From Verrucomicrobiota bacterium (lineage in GTDB: Bacteria > Verrucomicrobiota > Verrucomicrobiia > Limisphaerales > JACDHS01), in contig JACDHS010000003.1 of the NCBI GenBank assembly GCA_013820875.1, positions 26,952 to 90,951 of the forward strand: a stretch of 64,000 bases of DNA, in the 5' to 3' direction. The notes below the pieces were generated by a model. The model was given only the letters and a program-made list of their open reading frames with translations. It made no database searches and had not been told where the DNA came from. Made by a program: the position numbers and the translations under genes. Numbering within the stretch: position 1 is the stretch's first letter; each line of letters opens with the position of its first letter. Of this stretch, positions 1-64,000 are shown piece by piece.

Positions 1-3000
1 TTTCCATTGGATTCCAACGGGAACATGTACCGCGGTGTCGGTACAGCGGATCTCACTTATCTCGGCGCTGATCCAGCTCCGTACCGCTCAGGATATTTCA
101 AACGGACCAAAGCCAGCGCGGATGACTGGAGCGATCTGATTCAACTCACGCACGCGCTCTCCACCAACACTCCTGATGCGAGCTATGTAGCGACTATCCA
201 GAGCGTGATTGATATTGATCAGTGGCTGCGTTTCTTCGCCATCAATATCCTGATGGACAACACGGAAACGAGTATCAGCAACGGTGAAGGCGATGATTAC
301 TCACTCTATCGCGGAGAAAGCGACCAGCGTTTTCAACTCCTGCCTTATGACCTGGATTCGATCCTCGGCGCAGGCGGCGGGAGCACGACGGCACCGCTCT
401 TCCAGGCGACAAATGCGGCAGCGGTGGATCGTTTCATGAAGCATCCGGCGCTCGTTCCGCGCTATTACGGGCAGCTCAAGCAGTTGATTGACACCACCTT
501 TTCACCCGAGCAGTTCAATCCGTTTGTTGAGCAAGTGTTGGGCGAGCATGTGCCGGTGTCGCTCATTAACAGCATGAAGACGTTTATCGTGGGCCGAAAC
601 GCATTCGTGCTTTCGAAGATCCCGCTGAGTCTCACGGCCACCAGCGCGCTGCCGGTCGTTCACGGTTATTACCGCACCACAGATGCCACGGCAGCACTCA
701 ACGGCATGGCAAATGCCATCGAAACGCGATCGGTCCTGGTCGATGGCATTCAGGCCAACTGGTCTGCCCTGGCGGGAACATGGGCAATCAATGACATTGC
801 ATTGCAGCCCGGCATCAATCGTATCCTGGTGCAATCGCTCGATGAAATAGGTCGCGAATTTGCCCGCACCCATCTCGACGTCTGGCGCGATACCGGAGTT
901 GGCGCCACCGTTTCAGGTACAATCAGCAGCAGCGCCACATGGACGGCTGCCGCAGGTCCTTTTCATGTTACAGGAGACCTCATCGTGCCGGTTGGCGTAA
1001 CGCTTGTGATCGAGCCAGGCACAACGATTTATTTCGCCGGAAACACTCGTCTGATTGTGCAGGGCCGGTTGCTGGCTCAAGGCAGCGACACGCAACGCAT
1101 TCGCCTGACGCGAGAGCCTGGCACCAGCGGCGCATGGGGTGGGATCCTTTTTCAAAACAGCACCGAGGATAATCGCATGAGATTCGTGGACATGGATTTC
1201 ACGGGTACAACCGCCCAATCAATCCGGGTCGAGAACTCCAGGCTTCTGATCGAACATTGCACATGGTCGAACACCGACAAGAAAATCATCGAGCTGAGCA
1301 ACGCCTCTCTTGCTCTGCGCTATTGCACCTTTCCGGAGATCAACAATGACACAGCGATTCAAGGCAGCGGCATGCCAATCGCCGGCTACGTCATTATTGA
1401 AGGTAACCGTTTTGGCCGGATCAACGGTGCTGGTGATGTCATTCGTTTTGCCGGGGGGCAAAGGCCAGGTCCAATCCTGCAAATTCTCGATAACGTTTTT
1501 GCTGGCGGTGGAGATGACGCAATCGATTTGAACGGCGCGGATGCGCATATCGAAGGCAACCGGTTTCAGCAGTTTTCCAAAGGAACGGCCGACACCGATC
1601 CCTCTGCAGCAATCAGCGCCACCGGCGGGCCGGAAATAACTGCGGCGCGAAACATCTTCGCTGGAAATGATCACGCGGTGATCCTCACAGGTGGCTCGTT
1701 CTTGACCGGGCACAACAACACGATTGTCGGCAGTCGCATTGCTGGCATCAGTTTTGCCGAACCGGCTATCAACCCGTTGCCGGGCGGCGGAGCAACTCTT
1801 GCAGGCCACCTCCATTGGAACGACGCAGTTGTTTTCAAAAACCTTTCTCCTACCAACGGGACAGTCAGCTTAACAGTGAACCACTCGCTATTGCCTGGAA
1901 CGCCCGTGTGGCCAGGCACCGGCAACGCGAACGGCGATCCGCGTTTTTTGAATGCATCAAACGATTTTTACCTGCGTCCCGGTTCGCCCGCTGTCCGAAC
2001 AGGACCAAACGGCCTGGATATGGGAGCGCACGTACCTGCCGGGGCATCGATTTCCGGAGAACCAAAATCTGTCACATCACGCAGCAGTGCCACGCTCATT
2101 GTTAGTGGCCCTGGAATCACGCACTTCAAATATCGAGTGAACGGCGGCCCATACGGAAGCGAGCTTTCAATTACCAACCACATCGAGCTTACCGGCCTCA
2201 CGAATGGATTTTATACGGTTGAGGTTCTCGGGAAAAATTCTGCCGGAACCTGGCAGGCCGTGAGCAACGCCACCGTCTCACGCACCTGGACAGTGGATAG
2301 CGGCCGGCTGCCGGTGATGATCAATGAAGTCCTCGCGCGGAATACCTCAGCCGTGAACCACAGCGGCACCTTTCCCGATCTTGTCGAGCTCTACAACGAA
2401 AGCGCCGCACCGTTCAATTTGTCGGGGATGCGGCTCTCGGATAATCCTGCCAATCCCAACAAGTTTACCTTTCCCGCGGGAACAACTATCGGCCCCGGCG
2501 CTTGCCTGGTGCTTTATGCTGACAGTGCCGCCACGCCGGGAATTCATCTTGGGTTTTCGTTAAGCGCGACTGGTGAATCGGTTTCTCTTTATGCCACTAA
2601 TGGCGCGTTGATCGATTCAGTATTTTTCGGGCCGCAGTTAAACGACTTGTCAATCGGCAGGTTGCCCGACGGAACCTGGACGTTGACACAGCCAACGTTC
2701 GGTTCAGCCAACATCGCTCAGCCTACAGGCGATCCAGCCAGGCTCAAAATCAACGAATGGCTTACTCACGGGCAACTGTTGTTTACCGATGATTTTATTG
2801 AACTCTACAATCCCGATTCACTACCGACAGATCTCGGCGGTTTGTTCCTGACCGACAAGCCGCAAGCCGCGCCCGGGCTGCATGAGATTGCGCCACTCAG
2901 TTTCATTGGTGGGGGAAATGTAATCGTATTTACCGCTGATGCTCGTCCCGACCGCGGCCCGGACCATCTCAATTTCAAGCTCTCCCCCAACCAGGGATTC

Positions 3001-5457
3001 ATCGGTTTGTTCGATCGCCAACTCAACGAAATCGATTTGGTTTATTACGGTCCTCAGCGCTCTGATGTTTCCCAGGGCCGCACTCCGAATGGCTCAACGA
3101 CATTAACATTTTTCCAGCAGCCGACTCCCGGCTCACCGAATGCCGCGCCAACTGGGACGAATGGAACGGTTGTTCTCAATGAGATACTGGCTGTTAATGC
3201 CAGCTTCCCGGATGCAAACGGTGTCGCCTCGGATTTTGTCGAGCTCTACAACCCCACCACGAATGCCATCGATTTGGCTGACATGAGCTTGAGTGATAAC
3301 ACGCTGTCACCGCGACGATGGGTTTTCCCTCCTAGCTCCACGATTCCTGCGCTGGGCCACATCGTGGTTCGCTGCAACGGGAATTCTCCGGCCTCAACAG
3401 GTTTCGGTTCATTCCTCAACACCGGTTTCGGACTGAGCGCAAGCGGGGATGCCGTTTACCTGTTTGATGCACCGGTTCGTGGTGGAGCGATGTTGGATTC
3501 TGTTCGCTTCGGAGTGCAGGCTGTTGATTTTTCGATCGCGCGCCTTCCGGATGGATCGGGCGATTGGCAGCTTGGGCTTCCGAGTCCGCTCGGTATCAAT
3601 ATCCCTGCCGTTTCTGGTAATTCTTTTGCCATCAAGATCAACGAATGGATGGCGTCTCCAGCTTCCGGTGAAGATTGGTTTGAGCTGTTCAATCCTAATG
3701 CACAACCGGTCGCGATTGGCGGCATGTTTCTAACCGACGATTTGAGCAACTCAACGAAACATCCTGTCGCGCCGCTCTCCTTTATTGGCACGGGCCTGGA
3801 TGCCTTTCGGAAATTAATTGCAGACGATCTGTCGAGCCTCGGCGCGGACCACGTCAGTTTCAAACTGGATGGCAGCAATGGCGAAGCGATCGGCCTGTTT
3901 GCCGACAATGGAACGCAAGTTGATGCGCTTTCTTTTGGTCCCCAACAAGCCGGTGTCTCTCAAGGTCGCCTGCCCGACGGCGCTGTTGCGATCCACCAGT
4001 TTACAGTCTCCGCTACACCCGGATCTGCCAATTATCTTCTCATGACGAACGTCATAATCAACGAGGTGCTGACTCATTCCGATTGGCCATTGGAGGATGC
4101 CATCGAACTCCGCAACTTGACCGACCAACCGATTGATCTCAGCGACTGGTATCTGAGTGATAACGTCCAGAATCTGCGCAAATATCAGATCCCCGCCGAT
4201 ACAATCATTCCACCGCAAGGTTTTGTCGGCTTTTACGAAGGTGATTTCAACGGTGACAATGCCCTGACTCCATTTGCTCTCAGCTCGGCACGCGGCGATT
4301 CCATCTTTCTTTCCGCTGCTGACAGCTCAGGAAATTTGAACGGCTACCGTGCCCTCGTCCAAGTCGGTCCAGCCGCCAATGGCGTTTCGTTCGGTCGCCA
4401 CCTTACGAGCGTTGGCGCCGATTTCGTGGCGCTCAGCGTTCCTACTTTCGGGGTTAATAATCCTGTTTCAGTCGAACATTTTCGGACCGGCACCGGTGCG
4501 CCTAACGCCTACCCGCTCGTGGGACCTTTGGTCATCAATGAATTGATGTATCACCCTCCCGATTTCGGCGGATCGATCGATAACTCTGCCGATGAATTCA
4601 TTGAACTCCGAAACATCAGCACAAGCACGGTGCCGCTCTATGATGTTGCGGCGCCCACCAACCACTGGCGAATCGCCGGAGGTGTGAACTTCACATTTCC
4701 AACTGGAACCGCGCTGGCATCAGGCGGTTATTTGCTGGTGGTAAGCTTCGATCCTTCAACCAATTCAACGGCGCTGAACGCCTTTCGCACTCGATTCAGC
4801 GTGAGCACGAATACCGCGATCTACGGCCCGTTTCTGGGCAAGCTCAACAACAGCGGTGAACGAGTGGAACTTTACAAGCCCGACCCGCCTCAGACATCCG
4901 GCCCTGATATCGGTCTGGTGCCGAGCATCCTCGTTGAAGCAGTGCATTACTCCCCTGCGGCGCCCTGGCCCGTCGGGGCGAGTGGCAGTGGCTCATCGCT
5001 TCAGCGGGTGAATGGCTCGCTTTATGGCAACGATCCGGTGAACTGGAAAACCGGCTTGCCCACCGCTGGACGGGATAACAATTCAGACAATCTCGATAGC
5101 GACGGAGATGGGCTGCCAGACTGGTGGGAAGATCAATACGGATTTGATAAATACAGTGATTTAGATGCGGAGGAAGATGCGGATGGCGATGGCATGAACA
5201 ATCGCCAGGAATTCCTTGCCGGAACAGATCCACGTGATCCCGATTCGAGATTTGAAATCTTCGAATGGCGAGTGGAAAACGGAACGGACCTGATCCTTGA
5301 GTGGAGTTCAGTTCCGGGCCGAAGCTATCGCGTGCAACACAGTGCCGACCTGATCTCGTGGGAGGATGCAAGCATGCCTGTGGTTGCTGGGGGCAGCAGC
5401 GTGCAGTTCACCGATGCCCTAACGAGTCGAAAATTCTATCGCGTCGTTGTGGAGTGA
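1..5457 (+). CDS. Giant secreted multidomain protein whose 5' end lies outside the window. It has a CotH-like region, a parallel beta-helix region, about 6 lamin-tail-domain (LTD)-like repeats and C-terminal Asp-rich thrombospondin-type-3-like repeats.
   Basis: Frame 1 is open from nt 1 to the stop at 5455-5457. The LTD-type motif INE(V/W/L)...DF(V/I)ELYN recurs at least 6 times. There are beta-helix-like repeats (NRFxG, GGDDAIDLNG) and the repeats DSDGDGLPDWWE / DADGDGMNNRQEF. The C-terminus ends KFYRVVVE. Confidence 0.8.
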   Translation, partial: FPLDSNGNMYRGVGTADLTYLGADPAPYRSGYFKRTKASADDWSDLIQLTHALSTNTPDASYVATIQSVIDIDQWLRFFAINILMDNTETSISNGEGDDYSLYRGESDQRFQLLPYDLDSILGAGGGSTTAPLFQATNAAAVDRFMKHPALVPRYYGQLKQLIDTTFSPEQFNPFVEQVLGEHVPVSLINSMKTFIVGRNAFVLSKIPLSLTATSALPVVHGYYRTTDATAALNGMANAIETRSVLVDGIQANWSALAGTWAINDIALQPGINRILVQSLDEIGREFARTHLDVWRDTGVGATVSGTISSSATWTAAAGPFHVTGDLIVPVGVTLVIEPGTTIYFAGNTRLIVQGRLLAQGSDTQRIRLTREPGTSGAWGGILFQNSTEDNRMRFVDMDFTGTTAQSIRVENSRLLIEHCTWSNTDKKIIELSNASLALRYCTFPEINNDTAIQGSGMPIAGYVIIEGNRFGRINGAGDVIRFAGGQRPGPILQILDNVFAGGGDDAIDLNGADAHIEGNRFQQFSKGTADTDPSAAISATGGPEITAARNIFAGNDHAVILTGGSFLTGHNNTIVGSRIAGISFAEPAINPLPGGGATLAGHLHWNDAVVFKNLSPTNGTVSLTVNHSLLPGTPVWPGTGNANGDPRFLNASNDFYLRPGSPAVRTGPNGLDMGAHVPAGASISGEPKSVTSRSSATLIVSGPGITHFKYRVNGGPYGSELSITNHIELTGLTNGFYTVEVLGKNSAGTWQAVSNATVSRTWTVDSGRLPVMINEVLARNTSAVNHSGTFPDLVELYNESAAPFNLSGMRLSDNPANPNKFTFPAGTTIGPGACLVLYADSAATPGIHLGFSLSATGESVSLYATNGALIDSVFFGPQLNDLSIGRLPDGTWTLTQPTFGSANIAQPTGDPARLKINEWLTHGQLLFTDDFIELYNPDSLPTDLGGLFLTDKPQAAPGLHEIAPLSFIGGGNVIVFTADARPDRGPDHLNFKLSPNQGFIGLFDRQLNEIDLVYYGPQRSDVSQGRTPNGSTTLTFFQQPTPGSPNAAPTGTNGTVVLNEILAVNASFPDANGVASDFVELYNPTTNAIDLADMSLSDNTLSPRRWVFPPSSTIPALGHIVVRCNGNSPASTGFGSFLNTGFGLSASGDAVYLFDAPVRGGAMLDSVRFGVQAVDFSIARLPDGSGDWQLGLPSPLGINIPAVSGNSFAIKINEWMASPASGEDWFELFNPNAQPVAIGGMFLTDDLSNSTKHPVAPLSFIGTGLDAFRKLIADDLSSLGADHVSFKLDGSNGEAIGLFADNGTQVDALSFGPQQAGVSQGRLPDGAVAIHQFTVSATPGSANYLLMTNVIINEVLTHSDWPLEDAIELRNLTDQPIDLSDWYLSDNVQNLRKYQIPADTIIPPQGFVGFYEGDFNGDNALTPFALSSARGDSIFLSAADSSGNLNGYRALVQVGPAANGVSFGRHLTSVGADFVALSVPTFGVNNPVSVEHFRTGTGAPNAYPLVGPLVINELMYHPPDFGGSIDNSADEFIELRNISTSTVPLYDVAAPTNHWRIAGGVNFTFPTGTALASGGYLLVVSFDPSTNSTALNAFRTRFSVSTNTAIYGPFLGKLNNSGERVELYKPDPPQTSGPDIGLVPSILVEAVHYSPAAPWPVGASGSGSSLQRVNGSLYGNDPVNWKTGLPTAGRDNNSDNLDSDGDGLPDWWEDQYGFDKYSDLDAEEDADGDGMNNRQEFLAGTDPRDPDSRFEIFEWRVENGTDLILEWSSVPGRSYRVQHSADLISWEDASMPVVAGGSSVQFTDALTSRKFYRVVVE

Positions 5458-5882
5458 TTCCGGTCTGATCCGTTAGCGGATTAACCGCAGGTTTCTTGCG
5501 GAACTGTATTGCGGCGCCTGGAGCATCGTCCGGTTCCCGTCCTTGCCGTCGAAATTGTTTGCTGATCCGAAAGCGAACGATAGCACAACAGCCAACTCCG
5601 CAGCTTCGCCGGTTCGCGCAATTCCGCGAGGCCTTTCCAGGCTGTCACGAATGTTTCCTAGGCTAAATCCTCAGCGAACATATGAGCGTTTGATACCGTT
5701 CGACGATCTGTCGGAAGGCGAAGAGGTGACAAGAAAAAGCATCGAACGTGGTTACAGGGGGGGCCAGGACAGAGAATTGTGCCCAGTTGAAAGCAAAAAA
5801 GGGCATCCGCAAAATTTGGAGAATGCCCCGTGCTCGGCGCACATCAGAGAGGGCATTTGCCCGCTGTGCGATTCCATCTTCA

Positions 5883-7400
5883 TCACTTCTGATCCCCAGG
5901 GACACGCACTGTTTCCAAATGTTTTCGCATCTCTGCCACTACTTTGGCCTGCGCCGGGTTGTTCGCCAGATTGACGAATTCCCTCGGGTCGGATTTGTGA
6001 TCGTAGAGTTCACGCCCCTCGCTGCCGTCCGGGCCCCATTCCGTGTAGCGCCAGCGCTCAGTTCGCGCCGAGTAACCCATCATTCTTTTGTTTTTGCCCA
6101 GCGAACGCGTAACCTGGCTGAAAACGGCAGGTTTGAATGATCCGGTTGGCTTATTCAGAAGCGGCACGAGCGAACGGCCTTCGATCTTCTGCGGAGGGTC
6201 CGGGAGACGGCACAGTTCTTTCAGCGTAGGATAAACGTCCAGAAGTTCGACAGGCCGTGGCGAACTCTTCCCGTTTCCTTTCGCCCCGGGTGCATAAACG
6301 ATCAACGGAACGCGGTTGGCTTCGTCGAACAAAAGCTGCTTTTGCCACTGGCCATGTTCGCCCAGAAGAAATCCGTGATCACTGAAGAAGACCACGATCG
6401 TATTATCAGCAAGCTTCAAACGCTCCAGTGCCTGCAGCAATCTGCCGACCTGATCATCAATGAAACTTACTGAAGCCCAGTAACCGCGAATACAATCGCG
6501 CAGGCCACTCTCGTCCAGGCCGTAATTTGCGGGACGAATATGCAGGCTGATGTCTGGAACGTCCTTGAGATCATCAGGATGGCTGGAAGGCAATTGCACC
6601 TCCTCCTTGGGGTACATCTCAAACCATTTTTCTGTGGCAACAAAAGGGGTGTGCGGACGGTAAAAACCCATGCCGATAAAAAATGGCTTATCAGATTTCG
6701 CAGCTTGTTCGAGGAGTTTGATCGTTTCGGTCACGCCCCGACCATCGGTCTGTTCCTCGTCAGTGCCATCCATTTCCAACCAGGCCATCGCGAATCCGAG
6801 GGTAGACCCTGTCCCGCGGGTTAAAACGTGCAGCTTGTCTTCCTCAGTTTTATCGCGGCCAATCGGGTTGATCGCCACATCCCAGGAAATGGGATCATCC
6901 TTGCCCGCGGTGCCGATCTCCCGGGGAACGCCGTAATGGAAGATTTTGCCGACGCGAGCTGTAAAATAACCGTTCTGCCGGAAAAGCTGAGGTAGAGTGA
7001 CCGCATCTGGAACGGTGCTGCGGAAATTCGTTTCAAGGGTATGAACACGGGCTGTATCAGGACGAAGACCTGTGAGCATTGAAACACGGCTGGGATTGCA
7101 AAGCGGGAATTGGCAGTAGGCGAGATCAAACTTCACGCCTCGCGAAGCCAATCGGTCAAGATGAGGTGTTTTCACCTTCGGGTGACCGTATGTACCGAGA
7201 TCCAAGTTTAAATCGTCCGTGGAGATAAACAATACATTCGGCTTACTCTTAGGTGCTGCGCTGTGAACCGGGACAACCATGGCAAGGGACAGAACACCTG
7301 CTAACATGATGCTCAAACTGCTGAAGCTTCGGACATTCCTCACGAGATGGGCTTCAAATGAGGACCGGGCAATTTTAACCATGCAAAATCTTTGTTTCAT
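5883..7400 (-). CDS. Type I sulfatase (iduronate-2-sulfatase-like), probably exported
   Basis: 505 aa with a hydrophobic N-terminal signal-like segment. It has the NVLFISTDD start, the formylglycine signature C-x-P-x-R (CNPSRVSMLTGL) and FFSDHG. The start codon is uncertain (7400 or 7382). Confidence 0.85.
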   Translation of the reverse strand: MKQRFCMVKIARSSFEAHLVRNVRSFSSLSIMLAGVLSLAMVVPVHSAAPKSKPNVLFISTDDLNLDLGTYGHPKVKTPHLDRLASRGVKFDLAYCQFPLCNPSRVSMLTGLRPDTARVHTLETNFRSTVPDAVTLPQLFRQNGYFTARVGKIFHYGVPREIGTAGKDDPISWDVAINPIGRDKTEEDKLHVLTRGTGSTLGFAMAWLEMDGTDEEQTDGRGVTETIKLLEQAAKSDKPFFIGMGFYRPHTPFVATEKWFEMYPKEEVQLPSSHPDDLKDVPDISLHIRPANYGLDESGLRDCIRGYWASVSFIDDQVGRLLQALERLKLADNTIVVFFSDHGFLLGEHGQWQKQLLFDEANRVPLIVYAPGAKGNGKSSPRPVELLDVYPTLKELCRLPDPPQKIEGRSLVPLLNKPTGSFKPAVFSQVTRSLGKNKRMMGYSARTERWRYTEWGPDGSEGRELYDHKSDPREFVNLANNPAQAKVVAEMRKHLETVRVPGDQK

Positions 7401-7581
7401 TGTTTTCTTGGATACAAGTTCATTTGGTTTCGTGAGCAGAGCTTAACGTTACGGGCAGATAGGGAAGTTCTTGCTCGCAGAAGCAAGGCTTCGCCACTTT
7501 GTGGGATCGTGCAATCACGTTGCCGAGAAAAAAACGCATCGACTTCCATGCAGTGGTCTGTTGTGTTTTTGCCGCTTTCTT

Positions 7582-7749
7582 ATGAGAGCTTTTCTATCTC
7601 CAATGGTTCTTTGCGCGATGCTATGTGGTGTTTTCGCGTCTTCGACATCCGCTGGGATACAAACGTTAATTGATCAAGTATCGAACTTTGATGCCACGCG
7701 TGAATTCAAATTCAAAAACATTCCAGCCCCGTCCAAAAACGATGCGTGA
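7582..7749 (+). pseudogene. Probable 5' remnant of a secreted-protein gene, with a reading frame that ends inside the terminal attC site
   Basis: An ATG at 7582 gives MRAFLSPMVLCAMLCGVFASSTSAG (signal-peptide-like) plus about 30 residues. The stop at 7747-7749 lies inside the stem of attC1, so only 55 codons remain. Confidence 0.35.
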
Positions 7750-7821
7750 GCCACCGCCGGTCTGTGACTCAAGAATAAAACAGAAAGCGCTATCGGCGGT
7801 TGGCTCGACGCACTGTTAGAC
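7734..7821 (-). repeat. attC site 1 (last in the array)
   Basis: Minus strand: R'' GTCTAAC (7815-7821) lies 15 nt after the cassette-a stop. The arms GAGCCAACCGCCG / CGGCGGTGGCTC pair, with an unpaired C and A on the R''-L'' arm. The R' position reads GTTTTTG (7734-7740), which is degenerate. Confidence 0.75.
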
Positions 7822-7836
7822 GACTCGTGTGACATA

Positions 7837-8151
7837 TCAAGCGTATGCTAAATGGAATCGCAGAAGATACGCCCAAGTCGAGACAAAGAATAGAAGAATG
7901 AAGATACGTGCCGAAACCGAACTGTTCCGCCAAACCGCATAAATAAATGAAGCAACCAAGGACAACAGTATGATGACCATCCAGCCGTAAAACAACGCAG
8001 GGCTGAAACTAGCTGCTCTGATGTTTTGCTCCCCCGGATACAGGCCAGACAATCCGCTCAGCGCGACAAGATGAACGTGAGCAATCTCGCCAACGGCTGC
8101 AATGGAGAGCAACCAAACGCCAAGTCCGATTGCTAAAATCTTGCGTCCCAT
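7837..8151 (-). CDS. Cassette a: small integral membrane protein (3-4 TM), function unknown
   Basis: 104-aa ORF with hydrophobic segments throughout. The ATG lies 8 nt downstream of the attC2 R' box. Confidence 0.6.
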   Translation of the reverse strand: MGRKILAIGLGVWLLSIAAVGEIAHVHLVALSGLSGLYPGEQNIRAASFSPALFYGWMVIILLSLVASFIYAVWRNSSVSARIFILLFFVSTWAYLLRFHLAYA

Positions 8152-8158
8152 ATAAGTC

Positions 8159-8247
8159 GCCTAACGCCAGCGTGAGCCACCGCCGACCGAGGACTCAAGA
8201 ATAAACAGAGAGCGCTATCGGCGGTTGGCTCGACGCTCTGGTTCGAC
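8159..8247 (-). repeat. attC site 2
   Basis: Minus strand: R'' GTCGAAC (8241-8247) and canonical R' GTTAGGC (8159-8165). The stem is nearly identical to attC1, with the same unpaired C and A on the R''-L'' arm. Confidence 0.85.
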
Positions 8248-8266
8248 TGGGTGTTATGATCTGTGG

Positions 8267-8581
8267 TCATCTCTCAAGCAACGGCTCTTCCCCATCCCTC
8301 TCCAGCCAAAGTTCACTACCATTCGATATGTCCTCGGCGACAACAGAACGCGGAAGGCAGAAGCATACCCCACCACGATCACGACCACGATTAATCATCT
8401 CAATATCTCTGATGAATGTCGAAATGCAGCGTCCGTTGGGTGTACGAATCTGAATGCGTTCTCGTCGATGAATGGACTCGGTGGGGGCGATCAGCCACTG
8501 ATCTTCCTGGGGCAGAGCTATCACTGTCTCGATGTTATCAATCGAGTAAACTCCGTCGATAGTGGCCACTTTCTTCGGCAT
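8267..8581 (-). CDS. Cassette b: soluble hypothetical protein
   Basis: 104-aa ORF bounded by R' GTTCGAC (8595-8601) and R'' GTCGAAC (8241-8247), which are exact reverse complements. I recognised no family. Confidence 0.55.
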   Translation of the reverse strand: MPKKVATIDGVYSIDNIETVIALPQEDQWLIAPTESIHRRERIQIRTPNGRCISTFIRDIEMINRGRDRGGVCFCLPRSVVAEDISNGSELWLERDGEEPLLER

Positions 8582-8594
8582 GACAGGCTAAGTG

Positions 8595-8688
8595 GTCGAA
8601 CGTCTAGCTCATCCACGGCGGGGATGGAAGTCCGAATTCAAACTGGAGCGCTACCCGCCGTTGGATGGAGCGCCTTGATACTTCTTTT
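8595..8688 (-). repeat. attC site 3 (R'' box degenerate)
   Basis: Minus strand: the arms CTCCATCCAACGGCGGG / CCCCGCCGTGGATGAG pair, with an unpaired C and A. R' is GTTCGAC (8595-8601). I found no clear RYYYAAC after the cassette-c stop. Confidence 0.6.
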
Positions 8689-9600
8689 TTAGCATGAAGG
8701 GGTTGGCAGCCAAATTCTCCTGATTAGATACTTAGTATTCACGGGAAGTTCTTCACAGCCAGCCATTCGGAACACAAGCGGTGGGAAATCCATGTCGGCT
8801 TTCAAGCCAAGCAATGGCATGATAAGCGGTGCCATAAAAGACGGAGTGGGGCGAAGTTCCCACCAAACGTGGACTTCTGTTGCTTTATCTGAAATCTCGA
8901 CTAACTCCCATCCGCCAATCATTTCCGAAGCCGGATATGGGAAGCCTTCTTCTTGGCAAAGAAACTCCATTTCAATCCGTTTGCCTGCCTCAAATTTTGT
9001 GCATTTCTCAGCCCACGTCTTTCCACTCATGTCTTCACACTGGCGAGTGACACCAACCTGTGGTTCCAGATCATCTCGTATGATAGAACTGCGGAGCGAA
9101 GGGAAATACTTACTGATGCCTGACAGGTCAGAAATCACATCCCACATTTTGGTTGTGCCTACGGGAACTCGCACCGCCACACAATGCCGGTAGAACTTGG
9201 AACCTGTCAGCCGGTGAGCCTCCCCTGCACCCCAAAACTGCAATGAACCAAAAACACCTACTATAACAGAGACGGCGATCAAAAGGAATCTGCCTCGTTC
9301 ATTGAGAGTCTCAGGAAACCAAACCAACAATACAATCGCTCCTATAACCCACAATGTATCTCCAAGAGAAGCATACAGTGCGCGCCACGTCTGAATCCGC
9401 CGTCTGCTTGCTTGATGAAAAAGATCTACTGAGAATATTCCTAGTCCAACTCCTATCCCGATGAGAATGAGATGATTAGAGAGTCCGATAAACGAGCTGA
9501 CGTATTGGGACAAGAAAAGGAAGACAACCGCAGAAATGGCGGAGAAAGTTGCATTCCCAAGAAGTGCGACACGGAGAGGTTTTGTGTTTTGTGTATTCAT
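8689..9600 (-). CDS. Cassette c: membrane-anchored SRPBCC (START/polyketide-cyclase-like) domain protein
   Basis: 303 aa. The N-terminal ~125 aa contain about 4 hydrophobic helices. The C-terminal ~150 aa resemble the SRPBCC ligand-binding fold (KMWDVISDLSGISKYFP...W.EKC..FE.GKRIE). Confidence 0.6.
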   Translation of the reverse strand: MNTQNTKPLRVALLGNATFSAISAVVFLFLSQYVSSFIGLSNHLILIGIGVGLGIFSVDLFHQASRRRIQTWRALYASLGDTLWVIGAIVLLVWFPETLNERGRFLLIAVSVIVGVFGSLQFWGAGEAHRLTGSKFYRHCVAVRVPVGTTKMWDVISDLSGISKYFPSLRSSIIRDDLEPQVGVTRQCEDMSGKTWAEKCTKFEAGKRIEMEFLCQEEGFPYPASEMIGGWELVEISDKATEVHVWWELRPTPSFMAPLIMPLLGLKADMDFPPLVFRMAGCEELPVNTKYLIRRIWLPTPSC

Positions 9601-9637
9601 CTTTAATGTGAGGAGTGTAGAGGGCGTTTATTCCATT

Positions 9638-9730
9638 GCCGAACGCCCCGGCTCAGGCAGGCCGGGCCAATGATGATCAATTGTCAACCGAGACGCGATC
9701 CCGGCCTTGCCTGCAGCCGGTTGGTTAGCC
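9638..9730 (-). repeat. attC site 4
   Basis: Minus strand: R'' GGCTAAC (9724-9730) and R' GTTCGGC (9638-9644). The arms CCGGCTGCAGGCAAGGCCGGG / CCCGGCCTGCCTGAGCCGG pair, with an unpaired G and A on the R''-L'' arm. Confidence 0.8.
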
Positions 9731-9745
9731 GACCGGTCCGTTATC

Positions 9746-10207
9746 TCATCTTGAAAACGAAACGCCATAACTCTGCAATAACGTCGTAATGCGCTCGGAG
9801 TGCCGAACCCACAAGTCACTCAACTGAATGAGATGCACTCGTCCATCTCGGTAGTGAACCTCCCATGCCGGACAAAAACGTCCTTTAGGATCTCGCGAGG
9901 TCGTAACGTGCACACCTCCGACATCCTCGTAAACAAATCCCTCGTGGGTCGGAGCAAACCAAAACCCGGTAGTGGTAGCAATCTCTCGAGGTGAAACAAC
10001 AATCCGGTCACTGAGCATAGCCGGTGCGAATAGACCGCCAGCTATGATAGCGATGGCGAAAGGAAAAAGGCTCAGTCGTCGCACCTCTCGCTTGCGAAAA
10101 CAAAGAATACCCAGAACAGCGCAAATAACAGAGACCGCCACCGGGATCAGTGCGATAGTGAGTGAGAAGCTGAACACCTCTGTCGTTGTTGGCGTAATTT
10201 CCTGCAT
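9746..10207 (-). CDS. Cassette d: hypothetical protein with two N-terminal TM helices
   Basis: 153-aa ORF bounded by R' GTTAGCC (10218-10224) and R'' GGCTAAC (9724-9730), which are exact reverse complements. Confidence 0.6.
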   Translation of the reverse strand: MQEITPTTTEVFSFSLTIALIPVAVSVICAVLGILCFRKREVRRLSLFPFAIAIIAGGLFAPAMLSDRIVVSPREIATTTGFWFAPTHEGFVYEDVGGVHVTTSRDPKGRFCPAWEVHYRDGRVHLIQLSDLWVRHSERITTLLQSYGVSFSR

Positions 10208-10217
10208 GGAGTCATTC

Positions 10218-10343
10218 GGCTAACATGAAAGCTGACCGACCGCCGCCGTGAGCGGGCGCTGGCAGCGAATCCAGCGTCCGAAAAGCCTGGCGCATCCGAA
10301 CTCACGACGCGGGGCGGCGGTTCGGTCCGGCGCTTGGTTCGGC
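10218..10343 (-). repeat. attC site 5 (long, 126 bp)
   Basis: Minus strand: R'' GCCGAAC (10337-10343) and R' GTTAGCC (10218-10224). The arms GACCGAACCGCCGCC / GGCGGCGGTCGGTC pair, with an unpaired A. Confidence 0.8.
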
Positions 10344-10356
10344 GATAATGTCATAC

Positions 10357-10740
10357 TCAAATGTCTATCTCGAAATGCCATCCGACTCCATGCTGCGCGG
10401 CTGCGCTCAGGATGCGCTCGCACTCGCGCAAATCCTCAACAACGTGGTCGGCGTGAACCTGCGTGTGTAACAACAATGCTCTCACGGTGGTCAAGCCTTC
10501 CTCCGCGGAGAACTGCTGGAGCGGCGGCAACTCCATCTCCTGAACATCCATGCCCTCGCCCTCCATAAACTCGGCCGCCGACTCGGGAGCGATGCTGAAG
10601 AACTCAGAAAGTGGACGAACGCCAAGCTGACCTGCTGCGGCGTCAAGAGACTCAATGTGCCGCGATAGACTCTTCCCATCCATCATAGTGTCCAAGCCGT
10701 CAATCTTCCGCTCAAGAACGATGTAGTGTGCTGCTCCCAT
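10357..10740 (-). CDS. Cassette e: acidic soluble hypothetical protein
   Basis: The track ORF runs to 10779, but that extension crosses the R' box (10761-10767). The internal ATG at 10740 (MGAAHYIVLERK...) fits the cassette boundary. R' GTTCGGC and R'' GCCGAAC are exact reverse complements. Confidence 0.55.
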   Translation of the reverse strand: MGAAHYIVLERKIDGLDTMMDGKSLSRHIESLDAAAGQLGVRPLSEFFSIAPESAAEFMEGEGMDVQEMELPPLQQFSAEEGLTTVRALLLHTQVHADHVVEDLRECERILSAAAQHGVGWHFEIDI

Positions 10741-10760
10741 AAACGTGTGTGTTGTGAAAC

Positions 10761-10849
10761 GCCGAACGCTCCGCATCACTGACCTCGCGCCAGTGATACT
10801 CGAATTGAAACCACACCGCTATCGCGGGGTTCAGTGCATGCGGTTGGCT
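10761..10849 (-). repeat. attC site 6
   Basis: Minus strand: the R''-like box is AGCCAAC (10843-10849) and R' is GTTCGGC (10761-10767). The arms CCGCATGCACTGAACC / GGTCAGTGATGCGG pair. Confidence 0.65.
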
Positions 10850-10863
10850 CGGGCGCGGGTGCC

Positions 10864-11145
10864 TCATGTCTCAATCTGCGTGACCCGTGACCGCCGCTTC
10901 CAAAAGCGTGCTCCGAATAGCGTTGCCCCAGCCACCGCACCAAATACAACAGCAGAAAAGCCGAGACTATGCAACTGGGTGATCCGCTTCTGTCTGGCAA
11001 GCTCCGCACTCGTTGCGGGGGTTGGATTATCACGCCATGCACTGAAAGCACGAACATGATCGCGTCGAAGAATACATGCCGGAGCAAGGACAAAATATGC
11101 GATGAGCAACTCAGCGATGAGTAAAATGGCAATAAGTTTCTTCAT
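10864..11145 (-). CDS. Cassette f: small membrane protein (2 TM)
   Basis: 93-aa ORF with hydrophobic N- and C-terminal helices. The ATG lies 13 nt after the attC7 R' box. Confidence 0.55.
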   Translation of the reverse strand: MKKLIAILLIAELLIAYFVLAPACILRRDHVRAFSAWRDNPTPATSAELARQKRITQLHSLGFSAVVFGAVAGATLFGARFWKRRSRVTQIET

Positions 11146-11157
11146 GCGTCTGGAGTG

Positions 11158-11283
11158 GCCGAACGCTGGAGGTCAGACACAGAGCCCGTGAGCGCCGCGC
11201 TGCCTGCAACGAGAACAATGGAAAACCAAAAGTCGTGAAACTGCAAGCGCGGGGCTCTGTTGTCTGCACCGATTTTGTTCGAC
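11158..11283 (-). repeat. attC site 7 (long, 126 bp)
   Basis: Minus strand: R'' GTCGAAC (11277-11283) lies 3 nt after the cassette-g stop, and R' is GTTCGGC (11158-11164). The arms CAGACAACAGAGCCCCGCGC / GCGC..GGGCTCTGTGTCTG pair, with an unpaired A. Confidence 0.8.
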
Positions 11284-11286
11284 GAA

Positions 11287-11766
11287 TCAATCATCCGCAC
11301 CTCCTCCGATTACAAGCCTCGTCTTCACAACACCACCCTTGGTAATAAGATATCCCCACTCCTGGTAGCCGACATCGTCGTCCACTTCTGGCACCCAGTA
11401 ATGAAAGAACAAAATCGAATCCAATCTGGGATCGTAAACCTCCTTCAACTGCTGAATCAACTGAACATCCTTCTCGTGGAAGCGTTCAGCGACATCGTCG
11501 AGACGGGCAAGGTGCTCATCAAGGACAGGACACTCCGGACAATCTTTTGCCGTCTCGCGAACACCTTGGGCAATACCCTTGGTCAGTTTGAGAATCCGGT
11601 CCTTCTCCCACCGCAGAGATTCAGGCGATACCTCGTAAAGCTTGTAGTAATGGTTGCGGTCGGGAACCCGTGACAAAAACGCCTCGCGAGGGGAATTTTG
11701 AGGCGTGCTGCAACCAACCAATGCGACAGCTAAAAGAAGCGCCAAATGTAAGCTGGCCAGTCTCAT
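11287..11766 (-). CDS. Cassette g: putative lipoprotein
   Basis: 159 aa. MRLASLHLALLLAVALVGC is a lipobox-type signal. The 5' boundary R' GTTCGAC (11782-11788) is the exact reverse complement of its R'' GTCGAAC. Confidence 0.6.
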   Translation of the reverse strand: MRLASLHLALLLAVALVGCSTPQNSPREAFLSRVPDRNHYYKLYEVSPESLRWEKDRILKLTKGIAQGVRETAKDCPECPVLDEHLARLDDVAERFHEKDVQLIQQLKEVYDPRLDSILFFHYWVPEVDDDVGYQEWGYLITKGGVVKTRLVIGGGADD

Positions 11767-11970
11767 GCGTGCAATGTGCGCGTCGAACCATATGATTCAC
11801 AGGCAGATTTGCCCTGATAACATGATATTAGCCCGGGTTTTCGGGCTTGATTACCCGATTGGCTTAAGTGTGCGACTGGCCCAGGAATCATTAACTGAAC
11901 CTGAATTATTGCGATGGGAAGTCAAGCCAACAGCGTAGCTGTTGAAACAGTTGTTAGCGCAGATTAGACG

Positions 11971-12259
11971 GCTCCGACAGCAATTTTGAGTCTCCAAAAT
12001 GTTTTGGAGGACTGAAATTGCCGATTTTAACGCTCCAAAATAGTTTGGAGGACTAAAATTGCCGATTTTAACGCTCCAGAATAGTTTGGAGGACTGAAAT
12101 TGCCGATTTTAGCGCTCCAGAATAGTTTGGAGGACTAAAATTGCCGATTTTAGTGCTCCAGAATAGTTTGGAGGACTGAAATTGCCGATTTTAGCGCTCC
12201 AAAATAGTTTGGAGGACTGAAATTGCCGATTTTAGCGCTCCAGAATAGTTTGGAGGACC
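11971..12259. repeat. Tandem repeat array 1: 41-bp unit, 6 full copies plus degenerate ends
   Basis: The unit GCTCCARAATAGTTTGGAGGACTRAAATTGCCGATTTTARC starts at 11991, 12032, 12073, 12114, 12155 and 12196. Each unit contains the hairpin CTCCAAA-ATAG-TTTGGAG. Confidence 0.95.
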
Positions 12260-12352
12260 TCCATCGCGCCTTTTTTAAACCCATTCCATGCTGGAACTCC
12301 CTCCAGCGAAATGACTTACGACTTTTGACTCGGATTTTACCCTTTTTCCACG

Positions 12353-12547
12353 TTAGCCGGAACGATTCAGTTGAAAATGCAACGGAACGCCGGATTCATC
12401 CGGCAGGAACGTGAATCTGTCCCGAAAGCGCCAAGTGGAGTCACCGTTCGGTTTGGGAGATTGCTGCCGGATGAATCCGGCGTTCCGCGCATTTGGCCGG
12501 GATGAACTTGTATGACAGCACCCACTCAACTGAATCGTTCCGGCTAA
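12353..12547. repeat. 195-bp nested perfect inverted repeat (MITE-like or structured-RNA-like)
   Basis: The outer arms are 22 bp and perfect: TTAGCCGGAACGATTCAGTTGA (12353-12374) pairs with 12526-12547. The inner arms are 23 bp and perfect: GGAACGCCGGATTCATCCGGCAG (12384-12406) pairs with 12464-12486. Confidence 0.9.
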
Positions 12548-12689
12548 TTCTGTTCGGAATGTGATTCCGTTCCTCATTCCGGTTCGGGTTCAGGGAGTTC
12601 CCGTCGCAAGCACCCTTCTTTGGACGGTTTTTCCAATGTCATCCCCCATTTATTCCTAAATCCATATTTCTATTCCACCGAAAACAGCG

Positions 12690-13004
12690 AGGAACCCGTT
12701 CCGAGCCTGGCCTGCCTACAAATACTCTGTCGAGCATTCAGTCTATGTGGATACGCGCTTTCGGCGGATGGGCATCGGAGTCAAGTTACTGAAAGAGATT
12801 ATCTCGGCGGCGCAGAAGCAGGATTACCACGTTCTCATTGGAGGCATAGACGCAAGCAACACGGGGAGCATTGACCTCCACGAGCGGCTCAAATTCAAGC
12901 ATTGTGGCACCATTCGCCAAGCCGGTTTCAAATTTGGCAGATGGCTTGATCTGGCGTTTTACCAGCTAATTCTCTCCACACCATCAGCACCGATTGATGA
13001 TTAA
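12690..13004 (+). pseudogene. N-terminally truncated GNAT acetyltransferase (phosphinothricin N-acetyltransferase-like) remnant
   Basis: The frame is open only from 12660, after a TAA at 12657. It encodes FRAWPAYKYSVEHSVYVDTRFRRMGIGVKLL...GFKFGRWLDLAFYQL, the C-terminal ~100 aa of PAT-type GNATs. The N-terminal ~70 aa are absent. Confidence 0.7.
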
Positions 13005-13117
13005 GTCTCGCCAAAGGTGCGAGACCTGCTCAGCCATTTCAAAGGGGGTGTCTCAACCATCTCTCAACGCCAAATTGGCGTCGTTTATTCGCCATGTATT
13101 GCCTGAAGAAGGGCAAC

Positions 13118-13792
13118 CTACTTCTCGATTTTTGCGATGGCCGCCAGCACTTCGTCGGCGACCTGCTGGTAAAGCTCCTTCACGCGCGCTTTAGGACAGG
13201 TCTTTGCCTCCTCACGATAATGGTCGAAGTTCAGCGGATCACCGAACTTCACAGTCACGCGCCGGGGCATGGGAAATTTCATGTGGCGACCAAACGCTTC
13301 GTAGGTTCCAAAAATCCGCACCGGCACAACGGGCGCATTCGATTTCATTACAATCAAGCCGATGCCCGATTGCGCGGATTGCAGTTTGCCATCTTTGGTG
13401 CGCGTTCCTTCGGGAAAAAGAAGGATCGCGTTCCCTTGATTGAGACGATCCAGAATAATTCGCAACCCGGACGCGCTGCCGCGATCGCGATCCAGTGGGA
13501 CCGCATTCCATGAGCGTAAAATTCCTCCAACAATGGGAAAGCGAAACAACGTTTCCCGCGCCATGTAGTTCAGCATGCGTTTCATGGCTGATCCGACGAG
13601 TGGCGGATCCAGGAAACTGGCGTGGTTTGAAGCGAGGATGACCGAACCGGTTTGCGGCACTTTGTCCGCGCCTGAAACGCGCCAGCGGAAATAGATGGAG
13701 TAAAAAAGTCGAAACAATTTCCACCCAATCAAATAACTAAAAGTCATTCGACCGGCGCGTTGTTTTTCTAAAGCAGTGTCTGAAGTCTGCAC
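13118..13792 (-). CDS. plsC: 1-acyl-sn-glycerol-3-phosphate acyltransferase
   Basis: 224 aa with the HX4D motif NHASFLDP and FPEGTRTKDG. Confidence 0.85.
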   Translation of the reverse strand: MQTSDTALEKQRAGRMTFSYLIGWKLFRLFYSIYFRWRVSGADKVPQTGSVILASNHASFLDPPLVGSAMKRMLNYMARETLFRFPIVGGILRSWNAVPLDRDRGSASGLRIILDRLNQGNAILLFPEGTRTKDGKLQSAQSGIGLIVMKSNAPVVPVRIFGTYEAFGRHMKFPMPRRVTVKFGDPLNFDHYREEAKTCPKARVKELYQQVADEVLAAIAKIEK

Positions 13793-13795
13793 GGA

Positions 13796-14527
13796 TCAGG
13801 CGGCAGTGTGGTTTCTGGGATCGGCGGCAGTGCGCCTTTTCACTTCATCAATGATGATCTGGCTCGTCTCGTCCGGGGTTTGGCCGGAGTTGTTAATCAC
13901 CATGGCCCCGAGCGCGATCATGAGTGGAGCGGCGGCGCGCTGGCTGTCGCGTTCATCGCGAGCCGCGAGATTTTCCTGCACACCCTCTGCCGCGCGACGC
14001 TTGGAACGTTCGTTGATGCAGGCATCCATGAAAAATTTGTAATCGGTCTCAGGAAACACGTTCGTGCCGATGTCGCGACCTTCCATCACGAGGTTGCCGA
14101 ACTTGATGCACTCGCGTTGTTTGTTTTTCATCCAGTCGCGAACCTTGGGAATGGCCGCGATCAGCGAAGTCGCCGCACTGGTTTCCGCCGTGCGAATTTC
14201 TTTGTCGGGATAATAGCCATCCACCAGGAGATGAACCGCATGATAGCCGTGGGTATCAATTGATTCGAGGGTGGTCTTCCATTTGCGCAGCGCAGCGGTG
14301 ACCGCCCTGGGGTTATGCACATCAACCCCGTTTTGGACACAATACCAGGCGAGCGTGCGATACATCGCGCCGGTGTCCACGTAGGTATAACCCAGCGCCT
14401 TTGCCACCAGCTTGGCATTGGTGCTTTTGCCGCTGGCGCTGGTGCCGTCTATGGCGATGACGATTGGGTTAGGTTGCATGGTGATCGGTTGAATCGTTGC
14501 ATCGGATGGCGCATTCGTCAGTTGCAC
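13796..14527 (-). CDS. cmk: Cytidylate kinase
   Basis: IAIDGTSASGKSTNAKLVAKALGYTYVDTGAMYR is a P-loop in the typical Cmk context. Confidence 0.9.
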   Translation of the reverse strand: MQLTNAPSDATIQPITMQPNPIVIAIDGTSASGKSTNAKLVAKALGYTYVDTGAMYRTLAWYCVQNGVDVHNPRAVTAALRKWKTTLESIDTHGYHAVHLLVDGYYPDKEIRTAETSAATSLIAAIPKVRDWMKNKQRECIKFGNLVMEGRDIGTNVFPETDYKFFMDACINERSKRRAAEGVQENLAARDERDSQRAAAPLMIALGAMVINNSGQTPDETSQIIIDEVKRRTAADPRNHTAA

Positions 14528-14563
14528 GATGAAACATTGTAATCATTCAACAATTTAACAAAT

Positions 14564-16018
14564 TTAATCAGCAAACAATTCTTCGTGCGGCAAAGGATGT
14601 TTTTTCTCCGGATCACGAATCGGATCATAAATCTTCACTCCCAGACCATGGGGCGGTTGGGCGGCCAGTTTCTGGAAAAAATTCGGGAAGGTCTTTTTCA
14701 CGCAGGCAGGATTTTTGATTTTAATACCGGGAACTTTCAACCCCAGAATCGCAAAACACATCGCGATGCGATGGTCGTTGTAGGTGTCGATTTCCGCGCC
14801 GTGCAATTCCGAAGGGTAAACGGTGAGTGTATCGCCTTCTTCCACGACCTTTGCCCCGCACTTGGTCAGTTCCGTGCGCAGGGCAACGACGCGTTCACAT
14901 TCCTGGACGCGCAGGCGACCTAGATCGGTGAATTGGACCGGCTTCGCTCCAAACGGCGCCATGGCAATAGCAGTCATGATGCTGTCGCCGAGATCGTGTT
15001 CCCGAGAGATCGTCGCAGTTTCATCGAGCACAGCGGGCGTATTATCATCACTGAAGACAGCGAGCGCTTTGAATTGTTTAGGATCGAAATAGAGACTCGG
15101 CGTGCGCAACAGGACCACGGGAAAATGTTGATCAGCCTGCCACCCCGTTTGAGGCCATTGGCCAACGGAAACGTAGGAAGAGTCTACCCCTGCAGCTTCA
15201 CTCGCGACAGTCAGTGCATCGGGCGCCTTGTAGGTTTCAGGAACAACTCTATCCGCAGCCCAAAAATAACTACCGCTCGACGCATCGGGTTCGATCTGGA
15301 AATCACCGCCATTCGCCGGAAATGCTTTGACCAACTCTGCCGTCATTGCGACGTAAGGCGATTCATCGGCATTGTTGCCCGTGATTTTGACACTCCAGTT
15401 TCCGGCGGGAGCACTGAGCAAAAGGGCGGAAGCGAACTGTGAACTTTGTTCGATGCTAACTGTGCAAGAACGCGCGGGACGTTCGGAAGATTGAGCCTCG
15501 TTAGCCTGGCTGCCACCAGAGATCAGGACGGGCAACTTGTCGTTCCCCTGTTCCGATTCCACGCGATAACCCAATTCCCGGAGAGCCTTAAACAAACCTT
15601 CCTGCGGTCTTTCGTGCATCCGGGAAATGCCACTCAACCGGAACACTCCCTCTCCCAGGCAAACAAGTGCCGAAAGAAAACGCGCCGCCGTTCCAGCATT
15701 GCCGACGAACAATTCCAATGGTTTTGCTGCCGTCCCTGCATTGGGGATTTTGCCACCCAAACCTTGAACGGTAATCGTTCGATTACAAAACTCCTCTGGA
15801 TCTTCCTCTACAAAAATTTCGAATCCAAGTTTCTGCAAACAATCCGTCATCGCCTGGGTGTCTTCACTCCAAAGGGCGCCGTGCAAAATCACTTTGCCAT
15901 TTGCCAGCGCCGCCAGGATGAGCGCGCGATTCGTGATGCTCTTGGAGCCGGGCACAGTGATTTCCGCCTGCACCGGAGCTTGCAGTGGTTCGATTTCGAT
16001 TAGGTTGGGTAGAGACAT
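14564..16018 (-). CDS. aroA: 3-phosphoshikimate 1-carboxyvinyltransferase (EPSP synthase)
   Basis: Contains PGSKSITNRALILAALA and DHRIAM. I set the start at ATG 16016-16018 (MSLPNLIEI...). The 13-codon extension MFICVHLWFLFLT in the track is a translation of the repeat arm. Confidence 0.9.
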   Translation of the reverse strand: MSLPNLIEIEPLQAPVQAEITVPGSKSITNRALILAALANGKVILHGALWSEDTQAMTDCLQKLGFEIFVEEDPEEFCNRTITVQGLGGKIPNAGTAAKPLELFVGNAGTAARFLSALVCLGEGVFRLSGISRMHERPQEGLFKALRELGYRVESEQGNDKLPVLISGGSQANEAQSSERPARSCTVSIEQSSQFASALLLSAPAGNWSVKITGNNADESPYVAMTAELVKAFPANGGDFQIEPDASSGSYFWAADRVVPETYKAPDALTVASEAAGVDSSYVSVGQWPQTGWQADQHFPVVLLRTPSLYFDPKQFKALAVFSDDNTPAVLDETATISREHDLGDSIMTAIAMAPFGAKPVQFTDLGRLRVQECERVVALRTELTKCGAKVVEEGDTLTVYPSELHGAEIDTYNDHRIAMCFAILGLKVPGIKIKNPACVKKTFPNFFQKLAAQPPHGLGVKIYDPIRDPEKKHPLPHEELFAD

Positions 16019-16027
16019 TGTTAAAAA

Positions 16028-16171
16028 GAGAAACCACAGATGGACACAGATAAACACAGATGAAGATCAAGTTCGCCCTGGCAGTATAATCCTTCACAGG
16101 ATTTCCGGTTTACCTTCACAGAATTTTCCCTGCTTTCGAATCTGTGTTCATCTGTGTCCATCTGTGGTTTC
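16028..16171. repeat. REP-like inverted-repeat element, copy 1, with (CACAGATGRA)n arms
   Basis: The left arm GAGAAACCACAGATGGACACAGATAAACACAGATGAAG (16028-16063) pairs with the right arm ...ATCTGTGTTCATCTGTGTCCATCTGTGGTTTC (16137-16171). The element fills the tyrA-aroA intergenic space. Confidence 0.9.
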
Positions 16172-17045
16172 AATTCCCCCCCGCCTCACTACGCCACGTA
16201 TCGCGGCGTTTTTTGGCTGTTACAAAAAATTCTTCGATCACTTTCGCATCCTGCCCGTCCAGCGCGCGTTGGAATTCCTGCAAATCTTCGATCAACACAC
16301 CCAACACTGTGGAAAGTTTTTCGCGATTAGCCATCGCAATGTCCCGCCACATCTCAGGTGATCCAGACGCAATCCGCGTGACATCACGAAACCCAGTGGC
16401 GCAAAGCATCGCCTGCTCTTTCGGATGCGTCGGACTTAAAACATAATTCGCCAACTCCGCCGCGATCACATGAGGGAGATGACTGGAACGACTCACCAGT
16501 TCATCGTGCAATTCCGGCGACATCTTCAAGACACGCATCCCGACCGCGCGCCAGAATTCTTCCACTTTGCAGAGCGCGGCGGCGTTCGACTTTGCACTGG
16601 GCGTCACGACACAGACCGCGTTCTCAAACAAATCCGTTCGTGAGGCGCTAACCCCCATTCTTTCGCCGCCCGCCATGGGATGACTCCCAATGAAATGCCC
16701 CCCGGCATCTGCAATGAGCAATTCAATGTCCGCCACAACGCTGCCTTTGACACTCCCGACATCCGTCACAATTGCACCCGGTTTCAAGGCGGGAAGCATT
16801 TCCTCCGTGAGAATCCGCATCCGCGACAGCGGCGTGCAAAGGACGACCAGATCGGAATCGGCGACCGCCTGTTTGATGTCGCGGGTGGGGTTGTCCACGA
16901 CGGCGAACTGCTTGCATTCAGCGACGCTCGCGGAGCGTCGGACGTAACCGGCGGTTGTAACAGCCAGACGGCGTTGTTTAATAGCCAGCCCAAGTGAGCC
17001 GCCCAACAAGCCAACGCCAAGAATTGTGACCTTCTGAAAAAGCAC
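16170..17045 (-). CDS. tyrA: Prephenate dehydrogenase
   Basis: The Rossmann motif VTILGVGLLGGSLGLA sits at the N-terminus and GSHPMAG follows. 291 aa. The stop codon overlaps the repeat arm. Confidence 0.85.
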   Translation of the reverse strand: MLFQKVTILGVGLLGGSLGLAIKQRRLAVTTAGYVRRSASVAECKQFAVVDNPTRDIKQAVADSDLVVLCTPLSRMRILTEEMLPALKPGAIVTDVGSVKGSVVADIELLIADAGGHFIGSHPMAGGERMGVSASRTDLFENAVCVVTPSAKSNAAALCKVEEFWRAVGMRVLKMSPELHDELVSRSSHLPHVIAAELANYVLSPTHPKEQAMLCATGFRDVTRIASGSPEMWRDIAMANREKLSTVLGVLIEDLQEFQRALDGQDAKVIEEFFVTAKKRRDTWRSEAGGN

Positions 17046-17227
17046 CGGGGCGAATTAAACCGGCGCAACGCAATGGAAGCAAGGCGCGAGGTGTTTTCGG
17101 GCGTGATTTGAACTGGCGGGTTCTTCATGCACCAACAACACTCCAGACAAATTTGCCTGCCTGACAGGCTAGAGTATCCCCTGATTTTAACCCCTTTACC
17201 GACAATCTTCTTGTCCGCGAATCACAG

Positions 17228-17689
17228 TTGGTCTTTGTTCATGTGATGTTGGGAGAGGAGGTAATTCTGTATGTGGAAGACGACGAAGCCTATGCGCAGC
17301 TCATGGAGTGTGTGCTGAAGCAGAGTGGTTTTACGCATCGCATGATCCATCTCAGCTCCGCGGCACAGGCAAAAGCCTACATCGAAGGGGTCGGCGAGTT
17401 TACAGATCGCCAGCGTTATCCTTTACCTTGCCTGATCCTGGCCGATTTGAAGATGCCCGAAATGACCGGGCTTGAATTCCTCGACTGGGTGCGTTCTCAC
17501 TCTTCACACCGCCAACTGCCATATGTGATCCTCACTTCTTCGGAGGATTTGAAAGACATCATAAAAGCTTATCAACTGGGCGCTGATTCTTTCCTGGTAA
17601 AGCCGCCACGCGTTCCCGACCTCGTTGAAATGGTTAAAGGGATGGAGAATTTCTGGGCAAAACGAAATCCCTCCAACAGGAAACTTTGA
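17228..17689 (+). CDS. Stand-alone response regulator (receiver domain only)
   Basis: Contains ILYVEDDEAYAQL, LADLKMPEMTG and LVKP. The start is uncertain (17228 or the downstream ATG giving MLGEE). Confidence 0.8.
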   Translation: MVFVHVMLGEEVILYVEDDEAYAQLMECVLKQSGFTHRMIHLSSAAQAKAYIEGVGEFTDRQRYPLPCLILADLKMPEMTGLEFLDWVRSHSSHRQLPYVILTSSEDLKDIIKAYQLGADSFLVKPPRVPDLVEMVKGMENFWAKRNPSNRKL

Positions 17690-17691
17690 CC

Positions 17692-18813
17692 CTACTTTTT
17701 GGCTGCTTTCACGCGCAGGAAGTGCGGGAAATAAAGACGCGCATCCTTGATGACCTCTCCGACATCGAATGAGTTCGAGGCATAGGTGATGATCAGTTCG
17801 TCCCGTTTGCTGCTCAATTGTGGATGGGCTTTTCCGGCGTAGCAGAACACCTTGGACGGATACTTCATCTCCGGACATTCGTAGAGCAGGGTGGGTTCGC
17901 TCCATGGTCCGCTCGGCTTGTCCGCAGTTCGCAACATTACTTTGCCCCAGATGCTTTGCGTATGCACGAAGACGTATTTCTTGAGCGCAGGCCAGTAAGA
18001 GACCGATGCCTCCGATGCCGTTTCATCGCTGATCGGGGTCGCGGATTTGAAATCGGTCGTCCATTTGCCGTTCGAGAAAAAGCGCCAATCGTCGAAAGAA
18101 GCAAATTTTCGTTCCGGCACCCGTGCCACGATCATTCCTTTGACTGCTTTTTCCGGGCCTGAATTGTTGCCGTAGATATAAACGAACCCTTTGTCCTTCA
18201 TCACTGCCGAGCCGAAGGTGATCGAGTCCTTCCCGTTATACTCTGCAAAGGGAAATTTCAATTGTTCAATGCGCCACTTCATTGGGTCATCCTTGGGATT
18301 CTTGATGCGCGCAAGGGATGTGCTGAAGCCGCGGAATCCGAATACCGAACTATGATCCACGATCTCCACCTGGCGCAAAAAGAAGAACACGCCGTCCTTC
18401 GTTTGGGCGCCGTCAAACAGCCAGTAAAAGCCGCGTCCATCTTCCGGTTTGATTAACGACTCCGCCTCCGCGCTGTGGACATTCGTTCGGTAATAAAATT
18501 GCGGCTCTTTGCCGTGTTCCTGGATGGCGATTGTGTTGTTGATCATCTTCACATCGGAACGTTTGCCATCGCGCACCGTGCCGATCCATGTGTCGCTGAA
18601 GAGCCAGAGCGTTTTGTTGCGAGAGAGAGGAATTGAATAAGCCCCATCGGCGCCGATCCAGCCGTTGGTCTTTCGGAAAAAGGCATTCAGTTCCGGGGCA
18701 ATGGTGGTGGTGAATTCCGCGCCAGACAACAGACCGCCACAAAGCAGGAGAAGGAATGTCACGAGAACGGCTCTCATTCGGTTTCGCATCGCCCTATTGA
18801 GAACGGTGTTCAT
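17692..18813 (-). CDS. Secreted beta-propeller-type glycoside-hydrolase-like protein (DUF4185/DUF5005-like)
   Basis: 373 aa with a signal peptide. The GADGAYSIPL...TLWLFSDTWIG motif is typical of that family. I made this assignment from memory only. Confidence 0.45.
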   Translation of the reverse strand: MNTVLNRAMRNRMRAVLVTFLLLLCGGLLSGAEFTTTIAPELNAFFRKTNGWIGADGAYSIPLSRNKTLWLFSDTWIGTVRDGKRSDVKMINNTIAIQEHGKEPQFYYRTNVHSAEAESLIKPEDGRGFYWLFDGAQTKDGVFFFLRQVEIVDHSSVFGFRGFSTSLARIKNPKDDPMKWRIEQLKFPFAEYNGKDSITFGSAVMKDKGFVYIYGNNSGPEKAVKGMIVARVPERKFASFDDWRFFSNGKWTTDFKSATPISDETASEASVSYWPALKKYVFVHTQSIWGKVMLRTADKPSGPWSEPTLLYECPEMKYPSKVFCYAGKAHPQLSSKRDELIITYASNSFDVGEVIKDARLYFPHFLRVKAAKK

Positions 18814-19217
18814 CCAAAAAGAAATCCTTTTCGCACACAGGCGGAGGAGTTGATTGTGACACGAGCCTTATGTTTGGTGGCGCTAAAGACGCTGTTGAGC
18901 CTTCCATGAAAGCGTTTCCAGTATTCCTGCCAGTGGCTCTCGATCAATTCGGCGAGTTTCACCATTGAAGCGAAAAAGGTGGATTTATAGAAACGAGCTA
19001 CCCAGCGGCACCCAACGGCACGATTACTTCGAAGCGATGCCGGGCCTTTGCGGTTCCGACAGGAGTGCCCTGCGCACGTGTGCAGGTGTGTCTGTGGTTC
19101 CCGCCGAGTGGCCTGCGCGCGGGCGTGTGGAGCCCTTCCAAAGCGCATGCGGATAAATCCTGACCTTTAACTGGGGCCGGATACCTGCTGGCACCTCATC
19201 TGCTAAAACCCTGCCTA

Positions 19218-21662
19218 ATGAGGTTTTTGTCCGGAAGCGTTCGTGCTTCTTTTGTCGTATTCGTAACACTTTGCCTGTGCAGTGCCGTCTCCCACGCAGC
19301 CACTTATTATGTGAGTGCCAGTGGCAATGACTCTAACAATGGCCAATCTCCCGGCGCGGCCTGGCGAAGTGTCAATAAAGTGAACAGTGTCAATTTCGTG
19401 GCCGGAGACACGATCCTGTTTGAAGGCGGTCGAATTTTTGCCGGGAATCTATATTTCGATTCCGCAGACCGTGGCACGGCATCGAACCAGATTACGATTG
19501 GTTCCTACGGCAGCGGACGCTCCACCATCAACGGGGGCAGCGACAATGCTTTTCTCGCCTACAACACAGCCGGGCTTGCTATCAAAAATATAAACTTCAC
19601 CGGTTCCGGCCCGACCGCGAACAAGAAAGATGGCGTGAGCTTTTTTACTGACCTGCCTGGAAACGTGAAACTTGCCGGGATCACCCTGGATGGCGTCGAA
19701 GTGAGTGGTTTCGGAAATTGCGGGATTCACATTGGTTCATGGAACAACCAGACTGGATACCGCGACGTGCATATCGTGAACGTTGTTGCTCGTGACAATT
19801 TGCACGCCGGCATCGCCACTTACGCGCAAGTGCCGCGGGTGCATGCGAACGTTTACATCGGCTATTCGCGCGCTTTCAACAATTTTGGAAACCCCGCGTC
19901 GAACAAGAATACCGGTAGCGGCATTGTGTTGGGCGGTGTTACCGGCGCGATGATCGAACGCTCCGTTGCCTTCAATAATGGCAAAAATAATTTCGCGCCG
20001 ACGGAGGGTCCGGTGGGTATCTGGGCTTACAATTCAGACCGTGTGGTCATTCAGTTCAACGAGGCTTATGCAAATCGCACCGGCAGCGGCAAGGACGGTG
20101 GCGGGTTCGACCTCGATATCGACGTCCAAAACTCGGTCATGCAATACAACTATTCGCACGACAACGATGGCGCTGGGTATTTGCTCTGCTGCGATGCTTC
20201 GAATTCAGGCAATGTGATCCGCTACAACATCAGCCAGAATGACGGACGCAAAAACGGTTACGCTGCCATTCACACCTACGGCAACATCCATAACACCGAG
20301 ATCTACAACAACACGATTTACATGAATCAAACCGGTGGCTCGCCTCGCGCAGTTTACCTGCAGAGCGGAACCACCAATATGCGTTTTCGGAACAACATTT
20401 TCTACACTGCTGGTGGCGCGAGATTGATCGAGGTAAGCGGTGGCCAAAGCGGTCTTCTCTTCCAGGGGAATTGTTACTTCGCGAGCGGCGCATTCAGTAT
20501 CATGCAAAATGGCGCAAACTTTTCGAGCTTCGATGCGTGGCGGAATGCGACGGGCCAGGAGTCTCTGAACGGCAGCAAAACTGGCTTCAACCTGGATCCG
20601 CAATTGAACGGCGCTGGGGCCGGGTGGACTTTGAACAACGCCAATGCGCTTTTCACACTGTCTGCCTACACATTGAAAGATTCATCGCCATTGGTGGATC
20701 AAGGACTCAACTTAAATTCCTTTGGAGTGAATCCCGGGCCTTCCGACTTTTTCGGAGGCGCAGTGATGCAGGGCGCGGGTCACGATGTGGGAGCACATGA
20801 AAGGTCAGGAACAACGCCGCCAAATGAACCTGTGCCGCCTGCGCCGCCAGTGGTACCCGAGCCGCCTGTGAGCGAGCCACCTGTGACACCGCCAACGGTC
20901 CCTCAGCCGGAACTCGCCGGCAAGCCGCAGATATTTTTCCAGAAGGCCGATGGTCGGATTGCTTTTTGGGGAATGCAGGACAGTTCCTTTATTGGCGCGG
21001 AGTGGGTGCGCGGCGGGCTTCCTGCGAATTCCAACTGGCGCGTTGTGACTGCAATTGATCTGAACGGCGACGGTTCGCGCGATCTTGTTTTCCAACACAA
21101 CAGCGGCCGACTCGCCGCCTGGAACCTGCAAGGTGGCACATTCCTGGGCGCTGGACAGTTGCGCCCCGGCACACCTCCTGGTGCGAAGTGGAGAACGGTC
21201 ACAATGGCTGACTTCAACGGCGACTCAAAGCCTGATCTTCTATTCCAAAATTCGGCAGGGCAGTTGATGATTTGGCAGATGGATGGCAGCGAATTTGTGA
21301 GTCGCACGGTGCTGGGCCAGATCCCTGAGAGCGGCTGGATCGCTTTCGGCGCCAGCGATTTCAACGGGGATGGCAAGCCTGACATTTTGTTCAGGAACAA
21401 AAACGGCGGGCTCCGGGTCTGGTTGATGGACGGACAGACTTTTCTCAGCAGCAAAGATTTACGCAGCACCTCACCGACGAACGGATGGAAACTGGCCGGA
21501 CTGGTGGATCTGAATCAGAACGGTCACACCGATCTGCTCTGGCGTCATGCCGATGGTCGTCTCGCCGTGTGGAAAATGAATCGCACAGACTTCGTCAACA
21601 GCGTGCTTTTGCGCAATGGACACAGGCTGGGTGCCGACTTGCGGGTGATTGGACCGAAGTAA
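19218..21662 (+). CDS. Secreted parallel beta-helix protein with a Pro-rich linker and C-terminal FG-GAP/VCBS repeats
   Basis: 814 aa with a signal peptide. It has pectate-lyase-like repeats (NNxIY, GGGFDLD), the linker PPNEPVPPAPPVVPEPPVSEPPVTPP, and 6 repeats of the DFNGDGKPDLLFQN..G.L..W type. Confidence 0.8.
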   Translation: MRFLSGSVRASFVVFVTLCLCSAVSHAATYYVSASGNDSNNGQSPGAAWRSVNKVNSVNFVAGDTILFEGGRIFAGNLYFDSADRGTASNQITIGSYGSGRSTINGGSDNAFLAYNTAGLAIKNINFTGSGPTANKKDGVSFFTDLPGNVKLAGITLDGVEVSGFGNCGIHIGSWNNQTGYRDVHIVNVVARDNLHAGIATYAQVPRVHANVYIGYSRAFNNFGNPASNKNTGSGIVLGGVTGAMIERSVAFNNGKNNFAPTEGPVGIWAYNSDRVVIQFNEAYANRTGSGKDGGGFDLDIDVQNSVMQYNYSHDNDGAGYLLCCDASNSGNVIRYNISQNDGRKNGYAAIHTYGNIHNTEIYNNTIYMNQTGGSPRAVYLQSGTTNMRFRNNIFYTAGGARLIEVSGGQSGLLFQGNCYFASGAFSIMQNGANFSSFDAWRNATGQESLNGSKTGFNLDPQLNGAGAGWTLNNANALFTLSAYTLKDSSPLVDQGLNLNSFGVNPGPSDFFGGAVMQGAGHDVGAHERSGTTPPNEPVPPAPPVVPEPPVSEPPVTPPTVPQPELAGKPQIFFQKADGRIAFWGMQDSSFIGAEWVRGGLPANSNWRVVTAIDLNGDGSRDLVFQHNSGRLAAWNLQGGTFLGAGQLRPGTPPGAKWRTVTMADFNGDSKPDLLFQNSAGQLMIWQMDGSEFVSRTVLGQIPESGWIAFGASDFNGDGKPDILFRNKNGGLRVWLMDGQTFLSSKDLRSTSPTNGWKLAGLVDLNQNGHTDLLWRHADGRLAVWKMNRTDFVNSVLLRNGHRLGADLRVIGPK

Positions 21663-21666
21663 AAGT

Positions 21667-22527
21667 TTAACGACTGGTTTTCAAAGGAATGAAAACCTCG
21701 TTCACACTGCCGCGGCGATAGCCCTGGAGATCCAGGGTCACGTGGGCGTAACCAAGTTTTTTGAGAGCTGCGGCAATCCGATTGGCATTGTCGTCGGAAA
21801 GAAATTTTGCCAGTTCACCCGCGCCGACCTCAATTCGTGCGAGGTGGAGTCTGCTGTTCTCATCGAGCGCCAGGCCGTTGGGCAAAGTGTGATGCCGCAC
21901 GCGAACATCGTAGAAACCCAAGTCACGCAAGCTGTATTCGGCTTCTTCGATCATCTTGAGTTTCTCGGGAGTCACAGGTTCGCCGTAGGGAAGACGCGAG
22001 CTTAGACAAGCCATCTGGGGTTTATCAGCAGTGGGTAAACCAAACTGAGCGGACAACTCGCGGATTTCAGCTTTCGTCAGGCCAGCTTCTTTCAGGGGCG
22101 CGCGCACCTGAAATTCGGAAGCGGCTTTTGCCCCGGGCCGATGATCGCCGATGTCACTTGCGTTTTCGCCGTAGGCAATCACAGCAAATTGCTTCGCTTT
22201 GGCGAGCGGCTCCAACTCGGTGAACAGTTCGTGTTTGCAGAAATAGCAGCGGTTGTTCGGGTTTGCCACGTAGTCGGCATTGGAAAATTCATTGGTGCGG
22301 ACGATCTCAACCGGGAACTCAAAACTTTTGGCGATCTCCAACGCTTCCGCGAGTTCACGTCTTGGCAGACTGGGCGAATCAGCAATCGCCGCCAGTGTTT
22401 TTTCACCGAGTGTTTGATGTGCGATATACGCCAGGAACACGGAGTCCACCCCGCCCGAATAGGCAACAAGGCAGGATTCGTAGGACCGCAATAAACCACG
22501 CAACTTCTCTAATTTCTCCACAGACAC
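21667..22527 (-). CDS. larE: PP-loop ATP-utilising enzyme (LarE-type sulfur transferase family)
   Basis: 286 aa. VAYSGGVDSVFLAY is an SGGxDS PP-loop and CYFCKHELF is also present. Confidence 0.6.
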   Translation of the reverse strand: MSVEKLEKLRGLLRSYESCLVAYSGGVDSVFLAYIAHQTLGEKTLAAIADSPSLPRRELAEALEIAKSFEFPVEIVRTNEFSNADYVANPNNRCYFCKHELFTELEPLAKAKQFAVIAYGENASDIGDHRPGAKAASEFQVRAPLKEAGLTKAEIRELSAQFGLPTADKPQMACLSSRLPYGEPVTPEKLKMIEEAEYSLRDLGFYDVRVRHHTLPNGLALDENSRLHLARIEVGAGELAKFLSDDNANRIAAALKKLGYAHVTLDLQGYRRGSVNEVFIPLKTSR

Positions 22528-23073
22528 ATGCCGAACCTGCCATTGCCCTCGGAAATTGTCGAGCGGACTACGTTAACGGGTTTGATTCAACGTGACGGGC
22601 AGAGTGTGCTTCTAATTTTGGCGGAGCATTTCTTCAATTCGCGCCAGCGTCCCGGACTGCGGTGGTTCTCTAGCCGCTCTTTCTTTGCTCAAGACGTATG
22701 GTTGTATACTCCTATTGCAGCCGACGAAAAGCGGCACAGGACTGTCGCAGTCCAAGACACTGGCGGATTCTTCAAGCACCAACAACGCTCCAGACGAATT
22801 TGCCCCCCCCGAGCTGGAATCACGCACATCAGCGCCGCTTGGGATCAAAACCGCAGGTTTTGCCAATAATCCTTACAGTAATTCCGGTGAAACTGTTAGC
22901 TGGAGCAATTCATAAGATAAACCACTACATAAAGTGAGGAGGTAATCCTATTGCGTTTGTGAGGGCTAGCACCTAATCTCTTGTTTACTCAAGCCCGATA
23001 TGAACCCCGTGAATTCGCATTCGTGTGTCTTCTATTTGGGCATGAGCTGTTGTTAACAAAACCTACAGAACCT

Positions 23074-26000
23074 ATGAAAAATAAACCCATAACCCGATAC
23101 AGGCTATCCGGGATGCTTGCCGTGGCATTGCCGGTCCTGTTCTTTGCTGCTGACGCAATGGCAGCAAAAGGCCCTCAACCCTCCATATGTACACGATCCT
23201 GTTGGGGCGCGCGCGCGCCGAAGTCAGGTGCTTCGCAGATGTCCGGTCTTACCCGCGCCATCGTCCATCACACCGCTGGCAATGAATACTCGACCACCGG
23301 TCTTACCTCCTCCAAGTCCTATCAACGTGGCATTCAGAACCTTCATATGAATGCCAACGGATGGAGTGACATTGGTTATCACTTCACAGTTGACAAGTTT
23401 GGCAACATTTTCGAAGGCCGTTCTGGCTCAATGAGCAGCCTTCCTCGTGGGGCTCACGACGGCTATAACTACAACAGTTTTGGTTTCACGTGCATGGGTT
23501 ACTATCACACACCCAAGAATAACGCGTTGACGTCTGCCCAAAAGACTTCTCTCGAGAAGGTTATTGCCTGGAGAATGCCCTCCTCTTGGTCGGCATCCGG
23601 TTCCGGCAGTTACAATGGCAAGACCGTGGGTTACCTGGACGGTCACTACAAAGTGAAATCCACAGCCTGCCCGGGTAGCATTATCATCAATCAGCTCGGA
23701 TCAATTCGCACTGGTGTCAATGCAAAGAAGAATGGTGGTTCCACTCCTTCGGGCCCAAGCAGCCTGACGGCGACTGCCTATTCGACAACTCGCATTGATC
23801 TGAAATGGGTGGATAATTCCGGGATTGAGACTGGGTTTAAAATTGAACGTTCCCTCTCATCTGGCAGCGGCTTTTCACAAATCGCGACCGTCGGTGCGAA
23901 TGTGAAGGCGTATTCGTCAACTGGCCTGGCAGCCGGTACGCGCTACTATTATCGCGTTCGTGCCTACAACGCCACGGGCAATTCGCCGTATTCCAACACC
24001 GCGAACACGACGACTAAACAAACCATCCCGGCAGCTCCGTCTGCGTTGACTGCTAACGCAACGTCAGACAAGCAGATCAATCTTGCCTGGACCGACAATT
24101 CCAATAATGAAAGTGGTTTCCGAGTTCTGCGTTCCACTGACGGCACAACTTTCGCGCAGATCGCGACAGTGGGCGTAAACGTCAAAACTTATAGCAACAC
24201 CGGCTTGACTGGAAATCGTAAGTATTACTATCGCGTGCAATCCTACAACAGCGCTGGTAACTCCGCTGTTTCCAATACCGCCAATGATACGACAGCGCCA
24301 CAAGCGCCGACGTCGTTGGTAGTGAGTACAGTGTCCGGAACAGCGAACTGGAATAAACTGCAACTGTCCTGGGTGGATAATTCGAGTGCGGAAACCGGTT
24401 TTAAAGTAGAACGCGGCACTGCGGCAGCCGGTCCATTCACGCAAATCGCGACCACCGGAGCAGGTGTTGCAACCTATCAGGATACCGGTTTGGCTGCTAC
24501 GACGACCTATTACTATCGCGTTCGTTCCTACAATGCGAATGGTAACTCCACATACACCCCAGTGGTTAGCCGTGCCACACCGAATGCTCCTCCAGTATTG
24601 GGTGCGATTGGAAATAAAACAGTGGCCGCAGGCAGTACTCTGGCTTTTACCGCTACGGCATCTGATCCGAACGGGACCACCACGACCACCACCTGGCAGA
24701 ACTTCACCAGCTTCGGGCATAACACTCCGAATGAAACGGTGTTGTTTAGACGCCCATCAAACTCCGCCACCACCAGTGCGTTCCTGACCACCGCGACCAA
24801 CTACACACGTGTTGTGAGCAATGGTCCGTCTGCCTGGGGTTCTGGCAACAAGAGCATCCTCGCAGGCTGGACGTTCAAGACTGGCATGGCCAATTATTGG
24901 ATCCGTTTGAATACGTTCAACACGGCTACCAATCCAAATCCGACCATCCAGTTGGATCAGCGTCTGCGGTTCAAAGTTTACGCCAACAAAGCCATCAAGG
25001 TTGGCCTCGGTATCCGTGAGACCGGTACGACGGCAGCTTACGGTGCGAACGGTGGAACAACCGGCGCCATCGAATGGGTCGGAGTTACTAATGTTGTGAG
25101 TGGTGCTCCAATTCCGAATAAATCGGTTGCTGCAGCCACTTCAGCAACCCTGACCTTCAACATTCCGTTCGAAGCTCAAGCCGGATTCACTGGCAATGGT
25201 GTGGTCCCGCAAACACCCACTAAGGGTGTTATGGAACATCTCGTTATCAAAGGTGAAGGTGGTACCGGTGCTTACACCGTTTGGTTCGATGATTTCCAGG
25301 TCATTCAGGCGAACAACAACGCTTTCACCCTCGTGGGTGCTCCCGCAGGCGCGAGTATCGGTTATCGAAATGGTAAGTTCTCCTGGACTCCAACAACTGG
25401 CCAGGTGGGCACGCATACCTTTACGGTTCGTGTCACAGACGCACTTGGCGGTGTCGATACCGAATCGATTACTGTAACCGTCACTGGAACAGGCAATGCC
25501 GCGCCTGTCCTCGCCAACATCAGTAATAAAACCGTGAACGAAGGCAGCAACCTGAGCTTCACGGCGACTGCCACCGATGCGAATGCTGGACAGACGCTGA
25601 CCTTCAGCCTTCTCTCCGGCGCTCCAAGTGGTGCCTCGATCACTGGCACGGGTAACTTCAGTTGGACACCCACTGAAGCACAAGGCCCTGGCAGCTATCC
25701 GATCTCAGTTCGCGTCACCGATAACGGTTCACCTGTTTCCAATGACACCAAAACCTTTACGGTCACTGTGAACGAAGTGAACTCAGCACCTGTGCTGGCC
25801 ACCATCAGCAATGTTTCGATCAACGAAGGCAGTTCGCTTAACGTGACTGCATCGGCCACTGATTCGGACATCCCGGCCAATACGATCACCTACAGCCTCG
25901 AAAACGCTCCAGATGGCATGACGATCAATGCTTCCAGTGGCGCGATCAGTTGGACGCCGGGTGAAGACGATGATGGTGTTGCACAAGTCACAGTGCGTGC

Positions 26001-28518
26001 TCAAGACAACGGTGTTCCATCGTTGTATGCGACACGTAATTTCGACGTGACAGTTAATGAAGTGAACGCTGCTCCGGTTCTCACCATTCCAACCAGCAGC
26101 ACAAAGACTCACCTGGTTGCTGGTTTTGACGACACAGATGAAGAGCCGAACGGTGTTATTCTGTTCCGTCACCCGCTCTATTCCTCTACCTCGAGCGCAT
26201 TCCTCGATGCCACTCCGAACAGCAGTGTGCTGGCGACCTCGCCGGACTTCCCGCTGCCGGACGACAATACCAGTCTCAAAGTGCTGCACACCTCGTTCAG
26301 CTTCAAGACTGGCACCGTTAATCCATGGCTGCGTCTGACCACCTACACGCTGAACACAAACCATGCGTTCGTTCCGAATCCAACGATCAACTTGAATTCG
26401 AAACTGCGCTTCAAGGTATATACCGACAAATCCATCAAGTTGGCCCTCGCTGTTCGCGAAACCGGCATCAATGTGCCGATTGGTTTCAATGGTGGCGTTT
26501 CCGGAGCCATTGAGTACGTCGGTGTTTCCGGCAAGCAAGCCAATGGTTGCCCCATCCCGACCCGCACCATCGGTGCTGGAGCATGGACCACGGTAGAATT
26601 CAACATGCCGAGCGAGCAATGCGCTAACTTCGTCAACGGCAACGGTGTCCTCGCAAGTGGCAAAGGCACAATCGAACAAGTAGCCATTGTCCCTAACGGC
26701 GGCATGGGCGCTTACAACGTTTACTTCGATGATTTCGAAGTGGTTGAAACCAGCAGCACCTTCACTGTCGATACCCTGGCGAACATTTCGTTCCAGGCCA
26801 CGGCGACCGACGTGGATCGTGTCGGCGGAGCAGAGCAAACGCTCGGCTTCACCCTCGACGCTGGCGCTCCGGCTAATGCTGAAATCGACGAAATTACAGG
26901 TGTGTTTACCTGGACTCCCACGCCGGAAGAAAGCCCGAGCACAAATGTCATCAGCATCCGTGTGACTGACGATGGAGTGCCGAACCTCAGTGATGTGAAA
27001 AACGTCACGATCATCGTGAACAAAGTGAACACTGCTCCTTACTTCGGCAACCTGCCGGAAGAGGAGATATATCTCGGCAACGGCGAAGCCTTGAGCTGGG
27101 ATGTGGATGCAGAGGATGATGACAACCCTGGCGACACCTTGAGCTTCTCGCTTTTGGTCAAGCCGACTGGCGCGACGATTGATGCCGATGGGGTGATCAG
27201 TTGGACGGCTCCATCAAGTGGCAGCAGCACCAACACCTTCACGGTGCGTGTGCAGGACAACGGTTCACCGGTGCTCTTCACCGATTCATCGTTCCTCGTC
27301 ATTGTCACCCCGGCCAACACAGCCCCTGTGTTGAACCTGGGCGCAGCGCGTATCACTGAAGCAGTGGTGAACTATGAAAGCTTCACTAATGGAACGCCGA
27401 ACGAACAAGTCATGTTCCGCAAACCATCGTTCTCCAGCACGACCACGAACTTCCTCGACATGGGTGTGACAAATTACACCACCGTGACGACCTCGTTCCC
27501 GGCTGGAAACGCCAACGCTGGCAGCAAAGTGCTCCGTGCCCAATGGTCCTTCAAGACCGGCATCAGCGATTACTGGCTGCGTCTGACCACCACCGATTCG
27601 GCCTTCCTGCCGAATACGACCATCAACGCCAGTGAGCGGTTGAAGTTCGATATCTACACCACCAAGACTCTGAAGGTGGGCGTCGGTATCCGCGAAACCG
27701 GCACCTCGGCTGAAAACGGCGCCAACGGCGGCATCAGTGGCGCCATCGAATACGTCGGTGTGGGCAGCAAAGTCGGCTCAACGCCTGTGCCGACCCGCAC
27801 GGTCAGCGCTGGTACCTGGACCACGCTTGAATTCGACCTGCCAAACGAGCCATGCCAAACCCTCACGGGTAACAGCATTCTCGCAGCAGGCCAACAGGTG
27901 CTCGAGCACCTCATCCTCAAGGGTGAAGGCGGGACAGGCGTTTACACTGTTTACGTCGATAACTTCCAGGTTGTGGAAGTTATTCCAACGCTGAACAGCG
28001 ACGAAGACACTGGTTTGGTTGAGTTCACAATGAAGACCGGCAGCACGCTGACCTTCACGGCGAGCGCAACGGATACCGACGCAGTGACATTCAGCCTCGA
28101 GCCGGGAGCTCCGACTGGCGCAAGCCTCAACAGCGGCACCGGTGCCTTTAGCTGGACGCCATCTGTTGGCGACGCTGGCACGAGTGCCAACATCGGCATC
28201 TCTGTCGAAGACAATCCAACAAACGGCGGACTCAAGAAGCAGGATGCGGATGAGTTCGTTGTTCACGTGGTCGCTGACGGTGTTGGAACACAAAATCCAA
28301 CAGTCAACGGCGAAGTGAGCGCAGGTGAAGTTGTTGCCTTGACCTGGGATTCAATCCCCGGCGCGACTTACAATGTGCAAGCCAAAGGAGCTGACGGCGT
28401 ATGGACTACTGTCCAGACGGTGGTAGCCGAAGGCGCCACATCGTCAACCGAAGTCAGCAGCGACGAAGACCTCACCTATCGTGTGGTTGAAGTCAGCGGT
28501 GCTGGTAGCGACGAATAA
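23074..28518 (+). CDS. Giant exoprotein: N-terminal PGRP/Amidase_2 N-acetylmuramoyl-L-alanine amidase, 3 FN3 domains, many cadherin-like/Ig-like domains and 3 copies of a novel ~200-aa module
   Basis: I set the start at ATG 23074 (MKNKPITRYRLSGMLAVALPVLFFAADAMA, a signal peptide). Amidase motifs are IVHHTAGNEYS, GWSDIGYHFTVD and STACPG. The FN3 signatures are L.W.DNS..E.GF.(I/V)ER...Y.D.GL....YYYRV, three times. The FSWTPT motifs match Ig-like repeats. Confidence 0.85.
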   Translation: MKNKPITRYRLSGMLAVALPVLFFAADAMAAKGPQPSICTRSCWGARAPKSGASQMSGLTRAIVHHTAGNEYSTTGLTSSKSYQRGIQNLHMNANGWSDIGYHFTVDKFGNIFEGRSGSMSSLPRGAHDGYNYNSFGFTCMGYYHTPKNNALTSAQKTSLEKVIAWRMPSSWSASGSGSYNGKTVGYLDGHYKVKSTACPGSIIINQLGSIRTGVNAKKNGGSTPSGPSSLTATAYSTTRIDLKWVDNSGIETGFKIERSLSSGSGFSQIATVGANVKAYSSTGLAAGTRYYYRVRAYNATGNSPYSNTANTTTKQTIPAAPSALTANATSDKQINLAWTDNSNNESGFRVLRSTDGTTFAQIATVGVNVKTYSNTGLTGNRKYYYRVQSYNSAGNSAVSNTANDTTAPQAPTSLVVSTVSGTANWNKLQLSWVDNSSAETGFKVERGTAAAGPFTQIATTGAGVATYQDTGLAATTTYYYRVRSYNANGNSTYTPVVSRATPNAPPVLGAIGNKTVAAGSTLAFTATASDPNGTTTTTTWQNFTSFGHNTPNETVLFRRPSNSATTSAFLTTATNYTRVVSNGPSAWGSGNKSILAGWTFKTGMANYWIRLNTFNTATNPNPTIQLDQRLRFKVYANKAIKVGLGIRETGTTAAYGANGGTTGAIEWVGVTNVVSGAPIPNKSVAAATSATLTFNIPFEAQAGFTGNGVVPQTPTKGVMEHLVIKGEGGTGAYTVWFDDFQVIQANNNAFTLVGAPAGASIGYRNGKFSWTPTTGQVGTHTFTVRVTDALGGVDTESITVTVTGTGNAAPVLANISNKTVNEGSNLSFTATATDANAGQTLTFSLLSGAPSGASITGTGNFSWTPTEAQGPGSYPISVRVTDNGSPVSNDTKTFTVTVNEVNSAPVLATISNVSINEGSSLNVTASATDSDIPANTITYSLENAPDGMTINASSGAISWTPGEDDDGVAQVTVRAQDNGVPSLYATRNFDVTVNEVNAAPVLTIPTSSTKTHLVAGFDDTDEEPNGVILFRHPLYSSTSSAFLDATPNSSVLATSPDFPLPDDNTSLKVLHTSFSFKTGTVNPWLRLTTYTLNTNHAFVPNPTINLNSKLRFKVYTDKSIKLALAVRETGINVPIGFNGGVSGAIEYVGVSGKQANGCPIPTRTIGAGAWTTVEFNMPSEQCANFVNGNGVLASGKGTIEQVAIVPNGGMGAYNVYFDDFEVVETSSTFTVDTLANISFQATATDVDRVGGAEQTLGFTLDAGAPANAEIDEITGVFTWTPTPEESPSTNVISIRVTDDGVPNLSDVKNVTIIVNKVNTAPYFGNLPEEEIYLGNGEALSWDVDAEDDDNPGDTLSFSLLVKPTGATIDADGVISWTAPSSGSSTNTFTVRVQDNGSPVLFTDSSFLVIVTPANTAPVLNLGAARITEAVVNYESFTNGTPNEQVMFRKPSFSSTTTNFLDMGVTNYTTVTTSFPAGNANAGSKVLRAQWSFKTGISDYWLRLTTTDSAFLPNTTINASERLKFDIYTTKTLKVGVGIRETGTSAENGANGGISGAIEYVGVGSKVGSTPVPTRTVSAGTWTTLEFDLPNEPCQTLTGNSILAAGQQVLEHLILKGEGGTGVYTVYVDNFQVVEVIPTLNSDEDTGLVEFTMKTGSTLTFTASATDTDAVTFSLEPGAPTGASLNSGTGAFSWTPSVGDAGTSANIGISVEDNPTNGGLKKQDADEFVVHVVADGVGTQNPTVNGEVSAGEVVALTWDSIPGATYNVQAKGADGVWTTVQTVVAEGATSSTEVSSDEDLTYRVVEVSGAGSDE

Positions 28519-28541
28519 TCGTCCCATCCCAAAAACCCATG

Positions 28542-28573
28542 AGCCTGCTTCCGCAAGGAAGCAGGCTTTTTTG
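28542..28573 (+). terminator. Rho-independent terminator after the giant amidase gene
   Basis: The stem AGCCTGCTTCC / GGAAGCAGGCT has a GCAA loop and is followed by TTTTTTG, 24 nt after the stop codon. Confidence 0.8.
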
Positions 28574-28790
28574 TTGTGGGTTCCTGCTCTTTTCTGTGAA
28601 CCTGCCCGACTTGGCAAATTCGAGGTCCATTTCGACTGCTTTGGGGCAGCGGCGCCGCCTGGAGACAATCCCACCCGCACCAATCGCCAAACCGCCAAGG
28701 CGGGCTAAACTAAACTGCCGGATTAAGAGTAAAACACGCAGAAATCGTTTTTTATATAGGCATTTTGTCTCGGGACGCTAAATTGCGACC

Positions 28791-29270
28791 ATGCGCACGG
28801 TGATTTACCCCGGCAGTTTTGATCCGCTGACCAATGGCCATTTGGATGTCATTCAGCGGGCGGCCAAGCTTTTTGACAAAGTCATTGTTGCCGTTGCAAA
28901 CAACGAACGAAAAAAGCCGGTTTTTTCTCTACAGGAGCGTGTGCAGCTCATGTCCGAAGCGATAACCCATATTCCACATGCGCAAGTGGACTCATTGGAG
29001 GGTTTGTTGGTCGATTTTGTGGAAAAGCGCGGTGGACAGGCAATTATCCGGGGATTACGCGCCGTTTCGGACTTCGAATTTGAATTTCAGCTCGCATTGA
29101 TGAATCGTAAGCTAAATGAACGCATCGAGACCATCTTCATGATGCCAAAGGATACCTACACATTCTTAAGTTCGAGCATTGTGAAAGAAATTGTTGCGTT
29201 GGGTGGGGACGTGAGTTCATTTGTGCCAGCGCATGTGCAGGCGGCGTTGAAGGTGAAATTTTCGAAATAG
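28791..29270 (+). CDS. coaD: Phosphopantetheine adenylyltransferase
   Basis: Contains YPGSFDPLTNGHLDVIQRA. 159 aa. Confidence 0.92.
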   Translation: MRTVIYPGSFDPLTNGHLDVIQRAAKLFDKVIVAVANNERKKPVFSLQERVQLMSEAITHIPHAQVDSLEGLLVDFVEKRGGQAIIRGLRAVSDFEFEFQLALMNRKLNERIETIFMMPKDTYTFLSSSIVKEIVALGGDVSSFVPAHVQAALKVKFSK

Positions 29271-29331
29271 CCTGCCCAAAAGAACTGCGGCTGGGAATTT
29301 TTACCAGTCTATTGTTCTAAGAAAGGAACCT

Positions 29332-29820
29332 ATGCCACTGCTCATCAACCTTCGACATCTGGAAACCAAAAGCATCTTTCTTGAAGGTAAACTGCCGGTT
29401 GCCGAACTGGAGATCGAAACGATCGACAGCCTCGTCCACCCGGGGAGCACGGTGGCGTATGACCTTGAAGTGCAGATGCTTGAGCAGAACCTTCTTGTCC
29501 AGGGAAAGGTTCATTTGCCGGTGCAATGCGAATGTGTTCGTTGCTTAAAAGAGTTTCGTTGTGATATTGATTTTTCCGATTGGGCGTGTCATTTACCTCT
29601 CGAAGGAGATGATAAGGTGGAGCCTCAAGGCGATTTCGTGGACTTGACGCCTTATCTTCGTGAAGATATTTTGCTCGCCTTTCCGCAGCACCCGCTGTGT
29701 GATGCGGAGTGCAAGGGGCTGCCCAAAGGTTCGGCAGCGAAAGTAAAAAAGGTAAGTGGAACAGGCAAGTTCGAAGAAAAACCGGCAGCCTGGGCCGAAC
29801 TAGATAAACTAAAACTTTAG
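29332..29820 (+). CDS. yceD: YceD/DUF177 family protein
   Basis: 162 aa immediately upstream of rpmF, with Cys motifs CECVRC and CDAEC. This is the classical yceD-rpmF-plsX-fabH synteny. Confidence 0.8.
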   Translation: MPLLINLRHLETKSIFLEGKLPVAELEIETIDSLVHPGSTVAYDLEVQMLEQNLLVQGKVHLPVQCECVRCLKEFRCDIDFSDWACHLPLEGDDKVEPQGDFVDLTPYLREDILLAFPQHPLCDAECKGLPKGSAAKVKKVSGTGKFEEKPAAWAELDKLKL

Positions 29821-29832
29821 AAAATAGAGATT

Positions 29833-30018
29833 ATGGGAGTACCCAAACGTAAGCCATCACGGAGTCGCCAGCGCATGCGCCGCGCCTATAACAGTGTTTT
29901 GTCCCTGCCACAGCTCGGCAAGTGCTCACAATGCGACGCTCCTGCGATTTCGCATCGGGTTTGTCCGGCTTGCGGCTATTATAAAGGCCGTCAGGTAATT
30001 AACGTCGAAGTGGCATAA
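29833..30018 (+). CDS. rpmF: 50S ribosomal protein L32
   Basis: Begins MGVPKRKPSRSRQRMRRA and contains C..C....C.aCG. 61 aa. Confidence 0.92.
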   Translation: MGVPKRKPSRSRQRMRRAYNSVLSLPQLGKCSQCDAPAISHRVCPACGYYKGRQVINVEVA

Positions 30019-30071
30019 TCAATTTTTGGAGAGCGCGGACGTTCATTTGAACTATCGCGCTCTTTCCATTT

Positions 30072-31094
30072 ATGCGCATTGCCGTTGACGTCATGGGCGG
30101 CGACCACGGCCCAGGCGTAGTTATTGATGGTGTGAAAATCGCGTTGGAAAACGACGCGAAGATCACCGAGCTTTTTCTCGTTGGCAAAGAAGACGAAATT
30201 CACGCTGGCCTTAAGACCGCAGGGTGCCATGATCGGCGTGTGCGCGTTGTTCACGCCAGTGAAGTCCTCACCATGGAGGACAAGCCCGTCGAAGCACTCC
30301 GCAAGAAGAAGGATTCTTCCATTCTCCGCGCCGTTGACCTCGTTCGCGATGGCACGGCGGACGCAATCATTTCCCAGGGCAATACCGGTGGACTGGTTGT
30401 TTCGGCGCATATCCGCCTGCGGCCATTGCCCGGGGTGGAACGCCCAGCCATCGCCTGCATCATGCCGCGCGTTTTCGGCGAATGGGTTTTGCTGGATGCC
30501 GGTGCGAATCCCGAAGCCACACCGCTTCACCTGGCGCACAATGCGGTGATGGGAGCGGTTTATTATCGCTCGCTCATTGGCGGCAACAAACCGCGGGTGG
30601 GCATCATTTGCAATGGCAGCGAAGAGATCAAAGGCAACGACCTGACCCGCGAGGCACTGAGACTTTGCAAACAACTCGATCTGAATTTTGTCGGCTATGT
30701 TGAAGGTCCCGATTTATTTCAGGGCAAGGTGGATGTGGCGGTGGCGGATGGGTTCGTGGGCAATATTGTTTTGAAAACCATCGAAGGAATGGGTAAAGGC
30801 ATTCAGGAAATTTTGAAATCCGAATTGACCGCCACGCCACTCCGGAAATTGGGAGCAATGATTGCCAAAGACGGCTTGCGCGGTCTGAAACGCCGCATGA
30901 ATCCTGATTGCCACGGCGGAGCGCAGGTTCTCGGTTTGAATGGTAATGTCATCAAAGTGCATGGTTCGGCCAAGGCGGTGGTGATTGCCAATGCCGTGCG
31001 TCAGACCGGGACGGCGTTCAAGAAAAATTTGAATCAGTTGATCGCAGCAGAAATTGCGAAAGCGAACGAACGACTTCAGCTTCCAGCAGCATGA
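30072..31094 (+). CDS. plsX: Phosphate acyltransferase PlsX
   Basis: Contains RIAVDVMGGDHGP and ISQGNTGG. 340 aa. Its stop overlaps the fabH start (ATGA). Confidence 0.92.
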   Translation: MRIAVDVMGGDHGPGVVIDGVKIALENDAKITELFLVGKEDEIHAGLKTAGCHDRRVRVVHASEVLTMEDKPVEALRKKKDSSILRAVDLVRDGTADAIISQGNTGGLVVSAHIRLRPLPGVERPAIACIMPRVFGEWVLLDAGANPEATPLHLAHNAVMGAVYYRSLIGGNKPRVGIICNGSEEIKGNDLTREALRLCKQLDLNFVGYVEGPDLFQGKVDVAVADGFVGNIVLKTIEGMGKGIQEILKSELTATPLRKLGAMIAKDGLRGLKRRMNPDCHGGAQVLGLNGNVIKVHGSAKAVVIANAVRQTGTAFKKNLNQLIAAEIAKANERLQLPAA

Positions 31095-32128
31095 GCCCAT
31101 CGATCCAGAAAAAATTCAAGAACCCTCGCGCGAAGCACGGCTTTCAAGGCCGGACCTGCTCGATAGCAGCAGTTGGTTCCTACGTTCCCGCGAAGGAATT
31201 AACAAATCAGGATCTTGAAAAGCTGGTTGATACGACGGACGACTGGATTACCTCCCGGACCGGGATCAAAGCGCGCCGTATCGCTGCTGAAGACGAATTC
31301 ACTTCGGACATGGCTGCAAAAGCTGCGTTGCGCGCCATGGTAAAGGGCGGTGTTAAACCGGAAGAAATTGATCTCATCATTGTTGCGACGATTACGCCGG
31401 ACATGCCGTTTCCTTCCACGGCCTGCTGGGTTCAACAGAAAATTGGCGCGCACAGAGCTGCGGCTTTCGACATTGAAGCGGCTTGTTCAGGTTTTATCTT
31501 CGCGCTCGAGATTGGGCAGCAATTCATCATGTCTCGCACTTACGACACCATCCTGGTGATCGGTGCGGAAAAACTTTCTTCCATCATCAATTGGAAAGAT
31601 CGCAATACCTGCGTCTTGTTTGGTGATGGCGCGGGCGCCGCCATTCTTCGCCATCGCCCTGCCGCCCATGGTTTGTTGACGGCATGCATGGGAGCGGATG
31701 GACGGAAAGCAGACCTGCTTTCCATGCCGGGAGGCGGCAGTCGTTGTCCTGCGACGATTGATTCTGTTTCCAACGGGCTGCATTTCCTGCGGATGGATGG
31801 CAAAGAAACTTTCAAGAATGCCGTCAACGCAATGTACACCGCCGCGCAAGAAGCATTGCGCCGTTGTGAAATTAATATTTCACAGATCGCCTGTATCATT
31901 CCGCACCAGGCGAATCGCCGCATCATTGACGCAGTGGGAGAACGTCTCGGTGTTCAGCCCGAGCAGGTATTTGTGAACCTCGACAAATACGGAAACACCT
32001 CTGCCGCCTCTGTGGCTATCGCTTTGGATGAAGCAGTGGAGCAAGAACGCATCAAGCAGGGGGACTTAGTTTTGTTAGTAGTCTTTGGCGCGGGGCTGAC
32101 GTGGGGTGCCGCCGTCATAGAATGGTGA
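31091..32128 (+). CDS. fabH: 3-oxoacyl-ACP synthase III
   Basis: Contains the active-site Cys in ACSGFIFAL, plus HQANRRI and GNTSAAS. Confidence 0.92.
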   Translation: MSPSIQKKFKNPRAKHGFQGRTCSIAAVGSYVPAKELTNQDLEKLVDTTDDWITSRTGIKARRIAAEDEFTSDMAAKAALRAMVKGGVKPEEIDLIIVATITPDMPFPSTACWVQQKIGAHRAAAFDIEAACSGFIFALEIGQQFIMSRTYDTILVIGAEKLSSIINWKDRNTCVLFGDGAGAAILRHRPAAHGLLTACMGADGRKADLLSMPGGGSRCPATIDSVSNGLHFLRMDGKETFKNAVNAMYTAAQEALRRCEINISQIACIIPHQANRRIIDAVGERLGVQPEQVFVNLDKYGNTSAASVAIALDEAVEQERIKQGDLVLLVVFGAGLTWGAAVIEW

Positions 32129-32177
32129 GCAAACCTTTCAGAACCGGTTACATGTTTTTCCGCAGCAGAGAAGCGGT

Positions 32178-32534
32178 TTGACCCGCAAAACGTTCGTGGT
32201 AAGTTGGGGTATGAGCGTGAGAAGAATGGGAAAGGGGGAAGCAGCGATCACAGCCCAGGCATCCACAGACAACCTGGCAGTTCCTGCAACAAGCATTCGG
32301 GTTCGAAAAAATGGAATTGAGTTTCGCTCCGATAATCCCATTGAAACTTGGACTGAGATGACCCTCGATTTTTTTTCTCCATTTCATAAAGGCCGGTTGC
32401 ATTGCAATGGAGTGGTGGTCGCCTGCTTGGGTAATCGTCACGAGGGTTTCATCGTTGCGATGCTCTTCACCAACATTTCTGAGACTGCGTTGCATATCCT
32501 GACGGAACTGCACCGTCCACAACTCGAGAATTGA
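32178..32534 (+). CDS. Hypothetical small protein (possibly PilZ-like)
   Basis: 118-aa ORF downstream of fabH. It has weak resemblance to PilZ-type beta-barrels (IRVRKNGIEFRS...GVVVAC). The start is uncertain. Confidence 0.35.
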   Translation: MTRKTFVVSWGMSVRRMGKGEAAITAQASTDNLAVPATSIRVRKNGIEFRSDNPIETWTEMTLDFFSPFHKGRLHCNGVVVACLGNRHEGFIVAMLFTNISETALHILTELHRPQLEN

Positions 32535-32803
32535 TCCAAAAGCCGGCAATCCAAACCGATAATCTGCGCTAACGAACGCTCATTCGAGGAGGATTGCCTG
32601 CAAACCAGCCTTGAAAAGCGAATTCACCTGTTGGGTGAAGTCCTTGTCTTGCGTAACCGCCTCTCTATTAGCCGCAGATTAGTCGTTCAAGCGGTTTTTA
32701 GGTTAACCGCCTTTCACAAGGTTAACTTAAGATAGGTGAAAATGTATTGAGTAATAGGTGTTTCTCTGATCTATTAGGAAGCTAAAGCGCAAAGGAAGTG
32801 ATT

Positions 32804-34228
32804 ATGAAGAAAGTTATCCCCAATTTATTATTCTGTCTGGCCGCATTATTGTTGTTGGCTCCACAGGCGAAAGCCCAAACCACCGTTCTGTTTGAAAGTT
32901 TTGAAAACCTCGATTCTTTTGCGACGAATTGGGTTGCGGAAAGCAACTATTCGGATGAGGACGAGGAAGTCCTCTGGGGCGTCGTGGATCGCCTTTTTGG
33001 CGGCACTCTTGATGTCCCACGCACCGGTACCAATAAGTTATATTGCGCCGCAGTACGAGTTGATGGGGCTCGCGGTTGGCTCGGAACCTACACCAACCCT
33101 CGCTATCAGGATAACATGTCAACCGTCGTCCACCGTGATATAGACCTGCAAAAGTACAAATCGGCCACTTTAACCTTTTGGTATAAAGCCAGAATTTTTC
33201 CAGGTAACGACGAAGAGTTTGATGAATTTTTCAGCGATTACCTGACTGTTTACGTTGATGACGATCCGCTCTTCTCGACCGATGACCTGTCCGAGCCGGT
33301 CACAAAATGGACGAAAGTGACAATCAATCTCGATCAGTATGCCGGTACTATTTGTAATTTGAAGTTCGAATTTGAATCCGATTTCTACGGGCAGGAAGAC
33401 GGTGAGGCTGCTGGTGAGGGGGTCTATCTTGATGATATCCTTGTGACTGGTTACTCGGCTTATCGGGCTGATTACAACAAAGATGGGAGGACTGACCTTC
33501 TATTCCATAATCTTTGGGATGGACGTATGGCTGTCTGGTACATGACGAATTATACGCAGATGGCGGAATCCGTGTTGGTGCGAGACGGTTTGCCAGTGCC
33601 TCTTGGTTGGCGTTTAAGCAGCCAGGCCGATTTCGACGGTGATGGGAATGCCGACCTTCTTTGGCATCATGTGGATGGACGCTTGAGCGTCTGGTTCATG
33701 GATGGTGGCGATTTTATTAAGAATACGTTAATTCGCCGTGTTGGTGATGGCTGGCGTTTGATGTCGATGGCCGATTTCAATCATGATGGAAGCCAGGATT
33801 TCGTTTGGCAGCACACAGATCGTCGGGTTGCGGTCTGGTATATGGATGGCACCAACTTCCTCAGTTCTGCGTTGATTGACAAGCTCCTTCCGACAGGCGT
33901 GAACGTTGTCGCTTCTGGCGATTTCAATTACGATGGAAGGCGGGATCTTCTCATTCAGAAGAAAAGTACCGGCAAGATCTGGTCGCGACAACTTTTGGGG
34001 ACGAAGTTTGTGAAAGACGTCGCGTTCACCTATGCGCCAGGCCTTTCCTTCGCTGCTGAATGGCGCGTCGCTGGCACCCATGACATGAATGGAGATGGCG
34101 ATCCCGATCTGCTGATGCGTCACGTTGATGGAAACCTGGCTGCCTGGATACTGGATGGAAGCCGCGTTGTTCAACAAATTCCCATCCGAAAAGCCGGAAC
34201 ACAATGGATCAACGCTGGCCATCGTTAA
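32804..34228 (+). CDS. Secreted protein with an N-terminal jelly-roll-like domain and C-terminal FG-GAP/VCBS repeats
   Basis: The ATG at 32804 is preceded by AAGGAAG. It has a signal peptide (KKVIPNLLFCLAALLLLAPQAKA) and 5-6 repeats of the D(F/Y)N.DG..DLL...(D)G.(L/V).VW type, related to the C-terminus of 19218..21662. Confidence 0.8.
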   Translation: MKKVIPNLLFCLAALLLLAPQAKAQTTVLFESFENLDSFATNWVAESNYSDEDEEVLWGVVDRLFGGTLDVPRTGTNKLYCAAVRVDGARGWLGTYTNPRYQDNMSTVVHRDIDLQKYKSATLTFWYKARIFPGNDEEFDEFFSDYLTVYVDDDPLFSTDDLSEPVTKWTKVTINLDQYAGTICNLKFEFESDFYGQEDGEAAGEGVYLDDILVTGYSAYRADYNKDGRTDLLFHNLWDGRMAVWYMTNYTQMAESVLVRDGLPVPLGWRLSSQADFDGDGNADLLWHHVDGRLSVWFMDGGDFIKNTLIRRVGDGWRLMSMADFNHDGSQDFVWQHTDRRVAVWYMDGTNFLSSALIDKLLPTGVNVVASGDFNYDGRRDLLIQKKSTGKIWSRQLLGTKFVKDVAFTYAPGLSFAAEWRVAGTHDMNGDGDPDLLMRHVDGNLAAWILDGSRVVQQIPIRKAGTQWINAGHR

Positions 34229-34276
34229 AACAAACGTTGGCTTGTTTTAATCCCTTATTATTTTAGGGTCGTTCGC

Positions 34277-34807
34277 GTGATCGGTTTTTTACGTTTCATT
34301 GGAGTTGTAAATGCAGCGATCTGGTTTGGATCGGCGATCTTCTTTACGATTGTCGCCGGTCCAGCTTTTTTTTCCGATGAGATGGAGAGGTTGATCCGGC
34401 CTCCCTACAATGGCGCTGCTGCTCAAGTCCTGCTCAAACGCTATTTTTACCTGCACTATTGGTGTGGTGGAATTGCAGTGATTCATCTTCTCTTAGAACG
34501 CCTTTATACGGGGAGATCCTTTGAGCGTTTTACTTCTGTTCTGTTGGCTGCAATCCTTGGCTTCAGCTTGCTCGGCGGCTTTTGGTTGCAACCCAGGCTA
34601 AAGGAGCTTCATTACATCAAGTACAGTGCAGCAACTGCTGAAGAGCGGGCGGAAGCGGATAAATCATTTGGCGCATGGCATGGGGTTTCGCAAACCATGA
34701 ATCTCTTTGTGACAGCGGGCCTACTGTTTTACTTGTGGCGTGTCACCAGTCTGAATCATCCCGCCAGGGTCCCAGGCTTCCGAAAACTATCTGTGGGTTG
34801 GAAATAA
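34277..34807 (+). CDS. DUF4149/TMEM205-like integral membrane protein
   Basis: 176 aa with 4 hydrophobic helices. The N-terminus IGVVNAAIWFGSAIFFTIVAGPAFF is typical of that family. Confidence 0.5.
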   Translation: MIGFLRFIGVVNAAIWFGSAIFFTIVAGPAFFSDEMERLIRPPYNGAAAQVLLKRYFYLHYWCGGIAVIHLLLERLYTGRSFERFTSVLLAAILGFSLLGGFWLQPRLKELHYIKYSAATAEERAEADKSFGAWHGVSQTMNLFVTAGLLFYLWRVTSLNHPARVPGFRKLSVGWK

Positions 34808-34856
34808 CTTCTGCTTCTGTTTGGGTTGAATCGTGTGGCGCGCCTGGCGCTAAAAG

Positions 34857-35552
34857 TTGTCTCTGACCAATTGTAACTTGCTAATGCCGCGTGTAACTCA
34901 TTGGATTTTTCGTGCCCTGGCCCGAATCGTTTTTTTATGGACGATGCGAGTTGAGGTGATTCGATCAGAAAGAGCGCACCGTTCTGGCCGCTACGTTATT
35001 GTCTGCAATCATATCAGCCATTTGGATCCGGTTTGTTTAAGTGTGATCTTGCGCCGAAGAATCGATTGGATGGCGCGGATCGAATTTTTCCGAAATCCGT
35101 TTTCTTCATGGCTGATGAAATCGGTGGACGCTTTTCCCGTGAACCGGCAGGGGTTGGCATTGCGAGGAATTAGAACGGCCATCGAGCGACTGAAACAGGA
35201 TCGGGTGGTCGGCATTTGCCCGGAAGGTGAAGTAACTCGGGGAATGAATTCTGCGCTGCGGGGCGGAGCTGTCAAAAAAGGCGCTTTGTTAATCGCCTGC
35301 CGTGCGGATGCGCCTATTCTGCCGTGCGTTATCCTGGGAACGGAGCAGTTGGATAAGGTTAAAACGTGGTTGCCGTTCCGAAGGGGCAAGTTGTTACTGA
35401 TCTGCGGCTCGTTCATTGAGCCGAACGCAAGTGCCAAAGGAACGCGCAAGCAGGTTCGTGAAGCGATGCGTTGTGAATTGCAACAAGCGTTCGTCAGTCT
35501 CTACGCGGAGGCTCGCCGAACCCACGGCATCAAAGACGAGCAGGTTCCGTAG
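34857..35552 (+). CDS. Lysophospholipid (PlsC-family) acyltransferase
   Basis: Contains the HX4D motif CNHISHLDP and CPEGEVTRG. The start may be the ATG at 34884. Confidence 0.8.
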   Translation: MSLTNCNLLMPRVTHWIFRALARIVFLWTMRVEVIRSERAHRSGRYVIVCNHISHLDPVCLSVILRRRIDWMARIEFFRNPFSSWLMKSVDAFPVNRQGLALRGIRTAIERLKQDRVVGICPEGEVTRGMNSALRGGAVKKGALLIACRADAPILPCVILGTEQLDKVKTWLPFRRGKLLLICGSFIEPNASAKGTRKQVREAMRCELQQAFVSLYAEARRTHGIKDEQVP

Positions 35553-35581
35553 ATTGGGCCTCGCGGCATGAACAACTTCGA

Positions 35582-36658
35582 ATGAAAAAATTCGCACTGA
35601 CTGCCCTCCAGGCAACAATAACTGTTGTTCTTCTTTGGTGGATTTTTTCTGATGACGCTCTGCGTTCGGGCATGGCGCGGACATTTCGCTCGGCGGACAC
35701 GAATTGGCTTCTGCTCGGAATAGCGGTAGCTGGCATTGGGGTGTTGAGCGGCATTTGCCGTTGGCGGATTTTCTTGCAGATTCAGCAAATTCCCGTGAGT
35801 TGGTGGCGGACCACACAGCTTTATATGATCGGGCTGTTCTTTAATCTTCTCTTTCTCGGCGCGATCGGTGGAGATGTGATCAAGGTGCTTTGCCTGGCGA
35901 AAGATAATCCAGGGCGACGAACGGCTATCGTTTTGTCGGTTGTGGCAGATCGGTTAAGTGGACTGCTCGCACTCGTGACTGTGGCATCGATTTTTACCCT
36001 CGGCAGATATGGTTGGTTTACGCAAAACCCGGCGGCTGCGGGGATGCTTTGGTTTTTGCTGGGGTATTTGGTTTTCTCGGTGCTGGGAGTGGCGTTTTCG
36101 TTTCTCGTCGCGAGAATGGGTGTGGCCGAAAAAATGCCGCGCCGCGTGCCGGGACGGGCTAAGTTTATAGAATTATCAAAGTCTTATCATCTCTTCGCCA
36201 GCGCCTGGAAACCGACGTTGTGCGCCGCATTGATTTCGTTCGTCGGTTTATTTGCGCATTACGGAACTTTTTATTGCAGTGGGCGCGCGTTCCAGCCATC
36301 CCCTTCCCTGTTGGATATGTATTCCATCATGCCGGTCGTGGACGTAATTTCTTCGCTTCCCATTGCCATTTCGGGATTGGGAGTTCGCGAGAAATTATTT
36401 GAAGAGTTGCTGGGAAGTCTCAGCGGAATTCCGGGGGAAACCGCTCTGTTGATTTCTCTGGCTGGGTTTGCGGTCTCTGTCGTCTGGAGCGTGGTGGGGG
36501 CTGGGATTTTTCCATTTTACCGTTCAGAAACAGCACGGCGTCACGAAAGCATACGTGATCTGCTGAAAGGCACGCACAGCTTGGATGGTGTCGAAAAAAA
36601 CGCGGAACCCATGCCCACTCAACAAAGCTGTTCATCGGTCGGAACCACGAACGAATAA
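35582..36658 (+). CDS. UPF0104 / lysyl-phosphatidylglycerol-synthase transmembrane-region (flippase-like) family membrane protein
   Basis: 358 aa with about 8 TM helices and the signature LGAIGGDVIKVLCL. It converges on the deacetylase gene and overlaps its 3' end by 40 nt. Confidence 0.7.
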   Translation: MKKFALTALQATITVVLLWWIFSDDALRSGMARTFRSADTNWLLLGIAVAGIGVLSGICRWRIFLQIQQIPVSWWRTTQLYMIGLFFNLLFLGAIGGDVIKVLCLAKDNPGRRTAIVLSVVADRLSGLLALVTVASIFTLGRYGWFTQNPAAAGMLWFLLGYLVFSVLGVAFSFLVARMGVAEKMPRRVPGRAKFIELSKSYHLFASAWKPTLCAALISFVGLFAHYGTFYCSGRAFQPSPSLLDMYSIMPVVDVISSLPIAISGLGVREKLFEELLGSLSGIPGETALLISLAGFAVSVVWSVVGAGIFPFYRSETARRHESIRDLLKGTHSLDGVEKNAEPMPTQQSCSSVGTTNE

Positions 36659-37398
36659 CCCATTTGGGCCAATTCTTCCACCACCAACCCGATGCATTCG
36701 TTGCTTGAGGCTTGCTTGTTCGAATCTAAACGTCCTTCGTGCAAGAGAATAATATCGCCAGGTCGCACGAGTGATTTGATGCGTTTGGCAACTGCTATTG
36801 GATTGCAGACAATGCCATCCTTCCCTTTAAGACTCCATGCGATCAATCGCATGCCATGGTTTGCGAGGATCGGTTGTAGAAAAAGACTTTTGATTCCCAC
36901 CGGTGAACGGAACCAGTTCGGCTGCAATCCCGTGGTCTGTTTTAACGCGTCGTTGCACGAGGCAATTTCGCTTCTGATGTAACGAGGTGGGTAACACCAG
37001 AAAAGGGCAGCAGGATGGGTGTGGGTATGGTTCGCCAGAGTATGGCCGGCCGCCAGAAGCGGTCCGGCAAGACGCGCGTGCTTAAGGAGATACTGTCCTT
37101 TGACGAAGAAGGTGGCTCGAGCGTTATGCCGCGCAAGAATTTCGATCAACTGCTCCGTGTTTGTTCCATCCGGGCCGTCATCAATCGTCAACCAGACTTC
37201 TTTCCTGGCCGTCTTAAACCGGGTCACAACCGGAACCAGCCAATTGCAAGCCGGTTGGAAGATCGCGTACGCCAGCATGCAGTAAGCGAAAACAGTGATG
37301 ATGATTGCAAACCAGTTTCCACCGCTCAACCCGATAGCTGCCAGCCCAAACAGCGTGAAGCCGAGCAATTGGTGGCGTGGATGATAGCGCGTTTTCAA
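36619..37398 (-). CDS. Polysaccharide deacetylase (NodB homology domain), membrane-anchored
   Basis: Contains WLTIDDGPDG, TFFVKG and LANHTHTHP, with two N-terminal TM helices. Confidence 0.85.
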   Translation of the reverse strand: MKTRYHPRHQLLGFTLFGLAAIGLSGGNWFAIIITVFAYCMLAYAIFQPACNWLVPVVTRFKTARKEVWLTIDDGPDGTNTEQLIEILARHNARATFFVKGQYLLKHARLAGPLLAAGHTLANHTHTHPAALFWCYPPRYIRSEIASCNDALKQTTGLQPNWFRSPVGIKSLFLQPILANHGMRLIAWSLKGKDGIVCNPIAVAKRIKSLVRPGDIILLHEGRLDSNKQASSNECIGLVVEELAQMGYSFVVPTDEQLC

Positions 37399-37408
37399 CG
37401 GGTTGAAT

Positions 37409-38068
37409 TCAGGTTTTACGCCTTGCGACGAAGAGATAACTGTTGAACGGCGTTTTACCCCACAGCGGCTTTACCTCCGTGACAAAACCGAGTTCTGCGA
37501 AAATGGTGGTGACGCTTTCAGCCGTGGGGAAGCAAAGCGTTGGCGCTTTCATCCAGCGGAATGCGTGCAGCAAAAATTCTTCGAAGACCGTTAACTTGAA
37601 ACGCCAGCTTGAATCCCTCGGAGTGGTGCGAATGATGCAAACTCCATTGATCGGGATTTGTTCCGTCACTTGCCGTAAGAGCGCACGCTGTGCTTCTTCA
37701 CTCAAATAATGCAAGACATCGAAAATGACGACGTTACCACAGAATTCCACAGGCGTGCCGCCATCCTGCACGAGGAATTGAACGTTCGCATAACGCCCTG
37801 CGGCAACCTTGCGCGCTGACTCAATCTTCCGTTCATCCAGATCAACACCGATCACCGGCGTATCAATCCCAAGTTCGCGAAGATAGAACGCGAACAACCC
37901 CATCCCACAGCCAATATCGAGAATCGGTAAATCGGATTTTTCCAGCAACTCCACTGCAGCACGATAGACAGGATCCGAGCGCAACTTCCCGCGGGCATAA
38001 CCTTGCAACCAGCGCGATGGGTAACATCGGGCGATGCGTTCGATTCGCTGTTGTTCGTCAGAAGTCAT
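37409..38068 (-). CDS. Class I SAM-dependent methyltransferase
   Basis: ILDIGCGMGLFAFYL is motif I and VVIFDVLHYL is also present. 219 aa. Confidence 0.8.
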   Translation of the reverse strand: MTSDEQQRIERIARCYPSRWLQGYARGKLRSDPVYRAAVELLEKSDLPILDIGCGMGLFAFYLRELGIDTPVIGVDLDERKIESARKVAAGRYANVQFLVQDGGTPVEFCGNVVIFDVLHYLSEEAQRALLRQVTEQIPINGVCIIRTTPRDSSWRFKLTVFEEFLLHAFRWMKAPTLCFPTAESVTTIFAELGFVTEVKPLWGKTPFNSYLFVARRKT

Positions 38069-38173
38069 TCTTATTAACGAAATGGAAAGAAGATGAACTT
38101 GAACGGCTTCATGCTGTAATCCCGCAAACCTTTCGCACCGGGTCGATTCCGTGCGATTCGTTCGAGCGGTCGT

Positions 38174-39631
38174 TCATCGTTTGATTTTTCCGCTGGGTGT
38201 TTGCGGCAGGGCTTCCACAAATGCGAACTGCACGGGGATTTTGTATTGGGCGAGAGCGGCTCGACAATGGGAGATGAGGGCCGGAATGGACGGTGGTTTT
38301 TCCGGGTTGTCCGCGATGATTTCTGCAACAGGCATGGATCCGAGAAAGGGGTGGGCTTTTCCAAAAACGCGCGCCGCACGAACCTCCGGATGGGCACAAA
38401 GCACAGATTCGATTTCTTCCGGAAAACATTTCATCCCGGCAACGTTGATGACCGAATGCGTGCGGCCCACCAGGTGCAGGTGCCCATCCGCATCCTTCGT
38501 CGCGAGATCGCCGGTGCGAAACCAGCCGTCCTCCAGGATATGCTGCCGCGTTCGCCAGGGAATCAGATAGGCATCCGTCATTCCCGGCCCGCGTAGAAAC
38601 AACTCGCCTGGTTCCCCGTCAGGAACCTCACCGCCGTCGGGATCGCGCAGTTCGGCCGTAAAGCCGGGTTGCGGACGTCCGATCGAGCCGGGCTTTTCGT
38701 GCGCGGCATCGGTGTTCAAAATGGAAAGGCCGACTTCAATGATGCCAAGCCCCTGCGCGAGCGGAAGCCCGAACCGTGACTGAAACGCCAACGCAGTGGC
38801 AGAGGGCAGGGGGGCAGCGGTGGAAACTGCGAGACGCAACGTGGGCCAATCCAACCCGGAAAGATCCCCGGCGAGCATGTTGTGATGAAACGGCGCTGCG
38901 TAAAGAATCGTGCCGCAATGCTTGCGACCCGCGTTCAAAACATCCAGCGCAAGATGCGCTGAAACGAGAATCGTCGTTGCGCCATGATACAGATACAGCA
39001 CGATGGAAACTGCGAAATGGTGGGCCATCGGCAAAATCCAGACCACGCGATCTTCGGGGCCAATCTTCAGGCCATGATTGGCGACAGTAATGCGTTCGAG
39101 CAACGTTTCATGCGAGAGCACAATGCCTTTGCTCTTCCCGGTTGTCCCGGAGCTGAAACGAATCAGGGCGGGATTCAGGGCGGCGAAATCGGCTTCGTCA
39201 AATTCCGTTGGGGCATTCGCCACTTCATCCATGGCAAACAACAGTGTGGCGCAAAAACGCGGACACTGAATCTGCACCGTTGATCCCCCTGGATGTTGCC
39301 ACATGCCGCCTTCGCCGATCAGCACGGCATTGACCTTCGTGACGCGGATCAGTGCATCGCGTTCTCGTGCTGGCAATTCCCCAGCGACCGGAACAAGACA
39401 TCCGCCCCCGCGCAAAATAGCGAGCGCGAGCACGACATGAGCGATCCCATTCGGGCAACTTAAACCAATCCGCGCCACACCATTGGACTGAAAGGCGCCA
39501 GCGTCACGCATCTGCTTTGTGAGAGTATCCACCAGTTGTGTGAGTTCACCAAAAGTGAGTGAATCATCCTCGCTGATGATCGCGATGGCATTGGGATTCG
39601 CCCGTTGAAAAATGGAATCTACAATGTTCAT
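38174..39631 (-). CDS. AMP-dependent synthetase/ligase (fatty-acyl-AMP/CoA ligase-like)
   Basis: Contains FSSGTTGKSKGIVLSH, GDLATKDADGHLHLVGR and the C-terminal PQTPSGKIKR. Confidence 0.85.
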   Translation of the reverse strand: MNIVDSIFQRANPNAIAIISEDDSLTFGELTQLVDTLTKQMRDAGAFQSNGVARIGLSCPNGIAHVVLALAILRGGGCLVPVAGELPARERDALIRVTKVNAVLIGEGGMWQHPGGSTVQIQCPRFCATLLFAMDEVANAPTEFDEADFAALNPALIRFSSGTTGKSKGIVLSHETLLERITVANHGLKIGPEDRVVWILPMAHHFAVSIVLYLYHGATTILVSAHLALDVLNAGRKHCGTILYAAPFHHNMLAGDLSGLDWPTLRLAVSTAAPLPSATALAFQSRFGLPLAQGLGIIEVGLSILNTDAAHEKPGSIGRPQPGFTAELRDPDGGEVPDGEPGELFLRGPGMTDAYLIPWRTRQHILEDGWFRTGDLATKDADGHLHLVGRTHSVINVAGMKCFPEEIESVLCAHPEVRAARVFGKAHPFLGSMPVAEIIADNPEKPPSIPALISHCRAALAQYKIPVQFAFVEALPQTPSGKIKR

Positions 39632-40924
39632 TTACAAAGTTGTATAGCGTTGCGCAAAAGGGATCATGATACGATCGCGGCTCGCCGTGACCTCCGCAGC
39701 ATCGACCCAATCAGACGCTTGATGACTCATCAAGGCTGCAGCAATTCCAGCAGCTTCACCAGTAGCGAAGCAGGTGCCGATCACGCGAATGGAACCTTGC
39801 GCCCCGTGGCTGCTCGAAATGCAGCGGCCCGCTGCGAAAAGATTATGGACCCGTTTTGAGCGCAGTGCGCGAAGTGGAATCTCACATGGCTGATTGTTTT
39901 CGGGAAAACGCAATCGCGCGCCGGTGGCCTGTTCGCGCATCTCCATCGGCCAGGTGGCGAGTGCAACAGCATCAGGAAAGCGCGCTCCGTTCAGGATGTC
40001 CGCATCTTCGATCCGATATTCGCCAATCATCCTCCGGCTTTCACGAATCCCGACACGAGCCGGAAGCGCGGCGATGTAGCTCTCCGCAAATCCTTCCACT
40101 TCAGATTTTAAAAATTCAGCTAACGCCCCGGCCAATTCGCGTCCATGCGCTTCCAGGCCAGAAAGGCACTTTGGATTGGTTGGATTGTATTCGAGCCCCG
40201 GCGGGCCATTGAGGTCCACGGTGACAAACGCTTCCCCGTTGCGTCCGCTGCCGCGGAGTGCCGCGCCCATGGCCCCGCGCGGCAAACGCCCAGCGCGAAC
40301 TGCCGTTGCTATTTCATGGGCAATACGGAGGCGTCCTGCATCCGCGAGTGTTTCTTCCCGCACACCTTGCAATGCGAAGATGAACGCGGGGCGTTGCAGT
40401 TTTTGGCTTTCCTCCTGTTCGCAATCGGCGCCAGCGAGCGACGCCAGGGCTGCATCACCCGTGGCATCAATGACCACTTTTGGCTGGATGATTTCGCGAA
40501 CACCGCGGCAACACGTTTCCAGTGAATCAACACGTGTCGTCGCCTGCACCCCAATGAGCTCGGTGTGGAATCGCACTTCGAGATTGGGCGTTTCCTGAAC
40601 CAAAGCATCCGCCAGCCGTGCAAAGGCCGTGGGATGTTGCAAAAGAACATCCACGCGCCCCATGCGAATGGGACCATGCGTTCCGCCTGCTTTGGAAAGG
40701 CGCAAAGCGAACTCAGAAGGAAATCCCGGATTGGCCAGAACAGCTCCCGGTTCAGAACGGAGCAGATACAGTCCGCAGAACGAATGGATCAACGCCGCCG
40801 TTGCCATGCCCCCCAGCGAGCCATGTCGTTCTAATAAAACCGTGTGAGCGCCGGTTCGTGCGGCAGCGATTCCCGCCGCTAATCCGGCGCTTCCTCCGCC
40901 TGCCACAAGCACGTCGCACCGCAT
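39632..40924 (-). CDS. FAD-dependent oxidoreductase
   Basis: I set the start at ATG 40922-40924, giving MRCDVLVAGGGSAGLAAGIAAARTG with GxGxxG at the N-terminus. This lies 1 nt after the upstream TAG. The track start at 40969 would overlap the upstream gene by 44 nt. Confidence 0.8.
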   Translation of the reverse strand: MRCDVLVAGGGSAGLAAGIAAARTGAHTVLLERHGSLGGMATAALIHSFCGLYLLRSEPGAVLANPGFPSEFALRLSKAGGTHGPIRMGRVDVLLQHPTAFARLADALVQETPNLEVRFHTELIGVQATTRVDSLETCCRGVREIIQPKVVIDATGDAALASLAGADCEQEESQKLQRPAFIFALQGVREETLADAGRLRIAHEIATAVRAGRLPRGAMGAALRGSGRNGEAFVTVDLNGPPGLEYNPTNPKCLSGLEAHGRELAGALAEFLKSEVEGFAESYIAALPARVGIRESRRMIGEYRIEDADILNGARFPDAVALATWPMEMREQATGARLRFPENNQPCEIPLRALRSKRVHNLFAAGRCISSSHGAQGSIRVIGTCFATGEAAGIAAALMSHQASDWVDAAEVTASRDRIMIPFAQRYTTL

Positions 40925-40925
40925 A

Positions 40926-42317
40926 CTAAACGGCCTCGGCGAGTTGCTGAACCGCAATGGTGCGGACACCGCCCATCAGGTCTTCGATAAATTGCGAAAG
41001 TAACAACTTCCGTTCGCTGTCGCTGATGACCCCTTCTCTCCAGGAGAAGGTGATGGTCAGAAGCCCGTTTCTTTCACTGAGAAAAATGCCCGTGCCGGGC
41101 GGTGTCGAAACCGTCGGGACGTGATAGCCATTCGTCAGTTCGGCGCCGCACACCGATTTCAGATCCGGCGCAAAGGCGCCGGTGTGCGAATGAAAAAAGC
41201 AGGTCAGTTCCCCGCCGAATTGACGGCGCAAGAATTGCGTGTAAAGCCACGACGGCAACCGGCGCATCAAATTGAGCACGGTGGAAAATGATTCATCCAA
41301 CCGGTGCCGCGTCATATCGGAAAACTGGTTCTGCACTGTATGAACAGCGGTTTCCACAGTCGTGAGATCATCCGGCGTAAAATGGAAGAACAGGATGCTG
41401 ACCTGATTTTGAAAAATGGCGCTGGCCCCTTTGCGGCGGGTTTGCACGGGCAGGCTGATGATGAACGATTCCGGAGTGATCCCGCGTTGTTGCAGCACAC
41501 GGGCATGAGCGCGAGTGGCGCAAGCCAGGTAGAATGGCATGTTGAGCAAGGACGACCGTTGCGCGCGATTTTTGATTTCCGCGCTATCCCTGGCATCAAG
41601 CGTCACGATCTGACAACAGGCTTTGCCCGGCTTCGGAACGGGCCCGCCGAGGGAAGTGAACTTTGTCCGCACCAACTTGGAAAAACGTTGGACGAACGCT
41701 TTTGACCGGTCCATCTGCTGGCGAACCGGCAGGTTTTCCTTCGGCGGTTCGATTGCGCGAGGATGGGCCGGGGCATTTGGCTCACTCAATCGCGCCAGTT
41801 CGATCAGCAATAACTCCGCGCCGATTCCATCGAACAGAAGGTGTGTCCAGGTGGCTGCGAGCAAAACCTGCCCATCACGCTGTTCAATCAAATCAAAGCG
41901 CACATTGTTCCACTCGCGCTTCATCGCGAGGGGCGTGTTAAGAATATGCACAAGAAATGCAGGCGATGATTCAATGACTTCGGCTTTTGGAAACAATTGG
42001 CCCGGTGACTCTTTCTCGCGCCACAAAGAAACTGGCAAACTTCGATTAACCTGTGCAGGGACTTTCCAATAAGCTCCGGAAAAGAATGTTCGGCGGATTG
42101 GAGCGATCAGAATGGGATGACGGGTTGTCAGTTCCCGAACTGCATTCTGAAACTTTTCGAGGTTAAACCCGGCCCCGAGTTCCACGATGGTTTGCCCGAG
42201 ATGTTCGCCCTGCCCGGTGCGTTGCATAACAGTATCGAGTGCCAGGAGGAAGCTGTCACAACCGCGAAGAAATACTTTGGATGGAATAGTGGGCGTGGCC
42301 GGGGCGGGGTTATTCAT
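40926..42317 (-). CDS. Condensation-domain-like (HxxxDG) acyltransferase
   Basis: 463 aa. WTHLLFDGIGAELLL matches the HxxxDG catalytic motif of NRPS condensation/PapA5/WS-DGAT-type enzymes. The start overlaps the ACP stop (TAATG). Confidence 0.65.
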   Translation of the reverse strand: MNNPAPATPTIPSKVFLRGCDSFLLALDTVMQRTGQGEHLGQTIVELGAGFNLEKFQNAVRELTTRHPILIAPIRRTFFSGAYWKVPAQVNRSLPVSLWREKESPGQLFPKAEVIESSPAFLVHILNTPLAMKREWNNVRFDLIEQRDGQVLLAATWTHLLFDGIGAELLLIELARLSEPNAPAHPRAIEPPKENLPVRQQMDRSKAFVQRFSKLVRTKFTSLGGPVPKPGKACCQIVTLDARDSAEIKNRAQRSSLLNMPFYLACATRAHARVLQQRGITPESFIISLPVQTRRKGASAIFQNQVSILFFHFTPDDLTTVETAVHTVQNQFSDMTRHRLDESFSTVLNLMRRLPSWLYTQFLRRQFGGELTCFFHSHTGAFAPDLKSVCGAELTNGYHVPTVSTPPGTGIFLSERNGLLTITFSWREGVISDSERKLLLSQFIEDLMGGVRTIAVQQLAEAV

Positions 42318-42595
42318 TATTTCGAAGGAGGCACACCAAGCCGGCTATGGAGCAACTGCGCGACGGTGAGCGGGGTATTGAAATTCTCGCGGGTTAAGTC
42401 CGACGGTTGCAGCCACAGCCCATATTTTTCGTCAATCAAGAGCAGTAATTGCATGATCGCCATGGAATCGAGTCCTAATTCAAACAGGTTGCTGCTCGTA
42501 GCAAAAGTGGGCGGTACCTCCAAAAGTCTTTGGCTGATCAAGACAGCGAGTTCTTCTGCAAGAGTTTCAAGTTTCGGGGGCGGGTTGGATTCCAT
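42317..42595 (-). CDS. Acyl carrier protein (stand-alone)
   Basis: 92 aa. LGLDSMAIMQLLLLIDEKYG is a phosphopantetheine-attachment DS motif. Confidence 0.85.
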   Translation of the reverse strand: MESNPPPKLETLAEELAVLISQRLLEVPPTFATSSNLFELGLDSMAIMQLLLLIDEKYGLWLQPSDLTRENFNTPLTVAQLLHSRLGVPPSK

Positions 42596-43106
42596 GCTGC
42601 GGTTGCTTGTGACAGTTTCGCCGCAGTTTCAAGGATGGTTTCGGCTCGTTCAAGACTATTTGCCATTATTTTGGGTCAGTACGAGTAGCTCTCCGGAAAC
42701 GGGAAAAGCCCCAGGGTATTTGGTCATGTTTTCCCGCCCTTTCCGAACCCATGACAAGGCTTGTTAACGAAATTGTAAGACCATGCGCGAGCATGTCGCA
42801 CGAATTAGGCAATCCTGTTGATGGAACTATCCACGACTTTAAATATCTAAGAATTCAGCGCTGGTTAACTCGGGACTGGAAAGTCCCGAGAACTGGCACG
42901 CTGGAAAGCCTGCCACTACGTAGTGGCAGGTTTTCCAACCTGCCAGTTCGGGCCACTTTCCAGTGGCCAGTTCATTTTCCTCGGCTATCGCAATTTGCTG
43001 CGCATTGATCTCCACGTTGTAACCCCTCCCATTCATCCTTCAGTAAGCAACTTGACCAGCGAGATTGAACTTGCCCCCGGGCAGGCCAAACCACTGTAAT
43101 CAGTAG

Positions 43107-43802
43107 ATGCGTTTTGTCCCTTCCGTCCTTGTCCGATTTTCAGCGCAATGCCTTCTTTTATGTCTGCTTGTTTCTTTATCAGCTTCTGCCTCGGCATCGC
43201 CGGACATGGCTCTGATCCGGGAATGGATTGATCAACAAAAGGGGATCGAAAGTCTCCAGACCGATTTTACCCAAAGCCGAACCCTGAAAACACGGAAGGC
43301 ACCACTCGTCAGCAACGGGACTTTCGCATTTCAAGCGCCTGATTCTCTTCGCTGGCAGGTGGGCGAACCGGTGCAGGAGGTGGTTCTTCGAAATGGCAGA
43401 TCGCTCTACCTCATATCTGCTCAAAAGAAAAAAGCCAAACATCTGGTCGCCGACACGATCAGCGAGAAGACCCGGATGCAATCGTTGGGCATGATGGAAT
43501 TTCCATTTGTAAAAGACTTCGCCGATTTCGAGCGGCAATTTGATGTGGTGAATGTGAAAACGGTGGATGACCAATGCGATCTCGAACTAGCTCTCAAGGA
43601 CAAACGCGCCGCTCGTTACATCAAGAAAATGTTGCTCTCGTTTCAAGTGAAAACCGGGAATCTTGTCGTCTTCGAATTGCAGTTCCGCGACGGCTCAAAA
43701 CTGCGAAACGACTTTTCAAACATCCGCGTGAACCAACCAATGGATTCAAAAATATTTACCTACGACCTGACCGGCTTCCGGGTTAGCGAAGAAAAAGACT
43801 AA
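43107..43802 (+). CDS. LolA-like outer-membrane lipoprotein carrier family protein
   Basis: Has a signal peptide. FTQSRTLKTRKAPLVSNGTFAFQAPDSLRWQV matches the LolA pattern F.Q...sG.....P..fRW. Confidence 0.75.
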   Translation: MRFVPSVLVRFSAQCLLLCLLVSLSASASASPDMALIREWIDQQKGIESLQTDFTQSRTLKTRKAPLVSNGTFAFQAPDSLRWQVGEPVQEVVLRNGRSLYLISAQKKKAKHLVADTISEKTRMQSLGMMEFPFVKDFADFERQFDVVNVKTVDDQCDLELALKDKRAARYIKKMLLSFQVKTGNLVVFELQFRDGSKLRNDFSNIRVNQPMDSKIFTYDLTGFRVSEEKD

Positions 43803-43992
43803 CCACGGAATGATCATTTTCGGAAAAAAACAGATATGAACGGTGGTTTGGCACGAATTGGAGATAGAACAGGAACGGCCGGGAAATCCCCATGGAGAGC
43901 CCTGTTCCCTTTCGTGGAAAGTTCGTGCAATTCGTGTCACAGAACTTCCCGTCCATGGTTAAAAGCCAGGTTGCAATAGCTCCACCGCATTC

Positions 43993-46425
43993 ATGATTCG
44001 CAGCAGGTTATTTAAAATCGTCCTCGCGATCTTTGTTGCGGCGCTGGTCACTCTTGGTCTCTCCCGCATCAGCTTCAATGTGGACATCCTCAAACTGCTG
44101 CCACAGCAGTTGAACGAAGTTCAGGGCTTGTCGCTTTATCTCAAACATTTTGCGCGCCACACGGAGCTCATGATCACGCTGGAGGCTGAAGATTCCGGCG
44201 ATGCCGAAGTCTTTTCCGATTCGCTCGCTGAGTTTCTCCGAGAACGACCTGATCTCATCAAGAGCGTGGTGCATCGCGCCCCTTGGGAGGATCAGGCGTC
44301 CGAAACTTCTGAAATCATCGCCTGGCTTTGGCTCAGTCAACCTCCCGGTCAAGTCGAAGCACTGCTGGCACGGCTCGGCTCGGATGAAGTCGCGAAGACA
44401 TTGGACAAAACGGTCCAGGAACTTAGCACTTCAATGGCGGTCCAGGAGGTCGCCACACTCAGCTACGATCCGTTGCGGTTGACTGACGTCATTGCCGAAG
44501 GAATGCAGGACAATGCCGGGCAATCAGAGTTTTCGTCTGCCGACGGCACGTTTCGCGTCCTCTATGTGGAGGCGCCGGCGCGTCTTGCAAACTACCGGGA
44601 AATCATTGGTTGGGTGCATGATGTCAAAGCATTATTGGCCGAATGGAAAAGCGCGGAAGAGGGTGGCGACAACGTTTCGATTGGAGTGACGGGTGAGCCT
44701 GCGTTTGTGGCGGAGATATCCGGTGGAATGGAACGCGACATGCACGTCTCGGCAGGTTCCACCATCATGATTATCGGGATCATTTTCTGGCTCTTCTATC
44801 GCAGGGTAAAACCGCTCAATTATTTGTTGCTGCTGTTGGTCGCGGTGTTTGTCGGATCGCTCGCCGTCTCCGGATTCGTGCTGAACGAACTGACCGTCAT
44901 CAGCGTGGGCTTCGCTTCGATCCTGATTGGACTGAGCGTTGATTATGGAGTGGTTCTCTATCAGGAATTGCTCGGCAACGATGTGCAAGCCGCAAAACGC
45001 CGTGCCCGTTCAGGAATTATCTGGGCGGCACTCACCACTGCGGCGGCTTTCGCATGTTTGAACGCAAGCGGATTACCCGGATTGGCGCAGTTGGGCACGA
45101 TGGTTGCCATCGGCGTCCTGCTGGGCGCTTTTGTGATGCTGACTTTTCTCCCGAACCTGGTCTTCAAGTCTGCAACACAATCTCCGCAGAACACTCCGAG
45201 TGGACCGATTGACGCGTTCTTGAATTCGGCAAAGGCATTGAAAGGCGTCGCTTTCACGATTGTCATCACCCTTCTCGTCCTCGGAGCAGCCCTCTGGATG
45301 AAAGGCTTGCCAGAACTCGAAAGCAATTCGCGTCCGTTGCGTCTGCGACACAGCCTCGCTTACGAGACGATGGACCGGATCTACATGAAGCTGGCGGATT
45401 CGCGAGAGATGCTGACGTTGCTGGTCTCGGGCAAAAACCCGGAACAGGTCCAAACGCGTCTTAGTGCTGTGGACGCCAAACTGGCCGTTATGGAAACCAA
45501 CGGCTTGATCAATCAAAGCATGTTGCCCGTGGCATTCTGGCCCGTTGCCAAAAATCAGAAAACCAATCTCGAACGGCTCAAGTCGTTGACCGCTCGCAAG
45601 GAGTCTCTGAAGGAACAAGTTTTGGCCGCCGATTTTACCGACGAATCTTTCCTGTTGGTGGAATCGGTGATGCAGCATTGGGACGACTGGAGTTCGCGTG
45701 AGCCGATGATCTGGCCGGAAAACGATGTGAGCCGATGGATGCTCCGGCAGAACGTGTTTCATGACAGTGAAAATTTTCTCGCTGTCGGTCTGGTTCGCCC
45801 GGTGGATGCGCGATCGGAAGCGTTTCAAAACGCGCTGGATGGCTTGAAGTCCGAAGGCATTTACATAGCAGGCTGGGAACAACTCGGGCGTTCAGTCACG
45901 GATTCAGTTTCGGAAGAAATGTTGAAAGTCCTCCTGTTACTGATGGGAGTCTTGCTGCTGATGCTGAGTTTGGCATTTCGCAATGTGCTGGAAGTGGCAC
46001 TGATTTTTGGATTGCTCGCGCTAAGTTTTGTTTCGTTGTTGGGAGCGATGGCGTTGCTTGGTTTAACCTGGAACCTATTCAACCTGACTGCGTTGTTGTT
46101 GCTTCTCGGCACCGGTGTGGATTACAGCATCCACATCCTGCTCGCGTTGCGAAAGAGCGGAGGCAATGTTATCGAAGTGCAAAAGACGACCGGCAAAGCG
46201 ATTCTGGTTTGCGGGTTGTCCACATGCGCCGGTTTCGGTTCGCTCAGTTGGGCAAGCAATATCGGCCTCGCAAGTCTCGGCCAGGTTTGTGCGCTCGGAA
46301 TTTTGTTAAACCTGCTGATTTCGGTTTTCCTCCTGCCACACCTTTGGATTTGCTTTGCAGGGAAAGGGCGGATGCAAACATCCAATCTACCGATCTCCTC
46401 TGATTGTGCTGTGGAAAAGAAGTGA
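43993..46425 (+). CDS. MMPL/RND-superfamily exporter
   Basis: 810 aa with two 5-6-TM bundles, each preceded by a large soluble domain. The N-terminal TM is followed by the predicted-exporter architecture. Confidence 0.75.
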   Translation: MIRSRLFKIVLAIFVAALVTLGLSRISFNVDILKLLPQQLNEVQGLSLYLKHFARHTELMITLEAEDSGDAEVFSDSLAEFLRERPDLIKSVVHRAPWEDQASETSEIIAWLWLSQPPGQVEALLARLGSDEVAKTLDKTVQELSTSMAVQEVATLSYDPLRLTDVIAEGMQDNAGQSEFSSADGTFRVLYVEAPARLANYREIIGWVHDVKALLAEWKSAEEGGDNVSIGVTGEPAFVAEISGGMERDMHVSAGSTIMIIGIIFWLFYRRVKPLNYLLLLLVAVFVGSLAVSGFVLNELTVISVGFASILIGLSVDYGVVLYQELLGNDVQAAKRRARSGIIWAALTTAAAFACLNASGLPGLAQLGTMVAIGVLLGAFVMLTFLPNLVFKSATQSPQNTPSGPIDAFLNSAKALKGVAFTIVITLLVLGAALWMKGLPELESNSRPLRLRHSLAYETMDRIYMKLADSREMLTLLVSGKNPEQVQTRLSAVDAKLAVMETNGLINQSMLPVAFWPVAKNQKTNLERLKSLTARKESLKEQVLAADFTDESFLLVESVMQHWDDWSSREPMIWPENDVSRWMLRQNVFHDSENFLAVGLVRPVDARSEAFQNALDGLKSEGIYIAGWEQLGRSVTDSVSEEMLKVLLLLMGVLLLMLSLAFRNVLEVALIFGLLALSFVSLLGAMALLGLTWNLFNLTALLLLLGTGVDYSIHILLALRKSGGNVIEVQKTTGKAILVCGLSTCAGFGSLSWASNIGLASLGQVCALGILLNLLISVFLLPHLWICFAGKGRMQTSNLPISSDCAVEKK

Positions 46426-46444
46426 TAGAAGTTGCCCGCAAAAC

Positions 46445-47587
46445 TCAACTCGCCTTATGCGTGCAAACCAAATCTTTTGCGGGATCAACACCCCATCGCT
46501 CTGCCTCGATTAGGTGATCATTGGAAATACCCCAGCGATCCGGTTGCGGTTCGCCGATGTGACCCGGATTAGCGCCCTTCAATTCCATGCAACCCTTGTT
46601 GTTGCCGATGTGCGCAATCCGTTCGCAATCCTCTTCGTCGATTTTGATTTCCGGTAACTGCGCCAGTTCATCCACCTTGGATTCGATCGATTTCGCCTTG
46701 GCACCGATCTCTTGAATGATCGTTGGCACCACGCTTTCCACCGCGCGCTGGGTGAGATTCCACAAGCAGGCGAGTTGCAGCATCGTGACGTTATACTTCT
46801 CCGCCATCTCGCGAAGTTGGTTTAGCTTTTCGTAACCGGTTTCGACCCAGCCATCCGGACGGAACGAACGATGATCCTGCGCTCCGAATTCGTGACCGGG
46901 TTTGACGTCGTCATGAAAAATGCCGCCGTAATCCACCACCCGCGTGATCAGTTTTACCTTCTGCGCTTCAGCCGCTGACAAAATCATGTTCCCCGGCCAC
47001 GGTTCGAATGGATTCAAAATAATCATCCCCCAATCGAGCAACGGCCCGAAACGTTCGAAGTTGAGAAGGATGTCGAGCGTGAAGCCATTGGCAGGGCCAG
47101 GAGCGATGCCGATCCGATCGCTCAACTTCTCTTCCTTCAAACTGTTCATCGCCGTCCAAACCGCATCGCTCGTGTAACCGATCGAATCCGGATTGTGCAA
47201 CATCAGCAGATCGAACTTATCTGTGCGACAACGTTCCAAAGATTTCTCCGTGGCCATGCGCAGGTAATCTTTGAACTCTTTTGGCTGACGCAGTGTTGGA
47301 TCGGTAAAGCGAGGAAAACCTTTGGATCCCTGGCGTTGTCCTTTGTAAAAATCGTGCCCGATCATGCCGACGAGACAGTAGGATTCGCGCGGCAAACCAG
47401 CGAGGGCACGACCGAGCATGTCGTCCGCGGCGCCGACACCGTAAACATCCGCCGTCATGAAGGTGCGAACGCCCATCTTGTAAGCATGTTGCACCACACT
47501 GATCCAGCGTTCATCCGACAACGCTTCGCCGTAATGCATGAAGCGGCCGCCATTCCAGGTCCCGTAAACTGTGCGAGTCAAATCCAT
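46445..47587 (-). CDS. Aldo/keto reductase family oxidoreductase
   Basis: 380 aa. Contains FMTADVYG, LLMLHNPD and other AKR-like TIM-barrel motifs. Confidence 0.75.
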   Translation of the reverse strand: MDLTRTVYGTWNGGRFMHYGEALSDERWISVVQHAYKMGVRTFMTADVYGVGAADDMLGRALAGLPRESYCLVGMIGHDFYKGQRQGSKGFPRFTDPTLRQPKEFKDYLRMATEKSLERCRTDKFDLLMLHNPDSIGYTSDAVWTAMNSLKEEKLSDRIGIAPGPANGFTLDILLNFERFGPLLDWGMIILNPFEPWPGNMILSAAEAQKVKLITRVVDYGGIFHDDVKPGHEFGAQDHRSFRPDGWVETGYEKLNQLREMAEKYNVTMLQLACLWNLTQRAVESVVPTIIQEIGAKAKSIESKVDELAQLPEIKIDEEDCERIAHIGNNKGCMELKGANPGHIGEPQPDRWGISNDHLIEAERWGVDPAKDLVCTHKAS

Positions 47588-47736
47588 GTCTTAATTACTG
47601 CGAAGAAACGCCAGAGTTTCAAATTTTCTTTTGAGGTAAATATGAAGCGTTTTACGCGAACATTCAGAAATACGCGATTCTTCCAGAGCGAGTCCCTAAT
47701 TCGTGTCCGTTGTAAAAATTTTCCGCTGAATACTGA

Positions 47737-48110
47737 ACCTTGTGCAAGACGGCCCTCAAAAAAGACTTTTTTGGCCAAAGTCAGGACCGTCTGGCCATCG
47801 AAACGGACTTTTTTGGCCGAAGTCAGGACTGACTTTGCTCAAAAAAGTCTTATCCGGCCAAAGTCAGGACTGACTTTGCTCAATAAAGTCTTTTCCAGCC
47901 AATGTCAGGACTGACTTTGCCGAAAAAACTCTTTTTCAGCCAAAGTCAGGACCGACTGCCCACCCAAACGGACTTTTATGGTCATTGTCAGGACTGACTT
48001 TGCTCAAAAAAGTCTTTTCTGACCGTTGTCAGTCCTGACTTTGGCCAAAAAACTCTTTTTTGAGCGTTGTCAGGACCGGGTCGGCCTTCCAAAAAAAGTC
48101 TTAGTCTCGC
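47737..48110. repeat. Tandem repeat array 2: 41-42-bp unit, 8 copies of two interleaved subtypes
   Basis: GTCAGGAC unit starts fall at 47780, 47822, 47863, 47904, 47945, 47987, 48028 and 48069. Subtype A is GTCAGGACTGACTTTGCTCAAAAAAGTCTT..., with the hairpin GACTTT/AAAGTC. Subtype B is GTCAGGACCG....AAACGGACTTTT. Confidence 0.9.
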
Positions 48111-48190
48111 GTAACCGCCTCTCCATTAACGACTATTAGCGCAGAATAGCGATTTAACTTAAATCCGGCAGTTGAAAGACAAAGGAAGAA

Positions 48191-48300
48191 GGGAAACCAC
48201 AGATAGGCACAGATGAACACAGATATTTCAGCAGAAAAGCATTCACCTGTAGGGTGATCACCATTTTCTTCACAAACCCTTCTTATCTGTGTTCATCTGC
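48191..48300. repeat. REP-like inverted-repeat element, copy 2 (right arm truncated)
   Basis: The left arm is GGGAAACCACAGATAGGCACAGATGAACACAGAT (48191-48224). The right arm is only ATCTGTGTTCATCTG (48285-48299). Confidence 0.8.
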
Positions 48301-48387
48301 TTTTTCTAGGTTCAACTGCCGTTTCAAAGTTAAAGAAAACGCCCAGCTTCCATTTGCATGAAAGCGGGCGAAGACTTTTGAGGGCGG

Positions 48388-50544
48388 TTACTTCTGGATA
48401 TAATACTTTTCCGCGTATTGCTTCACCATGCGCCAGGTGTTGAATTCCGGGACGAGCGTCACCATTGCACGACGAATCTTTTGGATCCATTGGCGTGGAA
48501 TGCCGTTTGAGTCGCGTTCGTAAAAAGCAGGGATTACTTCTTCGGTCAGCACTTTGTAAGTGTTCGTTGAATCGACGCGATCCTGTTCTTCGATGGAATC
48601 AGGGTGCGAATCAGGTCCGATCGCAAATCCATTCGTGCCGTCGTAACCTTCGCGCCACCAACCATCCATGATGCTCATGTTGAGGCAACCATGGCAGCTC
48701 GCTTTCATTCCGCTCGTTCCGGACGCTTCCAGCGGACGACGCGGATTGTTCAACCAGACATCGCATCCGGAAACCATCTGCCGCGCGACATGGACATCGT
48801 AATTTTCAACGAAAACAAGATGTCCTTTCAATTCGCTGAATCGGCTTAGGTGAATGACTTTCTGAATGAAACGTTTGCCTTCGTCGTCGCGTGGATGAGC
48901 TTTGCCCGCAAAGATGAATTGCACCGGGCGTTGTTTGTCATGCACGAGCTTCACGACGTTTTCGAATTGTTCAAAGATCAGCGGCGCACGTTTGTAAGTC
49001 GCAAAGCGGCGCGCAAAACCGATCGTTAAAGCATCTGGATTCAACAGGTGATCGAAGGCAATGAAATCCCCCTGGGTCACGCGGTGTGTTTGCAGAAGCA
49101 ATCGGCGGCGGGCGAATTCAATCAATTCACGACGCAATTCATAGCGTAATGCCCACAATTCCTCGTCGGAAATGAAGCTCGGGTCTGCGACGCGCTTCCA
49201 GAACTCAGGCGAATTAATTTCATCTTCCCAACACGCCCCCTTCCGGCACTCGGAATCCGGTTGATTGAGTTTGCGACGCCAGAAACGGCGGACCGGACCT
49301 TTCATCCAGCCGAGCAAATGAATGCCATTGGTGACATGCCCTATGGGAACTTCCTCAAGCTTTTTACCCGGGAACATGGATTGCCACATATGACGACTGA
49401 CCTGCCCGTGCAGTTCGCTAACCCCGTTGGCAGCCCGTGACGCCCTCAAGGCCAGCACCGTCATGCAGAACGGTTCATGCGGGTTCACCTGCCCCAGCGC
49501 CATGAAATCGTCCATGTTCAACTTGAGTTGCTGCTGCATCTTGGTGAGCGCGTAGCCGATCAAGTCGCGATTAAAACGATCATGGCCAGCTTCAACCGGG
49601 GTGTGCGTGGTGAAAATACATTGCGGCTTGGTGGCCTCCATGGCCTGCGCAAAAGTTTTGCCAAGATTCATTTTTTCGCGAACCAGTTCGAGCGCGAGAA
49701 ATGCCGCATGCCCTTCATTCATGTGATAGACGGAAGGCTCAATTCCCAATGCACGGAACAAGCGAACGCCGCCGATCCCCAGCAGAATCTCCTGCATGAT
49801 TCGGGTGGTGTTGTCCCCACCATAAACGCGCAGAGTCAGTTCACGGAACCGCTGCTCATTTTCCGGGCGATTGGTATCGAGCAGGTAAACCGGGACGCGG
49901 CCAACATTGATGCGCCATGCCTGGAAATAAACTTCGCTCAATGCAATCTCGACGACGCAAACGAGCGGCTCACCTTTGTTGTCGAGCACCGGTTCGATCG
50001 GCAGATTCCTCGGGTTGAGCAGCGTGTAATATTCTGTCTGCCAGTTCTCCTGGTCGATTGCCTGTTGGAAATAACCTTCACGATAAAACAAGCTGACTCC
50101 AGCGAACCCAAGATCCAGGTCACTCGCAGACTTGGCATGGTCACCAGCGAGAATGCCGAGGCCACCCGCAGCGATCGGCAAGGTTTCATGGAAACCGAAC
50201 TCCGCGGAGAAGTAGGCGACGGGGTTTTTCTTGAGCTGAGGCGCGTTTGTCTGCCCCCATGTCTCGCGGTCTTTCATGTAGAAGTGGAACTGTCCCAGAA
50301 CATTTTTGACGCGGGAGCAGAATTCCGGATCCTGCAGGCGCACGCGCAGTTCGTATTCGGAAACTTCGTGGAGGACAGCCACCGCGTTATGGTAAAGGTG
50401 CTGCCAACTGCGAGGTGACAACTCCTGAAAGAGTTCCTGGGCATCCTGGTTCCAGGTCCACCAGAGGTTATGGGTCACGCGATGCAAGCCTGCTACCAGG
50501 TCATTCAATTCAGCCGAGGAAAGAGGTCCAGATGTCATAGTCAA
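48388..50544 (-). CDS. glgP: Alpha-glucan phosphorylase (GT35)
   Basis: 718 aa. Contains GGLGILAGDH and EASGTSGMKA (the pyridoxal-phosphate Lys region). Confidence 0.9.
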   Translation of the reverse strand: MTMTSGPLSSAELNDLVAGLHRVTHNLWWTWNQDAQELFQELSPRSWQHLYHNAVAVLHEVSEYELRVRLQDPEFCSRVKNVLGQFHFYMKDRETWGQTNAPQLKKNPVAYFSAEFGFHETLPIAAGGLGILAGDHAKSASDLDLGFAGVSLFYREGYFQQAIDQENWQTEYYTLLNPRNLPIEPVLDNKGEPLVCVVEIALSEVYFQAWRINVGRVPVYLLDTNRPENEQRFRELTLRVYGGDNTTRIMQEILLGIGGVRLFRALGIEPSVYHMNEGHAAFLALELVREKMNLGKTFAQAMEATKPQCIFTTHTPVEAGHDRFNRDLIGYALTKMQQQLKLNMDDFMALGQVNPHEPFCMTVLALRASRAANGVSELHGQVSRHMWQSMFPGKKLEEVPIGHVTNGIHLLGWMKGPVRRFWRRKLNQPDSECRKGACWEDEINSPEFWKRVADPSFISDEELWALRYELRRELIEFARRRLLLQTHRVTQGDFIAFDHLLNPDALTIGFARRFATYKRAPLIFEQFENVVKLVHDKQRPVQFIFAGKAHPRDDEGKRFIQKVIHLSRFSELKGHLVFVENYDVHVARQMVSGCDVWLNNPRRPLEASGTSGMKASCHGCLNMSIMDGWWREGYDGTNGFAIGPDSHPDSIEEQDRVDSTNTYKVLTEEVIPAFYERDSNGIPRQWIQKIRRAMVTLVPEFNTWRMVKQYAEKYYIQK

Positions 50545-50666
50545 ATTTGTTTCAGAACGCTAGAGATGCAAAGGATTCGCGCAAACAAATTTTTACCGAC
50601 ATTTCTTCAAAGGAAATGGGTGTTTGCCCTGATTGGGCCGCGATTGGAACCGGCAAGATACCTAAT

Positions 50667-51356
50667 CTAATCGCGGGTAATGGCGATGAGCGCCTGCTCC
50701 AATTGAAGACGCAGTCGCTCGCGTTCCTCGTCGGTGGCGTCGCGTGGGATGATGATCGCTTCGCCGAATTCGATCTCACATTTTGCGAAGGGCAGGGGAA
50801 TTTGGAAGTTGTCCCAGCTTTTCGCGCAGACCTTTGATGAAATGAAAGCGGCCACCGGAATGATCGGCAAACCAGTGAGTTGAGCGAGTGCAACCACGCC
50901 GTTTTGAATTTTGTATTTCGGTCCGCGCGGTCCGTCCGGGGTGATTGCAATATTGAACCCATGTTCAGCGCTGGTAGTTGCCTCGAGCAAAGCCTGGTTG
51001 CCACGCCGACTGCTCGATCCTCGCACTGCTTTAACACCAAATTTCCCCAACACATCTGCCAGCAGTCCACCATCTTTGCTGGCGCTGATCACCGCCGCCA
51101 ATCCTTTGGCTGGACGTTTCTTGCGGGTCCAACGGTGGTAAATGAACATCGAAAGCGCGAGGCGATTATGCCAGATGCAATAGATGACCGGGCCTTGCTG
51201 GCCTTGAAATTCGCCGGAACGATCGCTCCATCGCGCGCGCCAGGTGAGCATCACAACTTTTGCCGACTGAACGATCAAAAAAGAGACCAGGCGCTGATGC
51301 CATTTAACGGAATGCGGAACAACGATTTTTCCTTTAGATGACGTTGTCGCCGACAT
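50667..51356 (-). CDS. DUF374 lysophospholipid-acyltransferase-like protein
   Basis: 229 aa. IYCIWHNRL and ITPDGPRGPKY are typical DUF374 motifs. Confidence 0.65.
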   Translation of the reverse strand: MSATTSSKGKIVVPHSVKWHQRLVSFLIVQSAKVVMLTWRARWSDRSGEFQGQQGPVIYCIWHNRLALSMFIYHRWTRKKRPAKGLAAVISASKDGGLLADVLGKFGVKAVRGSSSRRGNQALLEATTSAEHGFNIAITPDGPRGPKYKIQNGVVALAQLTGLPIIPVAAFISSKVCAKSWDNFQIPLPFAKCEIEFGEAIIIPRDATDEERERLRLQLEQALIAITRD

Positions 51357-51357
51357 G

Positions 51358-51963
51358 TCAGGTGTTTTTCTTTAAGGCGGCGCGCACGAGTTGGTCTGCT
51401 GAAGCTTCTCCTCCCAGGAGGGCTTGAGCAGCGCGCACGGAATCATGCGCTTCAATTTGTTTGAAACCGAGGGCCACCAAAGCAAGGACGGCATCGCTGA
51501 TCTTTTGGTCGGAATCAGAAAGTTGGCGCTCAGCGCTGGCGGCTTCAAGCGCGCCCGTCTGACCGATCTTGTCTTTCAGTTCAACGACTATGCGCTCAGC
51601 CGTTTTCTTGCCCACGCCGGAGATTTGTGACAGTGCTTTGAAATCGCTATTCGCCACCGCGCCCCGGAAGGCTGTGGCATTGATGCCGCTCAAAATGTTG
51701 AGCGCGATCTTTGGACCGATGCCGCTGACGGTATTAATGAGCAGGCGGAAGAGTTCGCGTTCACCCGCCGTCATGAAACCGTAAAGCACATGGGCATCTT
51801 CGCGAATGGTCAGATGGGTGAGAATCTTCACGTCGCATCCGGGCGCGGGAAGTTTGTCGAAAGAGGAAAGCGGAATCAGCACGTCGTACCCGACGCCATT
51901 CACATCCACCGTGATCTGCGTGGGAATTGATTCAACCAGTTTACCGCGAAGAAAAGTTATCAT
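51358..51963 (-). CDS. ruvA: Holliday junction branch-migration complex subunit RuvA
   Basis: Begins MITFLRGKLVE and contains VDVNGVGYDV, plus HhH motifs (VSGIGPKIAL, ISGVGKKTAERI). Confidence 0.92.
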   Translation of the reverse strand: MITFLRGKLVESIPTQITVDVNGVGYDVLIPLSSFDKLPAPGCDVKILTHLTIREDAHVLYGFMTAGERELFRLLINTVSGIGPKIALNILSGINATAFRGAVANSDFKALSQISGVGKKTAERIVVELKDKIGQTGALEAASAERQLSDSDQKISDAVLALVALGFKQIEAHDSVRAAQALLGGEASADQLVRAALKKNT

Positions 51964-52087
51964 TCCGAATACCGGACATTAAATGGAGGACGCTCCAAGC
52001 AATCAAGGAGAGAACTCCCGGACTTGCAAACTGTGTCCGGGGTCAGTTCGCTCCCACATCTGTTCTAAAAACAAAAACTATTCAGTA

Positions 52088-52238
52088 GAGAAACCACAGA
52101 TGGACACAGATGAACACAGATAGGAACAGGAAAACCCTTTGGGAAATTGTTGCGAATTCCACCACTCAACAGTCAACGAACTACAACGCGACCGCCCCGC
52201 CTTTATCTGTGTCCATCTGTGTTCATCTGTGGTTTCTC
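52088..52238. repeat. REP-like inverted-repeat element, copy 3 (most complete)
   Basis: GAGAAACCACAGATGGACACAGATGAACACAGATAGG (52088-52124) pairs with ATCTGTGTCCATCTGTGTTCATCTGTGGTTTCTC (52205-52238). It lies 30 nt downstream of the FtsK-like gene stop. Confidence 0.9.
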
Positions 52239-52267
52239 TTTTTTGTTCCCCTTTGAACTGTGCCTTA

Positions 52268-55200
52268 TTAACTCGTAAGCACCGCTGCTTCAATCCAGTC
52301 ACCACCCGGCAACGCATAAGGCCGAAACGTTTCCAAATGCCCTTCCTGCTCGTGAAAAAAGAGGGCGCGATGCATCCCGAGTGTGCTGGCTTTTGGATTA
52401 TCAATCAGGCTGGCGGAATCGTTGGCACTCATTTGAAAGACGATCCGCATTCCGAACTCGCTCAATGCCTTTTTGCTAAGGAACCGGTTCACGTTATTAT
52501 AGCTGTCGCAACTGACCACCACATGGATGCCGAGGCTGGCGCCTTCACAGATCAGTTTGTTGAGTTGAGTGGAAGGCGACGCGCTTTCTGAATCGTCACT
52601 GGAGAAGCTGAAATCCTCCTCATAGCGGAGTTTGGAAAACTTCTGCAACCCCTGGATGAACAGGAAGATGGCCGGGGCTTGGGCCACTTGTTCATCTTCC
52701 TGACGACGTTTCATTTCTGCCGCCAGTTCATTCATGATTGAGGCCATGTCACCGCTCTTTGCGATCTCCACCTTGGCTGAGGTAGTGCGCACGACGCGTT
52801 CCAGGTAAGCGCGGTGGGTCGAACCAGTCGGATTGCTATCGAACACAATGAACCGTGCTCCGCCGCTCGGGCGTTGGGCGGTCAGCGCAATCAGTCCGAG
52901 GGAATACATAGCGAGGACCGCTTCTTCATTTTGCCCGACAAGCAGAAGATGATTTCCGCTCTGCCGCTGGAACACAACCTCGGTCGGCCCTTTAATGGCG
53001 TTCGGCGCACCGAGCCAGAAACGGAGTGGCGCTGTCGATGGAATGAAGTCTCCCCGGAGCAATGCCTGCAACGGCTCGTTCTCCCGCACATCCGCGGGGG
53101 CGTTGCCTTCGAACACAACCGGCGATCTATAAACCTTTCCAGTTTTAACAGCCTCTGCCTGCACGCGTTCGAGAAAACTGTCGCGGACACCGTCCGGTAG
53201 CCAAACGGTTTGGAACGGACTGTTGCCATGCATGGCGCCGGCTTCGTCATTGTAAATGCCTTCACCGGGACGGGAGAGCAAACGAGGCGCGGGATTGCTG
53301 TCGTCCATGATGAGGTAGGCATCCGCTTCATTGCACTGCAAAGCGATGCGAATGACCATTTGCCCAATCGTCGTCCGCGCCATGGTGTAAGCACCGCCCA
53401 ATGTCTGCGACCCCAAAATGACGTGAATCCCAAAAGCGCGGCCCTGTCGCACTATGCGATCCAGCAACACCGACGCACCCTGCGAAATTTTATCGTCTTC
53501 GACAAAAAATTCCTGGAACTCGTCAATGAGGAGAAGCGAACGCGGAATCGGTTCTGTTCCACCCGCTCTCTTGTAGCCGGCAATATCCTGAACGCCCAGT
53601 TTGCGGAACAGTTCGCCGCGCCGGCGCAGTTCATCATCCAGACGTTGGAGAACGCTCAAACCAAACTCTCGATCGCTTTCAATTGCGATGACCCGCGCAT
53701 GCGGCAGTTTCTTCGTGGCGTAACATTTAAATTCCACGCCCTTCTTGAAATCGATCAGGTAAAACTCCACCTGCTCCGGGCTGCACCAGAGCGCGAGATT
53801 CGTGATGAGCACGTGAAACAAAGTGGATTTGCCGGAACCAGTCTTGCCCGCGAGCAATGCGTGTTGCCGCGTCCCTCTTCCGATTTCCAGATACTGCAGT
53901 TTCGTCGCGCCGGTGCGGCCAATCGGGACACGCAATTCAGTCGTCGTATCTTCGCTCCAGATGTCGGAGTCCTCAGGAGCCACATGTGAGAAAGGAACTT
54001 CGATCCGGTTGGAATCACGATTCTGCACGCCAACACGGTTGATGAATTCGGTCGCAATCTCTGCGCTCGGCGGTGTGTCCAGAACGATGTTCGTCCCGGG
54101 CAATTGTCTACCCGTGAAGAACAGCCGATCCTCTTTGGCATTGATGCAGACGCTGCTCTTGCGCAGTTCTTCAGGAATGAAATCGGATGGCAACGTGTGG
54201 TTCGCGTTCCAATGGATCAGCGTATAAACCCCGCAACGCGCACCGCTCGCCGCAATACTCAGCAGGCGTCTGGCAGCGATGTCCGTGAAGTTCGTTGGAA
54301 AATCCGCAACGACGAGGAAATGATATTTCTCCGCAATATTGCCAGCCTGTTCATTGTATTCCGCAATGGTGGCGTATTCATTGCGCAGGTACATCTGAAT
54401 GACCTTTTCCATGTGCTCATTCAATTCCCCGAGCCGCTGTTCGATCTGTCCGGCCTGCGTCCAAATCCGGTTGTTGATCAAATGCTCGGCGTAATCCGAC
54501 AGGTGCATGATGCCAGCAAAGTTCTGTCCCAGCCCAACGGGATCCACGATGGTGAAACTGACCCGCCCAGGGGCTGCGACAGAGAGCAGGCGCAACACCG
54601 CATTGTTCAGAGCTGCGGTGGCAGCATCATGCCCCGTTTCGGTGGTTTCAATGAGAAGGGATCCCTCATTCGGATATGCCAAAGTGACCGGCAGCGAAAA
54701 ACGCGTCGCACCGGCCAGCGAAAGTCGAGGGTCTTTGGGCAACCCACCGGCGAGCTTTTCTACATCCACCTGCCAGCGTCCCACCTGTGTCGCGTGGGCG
54801 AATCGTTCCGGGGATTTCCAGTTCGTGAGAGTCGGAGAAGTCCAGGGAGGAAACAGTTGTTCGGCCGCGGCATTCAATTCCTCAATACGAGCATAAACAG
54901 GCGCCACCAACGTCTTCCATTCCGATTCCATTTCCTGCCAGCGGCTTTGCGAATCTGCGTTCAACCGCGCTTCTCTTTCAGCGTAATCTCTCGTGATCGC
55001 ACTTTTCCGCTCGTCCGCCTGCTGTTGCAGTTTTTCCAGTTCCACCGTGTGCTCCTGTTGCAGGCGAGATTGTTTCGTTTCGGAAATCTCCGCATTCCTG
55101 GCGTTGGCACGCGCTGCTTTGGCGTTGAGTTCGCACGGACGCGATTCCCTCAATCGCGCGGCTTCATCCACCGCTGCGGACCAATCTTGTTCGATGCGTT

Positions 55201-56140
55201 TAATGCGATCCTCGAACTCGTGGACGGTTCTTTCGTAATCGTTCTTGTAACGCTGCTCGGCCTTCTCCCTGCAAACTTCCACCAACTTGCGCCCTTTGGT
55301 CAGTGCGCCAGCGATCCCCCGCGCCTGCGAATCACCCTGGCGCCGGCTGAACAGGTGCAAAAGAAATCCAAGAACCAACAAACCTCCGGCAGAACCAATC
55401 GCATGTTGATAAGTGAACGAATCAATCCCGAAGTGCTGCAACAGAGGAACGGCGGGAATCTGCAGCAGCACCAATATCCCGAGCAACAGACGTCGTTTGA
55501 AAATGTGCGGGAGTAATGATCGCCGGAACCGGCTCAAATCATCCTGCGCTTTGTTCAGCAGGTTGCGCAACTCGACGAATAGCTCGTTTTCATCGCGGGA
55601 AAGTTCCGCTTCGCCCAGTCGTGGCGCGGTCGCGAGCAACCGCTGGAAGGCGCCGTAACCTCGAAAGGCGCTCTTCGCCTTTTCCTCCATTTGCGACAAC
55701 TTGTCCTCTTCCGCAAAAACGTCCTGGGAGAAAGTCTCACACGTTTTCTGCACAGTCGCCAAACCGGTGTCGCGATTGCGATGTGACTGCATCGTATCCA
55801 TCTGCAACTTCGTTTTGCGCCCACCCTCCCGGTCATCGATTTTCTTGAGCGCCTGCTTTTGGCTCCTCCACTGCGCCTTGGCCAGCCACGCTTTACGCGT
55901 GGTGAATTTCGCTTCCAGGCGTGTTTTGGTTTCCGCAAACGTTTCCCTGGCCTGCGCCATTTCCGCGGACAAACGCGCGGCCGATTCCTCCGATGCCTGG
56001 TCACGCCGTTGTTGTTCGATGTTGAACTTGCCGCGGAATTCCTGGTTCAACTTCTCTTCCCGCGCGGTGAAATCGCGCACGAACTCCCTCAGTTGCTCGA
56101 CGAGCGTTATTGTTTGTGCGACCCCAAAATGTTTACTCAC
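52268..56140 (-). CDS. Membrane FtsK/SpoIIIE-family ATPase (EssC/EccC-like, T7SS-type) with long coiled-coil regions
   Basis: 1290 aa. About 210 aa of charged helical sequence are followed by 2 TM helices (LLLGILVLLQIPAVPLL..., AGGLLVLGFLLHLF) and ~200 aa more coiled coil. Three P-loop-like modules follow. Only the middle one has Walker A LLAGKTGSGKST and Walker B SLLLIDEFQEF. Confidence 0.85.
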   Translation of the reverse strand: MSKHFGVAQTITLVEQLREFVRDFTAREEKLNQEFRGKFNIEQQRRDQASEESAARLSAEMAQARETFAETKTRLEAKFTTRKAWLAKAQWRSQKQALKKIDDREGGRKTKLQMDTMQSHRNRDTGLATVQKTCETFSQDVFAEEDKLSQMEEKAKSAFRGYGAFQRLLATAPRLGEAELSRDENELFVELRNLLNKAQDDLSRFRRSLLPHIFKRRLLLGILVLLQIPAVPLLQHFGIDSFTYQHAIGSAGGLLVLGFLLHLFSRRQGDSQARGIAGALTKGRKLVEVCREKAEQRYKNDYERTVHEFEDRIKRIEQDWSAAVDEAARLRESRPCELNAKAARANARNAEISETKQSRLQQEHTVELEKLQQQADERKSAITRDYAEREARLNADSQSRWQEMESEWKTLVAPVYARIEELNAAAEQLFPPWTSPTLTNWKSPERFAHATQVGRWQVDVEKLAGGLPKDPRLSLAGATRFSLPVTLAYPNEGSLLIETTETGHDAATAALNNAVLRLLSVAAPGRVSFTIVDPVGLGQNFAGIMHLSDYAEHLINNRIWTQAGQIEQRLGELNEHMEKVIQMYLRNEYATIAEYNEQAGNIAEKYHFLVVADFPTNFTDIAARRLLSIAASGARCGVYTLIHWNANHTLPSDFIPEELRKSSVCINAKEDRLFFTGRQLPGTNIVLDTPPSAEIATEFINRVGVQNRDSNRIEVPFSHVAPEDSDIWSEDTTTELRVPIGRTGATKLQYLEIGRGTRQHALLAGKTGSGKSTLFHVLITNLALWCSPEQVEFYLIDFKKGVEFKCYATKKLPHARVIAIESDREFGLSVLQRLDDELRRRGELFRKLGVQDIAGYKRAGGTEPIPRSLLLIDEFQEFFVEDDKISQGASVLLDRIVRQGRAFGIHVILGSQTLGGAYTMARTTIGQMVIRIALQCNEADAYLIMDDSNPAPRLLSRPGEGIYNDEAGAMHGNSPFQTVWLPDGVRDSFLERVQAEAVKTGKVYRSPVVFEGNAPADVRENEPLQALLRGDFIPSTAPLRFWLGAPNAIKGPTEVVFQRQSGNHLLLVGQNEEAVLAMYSLGLIALTAQRPSGGARFIVFDSNPTGSTHRAYLERVVRTTSAKVEIAKSGDMASIMNELAAEMKRRQEDEQVAQAPAIFLFIQGLQKFSKLRYEEDFSFSSDDSESASPSTQLNKLICEGASLGIHVVVSCDSYNNVNRFLSKKALSEFGMRIVFQMSANDSASLIDNPKASTLGMHRALFFHEQEGHLETFRPYALPGGDWIEAAVLTS

Positions 56141-56345
56141 AGTCTCTCCTGATTTTATTTGTGACTTTCTCCAATTGATCGATCACGGACATCGCGGTGT
56201 CCACACTGGACAACAGTTCTTCGATGTACTTTTTCTCGAACTCCAGGGCCTTGCTGTCGTTCCAATGATACTTGGTTTCCTGCCATTGCCGGGCAAGTTC
56301 CTTGGTAACCGCAGCGAGGCTTGCCCGGCTGCTATTGAGGCTCAT
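56133..56345 (-). CDS. Small WXG100-like helical protein (W-x-D variant), 70 aa
   Basis: I set the start at ATG 56343-56345 (MSLNSSRASL...). The upstream extension in the track is Arg/Pro-rich read-through of the preceding gene. The motif HWNDSKALEFE matches the W-x-G-x-x-A-x-x-F pattern with D in place of G. The gene overlaps both neighbours (14 nt and 8 nt). Confidence 0.6.
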   Translation of the reverse strand: MSLNSSRASLAAVTKELARQWQETKYHWNDSKALEFEKKYIEELLSSVDTAMSVIDQLEKVTNKIRRDCE

Positions 56346-56883
56346 TGGTCTCCTTGGTAGCCGGTTGCGCCGGGGGTGGCGTGGCCTCGGTTGATTCTTT
56401 GTGCGATTCACCTGATGCCGACCGGTAGTCCTGCAATGTCTCAATGACTTTGGTTAAATAAGCAATGCTGTGGGGCAGTTCGCTGGCTAGGACAGTATGC
56501 AAATGTCCCAGTTGTTTAGCGAGCGGCTCAAGTTGACTGCTCACTTCACGATTCCAACGTTTCACCATCCTTAATTTTACTTCAGCTTCGTCGAAAGCAA
56601 TCTTCGCTTTGCTCACTGCCTGGCGTTCGGCGACCGTGACGTCCCGCAAGCTGGACATCTGCGCGCTGAAAAAAGCATTCTGCGCTTCGTCGAGGCGATG
56701 CTTGCGGCGTCGCAGTTCATGTTCCCAATGAAGCCGCTGCTCATTCTCGACCCACATCCGGGTGCGTGCGACGTCGGTATTTATTTCTTCAAGGGTAGGG
56801 CGCGCTTTGCTGAGATAGATGATCAGGCTATTCCGAAATGATTCGATAGCTTCGACGGATGTTACTTTGGCGCGGTTGGACAT
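56332..56883 (-). CDS. 183-aa helical/coiled-coil protein of unknown family with a Pro/Thr/Glu-rich tail
   Basis: This ORF lies between the two WXG-like genes and has a heptad-like charged sequence. I recognised no TM segment and no motif. Confidence 0.6.
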   Translation of the reverse strand: MSNRAKVTSVEAIESFRNSLIIYLSKARPTLEEINTDVARTRMWVENEQRLHWEHELRRRKHRLDEAQNAFFSAQMSSLRDVTVAERQAVSKAKIAFDEAEVKLRMVKRWNREVSSQLEPLAKQLGHLHTVLASELPHSIAYLTKVIETLQDYRSASGESHKESTEATPPPAQPATKETNEPQ

Positions 56884-56900
56884 GTTAAAGAAAAAAGTTT

Positions 56901-57015
56901 AACCACGAATGAACAAAATGATTGAGAAGTTGCAGGGTTGAATTGTTGGATTGTTACATGGTGAGCATGTAACGATTCAACCAAGTAACCGGCCCATTCG
57001 TGTTCATTCGTGGTT
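56901..57015. repeat. Nested palindrome inside the T7SS-like operon (REP-like, related to the CACAGATGRA family)
   Basis: AACCACGAATGAACA (56901-56915) pairs with TGTTCATTCGTGGTT (57001-57015), 15 bp perfect. The inner stems are GGTTGAAT/ATTCAACC and GTTACATG/CATGTAAC. Confidence 0.9.
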
Positions 57016-57023
57016 TTAAAAGT

Positions 57024-57296
57024 TTATCGTTGATTAAGATACTCTTCGATTCGCTGCGCTTTACGCAACAGGTAAGGGGTGTGCTGGTTTGATACTTCCA
57101 CAAATTTCTTCAGCGCCTTGAGCGTCTGTTTGAATTCTTCCGAGAATTTCGTGTGTTCCTGGTCCTGCCATGTTTCCCCCAGAGAAGCGAACCTGGCCTG
57201 GAGCGAGGCCATCCGGTTTTGGACATCCATATTGAACCGTTTCAATTCTTCCGCGAAGCGCCGCACTTCCTCGGGATCCATGATGGCTTGAGACAT
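57024..57296 (-). CDS. WXG100-like protein (W-x-D variant), 90 aa
   Basis: At 90 aa it is the right size for a helix-turn-helix hairpin. The central motif is LGETWQDQEHTKFSEEF. It is the first gene of a cluster that ends in the FtsK/SpoIIIE ATPase. Confidence 0.7.
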   Translation of the reverse strand: MSQAIMDPEEVRRFAEELKRFNMDVQNRMASLQARFASLGETWQDQEHTKFSEEFKQTLKALKKFVEVSNQHTPYLLRKAQRIEEYLNQR

Positions 57297-57543
57297 AAGT
57301 ATTCTTTCGACAATTTCGGTGCAGATACGTTGAAGGAAACTCTATCGGCACAAACGGAGCCACGCAAACTGTGAATCTGTTCCTGGGTTCCTCAAGGCGC
57401 GATTAAAAGTGGGGGAGCTTGTGGGGGGGGGGCAGGCTGGAAGCCTCTCCTACCTTACAGCGGCTTCGCCGCTAGAGTAGGACAGTGCATCTTGTCCGGG
57501 CAAAGGGGGAAATCAGGATCTCACCCGCTATTGAATCCTGGGT

Positions 57544-58425
57544 TTATTGAAAAAGGCTGGCGGCATTCTCGTCCTTGGAAAGATTACGGCCACCTTCGTA
57601 AACGTTCTCCAACTTGCCACCGGTCCACTTGCGAAGGCGGTAGAGTTGGCCAAATACAAAACCTGGCGCCGCACCACCCTGGCCGCCGACCAATTCAGCG
57701 CCGCGACGGACATTGTCCATCATCCAGGCGGGGATCAGGATATGGTAAGGATTCCGTTTCACTTCGCCGACATGAAAGGAAGTGCCGGCCATCAGATCGG
57801 CGACATCCTGCTCGCTATATTCCACCATCAGATTTGGAGTATCGTTTTGCCCCCAGAATTCGGTTTCCACACAGTAAGTGATGAAATCCGCGGGCAACGT
57901 CCGCAAGGCATCCACGACCAGGTGATGCACGCCGATGTGTGTGCCGTTCCAATCGGCGTCGTGCGGGAAGAAAATCGCCCTGGGTTGATTTTGCGCGAGA
58001 ATATCGGCGATCACCTTGACCATCTGCGACCAAAGCGCTGGGTCGGTGTCGCGGGTTTTGGGTGTCACTTTTTCCAAACCGTTCGGAGCGGTTTGGATCA
58101 AGCCGAAACCGAGATAGCCACAGGCTTCCGTCAGTTCTTCGTAGCGTTCGGTTTGCCGTTCCTTTTTGCTGCCCTGCGTCACGGCGACATTAATCGCGTT
58201 CCACTTTGCTTCTCGCAGCAGACGGAGCATCAAACCACCCTGGATTGTTTCGTCATCCGGGTGCGGCGCAAAGAACAAAGCTTTGGGAGCATCCGGGGCG
58301 AGTTGCGGCCGGGTGCAGGGTGGCAAATTGCCCATCGGAAGTGATTTAGCTTCAACGGTGGACTTGGCGAGGCTGGAAACAAAATCGAGATACGAGTTCA
58401 TATTGTCTGCCGCAGAGATGTACAT
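57544..58425 (-). CDS. PIG-L/LmbE-family N-acetylglucosaminyl deacetylase
   Basis: 293 aa with the FFAPHPDDETIQGG zinc-binding motif. Confidence 0.8.
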   Translation of the reverse strand: MYISAADNMNSYLDFVSSLAKSTVEAKSLPMGNLPPCTRPQLAPDAPKALFFAPHPDDETIQGGLMLRLLREAKWNAINVAVTQGSKKERQTERYEELTEACGYLGFGLIQTAPNGLEKVTPKTRDTDPALWSQMVKVIADILAQNQPRAIFFPHDADWNGTHIGVHHLVVDALRTLPADFITYCVETEFWGQNDTPNLMVEYSEQDVADLMAGTSFHVGEVKRNPYHILIPAWMMDNVRRGAELVGGQGGAAPGFVFGQLYRLRKWTGGKLENVYEGGRNLSKDENAASLFQ

Positions 58426-58565
58426 GGCCGGGTGGGAAATGGAAGCCAGTATTCAGTGTTCAGAACTGACCAGCCGTGGCAATCCCGCATCCCAGAAATC
58501 GAGGAACCGCATCCAGCATCGTAAATTGCTCGCTGTAAGCGATTTACAAACCTGGAACAGCTCCA

Positions 58566-58800
58566 AACCGGCATTTTTACCGCCGGAAAAGTTGCCGTCA
58601 GAGGCTGATTGGCGTTTTTACCGGCGGGAAAAGTCCCCGTCAGCTTCTGATTACGATTTTTCCAGCGGGAAAAGTTGTCCTCAGAGTGTGGGGCATTTTT
58701 ACCGGCGGAAAAAATCGTTATCAGCTTCTGATCAGAACTTTTCCGCCGGAAAAAATGCCGATCTGGCCCTGAATCGGACCTTTTTTCCCGGGTTCAGAGG
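58566..58800. repeat. Tandem repeat array 3: ~41-bp unit, 6 diverged copies
   Basis: T-run unit starts fall at 58574, 58615, 58657, 58696, 58739 and 58781. Each unit carries a near-palindrome TTTT(A/T)CCGSCGGRAAAA. Confidence 0.85.
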
Positions 58801-58980
58801 CATCAAAAAGCAGAAGGGAAAAGTATTTGCGGACGGGAAAGGAATACGAAGCGGCACCCGGTTTATTTTCCTGTAAAAATCATCCCCCACAACCCGATAC
58901 CCGACAAACCCGCAAAACATTGGCTGGGCAAACTGACGAAGCGGAACCCAAACATCGCCTCTGCATCACCGCTAGGTGAT

Positions 58981-59234
58981 GCTCCAAAAAATCGGTGGGG
59001 TTTTGCGTAACCGTCGAAGCGGTTCGTCTCTTTTCTAGTTCTGATTTGTGAAAACCCTAATTTCTGCCTTCCGCAAATCCTCACCAAGCCTGGTACGTGC
59101 GTGTTGTTGTTTCAAAGCAATTGCCATCCACAAATTTCAGAACAAAACACGCACACACTAAACTTCACGAGGATTTGCGGAAGGCAGAAGTCAAGGTTTT
59201 GGCACAGCAAAACCCCACCGTTTCTTGGAGGTGC
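58981..59234. repeat. ~250-bp imperfect palindrome (MITE-like or structured-RNA-like)
   Basis: TTCTGCCTTCCGCAAATCCTC (59062-59082) pairs perfectly over 21 bp with 59169-59189. CGGTGGGGTTTTGC (58993-59006) pairs perfectly over 14 bp with 59207-59220. Further imperfect pairing lies inside and outside these arms. Confidence 0.85.
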
Positions 59235-59550
59235 TCCCGCACCGAAACACAGCCTAGCCGACCGCGCCTCGATCCGAATTCTGTCCCAAAAATTCCATTC
59301 CTTTCCCAACCTGAAAACGTTAAACCTCGCCCATGTCGGATAATCACCATGAACCAGGCCGTCGCACCCCAGCGAAGGGAGTTCACATCTATTCCGGTCA
59401 ACCGAACTGGGTCTTGCTGACCGTCTGCACGGAGAAAGGACATTCGCTCGATTTCCCTGCAGGAAAGTGTCGGGTGAGGGAGTCAGAAGTTGGGGTAAAA
59501 CACCATGACTTTTCAGGGAGAGACTATCAAGTGTCCCCTCTTACAATTCC

Positions 59551-61317
59551 GTGCGACATTATTATATTGTGTGGTCCATTCGAGGCAAATTCTTAGCTGC
59601 TTCGGCAGCCGCGCTCGTGATCCTCGTTGTGATCGGAGTGGCTTCATTCCAGACGATCCGCAACCTCGTAAACACGGGTGAATATGTCTCCCAAACTCAT
59701 CAGGTGCTGGAGGCATTACAAGCGTTGGATTCAACCACCAAAGATTTCCTACGTGGCGCTCGAGGCTTTGCTTTGAGCGGTCAGGAGGATCAACTGGAAC
59801 CTTATGTAGATGCAAGTTCAGCTTACCCTGTGCTTATCGCTCGGCTGCGGAAGTTGCTTTCCGAAAATCCGAATCAAACTGAACGACTCAAAAAAGCGGA
59901 GGATTTGATCAGCCAGGTGATTCATGAGTCTACAACCATTGTTAAGTTGCGTCGGGTAGATGCTGATAGCGCACTCCAACGGGTCAAATTGGGAGTTGCT
60001 AACCAATTGATGGATCGCGTGGTGCAAGCCATCGGCACGATGCAGGAGTTTGAACGAACAAGGCTGCAAGACCGTGAGCAGAGCGCGCGACAAGCCGCAA
60101 GACAGGCACAAAACATAATTCTGATTGGCAGCGCCCTCGCTCTCCTGATTGCGGGACTAGCTGGATGGGTTATCCAGCGCGACCTCACGAGACGTGAACA
60201 AACCGAGCGAGCGCTTCGGGAAAATGAGGAGAAGTTTCGTGCTTTCGTCGAAACGACCGGTGAATGGATTTGGTCTGCTGATCGAGAGGGGCGACGAACC
60301 TATTCCAATCCGGCTGTTACTTCGATCCTTGGTTACACCCCGCAGGAATTGTTGGGCCATCACGTGCTGGAATTGGTTCATCCTGAAGACAAAACGGATG
60401 CCGGGGAGCGCTTCTCAACCTTTGCGACTGGAAAAAAGGGTTGGACAGGAATGACTCTCAAATTTCGCCACCTAAACGGCAGCTATCGCTGGTTGGAAAG
60501 TAATGCTGTGCCTATCGTCAGCGAAGAGGGTGACTTCCAGGGGTTTCGTGGCGCTGACCGCGATGTAAGCGAACGACGCAAAGCAGAGGAAACCGCGGAG
60601 TTGCGGGCTCGCGATTTGGCACGATCGAACGCTGAACTGGAACAATTCGCCTATGTGGCTTCCCACGATTTGCAGGAACCGCTCCGAATGGTTGTTAATT
60701 ACTGCAAACTGTTGGAGCGGCGCTACTCGGGCAAGCTGGATAAGGATGCCGACGATTTCATTCACTTTGCGGTCGATGGCGCAGTCAGAATGCAACGTCT
60801 CATTGAAGATCTGCTGGCGTATTCACGAGTCGGAACGAAGGGAGCCAAATTTGTTCCGACGGATTGCAACAAGGTTGTCGAACAAGCCATGGCCAACTTA
60901 AAGATGGCGATAATGGAGAAGAGCGCCGAAGTTACTTATGAAAAGCTCCCCACGGTGATGGGAGATTTCCAGCAGCTAACGCAGCTCTTTCAAAATTTAA
61001 TTGGTAATTCGCTGAAATTCCAAACGCCGGGACAGGTGCCTCGCGTTCAAATATCGGCGGAGGGAAAGGATGGGGAATGGCTGTTTACTGTTAAAGACAA
61101 TGGCATTGGAATGGACCCGGAGTTTTTCGAAAAAATCTTCGTTATTTTCCAGCGGTTACATACCAAAGCAGAATATTCCGGCACTGGCATCGGCCTGGCG
61201 ATCTGCAGGAAAATCGTTGAGCGACATGGGGGACGGATTTGGGTGGATTCACAAGAAGGCCAGGGAACGACATTTCAATTCACATTAATTTCAAAAAAGG
61301 AGCGAAGACATGAATGA
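59551..61317 (+). CDS. Sensor histidine kinase: CHASE3-like sensor, TM, PAS, HisKA and HATPase_c
   Basis: The CHASE3-type region is [31 protein letters not shown]. The PAS region contains [18 protein letters not shown]. The H-box is [14 protein letters not shown], and DNGIGM and GTGIGLAIC are present. The start codon is uncertain (GTG 59551 or 59569). Confidence 0.85.
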
Positions 61318-61756
61318 CATGCAATCTGCTACACCAATAGATATTCTGCTCGTGGAAGATAATCCGGGCGACGTGCGGTTGACCCAGGAAGCTTTGCACG
61401 AAGCAAAAGTTTTCCATCGGCTGACGGTTGCCAAAGACGGAGTGGAGGCGTTGGCCATTCTGCGTCGGGAGGAGCCATATAGTAATACGGCGCGTCCTGA
61501 TGTAATTTTTCTTGATCTAAACCTGCCCCGGAAGAGTGGAATGGAAGTGCTTGCGGAGATCAAAGCAGACGAGAAATTCAGGTCCATCCCCGTCGTGGTT
61601 GTCACAAGTTCCCAGGCAGAGAAGGACATCGTGAAGAGCTATCATCTGCACGCGAATTGTTATGTAACCAAACCGATCGACCTGGATCAATTTATCGAAT
61701 TTGTGAAATCCATTGAGAACTTTTGGTTCACGGTCGTGAAGTTGCCGCCAAAATGA
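61310..61756 (+). CDS. Response regulator (receiver only)
   Basis: Contains [24 protein letters not shown] and YVTKP. It overlaps the kinase stop by 8 nt. Confidence 0.85.
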
Positions 61757-62883
61757 TGCTTAAGCTGAATCAGAACAAAGCCATCAAGGTACTGCTGGTG
61801 GAGGACAATCCCGGCGACGCTCGCCTTGTGGAAACTTATCTGTCTGGTGATGTCGAAAGTAGGTTTGAAATTACCCATGTAGAACGACTCAGTGCAGCTA
61901 TCGAGAAATTAGCCACTAAGCGGTATGACATTGCGTTGTTGGATTTGTCTTTGCCGGATAGCCCGAGAGGAGAAACGTTTGATCGAATTCACGCAGTTAA
62001 ACCTGAATTGCCGATCATTATTTTCACCGGATTAAACGACCCGCTTACCGGAACCGAATTGATCAAAAAAGGTGCACAGGATTATCTCCCCAAAAACCAG
62101 CTTAACGATGTGCTGGTTGGCCGCTCGATCCGTTATGCCATCGAACGCAAAAAGCTTCAGCAAAATGTTGCGGAACGATCCGCCAGGCTCGAGGAATCGG
62201 TTTCTGATTTGGAATCCTTCTCCTACACGGTCGCACATGACTTACGAGCACCCATTCGGGCCATGCAAGGCTTTGCCCAGGCTTTGGAGGAGGAGTATTG
62301 CGGGAATCTTGACGAAACCGGTATCGGCTATCTCAGACGCATTCGAGCGTCTGCTCAACGGATGGACAATCTCATTCAGGATGTGTTGCTCTACAGCCGG
62401 GTAGCGCGGGCGGAGAAAAAATTTGAAACGGTAGACCTCGAAAAGGTGCTGGAGGATGTGATGAGGGATTACCCAGCACTCAGTCTCCCTCACGCCAGAA
62501 TCACCATTCAGCGTCCCCTGCACAAAGTGATAGGCAGCTATAGCCTCGTGGTGCAGTGCGTCTCGAACCTGCTGAATAACGCGGTGAAGTTCGTCGATAC
62601 GAACAGGATCGCCGAGGTGCGTCTTTGGACGGAGAAAGAGGATTCGAGGGTTCGTCTGTTGGTTCAGGACAATGGTATTGGTATTCCTGAGAATCTGGTG
62701 GAGAAAATTTTTGACCCATTTCAACGCGCCCATCCGCACTCGGGTTATCCAGGGTCCGGAATCGGCCTCTCAATCGTTTCGAAAGCCGTTGAAAAAATGG
62801 GTGGAGAAATCTCTGTAAAATCCGAAGTTTGGAAAGGAACTGTTTTTATTATCGAGCTTCCATCGCCGCCGGAGGAGAGCTAA
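61753..62883 (+). CDS. Hybrid receiver-histidine kinase (REC, HisKA, HATPase_c)
   Basis: I set the start at ATG 61753, overlapping the upstream TGA. Contains [22 protein letters not shown], the H-box [22 protein letters not shown] and GSGIGLSIV. Confidence 0.85.
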
Positions 62884-63357
62884 ATGAATGAAAATAATGC
62901 CAGTATCGAGCAGCACTTTACCATTCTCCTTGTTGAGGATGAGGAGAATGATGCTTTGCTCCTAAAGAGAGCACTAAAGAAAAATCATGTGTTTGGTCCC
63001 GTGCAATGGATGAGGGATGGGATGGAAGCGCAGGAGTACCTGCAGGGGGAGGGGATCTATGCGGATCGCAAAAAATATCCTTTTCCAGACGTGGTCATTC
63101 TCGATTTGAAGATGCCCAGGATGACCGGGCTCGAGTTGCTGTCGTGGATTAAAGAGCATCCTTACGTGCGCGTCATTCCTACTATCGTTTTGAGTTCTTC
63201 GCAGCTCAACGCAGATGTTGAGAAGGCCTACAGCCTGGGAGCCAACACTTACATGGTGAAACCTTCCGATTTTGATACTTTGGCAAACATGATAAAAGCC
63301 TTCCACGACTACTGGTCCATCAGCATAAAACCGGAGGTTAAAAAACGGGCGGATTGA
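62884..63357 (+). CDS. Response regulator (receiver only)
   Basis: Contains ILLVEDEENDALL, ILDLKMPRMTG and YMVKP. It starts immediately after the upstream stop codon. Confidence 0.85.
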   Translation: MNENNASIEQHFTILLVEDEENDALLLKRALKKNHVFGPVQWMRDGMEAQEYLQGEGIYADRKKYPFPDVVILDLKMPRMTGLELLSWIKEHPYVRVIPTIVLSSSQLNADVEKAYSLGANTYMVKPSDFDTLANMIKAFHDYWSISIKPEVKKRAD

Positions 63358-63725
63358 AAAGAGCACCGAACCTGATGGGGCGCCATACTTTCCATTTCCT
63401 TTGCGAGGGATGAAGGTTTGCGCGATTTTATGCGGGTCAACATGAACACGGGCACTTTCAACGGGCCACCTTCACCGGAAGATTTTCAGAAGCAACTCCA
63501 GGACTTCATGAAACAGAATTTCCAAACAACCCGGTGTTCTTCACCAAACCTGAAAAGGGGTCAGTCCAGAAATGAACTCGACACGCCAACCATTACAGGA
63601 AACGTGCCAGCGAAAAGCGGTTTGGCGCTTGGGCAGCTTCTCGATTACGAACCCTTCACAAAGGGCTCATCTACGTCGTAAACGGTAATAGGACGACCTC
63701 CTATTGTGAGGGCAGTTGGTGGGCG

Positions 63726-64000
63726 ATGAAGGACTCAAGTTTTACTTTTCACCAAAAGCGGCGGGGCCTGTCTGCGGCACGCCGTAATAAATTGCTGGAT
63801 ACGTTTGACCGGAGCGGATTGTCCGCTGCCGCTTTCGCCCGCCAGCACGATATCAACTACACCACTTTCTGTGGTTGGCGACAGCGGCGGGAGAAAGTCC
63901 GATCTGTGCCTGCATTCGTGGAAGTCGAGATGCCCGCTGCAACTGCTCCGGTGGAGTTGGTGCTTGAACTGGGTTCCATGTTTGGAGCGGGGAAAGCATG
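63726..64000 (+). mobile_element. IS66-family TnpA-like (or IS3 OrfA-like) transposase accessory gene, truncated by the 3' window edge
   Basis: The ATG at 63726 opens a frame that runs to the window end and is absent from the ORF track. It encodes RRNKLLDTFDRSGLSAAAFARQHDINYTTFCGWRQRR...PAFVEVEMP, which matches the SG-L-S-x-x-x-F-x-x-x-x-x-I-x-x-x-T-F-x-x-W HTH pattern of IS66 TnpA proteins. Confidence 0.5.

Follow-up and report, generated by a model that had tools for sequence, protein, structure and literature searches.

Why does a block of ten genes in a soil Verrucomicrobium encode a carrier protein, an acyl-activating ligase, a condensation-type enzyme and an exporter with no KS, CLF or DH beside them? 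The block occupies positions 34857-46425 of the window, by which we mean the whole 64 kb stretch of DNA that was analysed. The best reading is a pathway version typical of Verrucomicrobiota (Chthoniobacterales) with its genes distributed over more than one locus. We give a probability of roughly 60% to the block serving starter loading, tailoring, anchoring and export in such a split xanthomonadin/aryl-polyene-type pigment-lipid pathway, the chain-building genes of which are probably elsewhere in the genome.

Results

An ORF and motif scan found all ten genes intact and without internal stops, and the functional calls of all ten were reproduced with Pfam and NCBIfam. Catalytic motifs, scanned in seven of the ten proteins, were present except for the A8 motif of the AMP-ligase, which was unmatched by the pattern used. 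The preliminary description had counted eleven adjacent genes; the functions it named stand, and the count becomes ten, the extra 85-aa ORF (42751-43008) having neither a Pfam match nor a conserved counterpart across 44 related loci and being probably no gene.

Four genes on the minus strand form a cassette. The stand-alone acyl/aryl carrier protein (ACP; 42317..42595, 92 aa; PF00550, PP-binding, E 9e-9) has the phosphopantetheine site GLDSM, in agreement with the ACP dependence described earlier, and its gene lies directly upstream of the gene for a stand-alone condensation-fold (CAT/C-domain superfamily) enzyme, here called C-like (40926..42317, 463 aa), in 31 loci and is fused with it in others. 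The C-like protein matched Pfam Condensation weakly (E 7e-5, under Pfam's gathering score), and its AF2 model (pLDDT 85.6) had as its top Foldseek match the stand-alone C-like AzeD (8s6l; E 1e-20, TM 0.73), followed by NRPS C domains, which bears out the fold previously assigned to it. The HxxxDG motif lies at residues 159-164 (H159-L-L-F-D-G), H159, D163 and G166 were invariant across 22 homologues, and the family had 416 representatives at E<=1e-30. Based on the ACP-C fusions among its homologues, the translational coupling and a C-domain fold in which His/Asp are invariant, we propose that this putative acyltransferase transfers the ACP-bound acyl group.

The third cassette gene encodes a PF12831 FAD-dependent oxidoreductase (FAD_oxidored, E 9e-88), which most likely starts at Met16 (39632..40924, 430 aa), in line with the 430 aa of the NCBI protein P0263. 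Its AF2 model (pLDDT 93) returned only generic FAD-fold matches in Foldseek (TM 0.40-0.48), and counterparts of the gene were found in 37 of 42 loci. The fourth is an acyl/aryl-AMP ligase (38174..39631, 485 aa; PF00501+PF13193, AMP-binding + AMP-binding_C, E 6e-57) with intact A3, A7 and A10 motifs and orthologues in 38-42 loci; as a putative XanA2/ApeH-like enzyme, it probably loads the cassette ACP. With the flavoprotein start at Met16, the gaps between the ACP, C-like, flavoprotein and ligase genes are -1, 1 and 0 bases, a spacing as expected of a single operon. According to the gap sizes, a divergent intergenic region of 511 bp (42596..43106) separates this operon from lolA-mmpL on the plus strand; it is presumably a promoter region, and a promoter scan of it gave a result at chance level.

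The remaining genes concern the anchor, tailoring and export. The PlsC/LPLAT-type acyltransferase (34857..35552, plus strand, 231 aa; PF01553, E 2e-25), with an HX4D motif (HISHLD) at residue 52 and orthologues of 45-47% identity in 16-18 related loci, is putatively ApeD/ArcD-like and probably acylates a glycerolipid anchor. Next to it are an LPG_synthase_TM/UPF0104 flippase-like membrane protein (35582..36658, plus strand, 358 aa; PF03706, E 4e-36) with about seven hydrophobic segments, also encoded in the KS-containing clusters L042, L045 and L049, and a membrane-anchored NodB-family deacetylase (36619..37398, minus strand, 259 aa; PF01522, Polysacc_deac_1, E 1e-26). The deacetylase has the metal/catalytic motifs TIDDG and HTHTH, one N-terminal hydrophobic segment, an NCBIfam NodB score of 104 bits, below the cut-off, and gene counterparts in 22-25 related loci. 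A class I SAM-dependent methyltransferase (37409..38068, minus strand, 219 aa; Methyltransf_25/31/23, ILDIGCGMG) has orthologues of 52-56% identity in 17-21 loci. On the plus strand, a LolA-like periplasmic lipid carrier (43107..43802, 231 aa; PF03548, E 5e-16) with a signal-like hydrophobic segment at its N-terminus matched LolA2_flexi best among NCBIfam models (71 bits, below the cut-off). It is followed by an MMPL/RND-type exporter (43993..46425, 810 aa; PF03176, E 1e-34) with about 11-12 hydrophobic segments and an HpnN-like best NCBIfam match, below the cut-off. The LolA-MMPL gene pairing was found in at least 20 loci, and MMPL orthologues (40-44% identity) occurred in both KS-less and KS-containing loci.

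The local lack of KS, KR and DH reported earlier was confirmed. KS, CLF, DH, GT2, halogenase, patatin, Lip_A_acyltrans and chorismatase genes were all absent from the whole 64 kb window (tblastn, E<1e-4; Pfam on the remaining large ORFs), in which the sole KS-type gene was the housekeeping fabH of the yceD-plsX-fabH block (29332-32128). A KR was likewise absent from the window, and the 10 kb past its right end, which hold a PPTase and an NRPS, have no KS, CLF, DH or KR; KS partners sought immediately outside the block were absent. The window also has no starter-supply gene; this, its lack of GT2, halogenase and Lip_A_acyltrans, and the absence of KS, CLF and DH from the DNA inspected (64 kb plus 10 kb) count against the split-pathway reading.

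An aldo-keto reductase gene (46445..47587, minus strand, 380 aa; PF00248) adjoins the block convergently. Its product is 66% identical to one encoded in the related cluster L046, two genes away from its KS, and no other locus examined has a counterpart; it is a possible accessory gene of uncertain membership. This arrangement is compatible with a neighbouring deletion or rearrangement, and the window gene set, with no halogenase, patatin, second PlsC, LipA_AT or GT2, was the smallest among the loci examined, as would be the case if the block were a functionless remnant of a complete cluster, stripped of KS, CLF, DH, GT2 and halogenase and making no specific product. Such decay is, however, highly improbable: the ten genes are full-length, the scanned motifs are intact bar A8, the cassette keeps its translational coupling, and a second contig (P0002/P0264, 78-81% identity) retains the C-like and flavoprotein genes together.

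The cassette operon recurs in about 45 loci, mostly of Chthoniobacterales; of 42 loci, 31-42 have the core genes together, a grouping that far exceeds chance. The cluster, called an orphan in the preliminary description, is thus co-conserved across dozens of genomes, including that of the cultured Chthoniobacter flavus Ellin428. Ten of 45 loci (L019, L022, L032-L034, L037, L042, L045, L046 and L052) have a type II KS no more than 10 kb from the C-like gene, and six of these (L032-L034, L037, L042 and L045) have a KS/CLF/FabZ-like DH block. L045 has one contiguous cluster in which all gene families of the window are represented, together with KS, CLF, DH, GT2 and halogenases; its content is MT, FADox, PlsC, GT2, NodB, ACP, halogenase, MMPL-LipA_AT fusion, LolA, ApeI-like DH, KS, CLF, halogenase, LPG_synthase_TM, AMP-ligase, C-like and ACP. 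L049 is a KS-containing cluster with the accessory genes of the window, and the locus ends inside the AMP-ligase, the rest of the cassette being beyond view. The condensation enzyme and the deacetylase, which had been taken to replace a polyketide synthase, therefore accompany KS, CLF and DH elsewhere, and the product class is more predictable than was first stated.

About 34 of the 45 loci, including the window and C. flavus Ellin428, have no KS, CLF or DH within 10 kb, and a dedicated KR was absent from every Verrucomicrobial cluster examined, both of which count against the split-pathway reading. A KS-independent pathway would account for the former: an aryl or other acid, with hydroxybenzoate (halogenated and O-methylated in relatives) as the candidate, would be loaded on the ACP and transferred unextended by the C-like enzyme to a deacetylated aminosugar lipid or a lysolipid; the resulting aryl- or acyl-lipid would be colourless and would be exported to the outer membrane. 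In its favour, all ten window genes are intact, and L003 combines a chorismatase, two ligases, the cassette, MMPL and NodB with no KS. Patatin-like genes occurred in 19 of 35 KS-less loci but in none of the 10 KS-adjacent ones (Fisher p=0.002, uncorrected for phylogeny), a distribution that could mark a genuinely different pathway. Furthermore, the 120 sequences closest to the cassette-linked KS included no isolate-derived (UniRef-listed) KS, which weakly hints that a close KS orthologue may be missing from C. flavus.

We nevertheless consider this pathway rather unlikely. KS adjacency was patchy inside single clades of the C-like NJ tree, where KS-adjacent loci were scattered among KS-less ones, a KS-less clade enclosed L042, and the window lay beside L003 and the L045/L046 clade; this scatter is consistent with one pathway rearranged repeatedly. 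Orthologous KS-CLF genes were also found detached from the remaining pathway. Six KS orthologues sharing 57-71% identity with the L033 KS, which is cassette-linked, were sampled with their surroundings, and three of these contexts had no cassette: a lone KS-CLF pair amid housekeeping genes; L050, with KS-CLF-LolA-MMPL alone; and MT-FADox-PlsC-ACP-LipA_AT-DH-KS-CLF with no ligase, C-like, exporter or NodB gene. Split arrangements are frequent in this clade, so a KS missing locally says little in favour of a pathway without a PKS, and the accessory genes of the block are the set used in polyene pigment clusters.

The substrate first suggested was a pre-formed fatty acid, which after activation and loading of the ACP would be joined to an amine or hydroxyl acceptor. 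On this model the product would be a lipoamino or acylated glycolipid with no relation to aryl polyenes. Among NCBIfam models, those for long-chain fatty-acid CoA ligases matched the ligase best, with all scores below the cut-off, the window has neither halogenase nor chorismatase, the patatin-like lipase of relatives could provide a fatty acid, and CDA-C1-type starter C domains, which acylate with fatty acyl-ACP, are structural neighbours of the C-like protein. Against this, benzoate- and feruloyl-CoA ligases appeared with equal scores among the PDB neighbours of the ligase, which also included malonyl-CoA ligase and from which the substrate is not identifiable. Orthologous cassettes (ligase 56-59% identical) moreover accompany KS/CLF/DH, flavin-dependent halogenases with the WxWxIP motif (27 loci; one to three per related KS-less locus) and, in L003, an FkbO/Hyg5 chorismatase. 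These halogenases and the chorismatase indicate an aryl acid of the hydroxybenzoate type, like that of XanA2/XanC, making the fatty-acid substrate quite improbable.

Discussion

Considering these results, the split pathway may proceed as follows. XanA2 has been cited as the 3-HBA:ACP ligase, with XanC as its ACP (PMC6859482); by analogy, the AMP-ligase would adenylate an aromatic acid, most likely hydroxybenzoate, and load the adjacent ACP. The starter would then be extended to a polyenoyl-ACP by a KS/CLF pair and a FabZ-like DH from another part of the genome, probably joined by FabG of fatty-acid synthesis, and the methyltransferase and the PF12831 flavoprotein may tailor the ACP-bound intermediate. 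APE lipids are APE esters of GalNAc-phosphate-diacylglycerol, with ApeM/ApeL as exporters (10.1101/2020.12.19.423268). This structure, together with the ACP-C fusions and the HxxxDG site, suggests that the C-like enzyme hands the ACP-bound acyl group over to a glycolipid anchor in the membrane, at a hydroxyl or an amine; this anchor would be made by PlsC and unmasked by the membrane NodB deacetylase. By analogy with ApeM/ApeL, the LPG_synthase_TM, MMPL and LolA-like proteins may deliver the finished lipid to the outer membrane by taking it across the inner membrane and the periplasm.

The window resembles the tailoring and export part of aryl-polyene, xanthomonadin and flexirubin clusters, a kinship recognised from the start and upheld by the counterparts in L045 and the arcuflavin system, and the C-like/flavoprotein cassette is an uncharacterised enzyme set within this otherwise familiar aryl-polyene-type inventory. 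In the arcuflavin system of Azoarcus, arcM-V encode an MT, a polysaccharide deacetylase, an exporter, LolA, an acyltransferase, a DH, an AMP-ligase and an ACP, and arcA-L a KS, a CLF-like protein, a DH, a KR, a GT, an acyltransferase, a chorismatase and a halogenase (PMC3949708). This xanthomonadin-type cluster thus lists a polysaccharide deacetylase (arcN), as the window has its NodB deacetylase, and its genes are split in the same way as is proposed here for the pathway of the window.

Results

Between positions 34857 and 46425, Pfam and NCBIfam supported ten genes, all of full length; the preliminary description had counted eleven, and an 85-aa open reading frame in the divergent intergenic region had neither a family match nor a conserved counterpart. 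The plus strand carries the genes for a PlsC-type acyltransferase with an HX4D motif and an LPG_synthase_TM/UPF0104 membrane protein. A minus-strand operon of six genes encodes, in order of transcription, an acyl carrier protein (ACP), a stand-alone condensation-fold protein (C-like protein), a PF12831 flavoprotein, an AMP-ligase, a SAM methyltransferase, and a NodB deacetylase, and divergent from it on the plus strand lie adjacent genes for a LolA-like protein (PF03548) and an MMPL exporter (PF03176), a pair kept in at least 20 loci. The best NCBIfam model of the LolA-like carrier was flexirubin LolA2, with a score below the cut-off. The window derives from a Verrucomicrobia MAG, and the C-like protein was 100% identical to the NCBI entry 'hypothetical protein H0X66_01195 [Verrucomicrobia bacterium]'. 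With the flavoprotein starting at Met16, as in the NCBI protein, the spacings between the ACP, C-like, flavoprotein, and ligase genes were −1, 1, and 0 bases, and the ACP and AMP-ligase genes are both present, intact, and translationally coupled in one operon. The NodB motifs TIDDG and HTHTH were intact, and the ACP phosphopantetheine motif (GLDSM), the C-like motif HLLFDG (residues 159–164), the dinucleotide-binding motif of the flavoprotein (GGGSAG at residue 9), the methyltransferase motif (ILDIGCGMG), and the ligase motifs SSGTTGKSKG, FRTGD, and PQTPSGKI were found; in the motif scan of the ligase, A8 gave no match with the pattern used. The acyltransferase (PlsC), probably for a lipid anchor, and the class I methyltransferase, probably for tailoring, belong to families that also occur in the arc and ape clusters. 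A scan for promoters and terminators remained at chance level. The DUF4149 gene (34277–34807) and the FG-GAP gene upstream of it were rejected as cluster members, being conserved in no related locus. A hopanoid link, considered because the best models of the MMPL and LPG_synthase_TM proteins were HpnN-like and HpnL-like, was also rejected, as the scores were far below the cut-off and no hopanoid genes were found.

Searches by tblastn, among others with the ketosynthase (KS) and chain-length factor (CLF) of two related loci, L033 and L045, and by Pfam detected no KS, CLF, dehydratase (DH), ketoreductase (KR), GT2 glycosyltransferase, halogenase, patatin, Lip_A_acyltrans, or chorismatase within the 64 kb; FabA/FabZ/ApeI-like and SDR genes were likewise absent from the window, as was a starter supply (chorismatase of the XanB2/FkbO type or TAL). 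The sole ketosynthase in the window is the housekeeping FabH, whose gene belongs to a yceD-plsX-fabH block ending 2.7 kb before the cluster. This plus-strand block (coaD, yceD, (rpmF), plsX, fabH; 28791–32128) is separated from the cluster by the genes for the FG-GAP repeat protein and the DUF4149 membrane protein. The 10 kb past the right end of the window contained neither KS nor CLF. With ten intact-looking genes and no KS, CLF, DH, or KR across 64 kb, the local absence of polyketide synthase (PKS) genes in the preliminary description was thus confirmed.

Several neighbouring genes deserve mention. An aldo-keto reductase (AKR) gene (46445–47587, minus strand) abuts the MMPL gene, and its product is 66% identical to an AKR at 7104–8252 of the related locus L046, two genes from a KS; L046 is otherwise divergent (C-like 41% and MMPL 30% identity to the window), and AKRs of this type were seen in these two places only. 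The AKR may serve as an accessory reductase, which would be of note given that KR genes are missing from all the clusters, or it may reflect common ancestry of the two loci. To the right of the window, genes for an Sfp-type phosphopantetheinyl transferase (ACPS/AASDHPPT_N) and, after it, a multi-module NRPS (C-A-T-TE, C-A-T, A-T-C-A-T) lie at 11623–20474 of contig L047 and 5248–14099 of L048, corresponding to approximately 1.6 to 10.5 kb past the right end; this transferase could also serve the cluster ACP. A second, housekeeping PlsC gene lies beside cmk, aroA (EPSP synthase), and prephenate dehydrogenase genes (13118–17045, minus strand), and the position of these shikimate-pathway genes approximately 18 kb from the cluster is probably a coincidence. 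A 1290-aa FtsK/SpoIIIE-family ATPase (52268–56140) is encoded near a small WXG100-family protein (57024–57296) and a PIG-L deacetylase (57544–58425), all on the minus strand; the WXG100 call derives from a precomputed Pfam match on contig L047, which is identical, with its position transferred to the window, and the pairing with the ATPase is type VII secretion-like and unexpected in a Verrucomicrobium. Two giant secreted-type proteins of approximately 1800 aa are encoded at 7–5457 and 22981–28518 (plus strand), the latter of which, the only one scanned, has He_PIG, fn3, and Big_9 repeats and an N-terminal Amidase_2 domain (N-acetylmuramoyl-L-alanine amidase). The protein encoded at 62884–63357 recurs identically, with the same neighbours, on L047 (GCA_020064125.1, JAITZQ012140273.1), a 52.7-kb contig of an assembly whose contig numbers run into millions, and also on a Logan assembly of SRR11719875, so the window organism has been sampled in several data sets.

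The AF2 model of the C-like protein (pLDDT 85.6, pTM 0.87) adopted the two-lobed CAT/C-domain fold, with TM scores in Foldseek of 0.67–0.78 to the comparison group of PapA5, AzeD, and NRPS starter C domains. The best neighbour was AzeD (8s6l; E 1e-20, TM 0.73/0.78), a stand-alone C-like protein that carries two names in its deposition, 'dehydratase' and 'dimycocerosyl transferase-like', and further neighbours were many NRPS C, Cy, and E domains (E 1e-16 to 1e-19), CDA-C1, and TRI3; the best match in the PDB profile search was 3e-5. Among 22 homologues, H159, D163, and G166 were invariant and G164 was at least 90% conserved, and the first His of HHxxxDG is Thr in the C-like protein. The protein missed the thresholds of Pfam PF00668 (22.2 vs 30.6 bits) and the NCBIfam WS/DGAT model TIGR02946 (24.2 vs 310 bits), indicating a separate, unmodelled family within the superfamily. 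This family comprised 416 representatives of 50%-identity clusters at E ≤ 1e-30, among 1.84 billion cluster representatives searched, and has no Pfam or NCBIfam model. N-terminal ACP–C-like fusions of 544–608 aa occurred among the related proteins (P0089, P0093, P0096, P0102–P0105, P0108, P0110, and others). We infer that the C-like protein transfers an acyl group from the ACP to a hydroxyl or amino acceptor; alternatively, by analogy with AzeD or AmbE, it may catalyse a dehydration. In L046, two tandem ACP genes precede the C-like gene, and both L045 and L046 encode MMPL–Lip_A_acyltrans fusions of approximately 1070 aa. Among relatives of the flavoprotein on long contigs, the closest (65% identity) is encoded in locus L051 (3677–14769), on a 1.95-Mb contig, in an ACP-flavoprotein-ligase arrangement without a C-like gene, flanked by two halogenase, MMPL, Lip_A_acyltrans, and LolA genes; the C-like enzyme is thus dispensable in some versions.

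The flavoprotein matched PF12831 over its full length (295.8 bits, threshold 27), including the GxGxxG site, and was modelled with a pLDDT of 93. Foldseek with this model gave no informative neighbour, the matches (TM 0.40–0.48) including geranylgeranyl reductase-like proteins, aromatic hydroxylases, fumarate reductases, and halogenases, and PDB sequence and profile searches matched the N-terminal Rossmann motif only. Hydroxylase, desaturase, and halogenase are all candidate functions.

Homologues of the C-like protein (248 matches) led to 44 further loci, mostly from Chthoniobacterales and also from the cultured Chthoniobacter flavus Ellin428, a Phycisphaerales isolate, a Binatia MAG, and a deltaproteobacterial MAG. 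All-against-all clustering of ORFs from 42 non-redundant loci recovered the C-like protein in all 42, the AMP-ligase in 38, the PF12831 flavoprotein in 37, the ACP (including ACP–C-like fusions) in 31, a halogenase-like flavoprotein in 27, NodB and MMPL in 22 each, LolA in 20, a patatin-like protein in 19, the methyltransferase in 17, PlsC in 16, Lip_A_acyltrans in 14, and LPG_synthase_TM in 7. Co-conservation in other genomes is therefore strong, and the core operon reads (patatin)-ACP-C-like-flavoprotein-ligase-(halogenase). The window proteins were nearest to Chthoniobacter-type loci, with 44–62% identity. In 19 loci without a type II KS within 10 kb of the C-like gene (KS-less loci), a patatin-like phospholipase gene lies directly 5′ of the ACP gene, and the window has none; the loci named for this pattern were L001, L006–L021, L024, L026, L031, L039–L041, and L044. 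Small genes of KS-less loci lacking Pfam matches were checked as possible hidden dehydratases, and none was one; one looks like a lipoprotein gene.

A KS together with a CLF was present in the homologous loci L032–L034, L037, L042, L045, L046, L049, and L052. A CLF-KS-DH block adjoins the ACP/C-like/flavoprotein/ligase cassette in L032, L033, L034, L037, and L042, and L019 and L022 contain two KS genes. The L033 products recognised by Pfam were a KS (PF00109 and PF02801), a CLF-like protein that has the N-terminal KS domain alone, a DH of the FabA/ApeI type, Lip_A_acyltrans, GT2, a PagL-like outer-membrane protein, and a PlsC-PAP2 fusion. L045, found by searching with the L033 KS, unites all gene families of the window with KS, CLF, DH, GT2, and two halogenases in a single cluster; in L046 the cassette stands beside KS and CLF, and L049 is a similar KS-containing cluster with a Na+/H+ exchanger, as in the arcuflavin cluster, that ends inside the AMP-ligase gene. 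In L052, a distant cassette member is accompanied by KS/CLF, GT2, Lip_A_acyltrans, and three genes for B12-radical SAM enzymes. The C-like enzyme and the deacetylase, which had been thought to stand in place of a PKS, are thus not its replacements, as both belong to clusters that have KS, CLF, and DH. None of the Verrucomicrobial clusters seen had a KR of its own, and the relatives carry one FabZ/ApeI-like DH.

Six contexts of KS orthologues, with 57–71% identity to the L033 KS, were sampled. Half of them were joint clusters (L045, L046, and L049) and half were split: a KS-CLF pair by itself, surrounded by respiratory and housekeeping genes of a 194-kb contig, a KS-CLF-LolA-MMPL group alone (L050), and a methyltransferase-flavoprotein-PlsC-ACP-LipA_AT-DH-KS-CLF group without ligase, C-like, exporter, and NodB genes. 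In a neighbour-joining tree of C-like proteins, constructed with no bootstrap, KS-adjacent loci were scattered among KS-less ones, with L042 falling inside a KS-less clade and the window branching next to L003 and the L045/L046 group. Considering these split contexts, the scattering in the tree, and the divided arcuflavin system of Azoarcus, fragmentation of one pathway is the simplest account. Counted against it are the facts that most loci, C. flavus included, have no KS within 10 kb; that a patatin-like gene occurs in 19/35 KS-less loci vs 0/10 KS-adjacent loci (Fisher p = 0.002, uncorrected for phylogeny); and that no isolate-derived KS was present among the best 120 of 4436 KS matches. 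No H0X66 or C. flavus name appeared among these best 120 of 4436 either, and a cluster-member look-up returned no names linking a KS to a cassette genome. These observations leave some room for a KS-independent aryl-lipid pathway, which we consider unlikely, in the Chthoniobacter-type loci including the window. The ligase would then make a (halo/methoxy)hydroxybenzoyl- or other acyl-S-ACP, the PF12831 flavoprotein would tailor it, the C-like enzyme would join the acyl group directly to an aminosugar lipid deacetylated by NodB, and MMPL and LolA would export this outer-membrane aryl-lipid. If true, this would be considerably more interesting, as neither the lipid class nor the off-loading enzyme has yet been described.

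The NCBIfam and PDB neighbours of the window ligase comprised fatty-acyl, malonyl, benzoate, and feruloyl ligases and favour no single substrate. Halogenase-like proteins with a WxWxIP signature (e.g., 'WFWMIP') and the halogenase CmlS as best match occur in 27 related loci, and L003 encodes an FkbO/Hyg5-type chorismatase beside a second ligase. Xanthomonadin synthesis is started by the chorismatase XanB2, the 3-HBA:ACP ligase XanA2, and the ACP XanC (PMC6859482). Given this precedent and the halogenases and chorismatase of the relatives, an aryl acid appears a more likely ligase substrate than the pre-formed fatty acid suggested previously. The planctomycete dibromo-p-anisic acid pathway was rejected as a relative, being a free-acid BaaA/BaaB route without ACP or ligase.

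Discussion

The cluster had been regarded as an orphan with an unpredictable product class. However, it is conserved in dozens of loci and is best filed as a Verrucomicrobial variant of the xanthomonadin/aryl-polyene-type pigment-lipid clusters, and we propose, with a probability of roughly 0.6, that it represents the PKS-less half of a probably split pathway. C. flavus is reportedly yellow according to its species description. By analogy with the aryl-polyene lipids of Xenorhabdus, PlsC would build the lipid anchor, and NodB could free an amine by acting on an aminosugar head group; the ACP-bound acid would be joined to the anchor by the C-like enzyme, and the lipid would reach the outer membrane through LPG_synthase_TM, MMPL, and LolA. 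New here are the ACP/C-like/PF12831/ligase cassette and how often the pathway is fragmented. KS-anchored rules of the antiSMASH aryl-polyene kind would probably overlook such fragmented clusters, because in this clade physical separation affects half of the KS loci sampled and the majority of the cassette loci.

The kinship with ladderane-type clusters runs through the cassette only. Ladderane-candidate clusters of Kuenenia and Desulfotalea contain radical SAM enzymes, a CoA ligase, an oxidoreductase, and a glycosyltransferase (PMC2649909). L052 (1–15778), which combines ACP, C-like, PF12831, and AMP-ligase genes with KS, CLF, GT2-DUF2062, Lip_A_acyltrans, a flavodoxin-like protein, and three B12-binding radical SAM enzymes, recalls a ladderane-like FASII cluster, whereas the window has no radical SAM genes. 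The C-like protein shares the two-lobed fold and HxxxDG with PapA5, AzeD (8s6l), and CDA-C1-type starter C domains, and the ACP fusions imply a carrier-bound donor; however, its identity to them is only 10–16%, and it forms its own family of approximately 400 or more 50%-identity clusters. In Nod factor (NodB/NodA, ACP NodF) and lipid A (LpxC/LpxD) synthesis, deacetylation is followed by N-acylation. The window resembles these systems in functional terms only, encoding a NodB-family deacetylase with an ACP and a putative ACP-dependent acyl-transferring enzyme, but has no NodA, NodC, or Lpx homologues and no glycosyltransferase, though its relatives have GT2; we take this logic as a hypothesis about the acceptor.

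The window shares with the xanthomonadin (Xanthomonas pig/xan) and arcuflavin (Azoarcus sp. BH72 arcA-L plus arcM-X) clusters an AMP-ligase and stand-alone ACP (XanA2/XanC), a SAM methyltransferase, a polysaccharide deacetylase, a PlsC-type acyltransferase, a LolA-like protein, and an RND/MMPL exporter, and its relatives add a chorismatase and flavin halogenases. In Azoarcus, the KS locus, which includes KS, CLF, DH, and KR, is separate from an accessory locus with methyltransferase, deacetylase, exporter, LolA, acyltransferase, DH, AMP-ligase, and ACP genes (PMC3949708). In contrast, the published arc table lists neither a condensation-fold enzyme nor PF12831 among its annotated genes, beside which it has two hypotheticals without annotation, arcO and arcU; the window lacks halogenase, chorismatase, glycosyltransferase, and DH genes, and the Verrucomicrobial clusters seen lack a dedicated KR. 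Similarly, the aryl polyene (APE) cluster apeA-S of E. coli CFT073 and Xenorhabdus doucetiae is ACP-dependent and has an AMP-ligase (ApeH), a methyltransferase (ApeB), an LPLAT acyltransferase (ApeD), and a LolA-like ApeL with the MMPL protein ApeM for outer-membrane delivery; equivalents of ApeG, ApeK, ApeN, ApeQ, and ApeP were not recognised in the window, and KS, CLF, and DH are absent locally. The APE product APEL is an acylated aminosugar-phosphoglycerolipid, the Xenorhabdus lipids being APE esters of GalNAc-1-phosphate-diacylglycerol; the glycerolipid is acylated by ApeD, ApeJ adds both the sugar and the APE, and export falls to ApeM/ApeL (10.1101/2020.12.19.423268). The handover of the pigment from carrier to anchor has so far only been proposed, with ApeJ as the candidate. 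Whereas attachment is ascribed there to this glycosyl/acyltransferase, in the Verrucomicrobial version the genes for a condensation-fold enzyme and a PF12831 flavoprotein stand immediately between those for the ACP and the loading ligase, and a NodB deacetylase is present as well. Should the C-like protein prove to be the off-loading enzyme, it would offer a testable alternative mechanism for pigment anchoring and a way into the envelope lipids of the Verrucomicrobia that abound in soil.

Follow-up and report, generated by a model that had tools for sequence, protein, structure and literature searches.

The four-gene cassette described here is read, with moderate confidence, as a minimal and self-contained system related to type VII (WXG100/ESX) protein export. 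It lies in the window, the 64,000-nucleotide stretch of DNA analysed, whose host is a Verrucomicrobia bacterium MAG (NCBI annotation). Four minus-strand ORFs of 90, 183, 70 and 1290 aa lie where the initial annotation had placed them, and both the arrangement and the overlaps of 14 and 8 nt were confirmed by the ORF coordinates and by independent gene predictions for the public contig, which give identical products of 90, 183, 70 and 1290 aa.

57024-57296, minus strand: WXG100 gene, 90 aa, ATG start.
56332-56883, minus strand: 183-aa gene, ATG start.
56133-56345, minus strand: 70-aa gene, ATG start within a 103-aa TTG ORF at 56133-56444.
52268-56140, minus strand: ATPase gene, 1290 aa, GTG start.

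The 183-aa and 70-aa genes share 14 nt (56332-56345) and the 70-aa and ATPase genes share 8 nt (56133-56140). The 70-aa gene is predicted to be translationally coupled to both neighbours. Three further Verrucomicrobia loci (L005, L017 and L041) display the same 8-nt overlap between the 70-aa and ATPase genes, and their 183-aa and 70-aa genes overlap by 4 nt. The cassette lies on the chromosome among housekeeping genes (ruvA, an acyltransferase and a PIG-L deacetylase), with no shift in base composition across it. A LolA gene is located nearby, consistent with a diderm envelope of the host. The WXG100 and 183-aa genes are separated by a 140-nt gap, which holds one of two REP-like palindromes.

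56900..57013, minus strand: REP-like palindrome in the 140-nt gap between the WXG100 and 183-aa genes.
52095..52231, minus strand: REP-like long palindrome directly downstream of the ATPase stop codon.

The palindrome in the gap has perfect inverted arms of 15 nt, AACCACGAATGAACA and TGTTCATTCGTGGTT, belongs to a decamer-repeat family with four sites in the window and folds as RNA with a dG of -43.9 kcal/mol (z -6.0 vs shuffles). Relatives whose two genes lie 3-4 nt apart lack this element, which may serve as an attenuator within the operon or as a stabiliser of the mRNA. The arms of the second palindrome are CACAGATGRA decamers (dG -84.4 kcal/mol, z -8.8), and this element probably marks the end of the operon or stabilises its RNA.

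The 90-aa protein is assigned by sequence to the WXG100 family as a bona fide member of an HP0062-like subfamily, which bears out its initial description as WXG100-like. It matches Pfam PF06013 (WXG100) at 38.4 bits, above the curated cut-off of 27.3, and TIGR03930 at 8.6e-8, and is named 'WXG100 family type VII secretion target' by NCBI. The family profile matches the H. pylori HP0062 structures 3fx7/2gts over the full length (2e-13), HP0062 being the nearest solved relative, followed by 'secreted protein EsxB' entries of the PDB (e.g. 4j42, 1e-9) and 'virulence factor EsxA' 2vs0 (2.7e-6). The turn is formed by W43-Q-D45 instead of W-x-G, and the same W-x-D turn is found in HP0062. The C-terminal motif ...RKAxRIEEYLxQR is conserved and includes the invariant Y86. 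Members of the family, which comprises at least 7864 clusters (90% identity) in public data, have a constant length of 90 aa and share 43-80% identity across PVC, with a mean column identity of 64% across two phyla. Such conservation is unusual for a secreted effector and fits a core or housekeeping role.

56133..56345, minus strand: 70-aa protein, read as a divergent, N-terminally shortened WXG100 paralogue, with W21, W28-x-D30, F36 and a C-terminal D-C-E.

The relationship of the 70-aa protein to WXG100, also proposed in the initial annotation, is upheld by several profile comparisons. A jackhmmer search started from this protein pulls in the 90-aa family at ~1e-14 and the reverse search finds the 70-aa protein, while hhalign aligns the two families around the W-x-D turn (probability 66%, E 5.6e-5). 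Pfam WXG100 is matched unaided by 14 of the 56 members of the 70-aa family, whose profile has 'virulence factor EsxA' 2vs0 as its best PDB match. The 70-aa HMM gives real WXG90 sequences a median of 18.9 bits and shuffled ones -0.1 (maximum 8.3). A likeness to WXG100 hairpins holds for both small proteins, through Pfam and the PDB for the 90-aa protein and through profile searches for the 70-aa protein. Among all neighbours, the 70-aa gene shows the tightest linkage to the ATPase (61 loci).

56332..56883, minus strand: 183-aa protein, predicted helical hairpin (residues 7-76 and 84-159) with a disordered Pro-rich tail (160-183).

An AlphaFold2 model built with 36 homologues (pLDDT 84.6, pTM 0.61) predicts that the 183-aa protein forms a single helical hairpin of ~100 Å followed by a disordered tail. 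Foldseek of this model against the PDB returned generic long hairpins only (best E 0.02), and neither Pfam, NCBIfam nor PDB sequences gave a match; an LXG Pfam match was likewise absent from the cassette. At the end of helix 2 stands an invariant Tyr, Y153, after which comes x4-5-P. There is no canonical YxxxD/E signal: the residue at +4 from this Tyr is A, S or P. The family comprises 2434 representative clusters, and its gene is kept directly between the WXG100 and 70-aa genes in 56 loci. The PVC protein lacks a toxin domain, and no immunity gene adjoins its gene.

The ATPase combines two transmembrane helices with three P-loop domains, and the Walker motifs are confined to the middle one.

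55511..56140, minus strand: ATPase residues 1-210, cytoplasmic helical N-terminal region, no Pfam domain found.
55346..55489, minus strand: residues 218-265, two TM helices with a loop of ~10 residues (hydropathy peaks 218-236 and 247-265).
54821..55345, minus strand: residues 266-440, long amphipathic helical 'stalk', a continuous helix predicted at lower confidence.
53969..54820, minus strand: residues 441-724, first P-loop-fold domain, degenerate (alignment columns and alpha/beta domain in the AF2 model).
53171..53968, minus strand: residues 725-990, catalytic FtsK/SpoIIIE domain (PF01580, 9.5e-34).
52271..53170, minus strand: residues 991-1290, third P-loop-fold domain, degenerate (alignment columns).

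The N-terminal region has no FHA domain and resembles, with an hhalign probability of 91.5% and an E of 9e-7, the helical region that follows the TM helices. Some Planctomycetes carry a Ser/Thr kinase in place of this N-terminal region or as an extension of it (kinase fusion in P0031). Both hydropathy peaks are found in 16/16 aligned family members, and basic residues flank the TM pair on both cytoplasmic sides, so that by the positive-inside rule an N-in, C-in topology is inferred. The stalk profile matches apolipoprotein A-I/A-IV repeats at 1e-5 to 1e-4. The first P-loop domain carries PPG[KR]xxFTIIDP at the Walker A position, with no GK[ST], and the third has VGQxEEA there and no acidic Walker B. 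In the catalytic domain, Walker A (GKTGSGKST, 765-773) and Walker B (LLLIDEFQ, 869-876) are both invariant in the family. By alignment, this domain is the equivalent of EccC/EssC D1: it aligns with Thermomonospora curvata EccC 4nh0 275-461, EccC5 494-652 and YukB 653-844, and the best domain matches of actinobacterial EccC proteins to the ATPase lie in D1. The third domain is, by analogy with EccC/EssC D3, a candidate substrate-docking domain.

The initial annotation had allowed that the ATPase might cluster with FtsK/TraB, and all comparisons instead favour EccC/EssC. NCBIfam models give 114 bits for TIGR03924 EccCa, 111 for TIGR03928 EssC and 101 for a third EccC/EssC-side score, against 28 bits for FtsK NF007615, and TIGR03925 EccCb aligns over residues 731-1265. 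Similarly, a PDB profile search gives 136 bits for EccC 4nh0 vs 41 for FtsK. With Foldseek, the three-domain AF2 model matches EccC 4nh0 over 970 columns (E 5.6e-32), and the EccC D2-D3/signal-peptide complex 4n1a (1e-22) and EssC D2-D3 4lya (4e-19) are also matched, compared with 2e-12 for FtsK. The ATPase is thus, in sequence and predicted fold, far nearer EccC/EssC than FtsK.

The four-gene block keeps its order and strand in ~50 of the ~61 Verrucomicrobiota/Planctomycetota loci with enough upstream DNA to be counted, and since it recurs so often, over two phyla, its conservation in relatives is established and the arrangement is far beyond chance. Its distribution broadly follows taxonomy. 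Some loci are reduced to the 70-aa and ATPase genes, and Ser/Thr kinases are recurrently linked or fused to the cassette. No further conserved neighbour was found among the PVC loci compared. EccB/D/E, MycP, EssA/B, EsaA and a YukD-like protein are absent from the cassette and the surveyed neighbourhoods, in agreement with what had been noted initially, and the cassette neither encodes anything for outer-membrane crossing nor has a linked outer-membrane component.

In the export reading, the 1290-aa protein would be anchored in the cytoplasmic membrane by its two helices, with both ends cytoplasmic, and by analogy with EccC/EssC and FtsK would assemble into a ring. ATP hydrolysis would be possible only in the middle, D1-like P-loop domain, because the Walker motifs are found there only, and the two degenerate domains may serve as scaffold and in substrate docking, like the EccC DUF and D3. 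The three small proteins are predicted helical hairpins with no signal peptide, a fold class shared by all known T7SS substrates. The 90-aa protein and its 70-aa paralogue are probably small partner or targeting subunits, which would bundle with the 183-aa long hairpin as 'one long plus two small', following the logic of the LXG-Lap and EsaD-EsxBCD pre-secretion complexes. PMC9600955, PMC10653861 and bioRxiv 10.64898/2026.08.24.746431 provide precedent for one long protein with two or three small helical partners. The C-terminal ends, ...EEYLxQR of the 90-aa protein and the invariant Tyr with the flexible tail of the 183-aa protein, would be offered to the C-terminal ATPase domain, and transport of the complex across the inner membrane would follow. 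Several observations speak against export. The cassette has no other conserved membrane component, and in the known T7SSa and T7SSb machines several are required (EccB/D/E, or EssA/B and EsaA); a ring of two-helix protomers is not known to form a protein channel by itself; no outer-membrane component is linked and the canonical YxxxD/E is missing; the 90-aa protein, at 64% column identity, shows a conservation unusual in a secreted effector; and the 183-aa protein comes with neither toxin domain nor adjacent immunity gene, some loci consisting of the 70-aa and ATPase genes only.

The role of the 183-aa protein is approached through two plasmid cassettes, by an argument from gene position. Plasmids pNHP190012_1 of Helicobacter sp. 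NHP19-012 and pSBC2-5 of Caballeronia sp. SBC2 share one gene order: a WXG gene (89 aa; 33-39% identity to that of the window), middle gene(s), a ~76-77-aa ORF and a three-domain FtsK-like ATPase (3.5e-78 and 5e-132 against the family profile). In Helicobacter the series runs from WXG through a WHH-nuclease protein with a helical N-domain, SUKH immunity and a 77-aa ORF to the ATPase, the effector being a WHH/colicin-DNase (HNH) nuclease. In contrast to the PVC 183-aa protein, the middle protein of the plasmid cassettes is larger and bears a C-terminal effector domain; their ATPases are shorter (823 and 927 aa), without the long N-terminal region, and their context is a plasmid or conflict island rather than a chromosome. 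Homology between the 76-77-aa ORFs and the PVC 70-aa protein was not detectable, and similarity of the 183-aa protein to the middle proteins or to WXG100 was not statistically significant (one weak signal). Because this slot is occupied in Helicobacter by an HNH toxin together with its immunity protein, the 183-aa protein is probably a cargo or co-substrate, or an adaptor; since the slot in both plasmids encodes larger proteins with a helical N-terminal domain, it is best read as a toxin-less cargo or a structural/exported hairpin.

Alternatively, though this is unlikely, the cassette could encode a T7SS-derived, membrane-associated ATPase machine that acts inside the cell, with the hairpin proteins as regulators or scaffold subunits in the cytoplasm, which the ATPase would assemble, remodel or tether to the inner membrane, e.g. 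in envelope/membrane organisation or a stress response of PVC bacteria. The lack of conserved accessory membrane and outer-membrane components would suit such a machine, as would the chromosomal setting amid housekeeping genes with unshifted base composition, the fixed length and high conservation of the 90-aa protein, more housekeeping subunit than effector, and the two long amphipathic, apolipoprotein-like helical regions flanking the TM hairpin; the recurrent kinase linkage or fusion suggests signalling. However, all homology signals indicate export machinery, the C-terminal domain finds its matches in D2-D3, the substrate-binding modules of EccC/EssC, and the toxin-immunity pair of related cassettes is only sensible if the toxin exits the cell or is delivered.

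Distinctly less probable is a conflict or defence module of the TerY-P-triad kind, in which ATPase and WXG would belong to an anti-phage or stress island and not to general secretion. The Caballeronia cassette is set among vWA, PP2C, Ser/Thr kinase, CARF and AAA genes, the paralogous H. pylori set lies in a TerY-P island read as stress/phage-response machinery (PMC4978471), and the PADLOC models SspH and mads8 match the P-loop domain. These matches, however, concern the generic FtsK P-loop only (87 bits vs 114 for EccC models), and the PVC cassettes have housekeeping flanks with no conserved vWA/PP2C/CARF/nuclease partner beside them. In addition, a WXG90-like gene occurs on only 2 of 72,556 plasmids, and viral contigs carry at best distant relatives (26-28% identity) that have no detectable WXG neighbour. 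An FtsK/TraB/TcpA-type DNA translocase for segregation or conjugation, its WXG linkage incidental, is already disfavoured and hardly credible, for although the catalytic domain alone scores 65 bits against one FtsK (70-82 for EccC D1) and FtsK and TcpA motor domains are significant in Foldseek, the Pfam search found no FtsK gamma (PF09397), alpha or 4TM domain, the tandem three-domain layout with two degenerate domains is that of EccC/EssC, whole-family models prefer EccC/EssC by >80 bits, no relaxase or Tra genes lie nearby, and WXG coupling is strict, being kept in about 50-60 loci.

The type VII relationship extends to both known branches. Like T7SSb of Bacillota (EssC/YukB, EsxA, EssA, EssB, EsaA, EsaB; LXG toxins with Lap/WXG-like partners), the cassette has a membrane ATPase that combines two TM helices with tandem FtsK-like domains, of which, by homology, D1 would be the motor and the C-terminal domains would bind substrate, a small, highly conserved WXG100 protein at the operon head and, as proposed here, a long helical-hairpin cargo accompanied by small helical partners. 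Unlike T7SSb, it has no FHA on the ATPase, three P-loop-fold domains instead of four, no EssA, EssB, EsaA or YukD-like EsaB, no LXG Pfam match and a diderm host. T7SSa/ESX of Actinomycetota (EccB/C/D/E, MycP; EsxA/B) provides the best ATPase matches in sequence and fold (T. curvata EccC 4nh0, EccC5 7np7) and shares the WXG100 hairpin substrate, proposed for the cassette, and a second membrane to cross with no identified outer channel. In contrast, the cassette is without EccB, EccD, EccE, mycosin or an EsxA/EsxB-type pair with YxxxD/E, and has a single active ATPase domain. All three ATPase domains of EccC (D1-D3) are reported to bind nucleotide.

The description as a minimal T7SS-like module of a diderm PVC bacterium is supported, but not that as an undescribed system. 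Zhang, de Souza, Anantharaman, Iyer and Aravind (2012, Biol Direct 7:18; PMC3482391, Table 1 footnote 6) reported solo WXG genes in planctomycetes, verrucomicrobia and others, paired with a distinct YueA-like ATPase of three HerA/FtsK domains, the middle one alone active, as 'mobile versions of T7SS'. These systems, which include the HP0062 WXG and HP0066 FtsK-like proteins called a minimal T7SS set in PMC4978471, match the cassette signature of solo WXG100 and three-P-loop ATPase exactly. In contrast to the 'mobile' label, the present cassette is chromosomal, lies amid housekeeping genes and broadly tracks taxonomy. No mention of the 183-aa long hairpin or the 70-aa WXG paralogue was found in the literature searched, and the conserved four-gene architecture that includes them appears to be new.

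The cassette consists of four minus-strand genes:

57024-57296, minus strand, 90-aa protein, from ORF reading
56332-56883, minus strand, 183-aa protein, from ORF reading
56133-56345, minus strand, 70-aa protein, ATG start within a longer TTG ORF
52268-56140, minus strand, 1290-aa ATPase, GTG start

The 183-aa and 70-aa genes overlap by 14 nt and the 70-aa and ATPase genes by 8 nt. The identical four products are present in the public gene calls of the same sequence (contig JAITZQ012140273.1, GCA_020064125.1), in agreement with the ORF reading and with the arrangement described in the initial annotation. The G+C content is level across the region, without a shift, and the neighbouring genes are of housekeeping type: upstream lies one for a PIG-L deacetylase, downstream lie ruvA and the genes for a DUF374 acyltransferase and a glucan phosphorylase. 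The presence of LolA a few kb from the cassette fits a diderm host. Scans for sigma-70 promoters and intrinsic terminators returned background levels only. REP-like palindromes are positioned at 16035-16166, 48198-48225, 52095-52231 and 56900-57013, with tandem decamers CACAGATGRA and the variant CACGAATGRA; the decamer pattern is matched 11 times in the window against 0.1 expected. Two of these elements flank or interrupt the operon, and the predicted RNA hairpins are very stable (dG -84.4, z -8.8; dG -43.9, z -6.0).

The ATPase displays a helical N-terminal region (residues 1-210), two transmembrane (TM) helices (218-236 and 247-265) that are kept in all aligned relatives, a long amphipathic helical stretch (266-440) and, in tandem, three P-loop-fold domains, which is the membrane-anchored, multi-domain organisation of the EccC/EssC lineage found in type VII secretion systems (T7SS) generally. 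The Walker A (GKTGSGKST) and Walker B (DEFQ) motifs are confined to the middle domain in 16 of the 16 aligned members, and the flanking domains of all 16 carry PPG[KR]xxFT and VGQxEEA at the Walker-equivalent positions. NCBIfam models for EccCa, EssC and EccCb scored 114, 111 and 101 bits, respectively. None of their equivalog cut-offs (346-778 bits) was reached and the ATPase is therefore a relative, not a member, of these families. A profile of the ATPase family searched against the PDB matched T. curvata EccC (4nh0, 9e-39), EccC5 (8.5e-31) and B. subtilis YukB (1.2e-25), with FtsK at 6e-10, and the active middle domain aligns with D1, one of the tandem ATPase domains, of all three former proteins. 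The AlphaFold2 model of residues 261-1290 (pLDDT 84.1, pTM 0.68) has EccC 4nh0 as its top Foldseek match (5.6e-32), extending over 970 aligned columns and all three domains, followed by the EccC D2-D3/signal-peptide complex 4n1a (1e-22) and by EssC 4lya (4e-19) and 5fv0 (2e-18); FtsK (2e-12) and TcpA (1e-10) gave single-domain matches only. The FtsK gamma (PF09397), alpha and 4TM domains are absent from the ATPase; PF09397, PF13491 and PF17854 are all present in P0054, a true FtsK. The make-up of an FtsK/SpoIIIE DNA translocase, with a gamma wHTH, a 4TM N-terminus and a single motor, was not found, and the FtsK model scored 28 bits. NCBIfam, PDB profile and Foldseek scores group the enzyme with EccC/EssC and not with FtsK/TraB-type proteins, as its initial assignment to a type VII module implied, and a DNA-translocase reading is less likely.

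No FHA or other Pfam domain was detected by Pfam scan in ATPase residues 1-440. The helical segments before and after the TM hairpin (1-205 and 262-435) are alike (hhalign 91.5%, E 9e-7, 134 columns), and the second also matches apolipoprotein A-I/A-IV amphipathic repeats; judged from sequence, this likeness could reflect a duplication or merely a coiled-coil composition. Kinases recur around the ATPase. One planctomycete has an ATPase with a kinase domain at its N-terminus, as a fusion (protein P0031, locus L090:10001-15004, Singulisphaera-like chromosome LR594584.1), loci L017, L018, L041, L069 and L072 have Ser/Thr kinase genes at a distance of a few kb from the cassette, and a vWA/PP2C/kinase (TerY-P) triad adjoins a Caballeronia plasmid cassette (L088:12573-13919). 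This link is reminiscent of T7SSb, with its FHA domains and EssB pseudokinase.

The 90-aa protein matches Pfam PF06013 with 38.4 bits (curated cut-off 27.3) and TIGR03930 at 8.6e-8, and its NCBI label is already 'WXG100 family type VII secretion target'. With a profile built from 54 orthologues, the closest solved relative in the PDB is H. pylori HP0062 (3fx7/2gts), matched over the full length at E 2e-13, followed by entries deposited as EsxB (1e-9) and EsxA (2.7e-6). In HP0062, two helical hairpins pair into a four-helix bundle, and the turn motif is 'WRD' (PMC3397514); at this position the window protein carries WQD. The family is invariably 90 aa long, with 43-80% identity between Verrucomicrobiota and Planctomycetota, a mean column identity of 64% and a conserved C-terminal end, ...RKAxRIEEYLxQR, the window protein ending in Y86-L-N-Q-R. 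On these comparisons the 90-aa protein is a genuine WXG100 protein, and the locus thus encodes the WXG100-family component of a generic T7SS (PMC4010439).

Searched alone, the 70-aa window protein has no match in Pfam or NCBIfam. A jackhmmer search seeded with it recruits the 90-aa family at ~1e-14 and the reverse search recruits the 70-aa protein; in hhalign the two families match around the W-x-D turn (probability 66%, E 5.6e-5). PF06013 is matched independently by 14 of 56 members of the 70-aa family, the window protein itself giving no match, and the top PDB profile match of the family is 2vs0, deposited as 'virulence factor EsxA'. The 70-aa HMM scored a median of 18.9 bits on real 90-aa sequences, against -0.1 on shuffled (maximum 8.3) and 4.4 on reversed ones. 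By homology and by the Trp in its central turn, the 70-aa protein belongs to the WXG100 family as a shortened paralogue, so that the WXG100-like character initially proposed for both small proteins is borne out. The 70-aa gene is, among the three small genes, the one most tightly tied to the ATPase gene, and a few loci hold these two alone. The extreme C-terminus of the family (window 56133-56345 and relatives) carries a near-conserved Asp-Cys-Glu, and the 76-aa ORF of the Caballeronia cassette ends in ...DYGCAQ.

For the 183-aa protein Pfam, NCBIfam, PADLOC and PDB sequences returned nothing beyond coiled-coil noise, and its 51 relatives likewise gave no Pfam match. AlphaFold2, with 36 homologues, predicts a single long helical hairpin (helices 7-76 and 84-159, pLDDT 84.6), estimated at ~100 Å and followed by a disordered Pro-rich tail. 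Foldseek retrieved generic long hairpins only (chemoreceptor signalling domains, HP0958 and HlyD, best E 0.02), and the protein stays outside every recognised family covered by these searches, as first noted. The comparison with LXG and EspB suggested in the initial annotation gave no match to LXG (PF04740), EspB, PE or PPE, in Pfam for the query and the 51 relatives or in Foldseek. In predicted fold, the 183-aa protein would nevertheless be of the same class as the LXG/long-hairpin T7SS substrates, a long helix-turn-helix ending in a flexible tail. Helix 2 is closed by an invariant Tyr (Y153), followed by x4-5-P; a canonical YxxxD/E was rejected, position +4 after Y153 being Ala, Ser or Pro and not Asp or Glu. 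Homology to the WXG family (hhalign 4%), to a Helicobacter toxin (4%) and to a Caballeronia protein (17%) was not significant. The 183-aa HMM gave a weak excess on sequences of the 90-aa family (median 8.3 bits against 0.2 shuffled and 4.2 reversed) and matched the WXG proteins of both plasmids described below in two pieces, helix 1 and helix 2. In addition, 'ALNAYLATNP' of the Caballeronia middle protein aligns with the 183-aa family hallmark L-x-A-Y-x4-P. That the 183-aa protein may be an elongated WXG-type hairpin is a hint, no more.

A protein search with the ATPase recovered ~43 near-full-length or full-length relatives, none with a label from outside the PVC bacteria, the next best being actinobacterial EccC at ~110 bits. 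Scanning one genome per GTDB species yielded 80 loci, nearly all from Verrucomicrobiota (45-57% identity) or Planctomycetota (34-51%), with a few outliers in Ca. Electronema, cyanobacteria, an Anaerolineae MAG and doubtfully labelled MAGs. Searches with phmmer and jackhmmer place the 90-, 183- and 70-aa genes 5' of the ATPase gene in 55-61 loci, with strand and order kept, and all three are present in ~50 of the ~61 PVC loci with enough upstream DNA. Conservation of the block in related genomes, on which the initial annotation depended, thus extends across two phyla. On the Singulisphaera-like chromosome and on a 2-Mb verrucomicrobial contig the same four genes stand amid unrelated housekeeping genes in the Pfam-annotated context. 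All-against-all ORF clustering of 82 loci revealed no other gene family common to more than 8 loci; apparent extra clusters were rejected as antisense shadow ORFs or as gene order shared by five closely related genomes. Some PVC loci, a minority, have no adjoining 90-aa and 183-aa genes, three holding the 70-aa and ATPase genes (L044, L057, L065) and three the ATPase gene only (L003, L071, L074). The genes upstream are unrelated (AI-2E transporter, Rho, HEAT-repeat protein, phosphodiesterase, T2SS-F, AcrB), and in L044, L057 and L065 the larger ORFs preceding the 70-aa gene, considered as toxin fusions, proved to be the first three of these and were rejected. Such loci may have their missing partners at another place in the genome. 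Two cyanobacterial MAG loci (L077:3232-7642 and L078:7971-12517) are organised differently: the ATPase gene opens the block, genes for three WXG100 paralogues (94, 97 and 184-192 aa) and other unknown genes come behind it, and a 183-aa homologue is lacking.

The search for mobile copies found two plasmids with a gene like that of the 90-aa protein and four viral contigs with distant ATPase relatives and no detectable WXG genes. The IMG/VR contigs L083:4059-7541 and L084:3996-7400 encode distant three-domain relatives of the ATPase (26-28% identity), near which the PVC HMMs detected no WXG gene. The two plasmids, the only ones with a close relative of the 90-aa gene among 72,556 surveyed, both keep the cassette gene order:

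Helicobacter sp. NHP19-012 plasmid pNHP190012_1 (L087:4758-9160): WXG protein of 89 aa, 340-aa protein, SMI1/KNR4 (SUKH) protein, 77-aa ORF, ATPase
Caballeronia sp. SBC2 plasmid: WXG protein of 89 aa, 436-aa protein with a helical N-half, 113-aa ORF, 76-aa ORF, ATPase

The Helicobacter 340-aa protein combines a helical N-terminal domain of ~230 aa with a C-terminal WHH/colicin-DNase HNH nuclease (PF14414, 1.1e-11; PF12639, 1e-8). From its domains it is a predicted classical polymorphic toxin, followed by its predicted immunity gene (SUKH). This plasmid cassette may serve T7SS-like toxin delivery in its host, a diderm epsilonproteobacterium. The Caballeronia cassette is surrounded by vWA/PP2C/Ser-Thr-kinase (TerY-P) and CARF genes. 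No homology was detected between the 76-77-aa plasmid ORFs and the 70-aa protein. Since larger proteins with helical N-terminal domains, one of them with a toxin, occupy the middle slot elsewhere, this analogy argues that the slot would encode cargo and that this type of cassette would handle protein export in diderm hosts.

Comparison with the known systems leaves the cassette apart from both. No Pfam family of the T7SSa components EccB, EccD, EccE or mycosin occurs within 10 kb on either side, and the T7SSa substrate motif YxxxD/E after helix 2 is present in neither the 183-aa nor the 90-aa protein. The T7SSb components EssA, EssB (pseudokinase), EsaA and YukD-like EsaB, and an FHA domain on the EssC-type ATPase, are equally lacking, and the Pfam context together with the 82-locus clustering sustains the initial observation that these components are absent. 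A wider distribution of ESX-like genes was reportedly noted by Sutcliffe in 2011. In T7SS abstracts, up to a 2026 review, the system is confined to Actinomycetota and Bacillota. A bioinformatic footnote (Zhang et al. [quoted passage not shown] The description of the module as an undescribed system therefore has to be withdrawn, the pairing of WXG100 and EssC-type ATPase in PVC bacteria standing in that footnote and the 90-aa protein bearing its NCBI label. As far as found, no T7SS-like system of PVC or Gram-negative bacteria has been studied functionally or experimentally in the literature, which nowhere mentions the 183-aa and 70-aa components. What is new here, as read from the genomes, is that the four genes form a self-contained operon strictly conserved in both phyla, that the 70-aa gene is a cryptic WXG paralogue, and that the 183-aa gene, predicted to encode a long hairpin, occupies a slot that elsewhere appears to hold toxins. 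The 183-aa protein with two small WXG-like proteins mirrors the LXG-Lap, EsaD-EsxB/C/D and EatA-TapA1/2 pre-secretion complexes, in which, according to the published abstracts, one long protein joins small partners.

Sequence analysis establishes the membrane topology elements of the ATPase, a single D1-like domain that is catalytically competent by its motifs, and two degenerate domains. Tightly co-encoded with it are three helical proteins without signal peptide, two of WXG100 type. The cassette probably exports its own hairpin proteins in the manner of a T7SS. By homology, the ATPase would oligomerise at the inner membrane and, through its C-terminal degenerate domain, dock the C-terminal end of the hairpin complex in the way EccC D3 binds EsxB in 4n1a; ATP hydrolysis in the middle domain would then power export. 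The main rival, a non-secretory, membrane-associated machine, is unlikely; it gains from four features, namely that no accessory membrane protein accompanies the cassette, that the 90-aa protein is conserved like a housekeeping subunit, that amphipathic helices lie beside the TM hairpin and that kinase links recur, and it faces the putative cargo of the middle slot. A defence-island reading is less likely, membership in a defence system being rejected as the PADLOC match was limited to the generic P-loop. A bolder form of the export reading, a complete autonomous minimal protein translocon, is quite improbable. The two-helix ATPase ring would form the inner-membrane channel, and the ~100 Å hairpin of the 183-aa protein, leaving the cell together with both WXG partners, would assemble into oligomers that span the periplasm or lie on the surface and so overcome the outer membrane, similar to what has been proposed for EspB/EspC in mycobacteria. 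If true, T7SS would be reduced here to its minimum, and diderm PVC bacteria would have a new route of secretion.

The central mechanistic questions on T7SS concern its channel-forming component, the recognition and movement of folded helical dimers and the crossing of a second membrane. The cassette comprises an ATPase and three hairpin proteins alone and occurs widely, as thousands of sequence clusters, in two diderm phyla that are abundant in the environment; judged from gene content, T7SS-type machines may reach their strongest natural reduction here, in diderm bacteria. If it does not export, the WXG100/EssC pairing would have a non-secretory role and the annotation of such gene pairs would change. 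If it does export protein, it would rank as the smallest T7SS-type machine in nature, serve as an attractive model for a reductionist study of translocation and give PVC bacteria a further secretion pathway.
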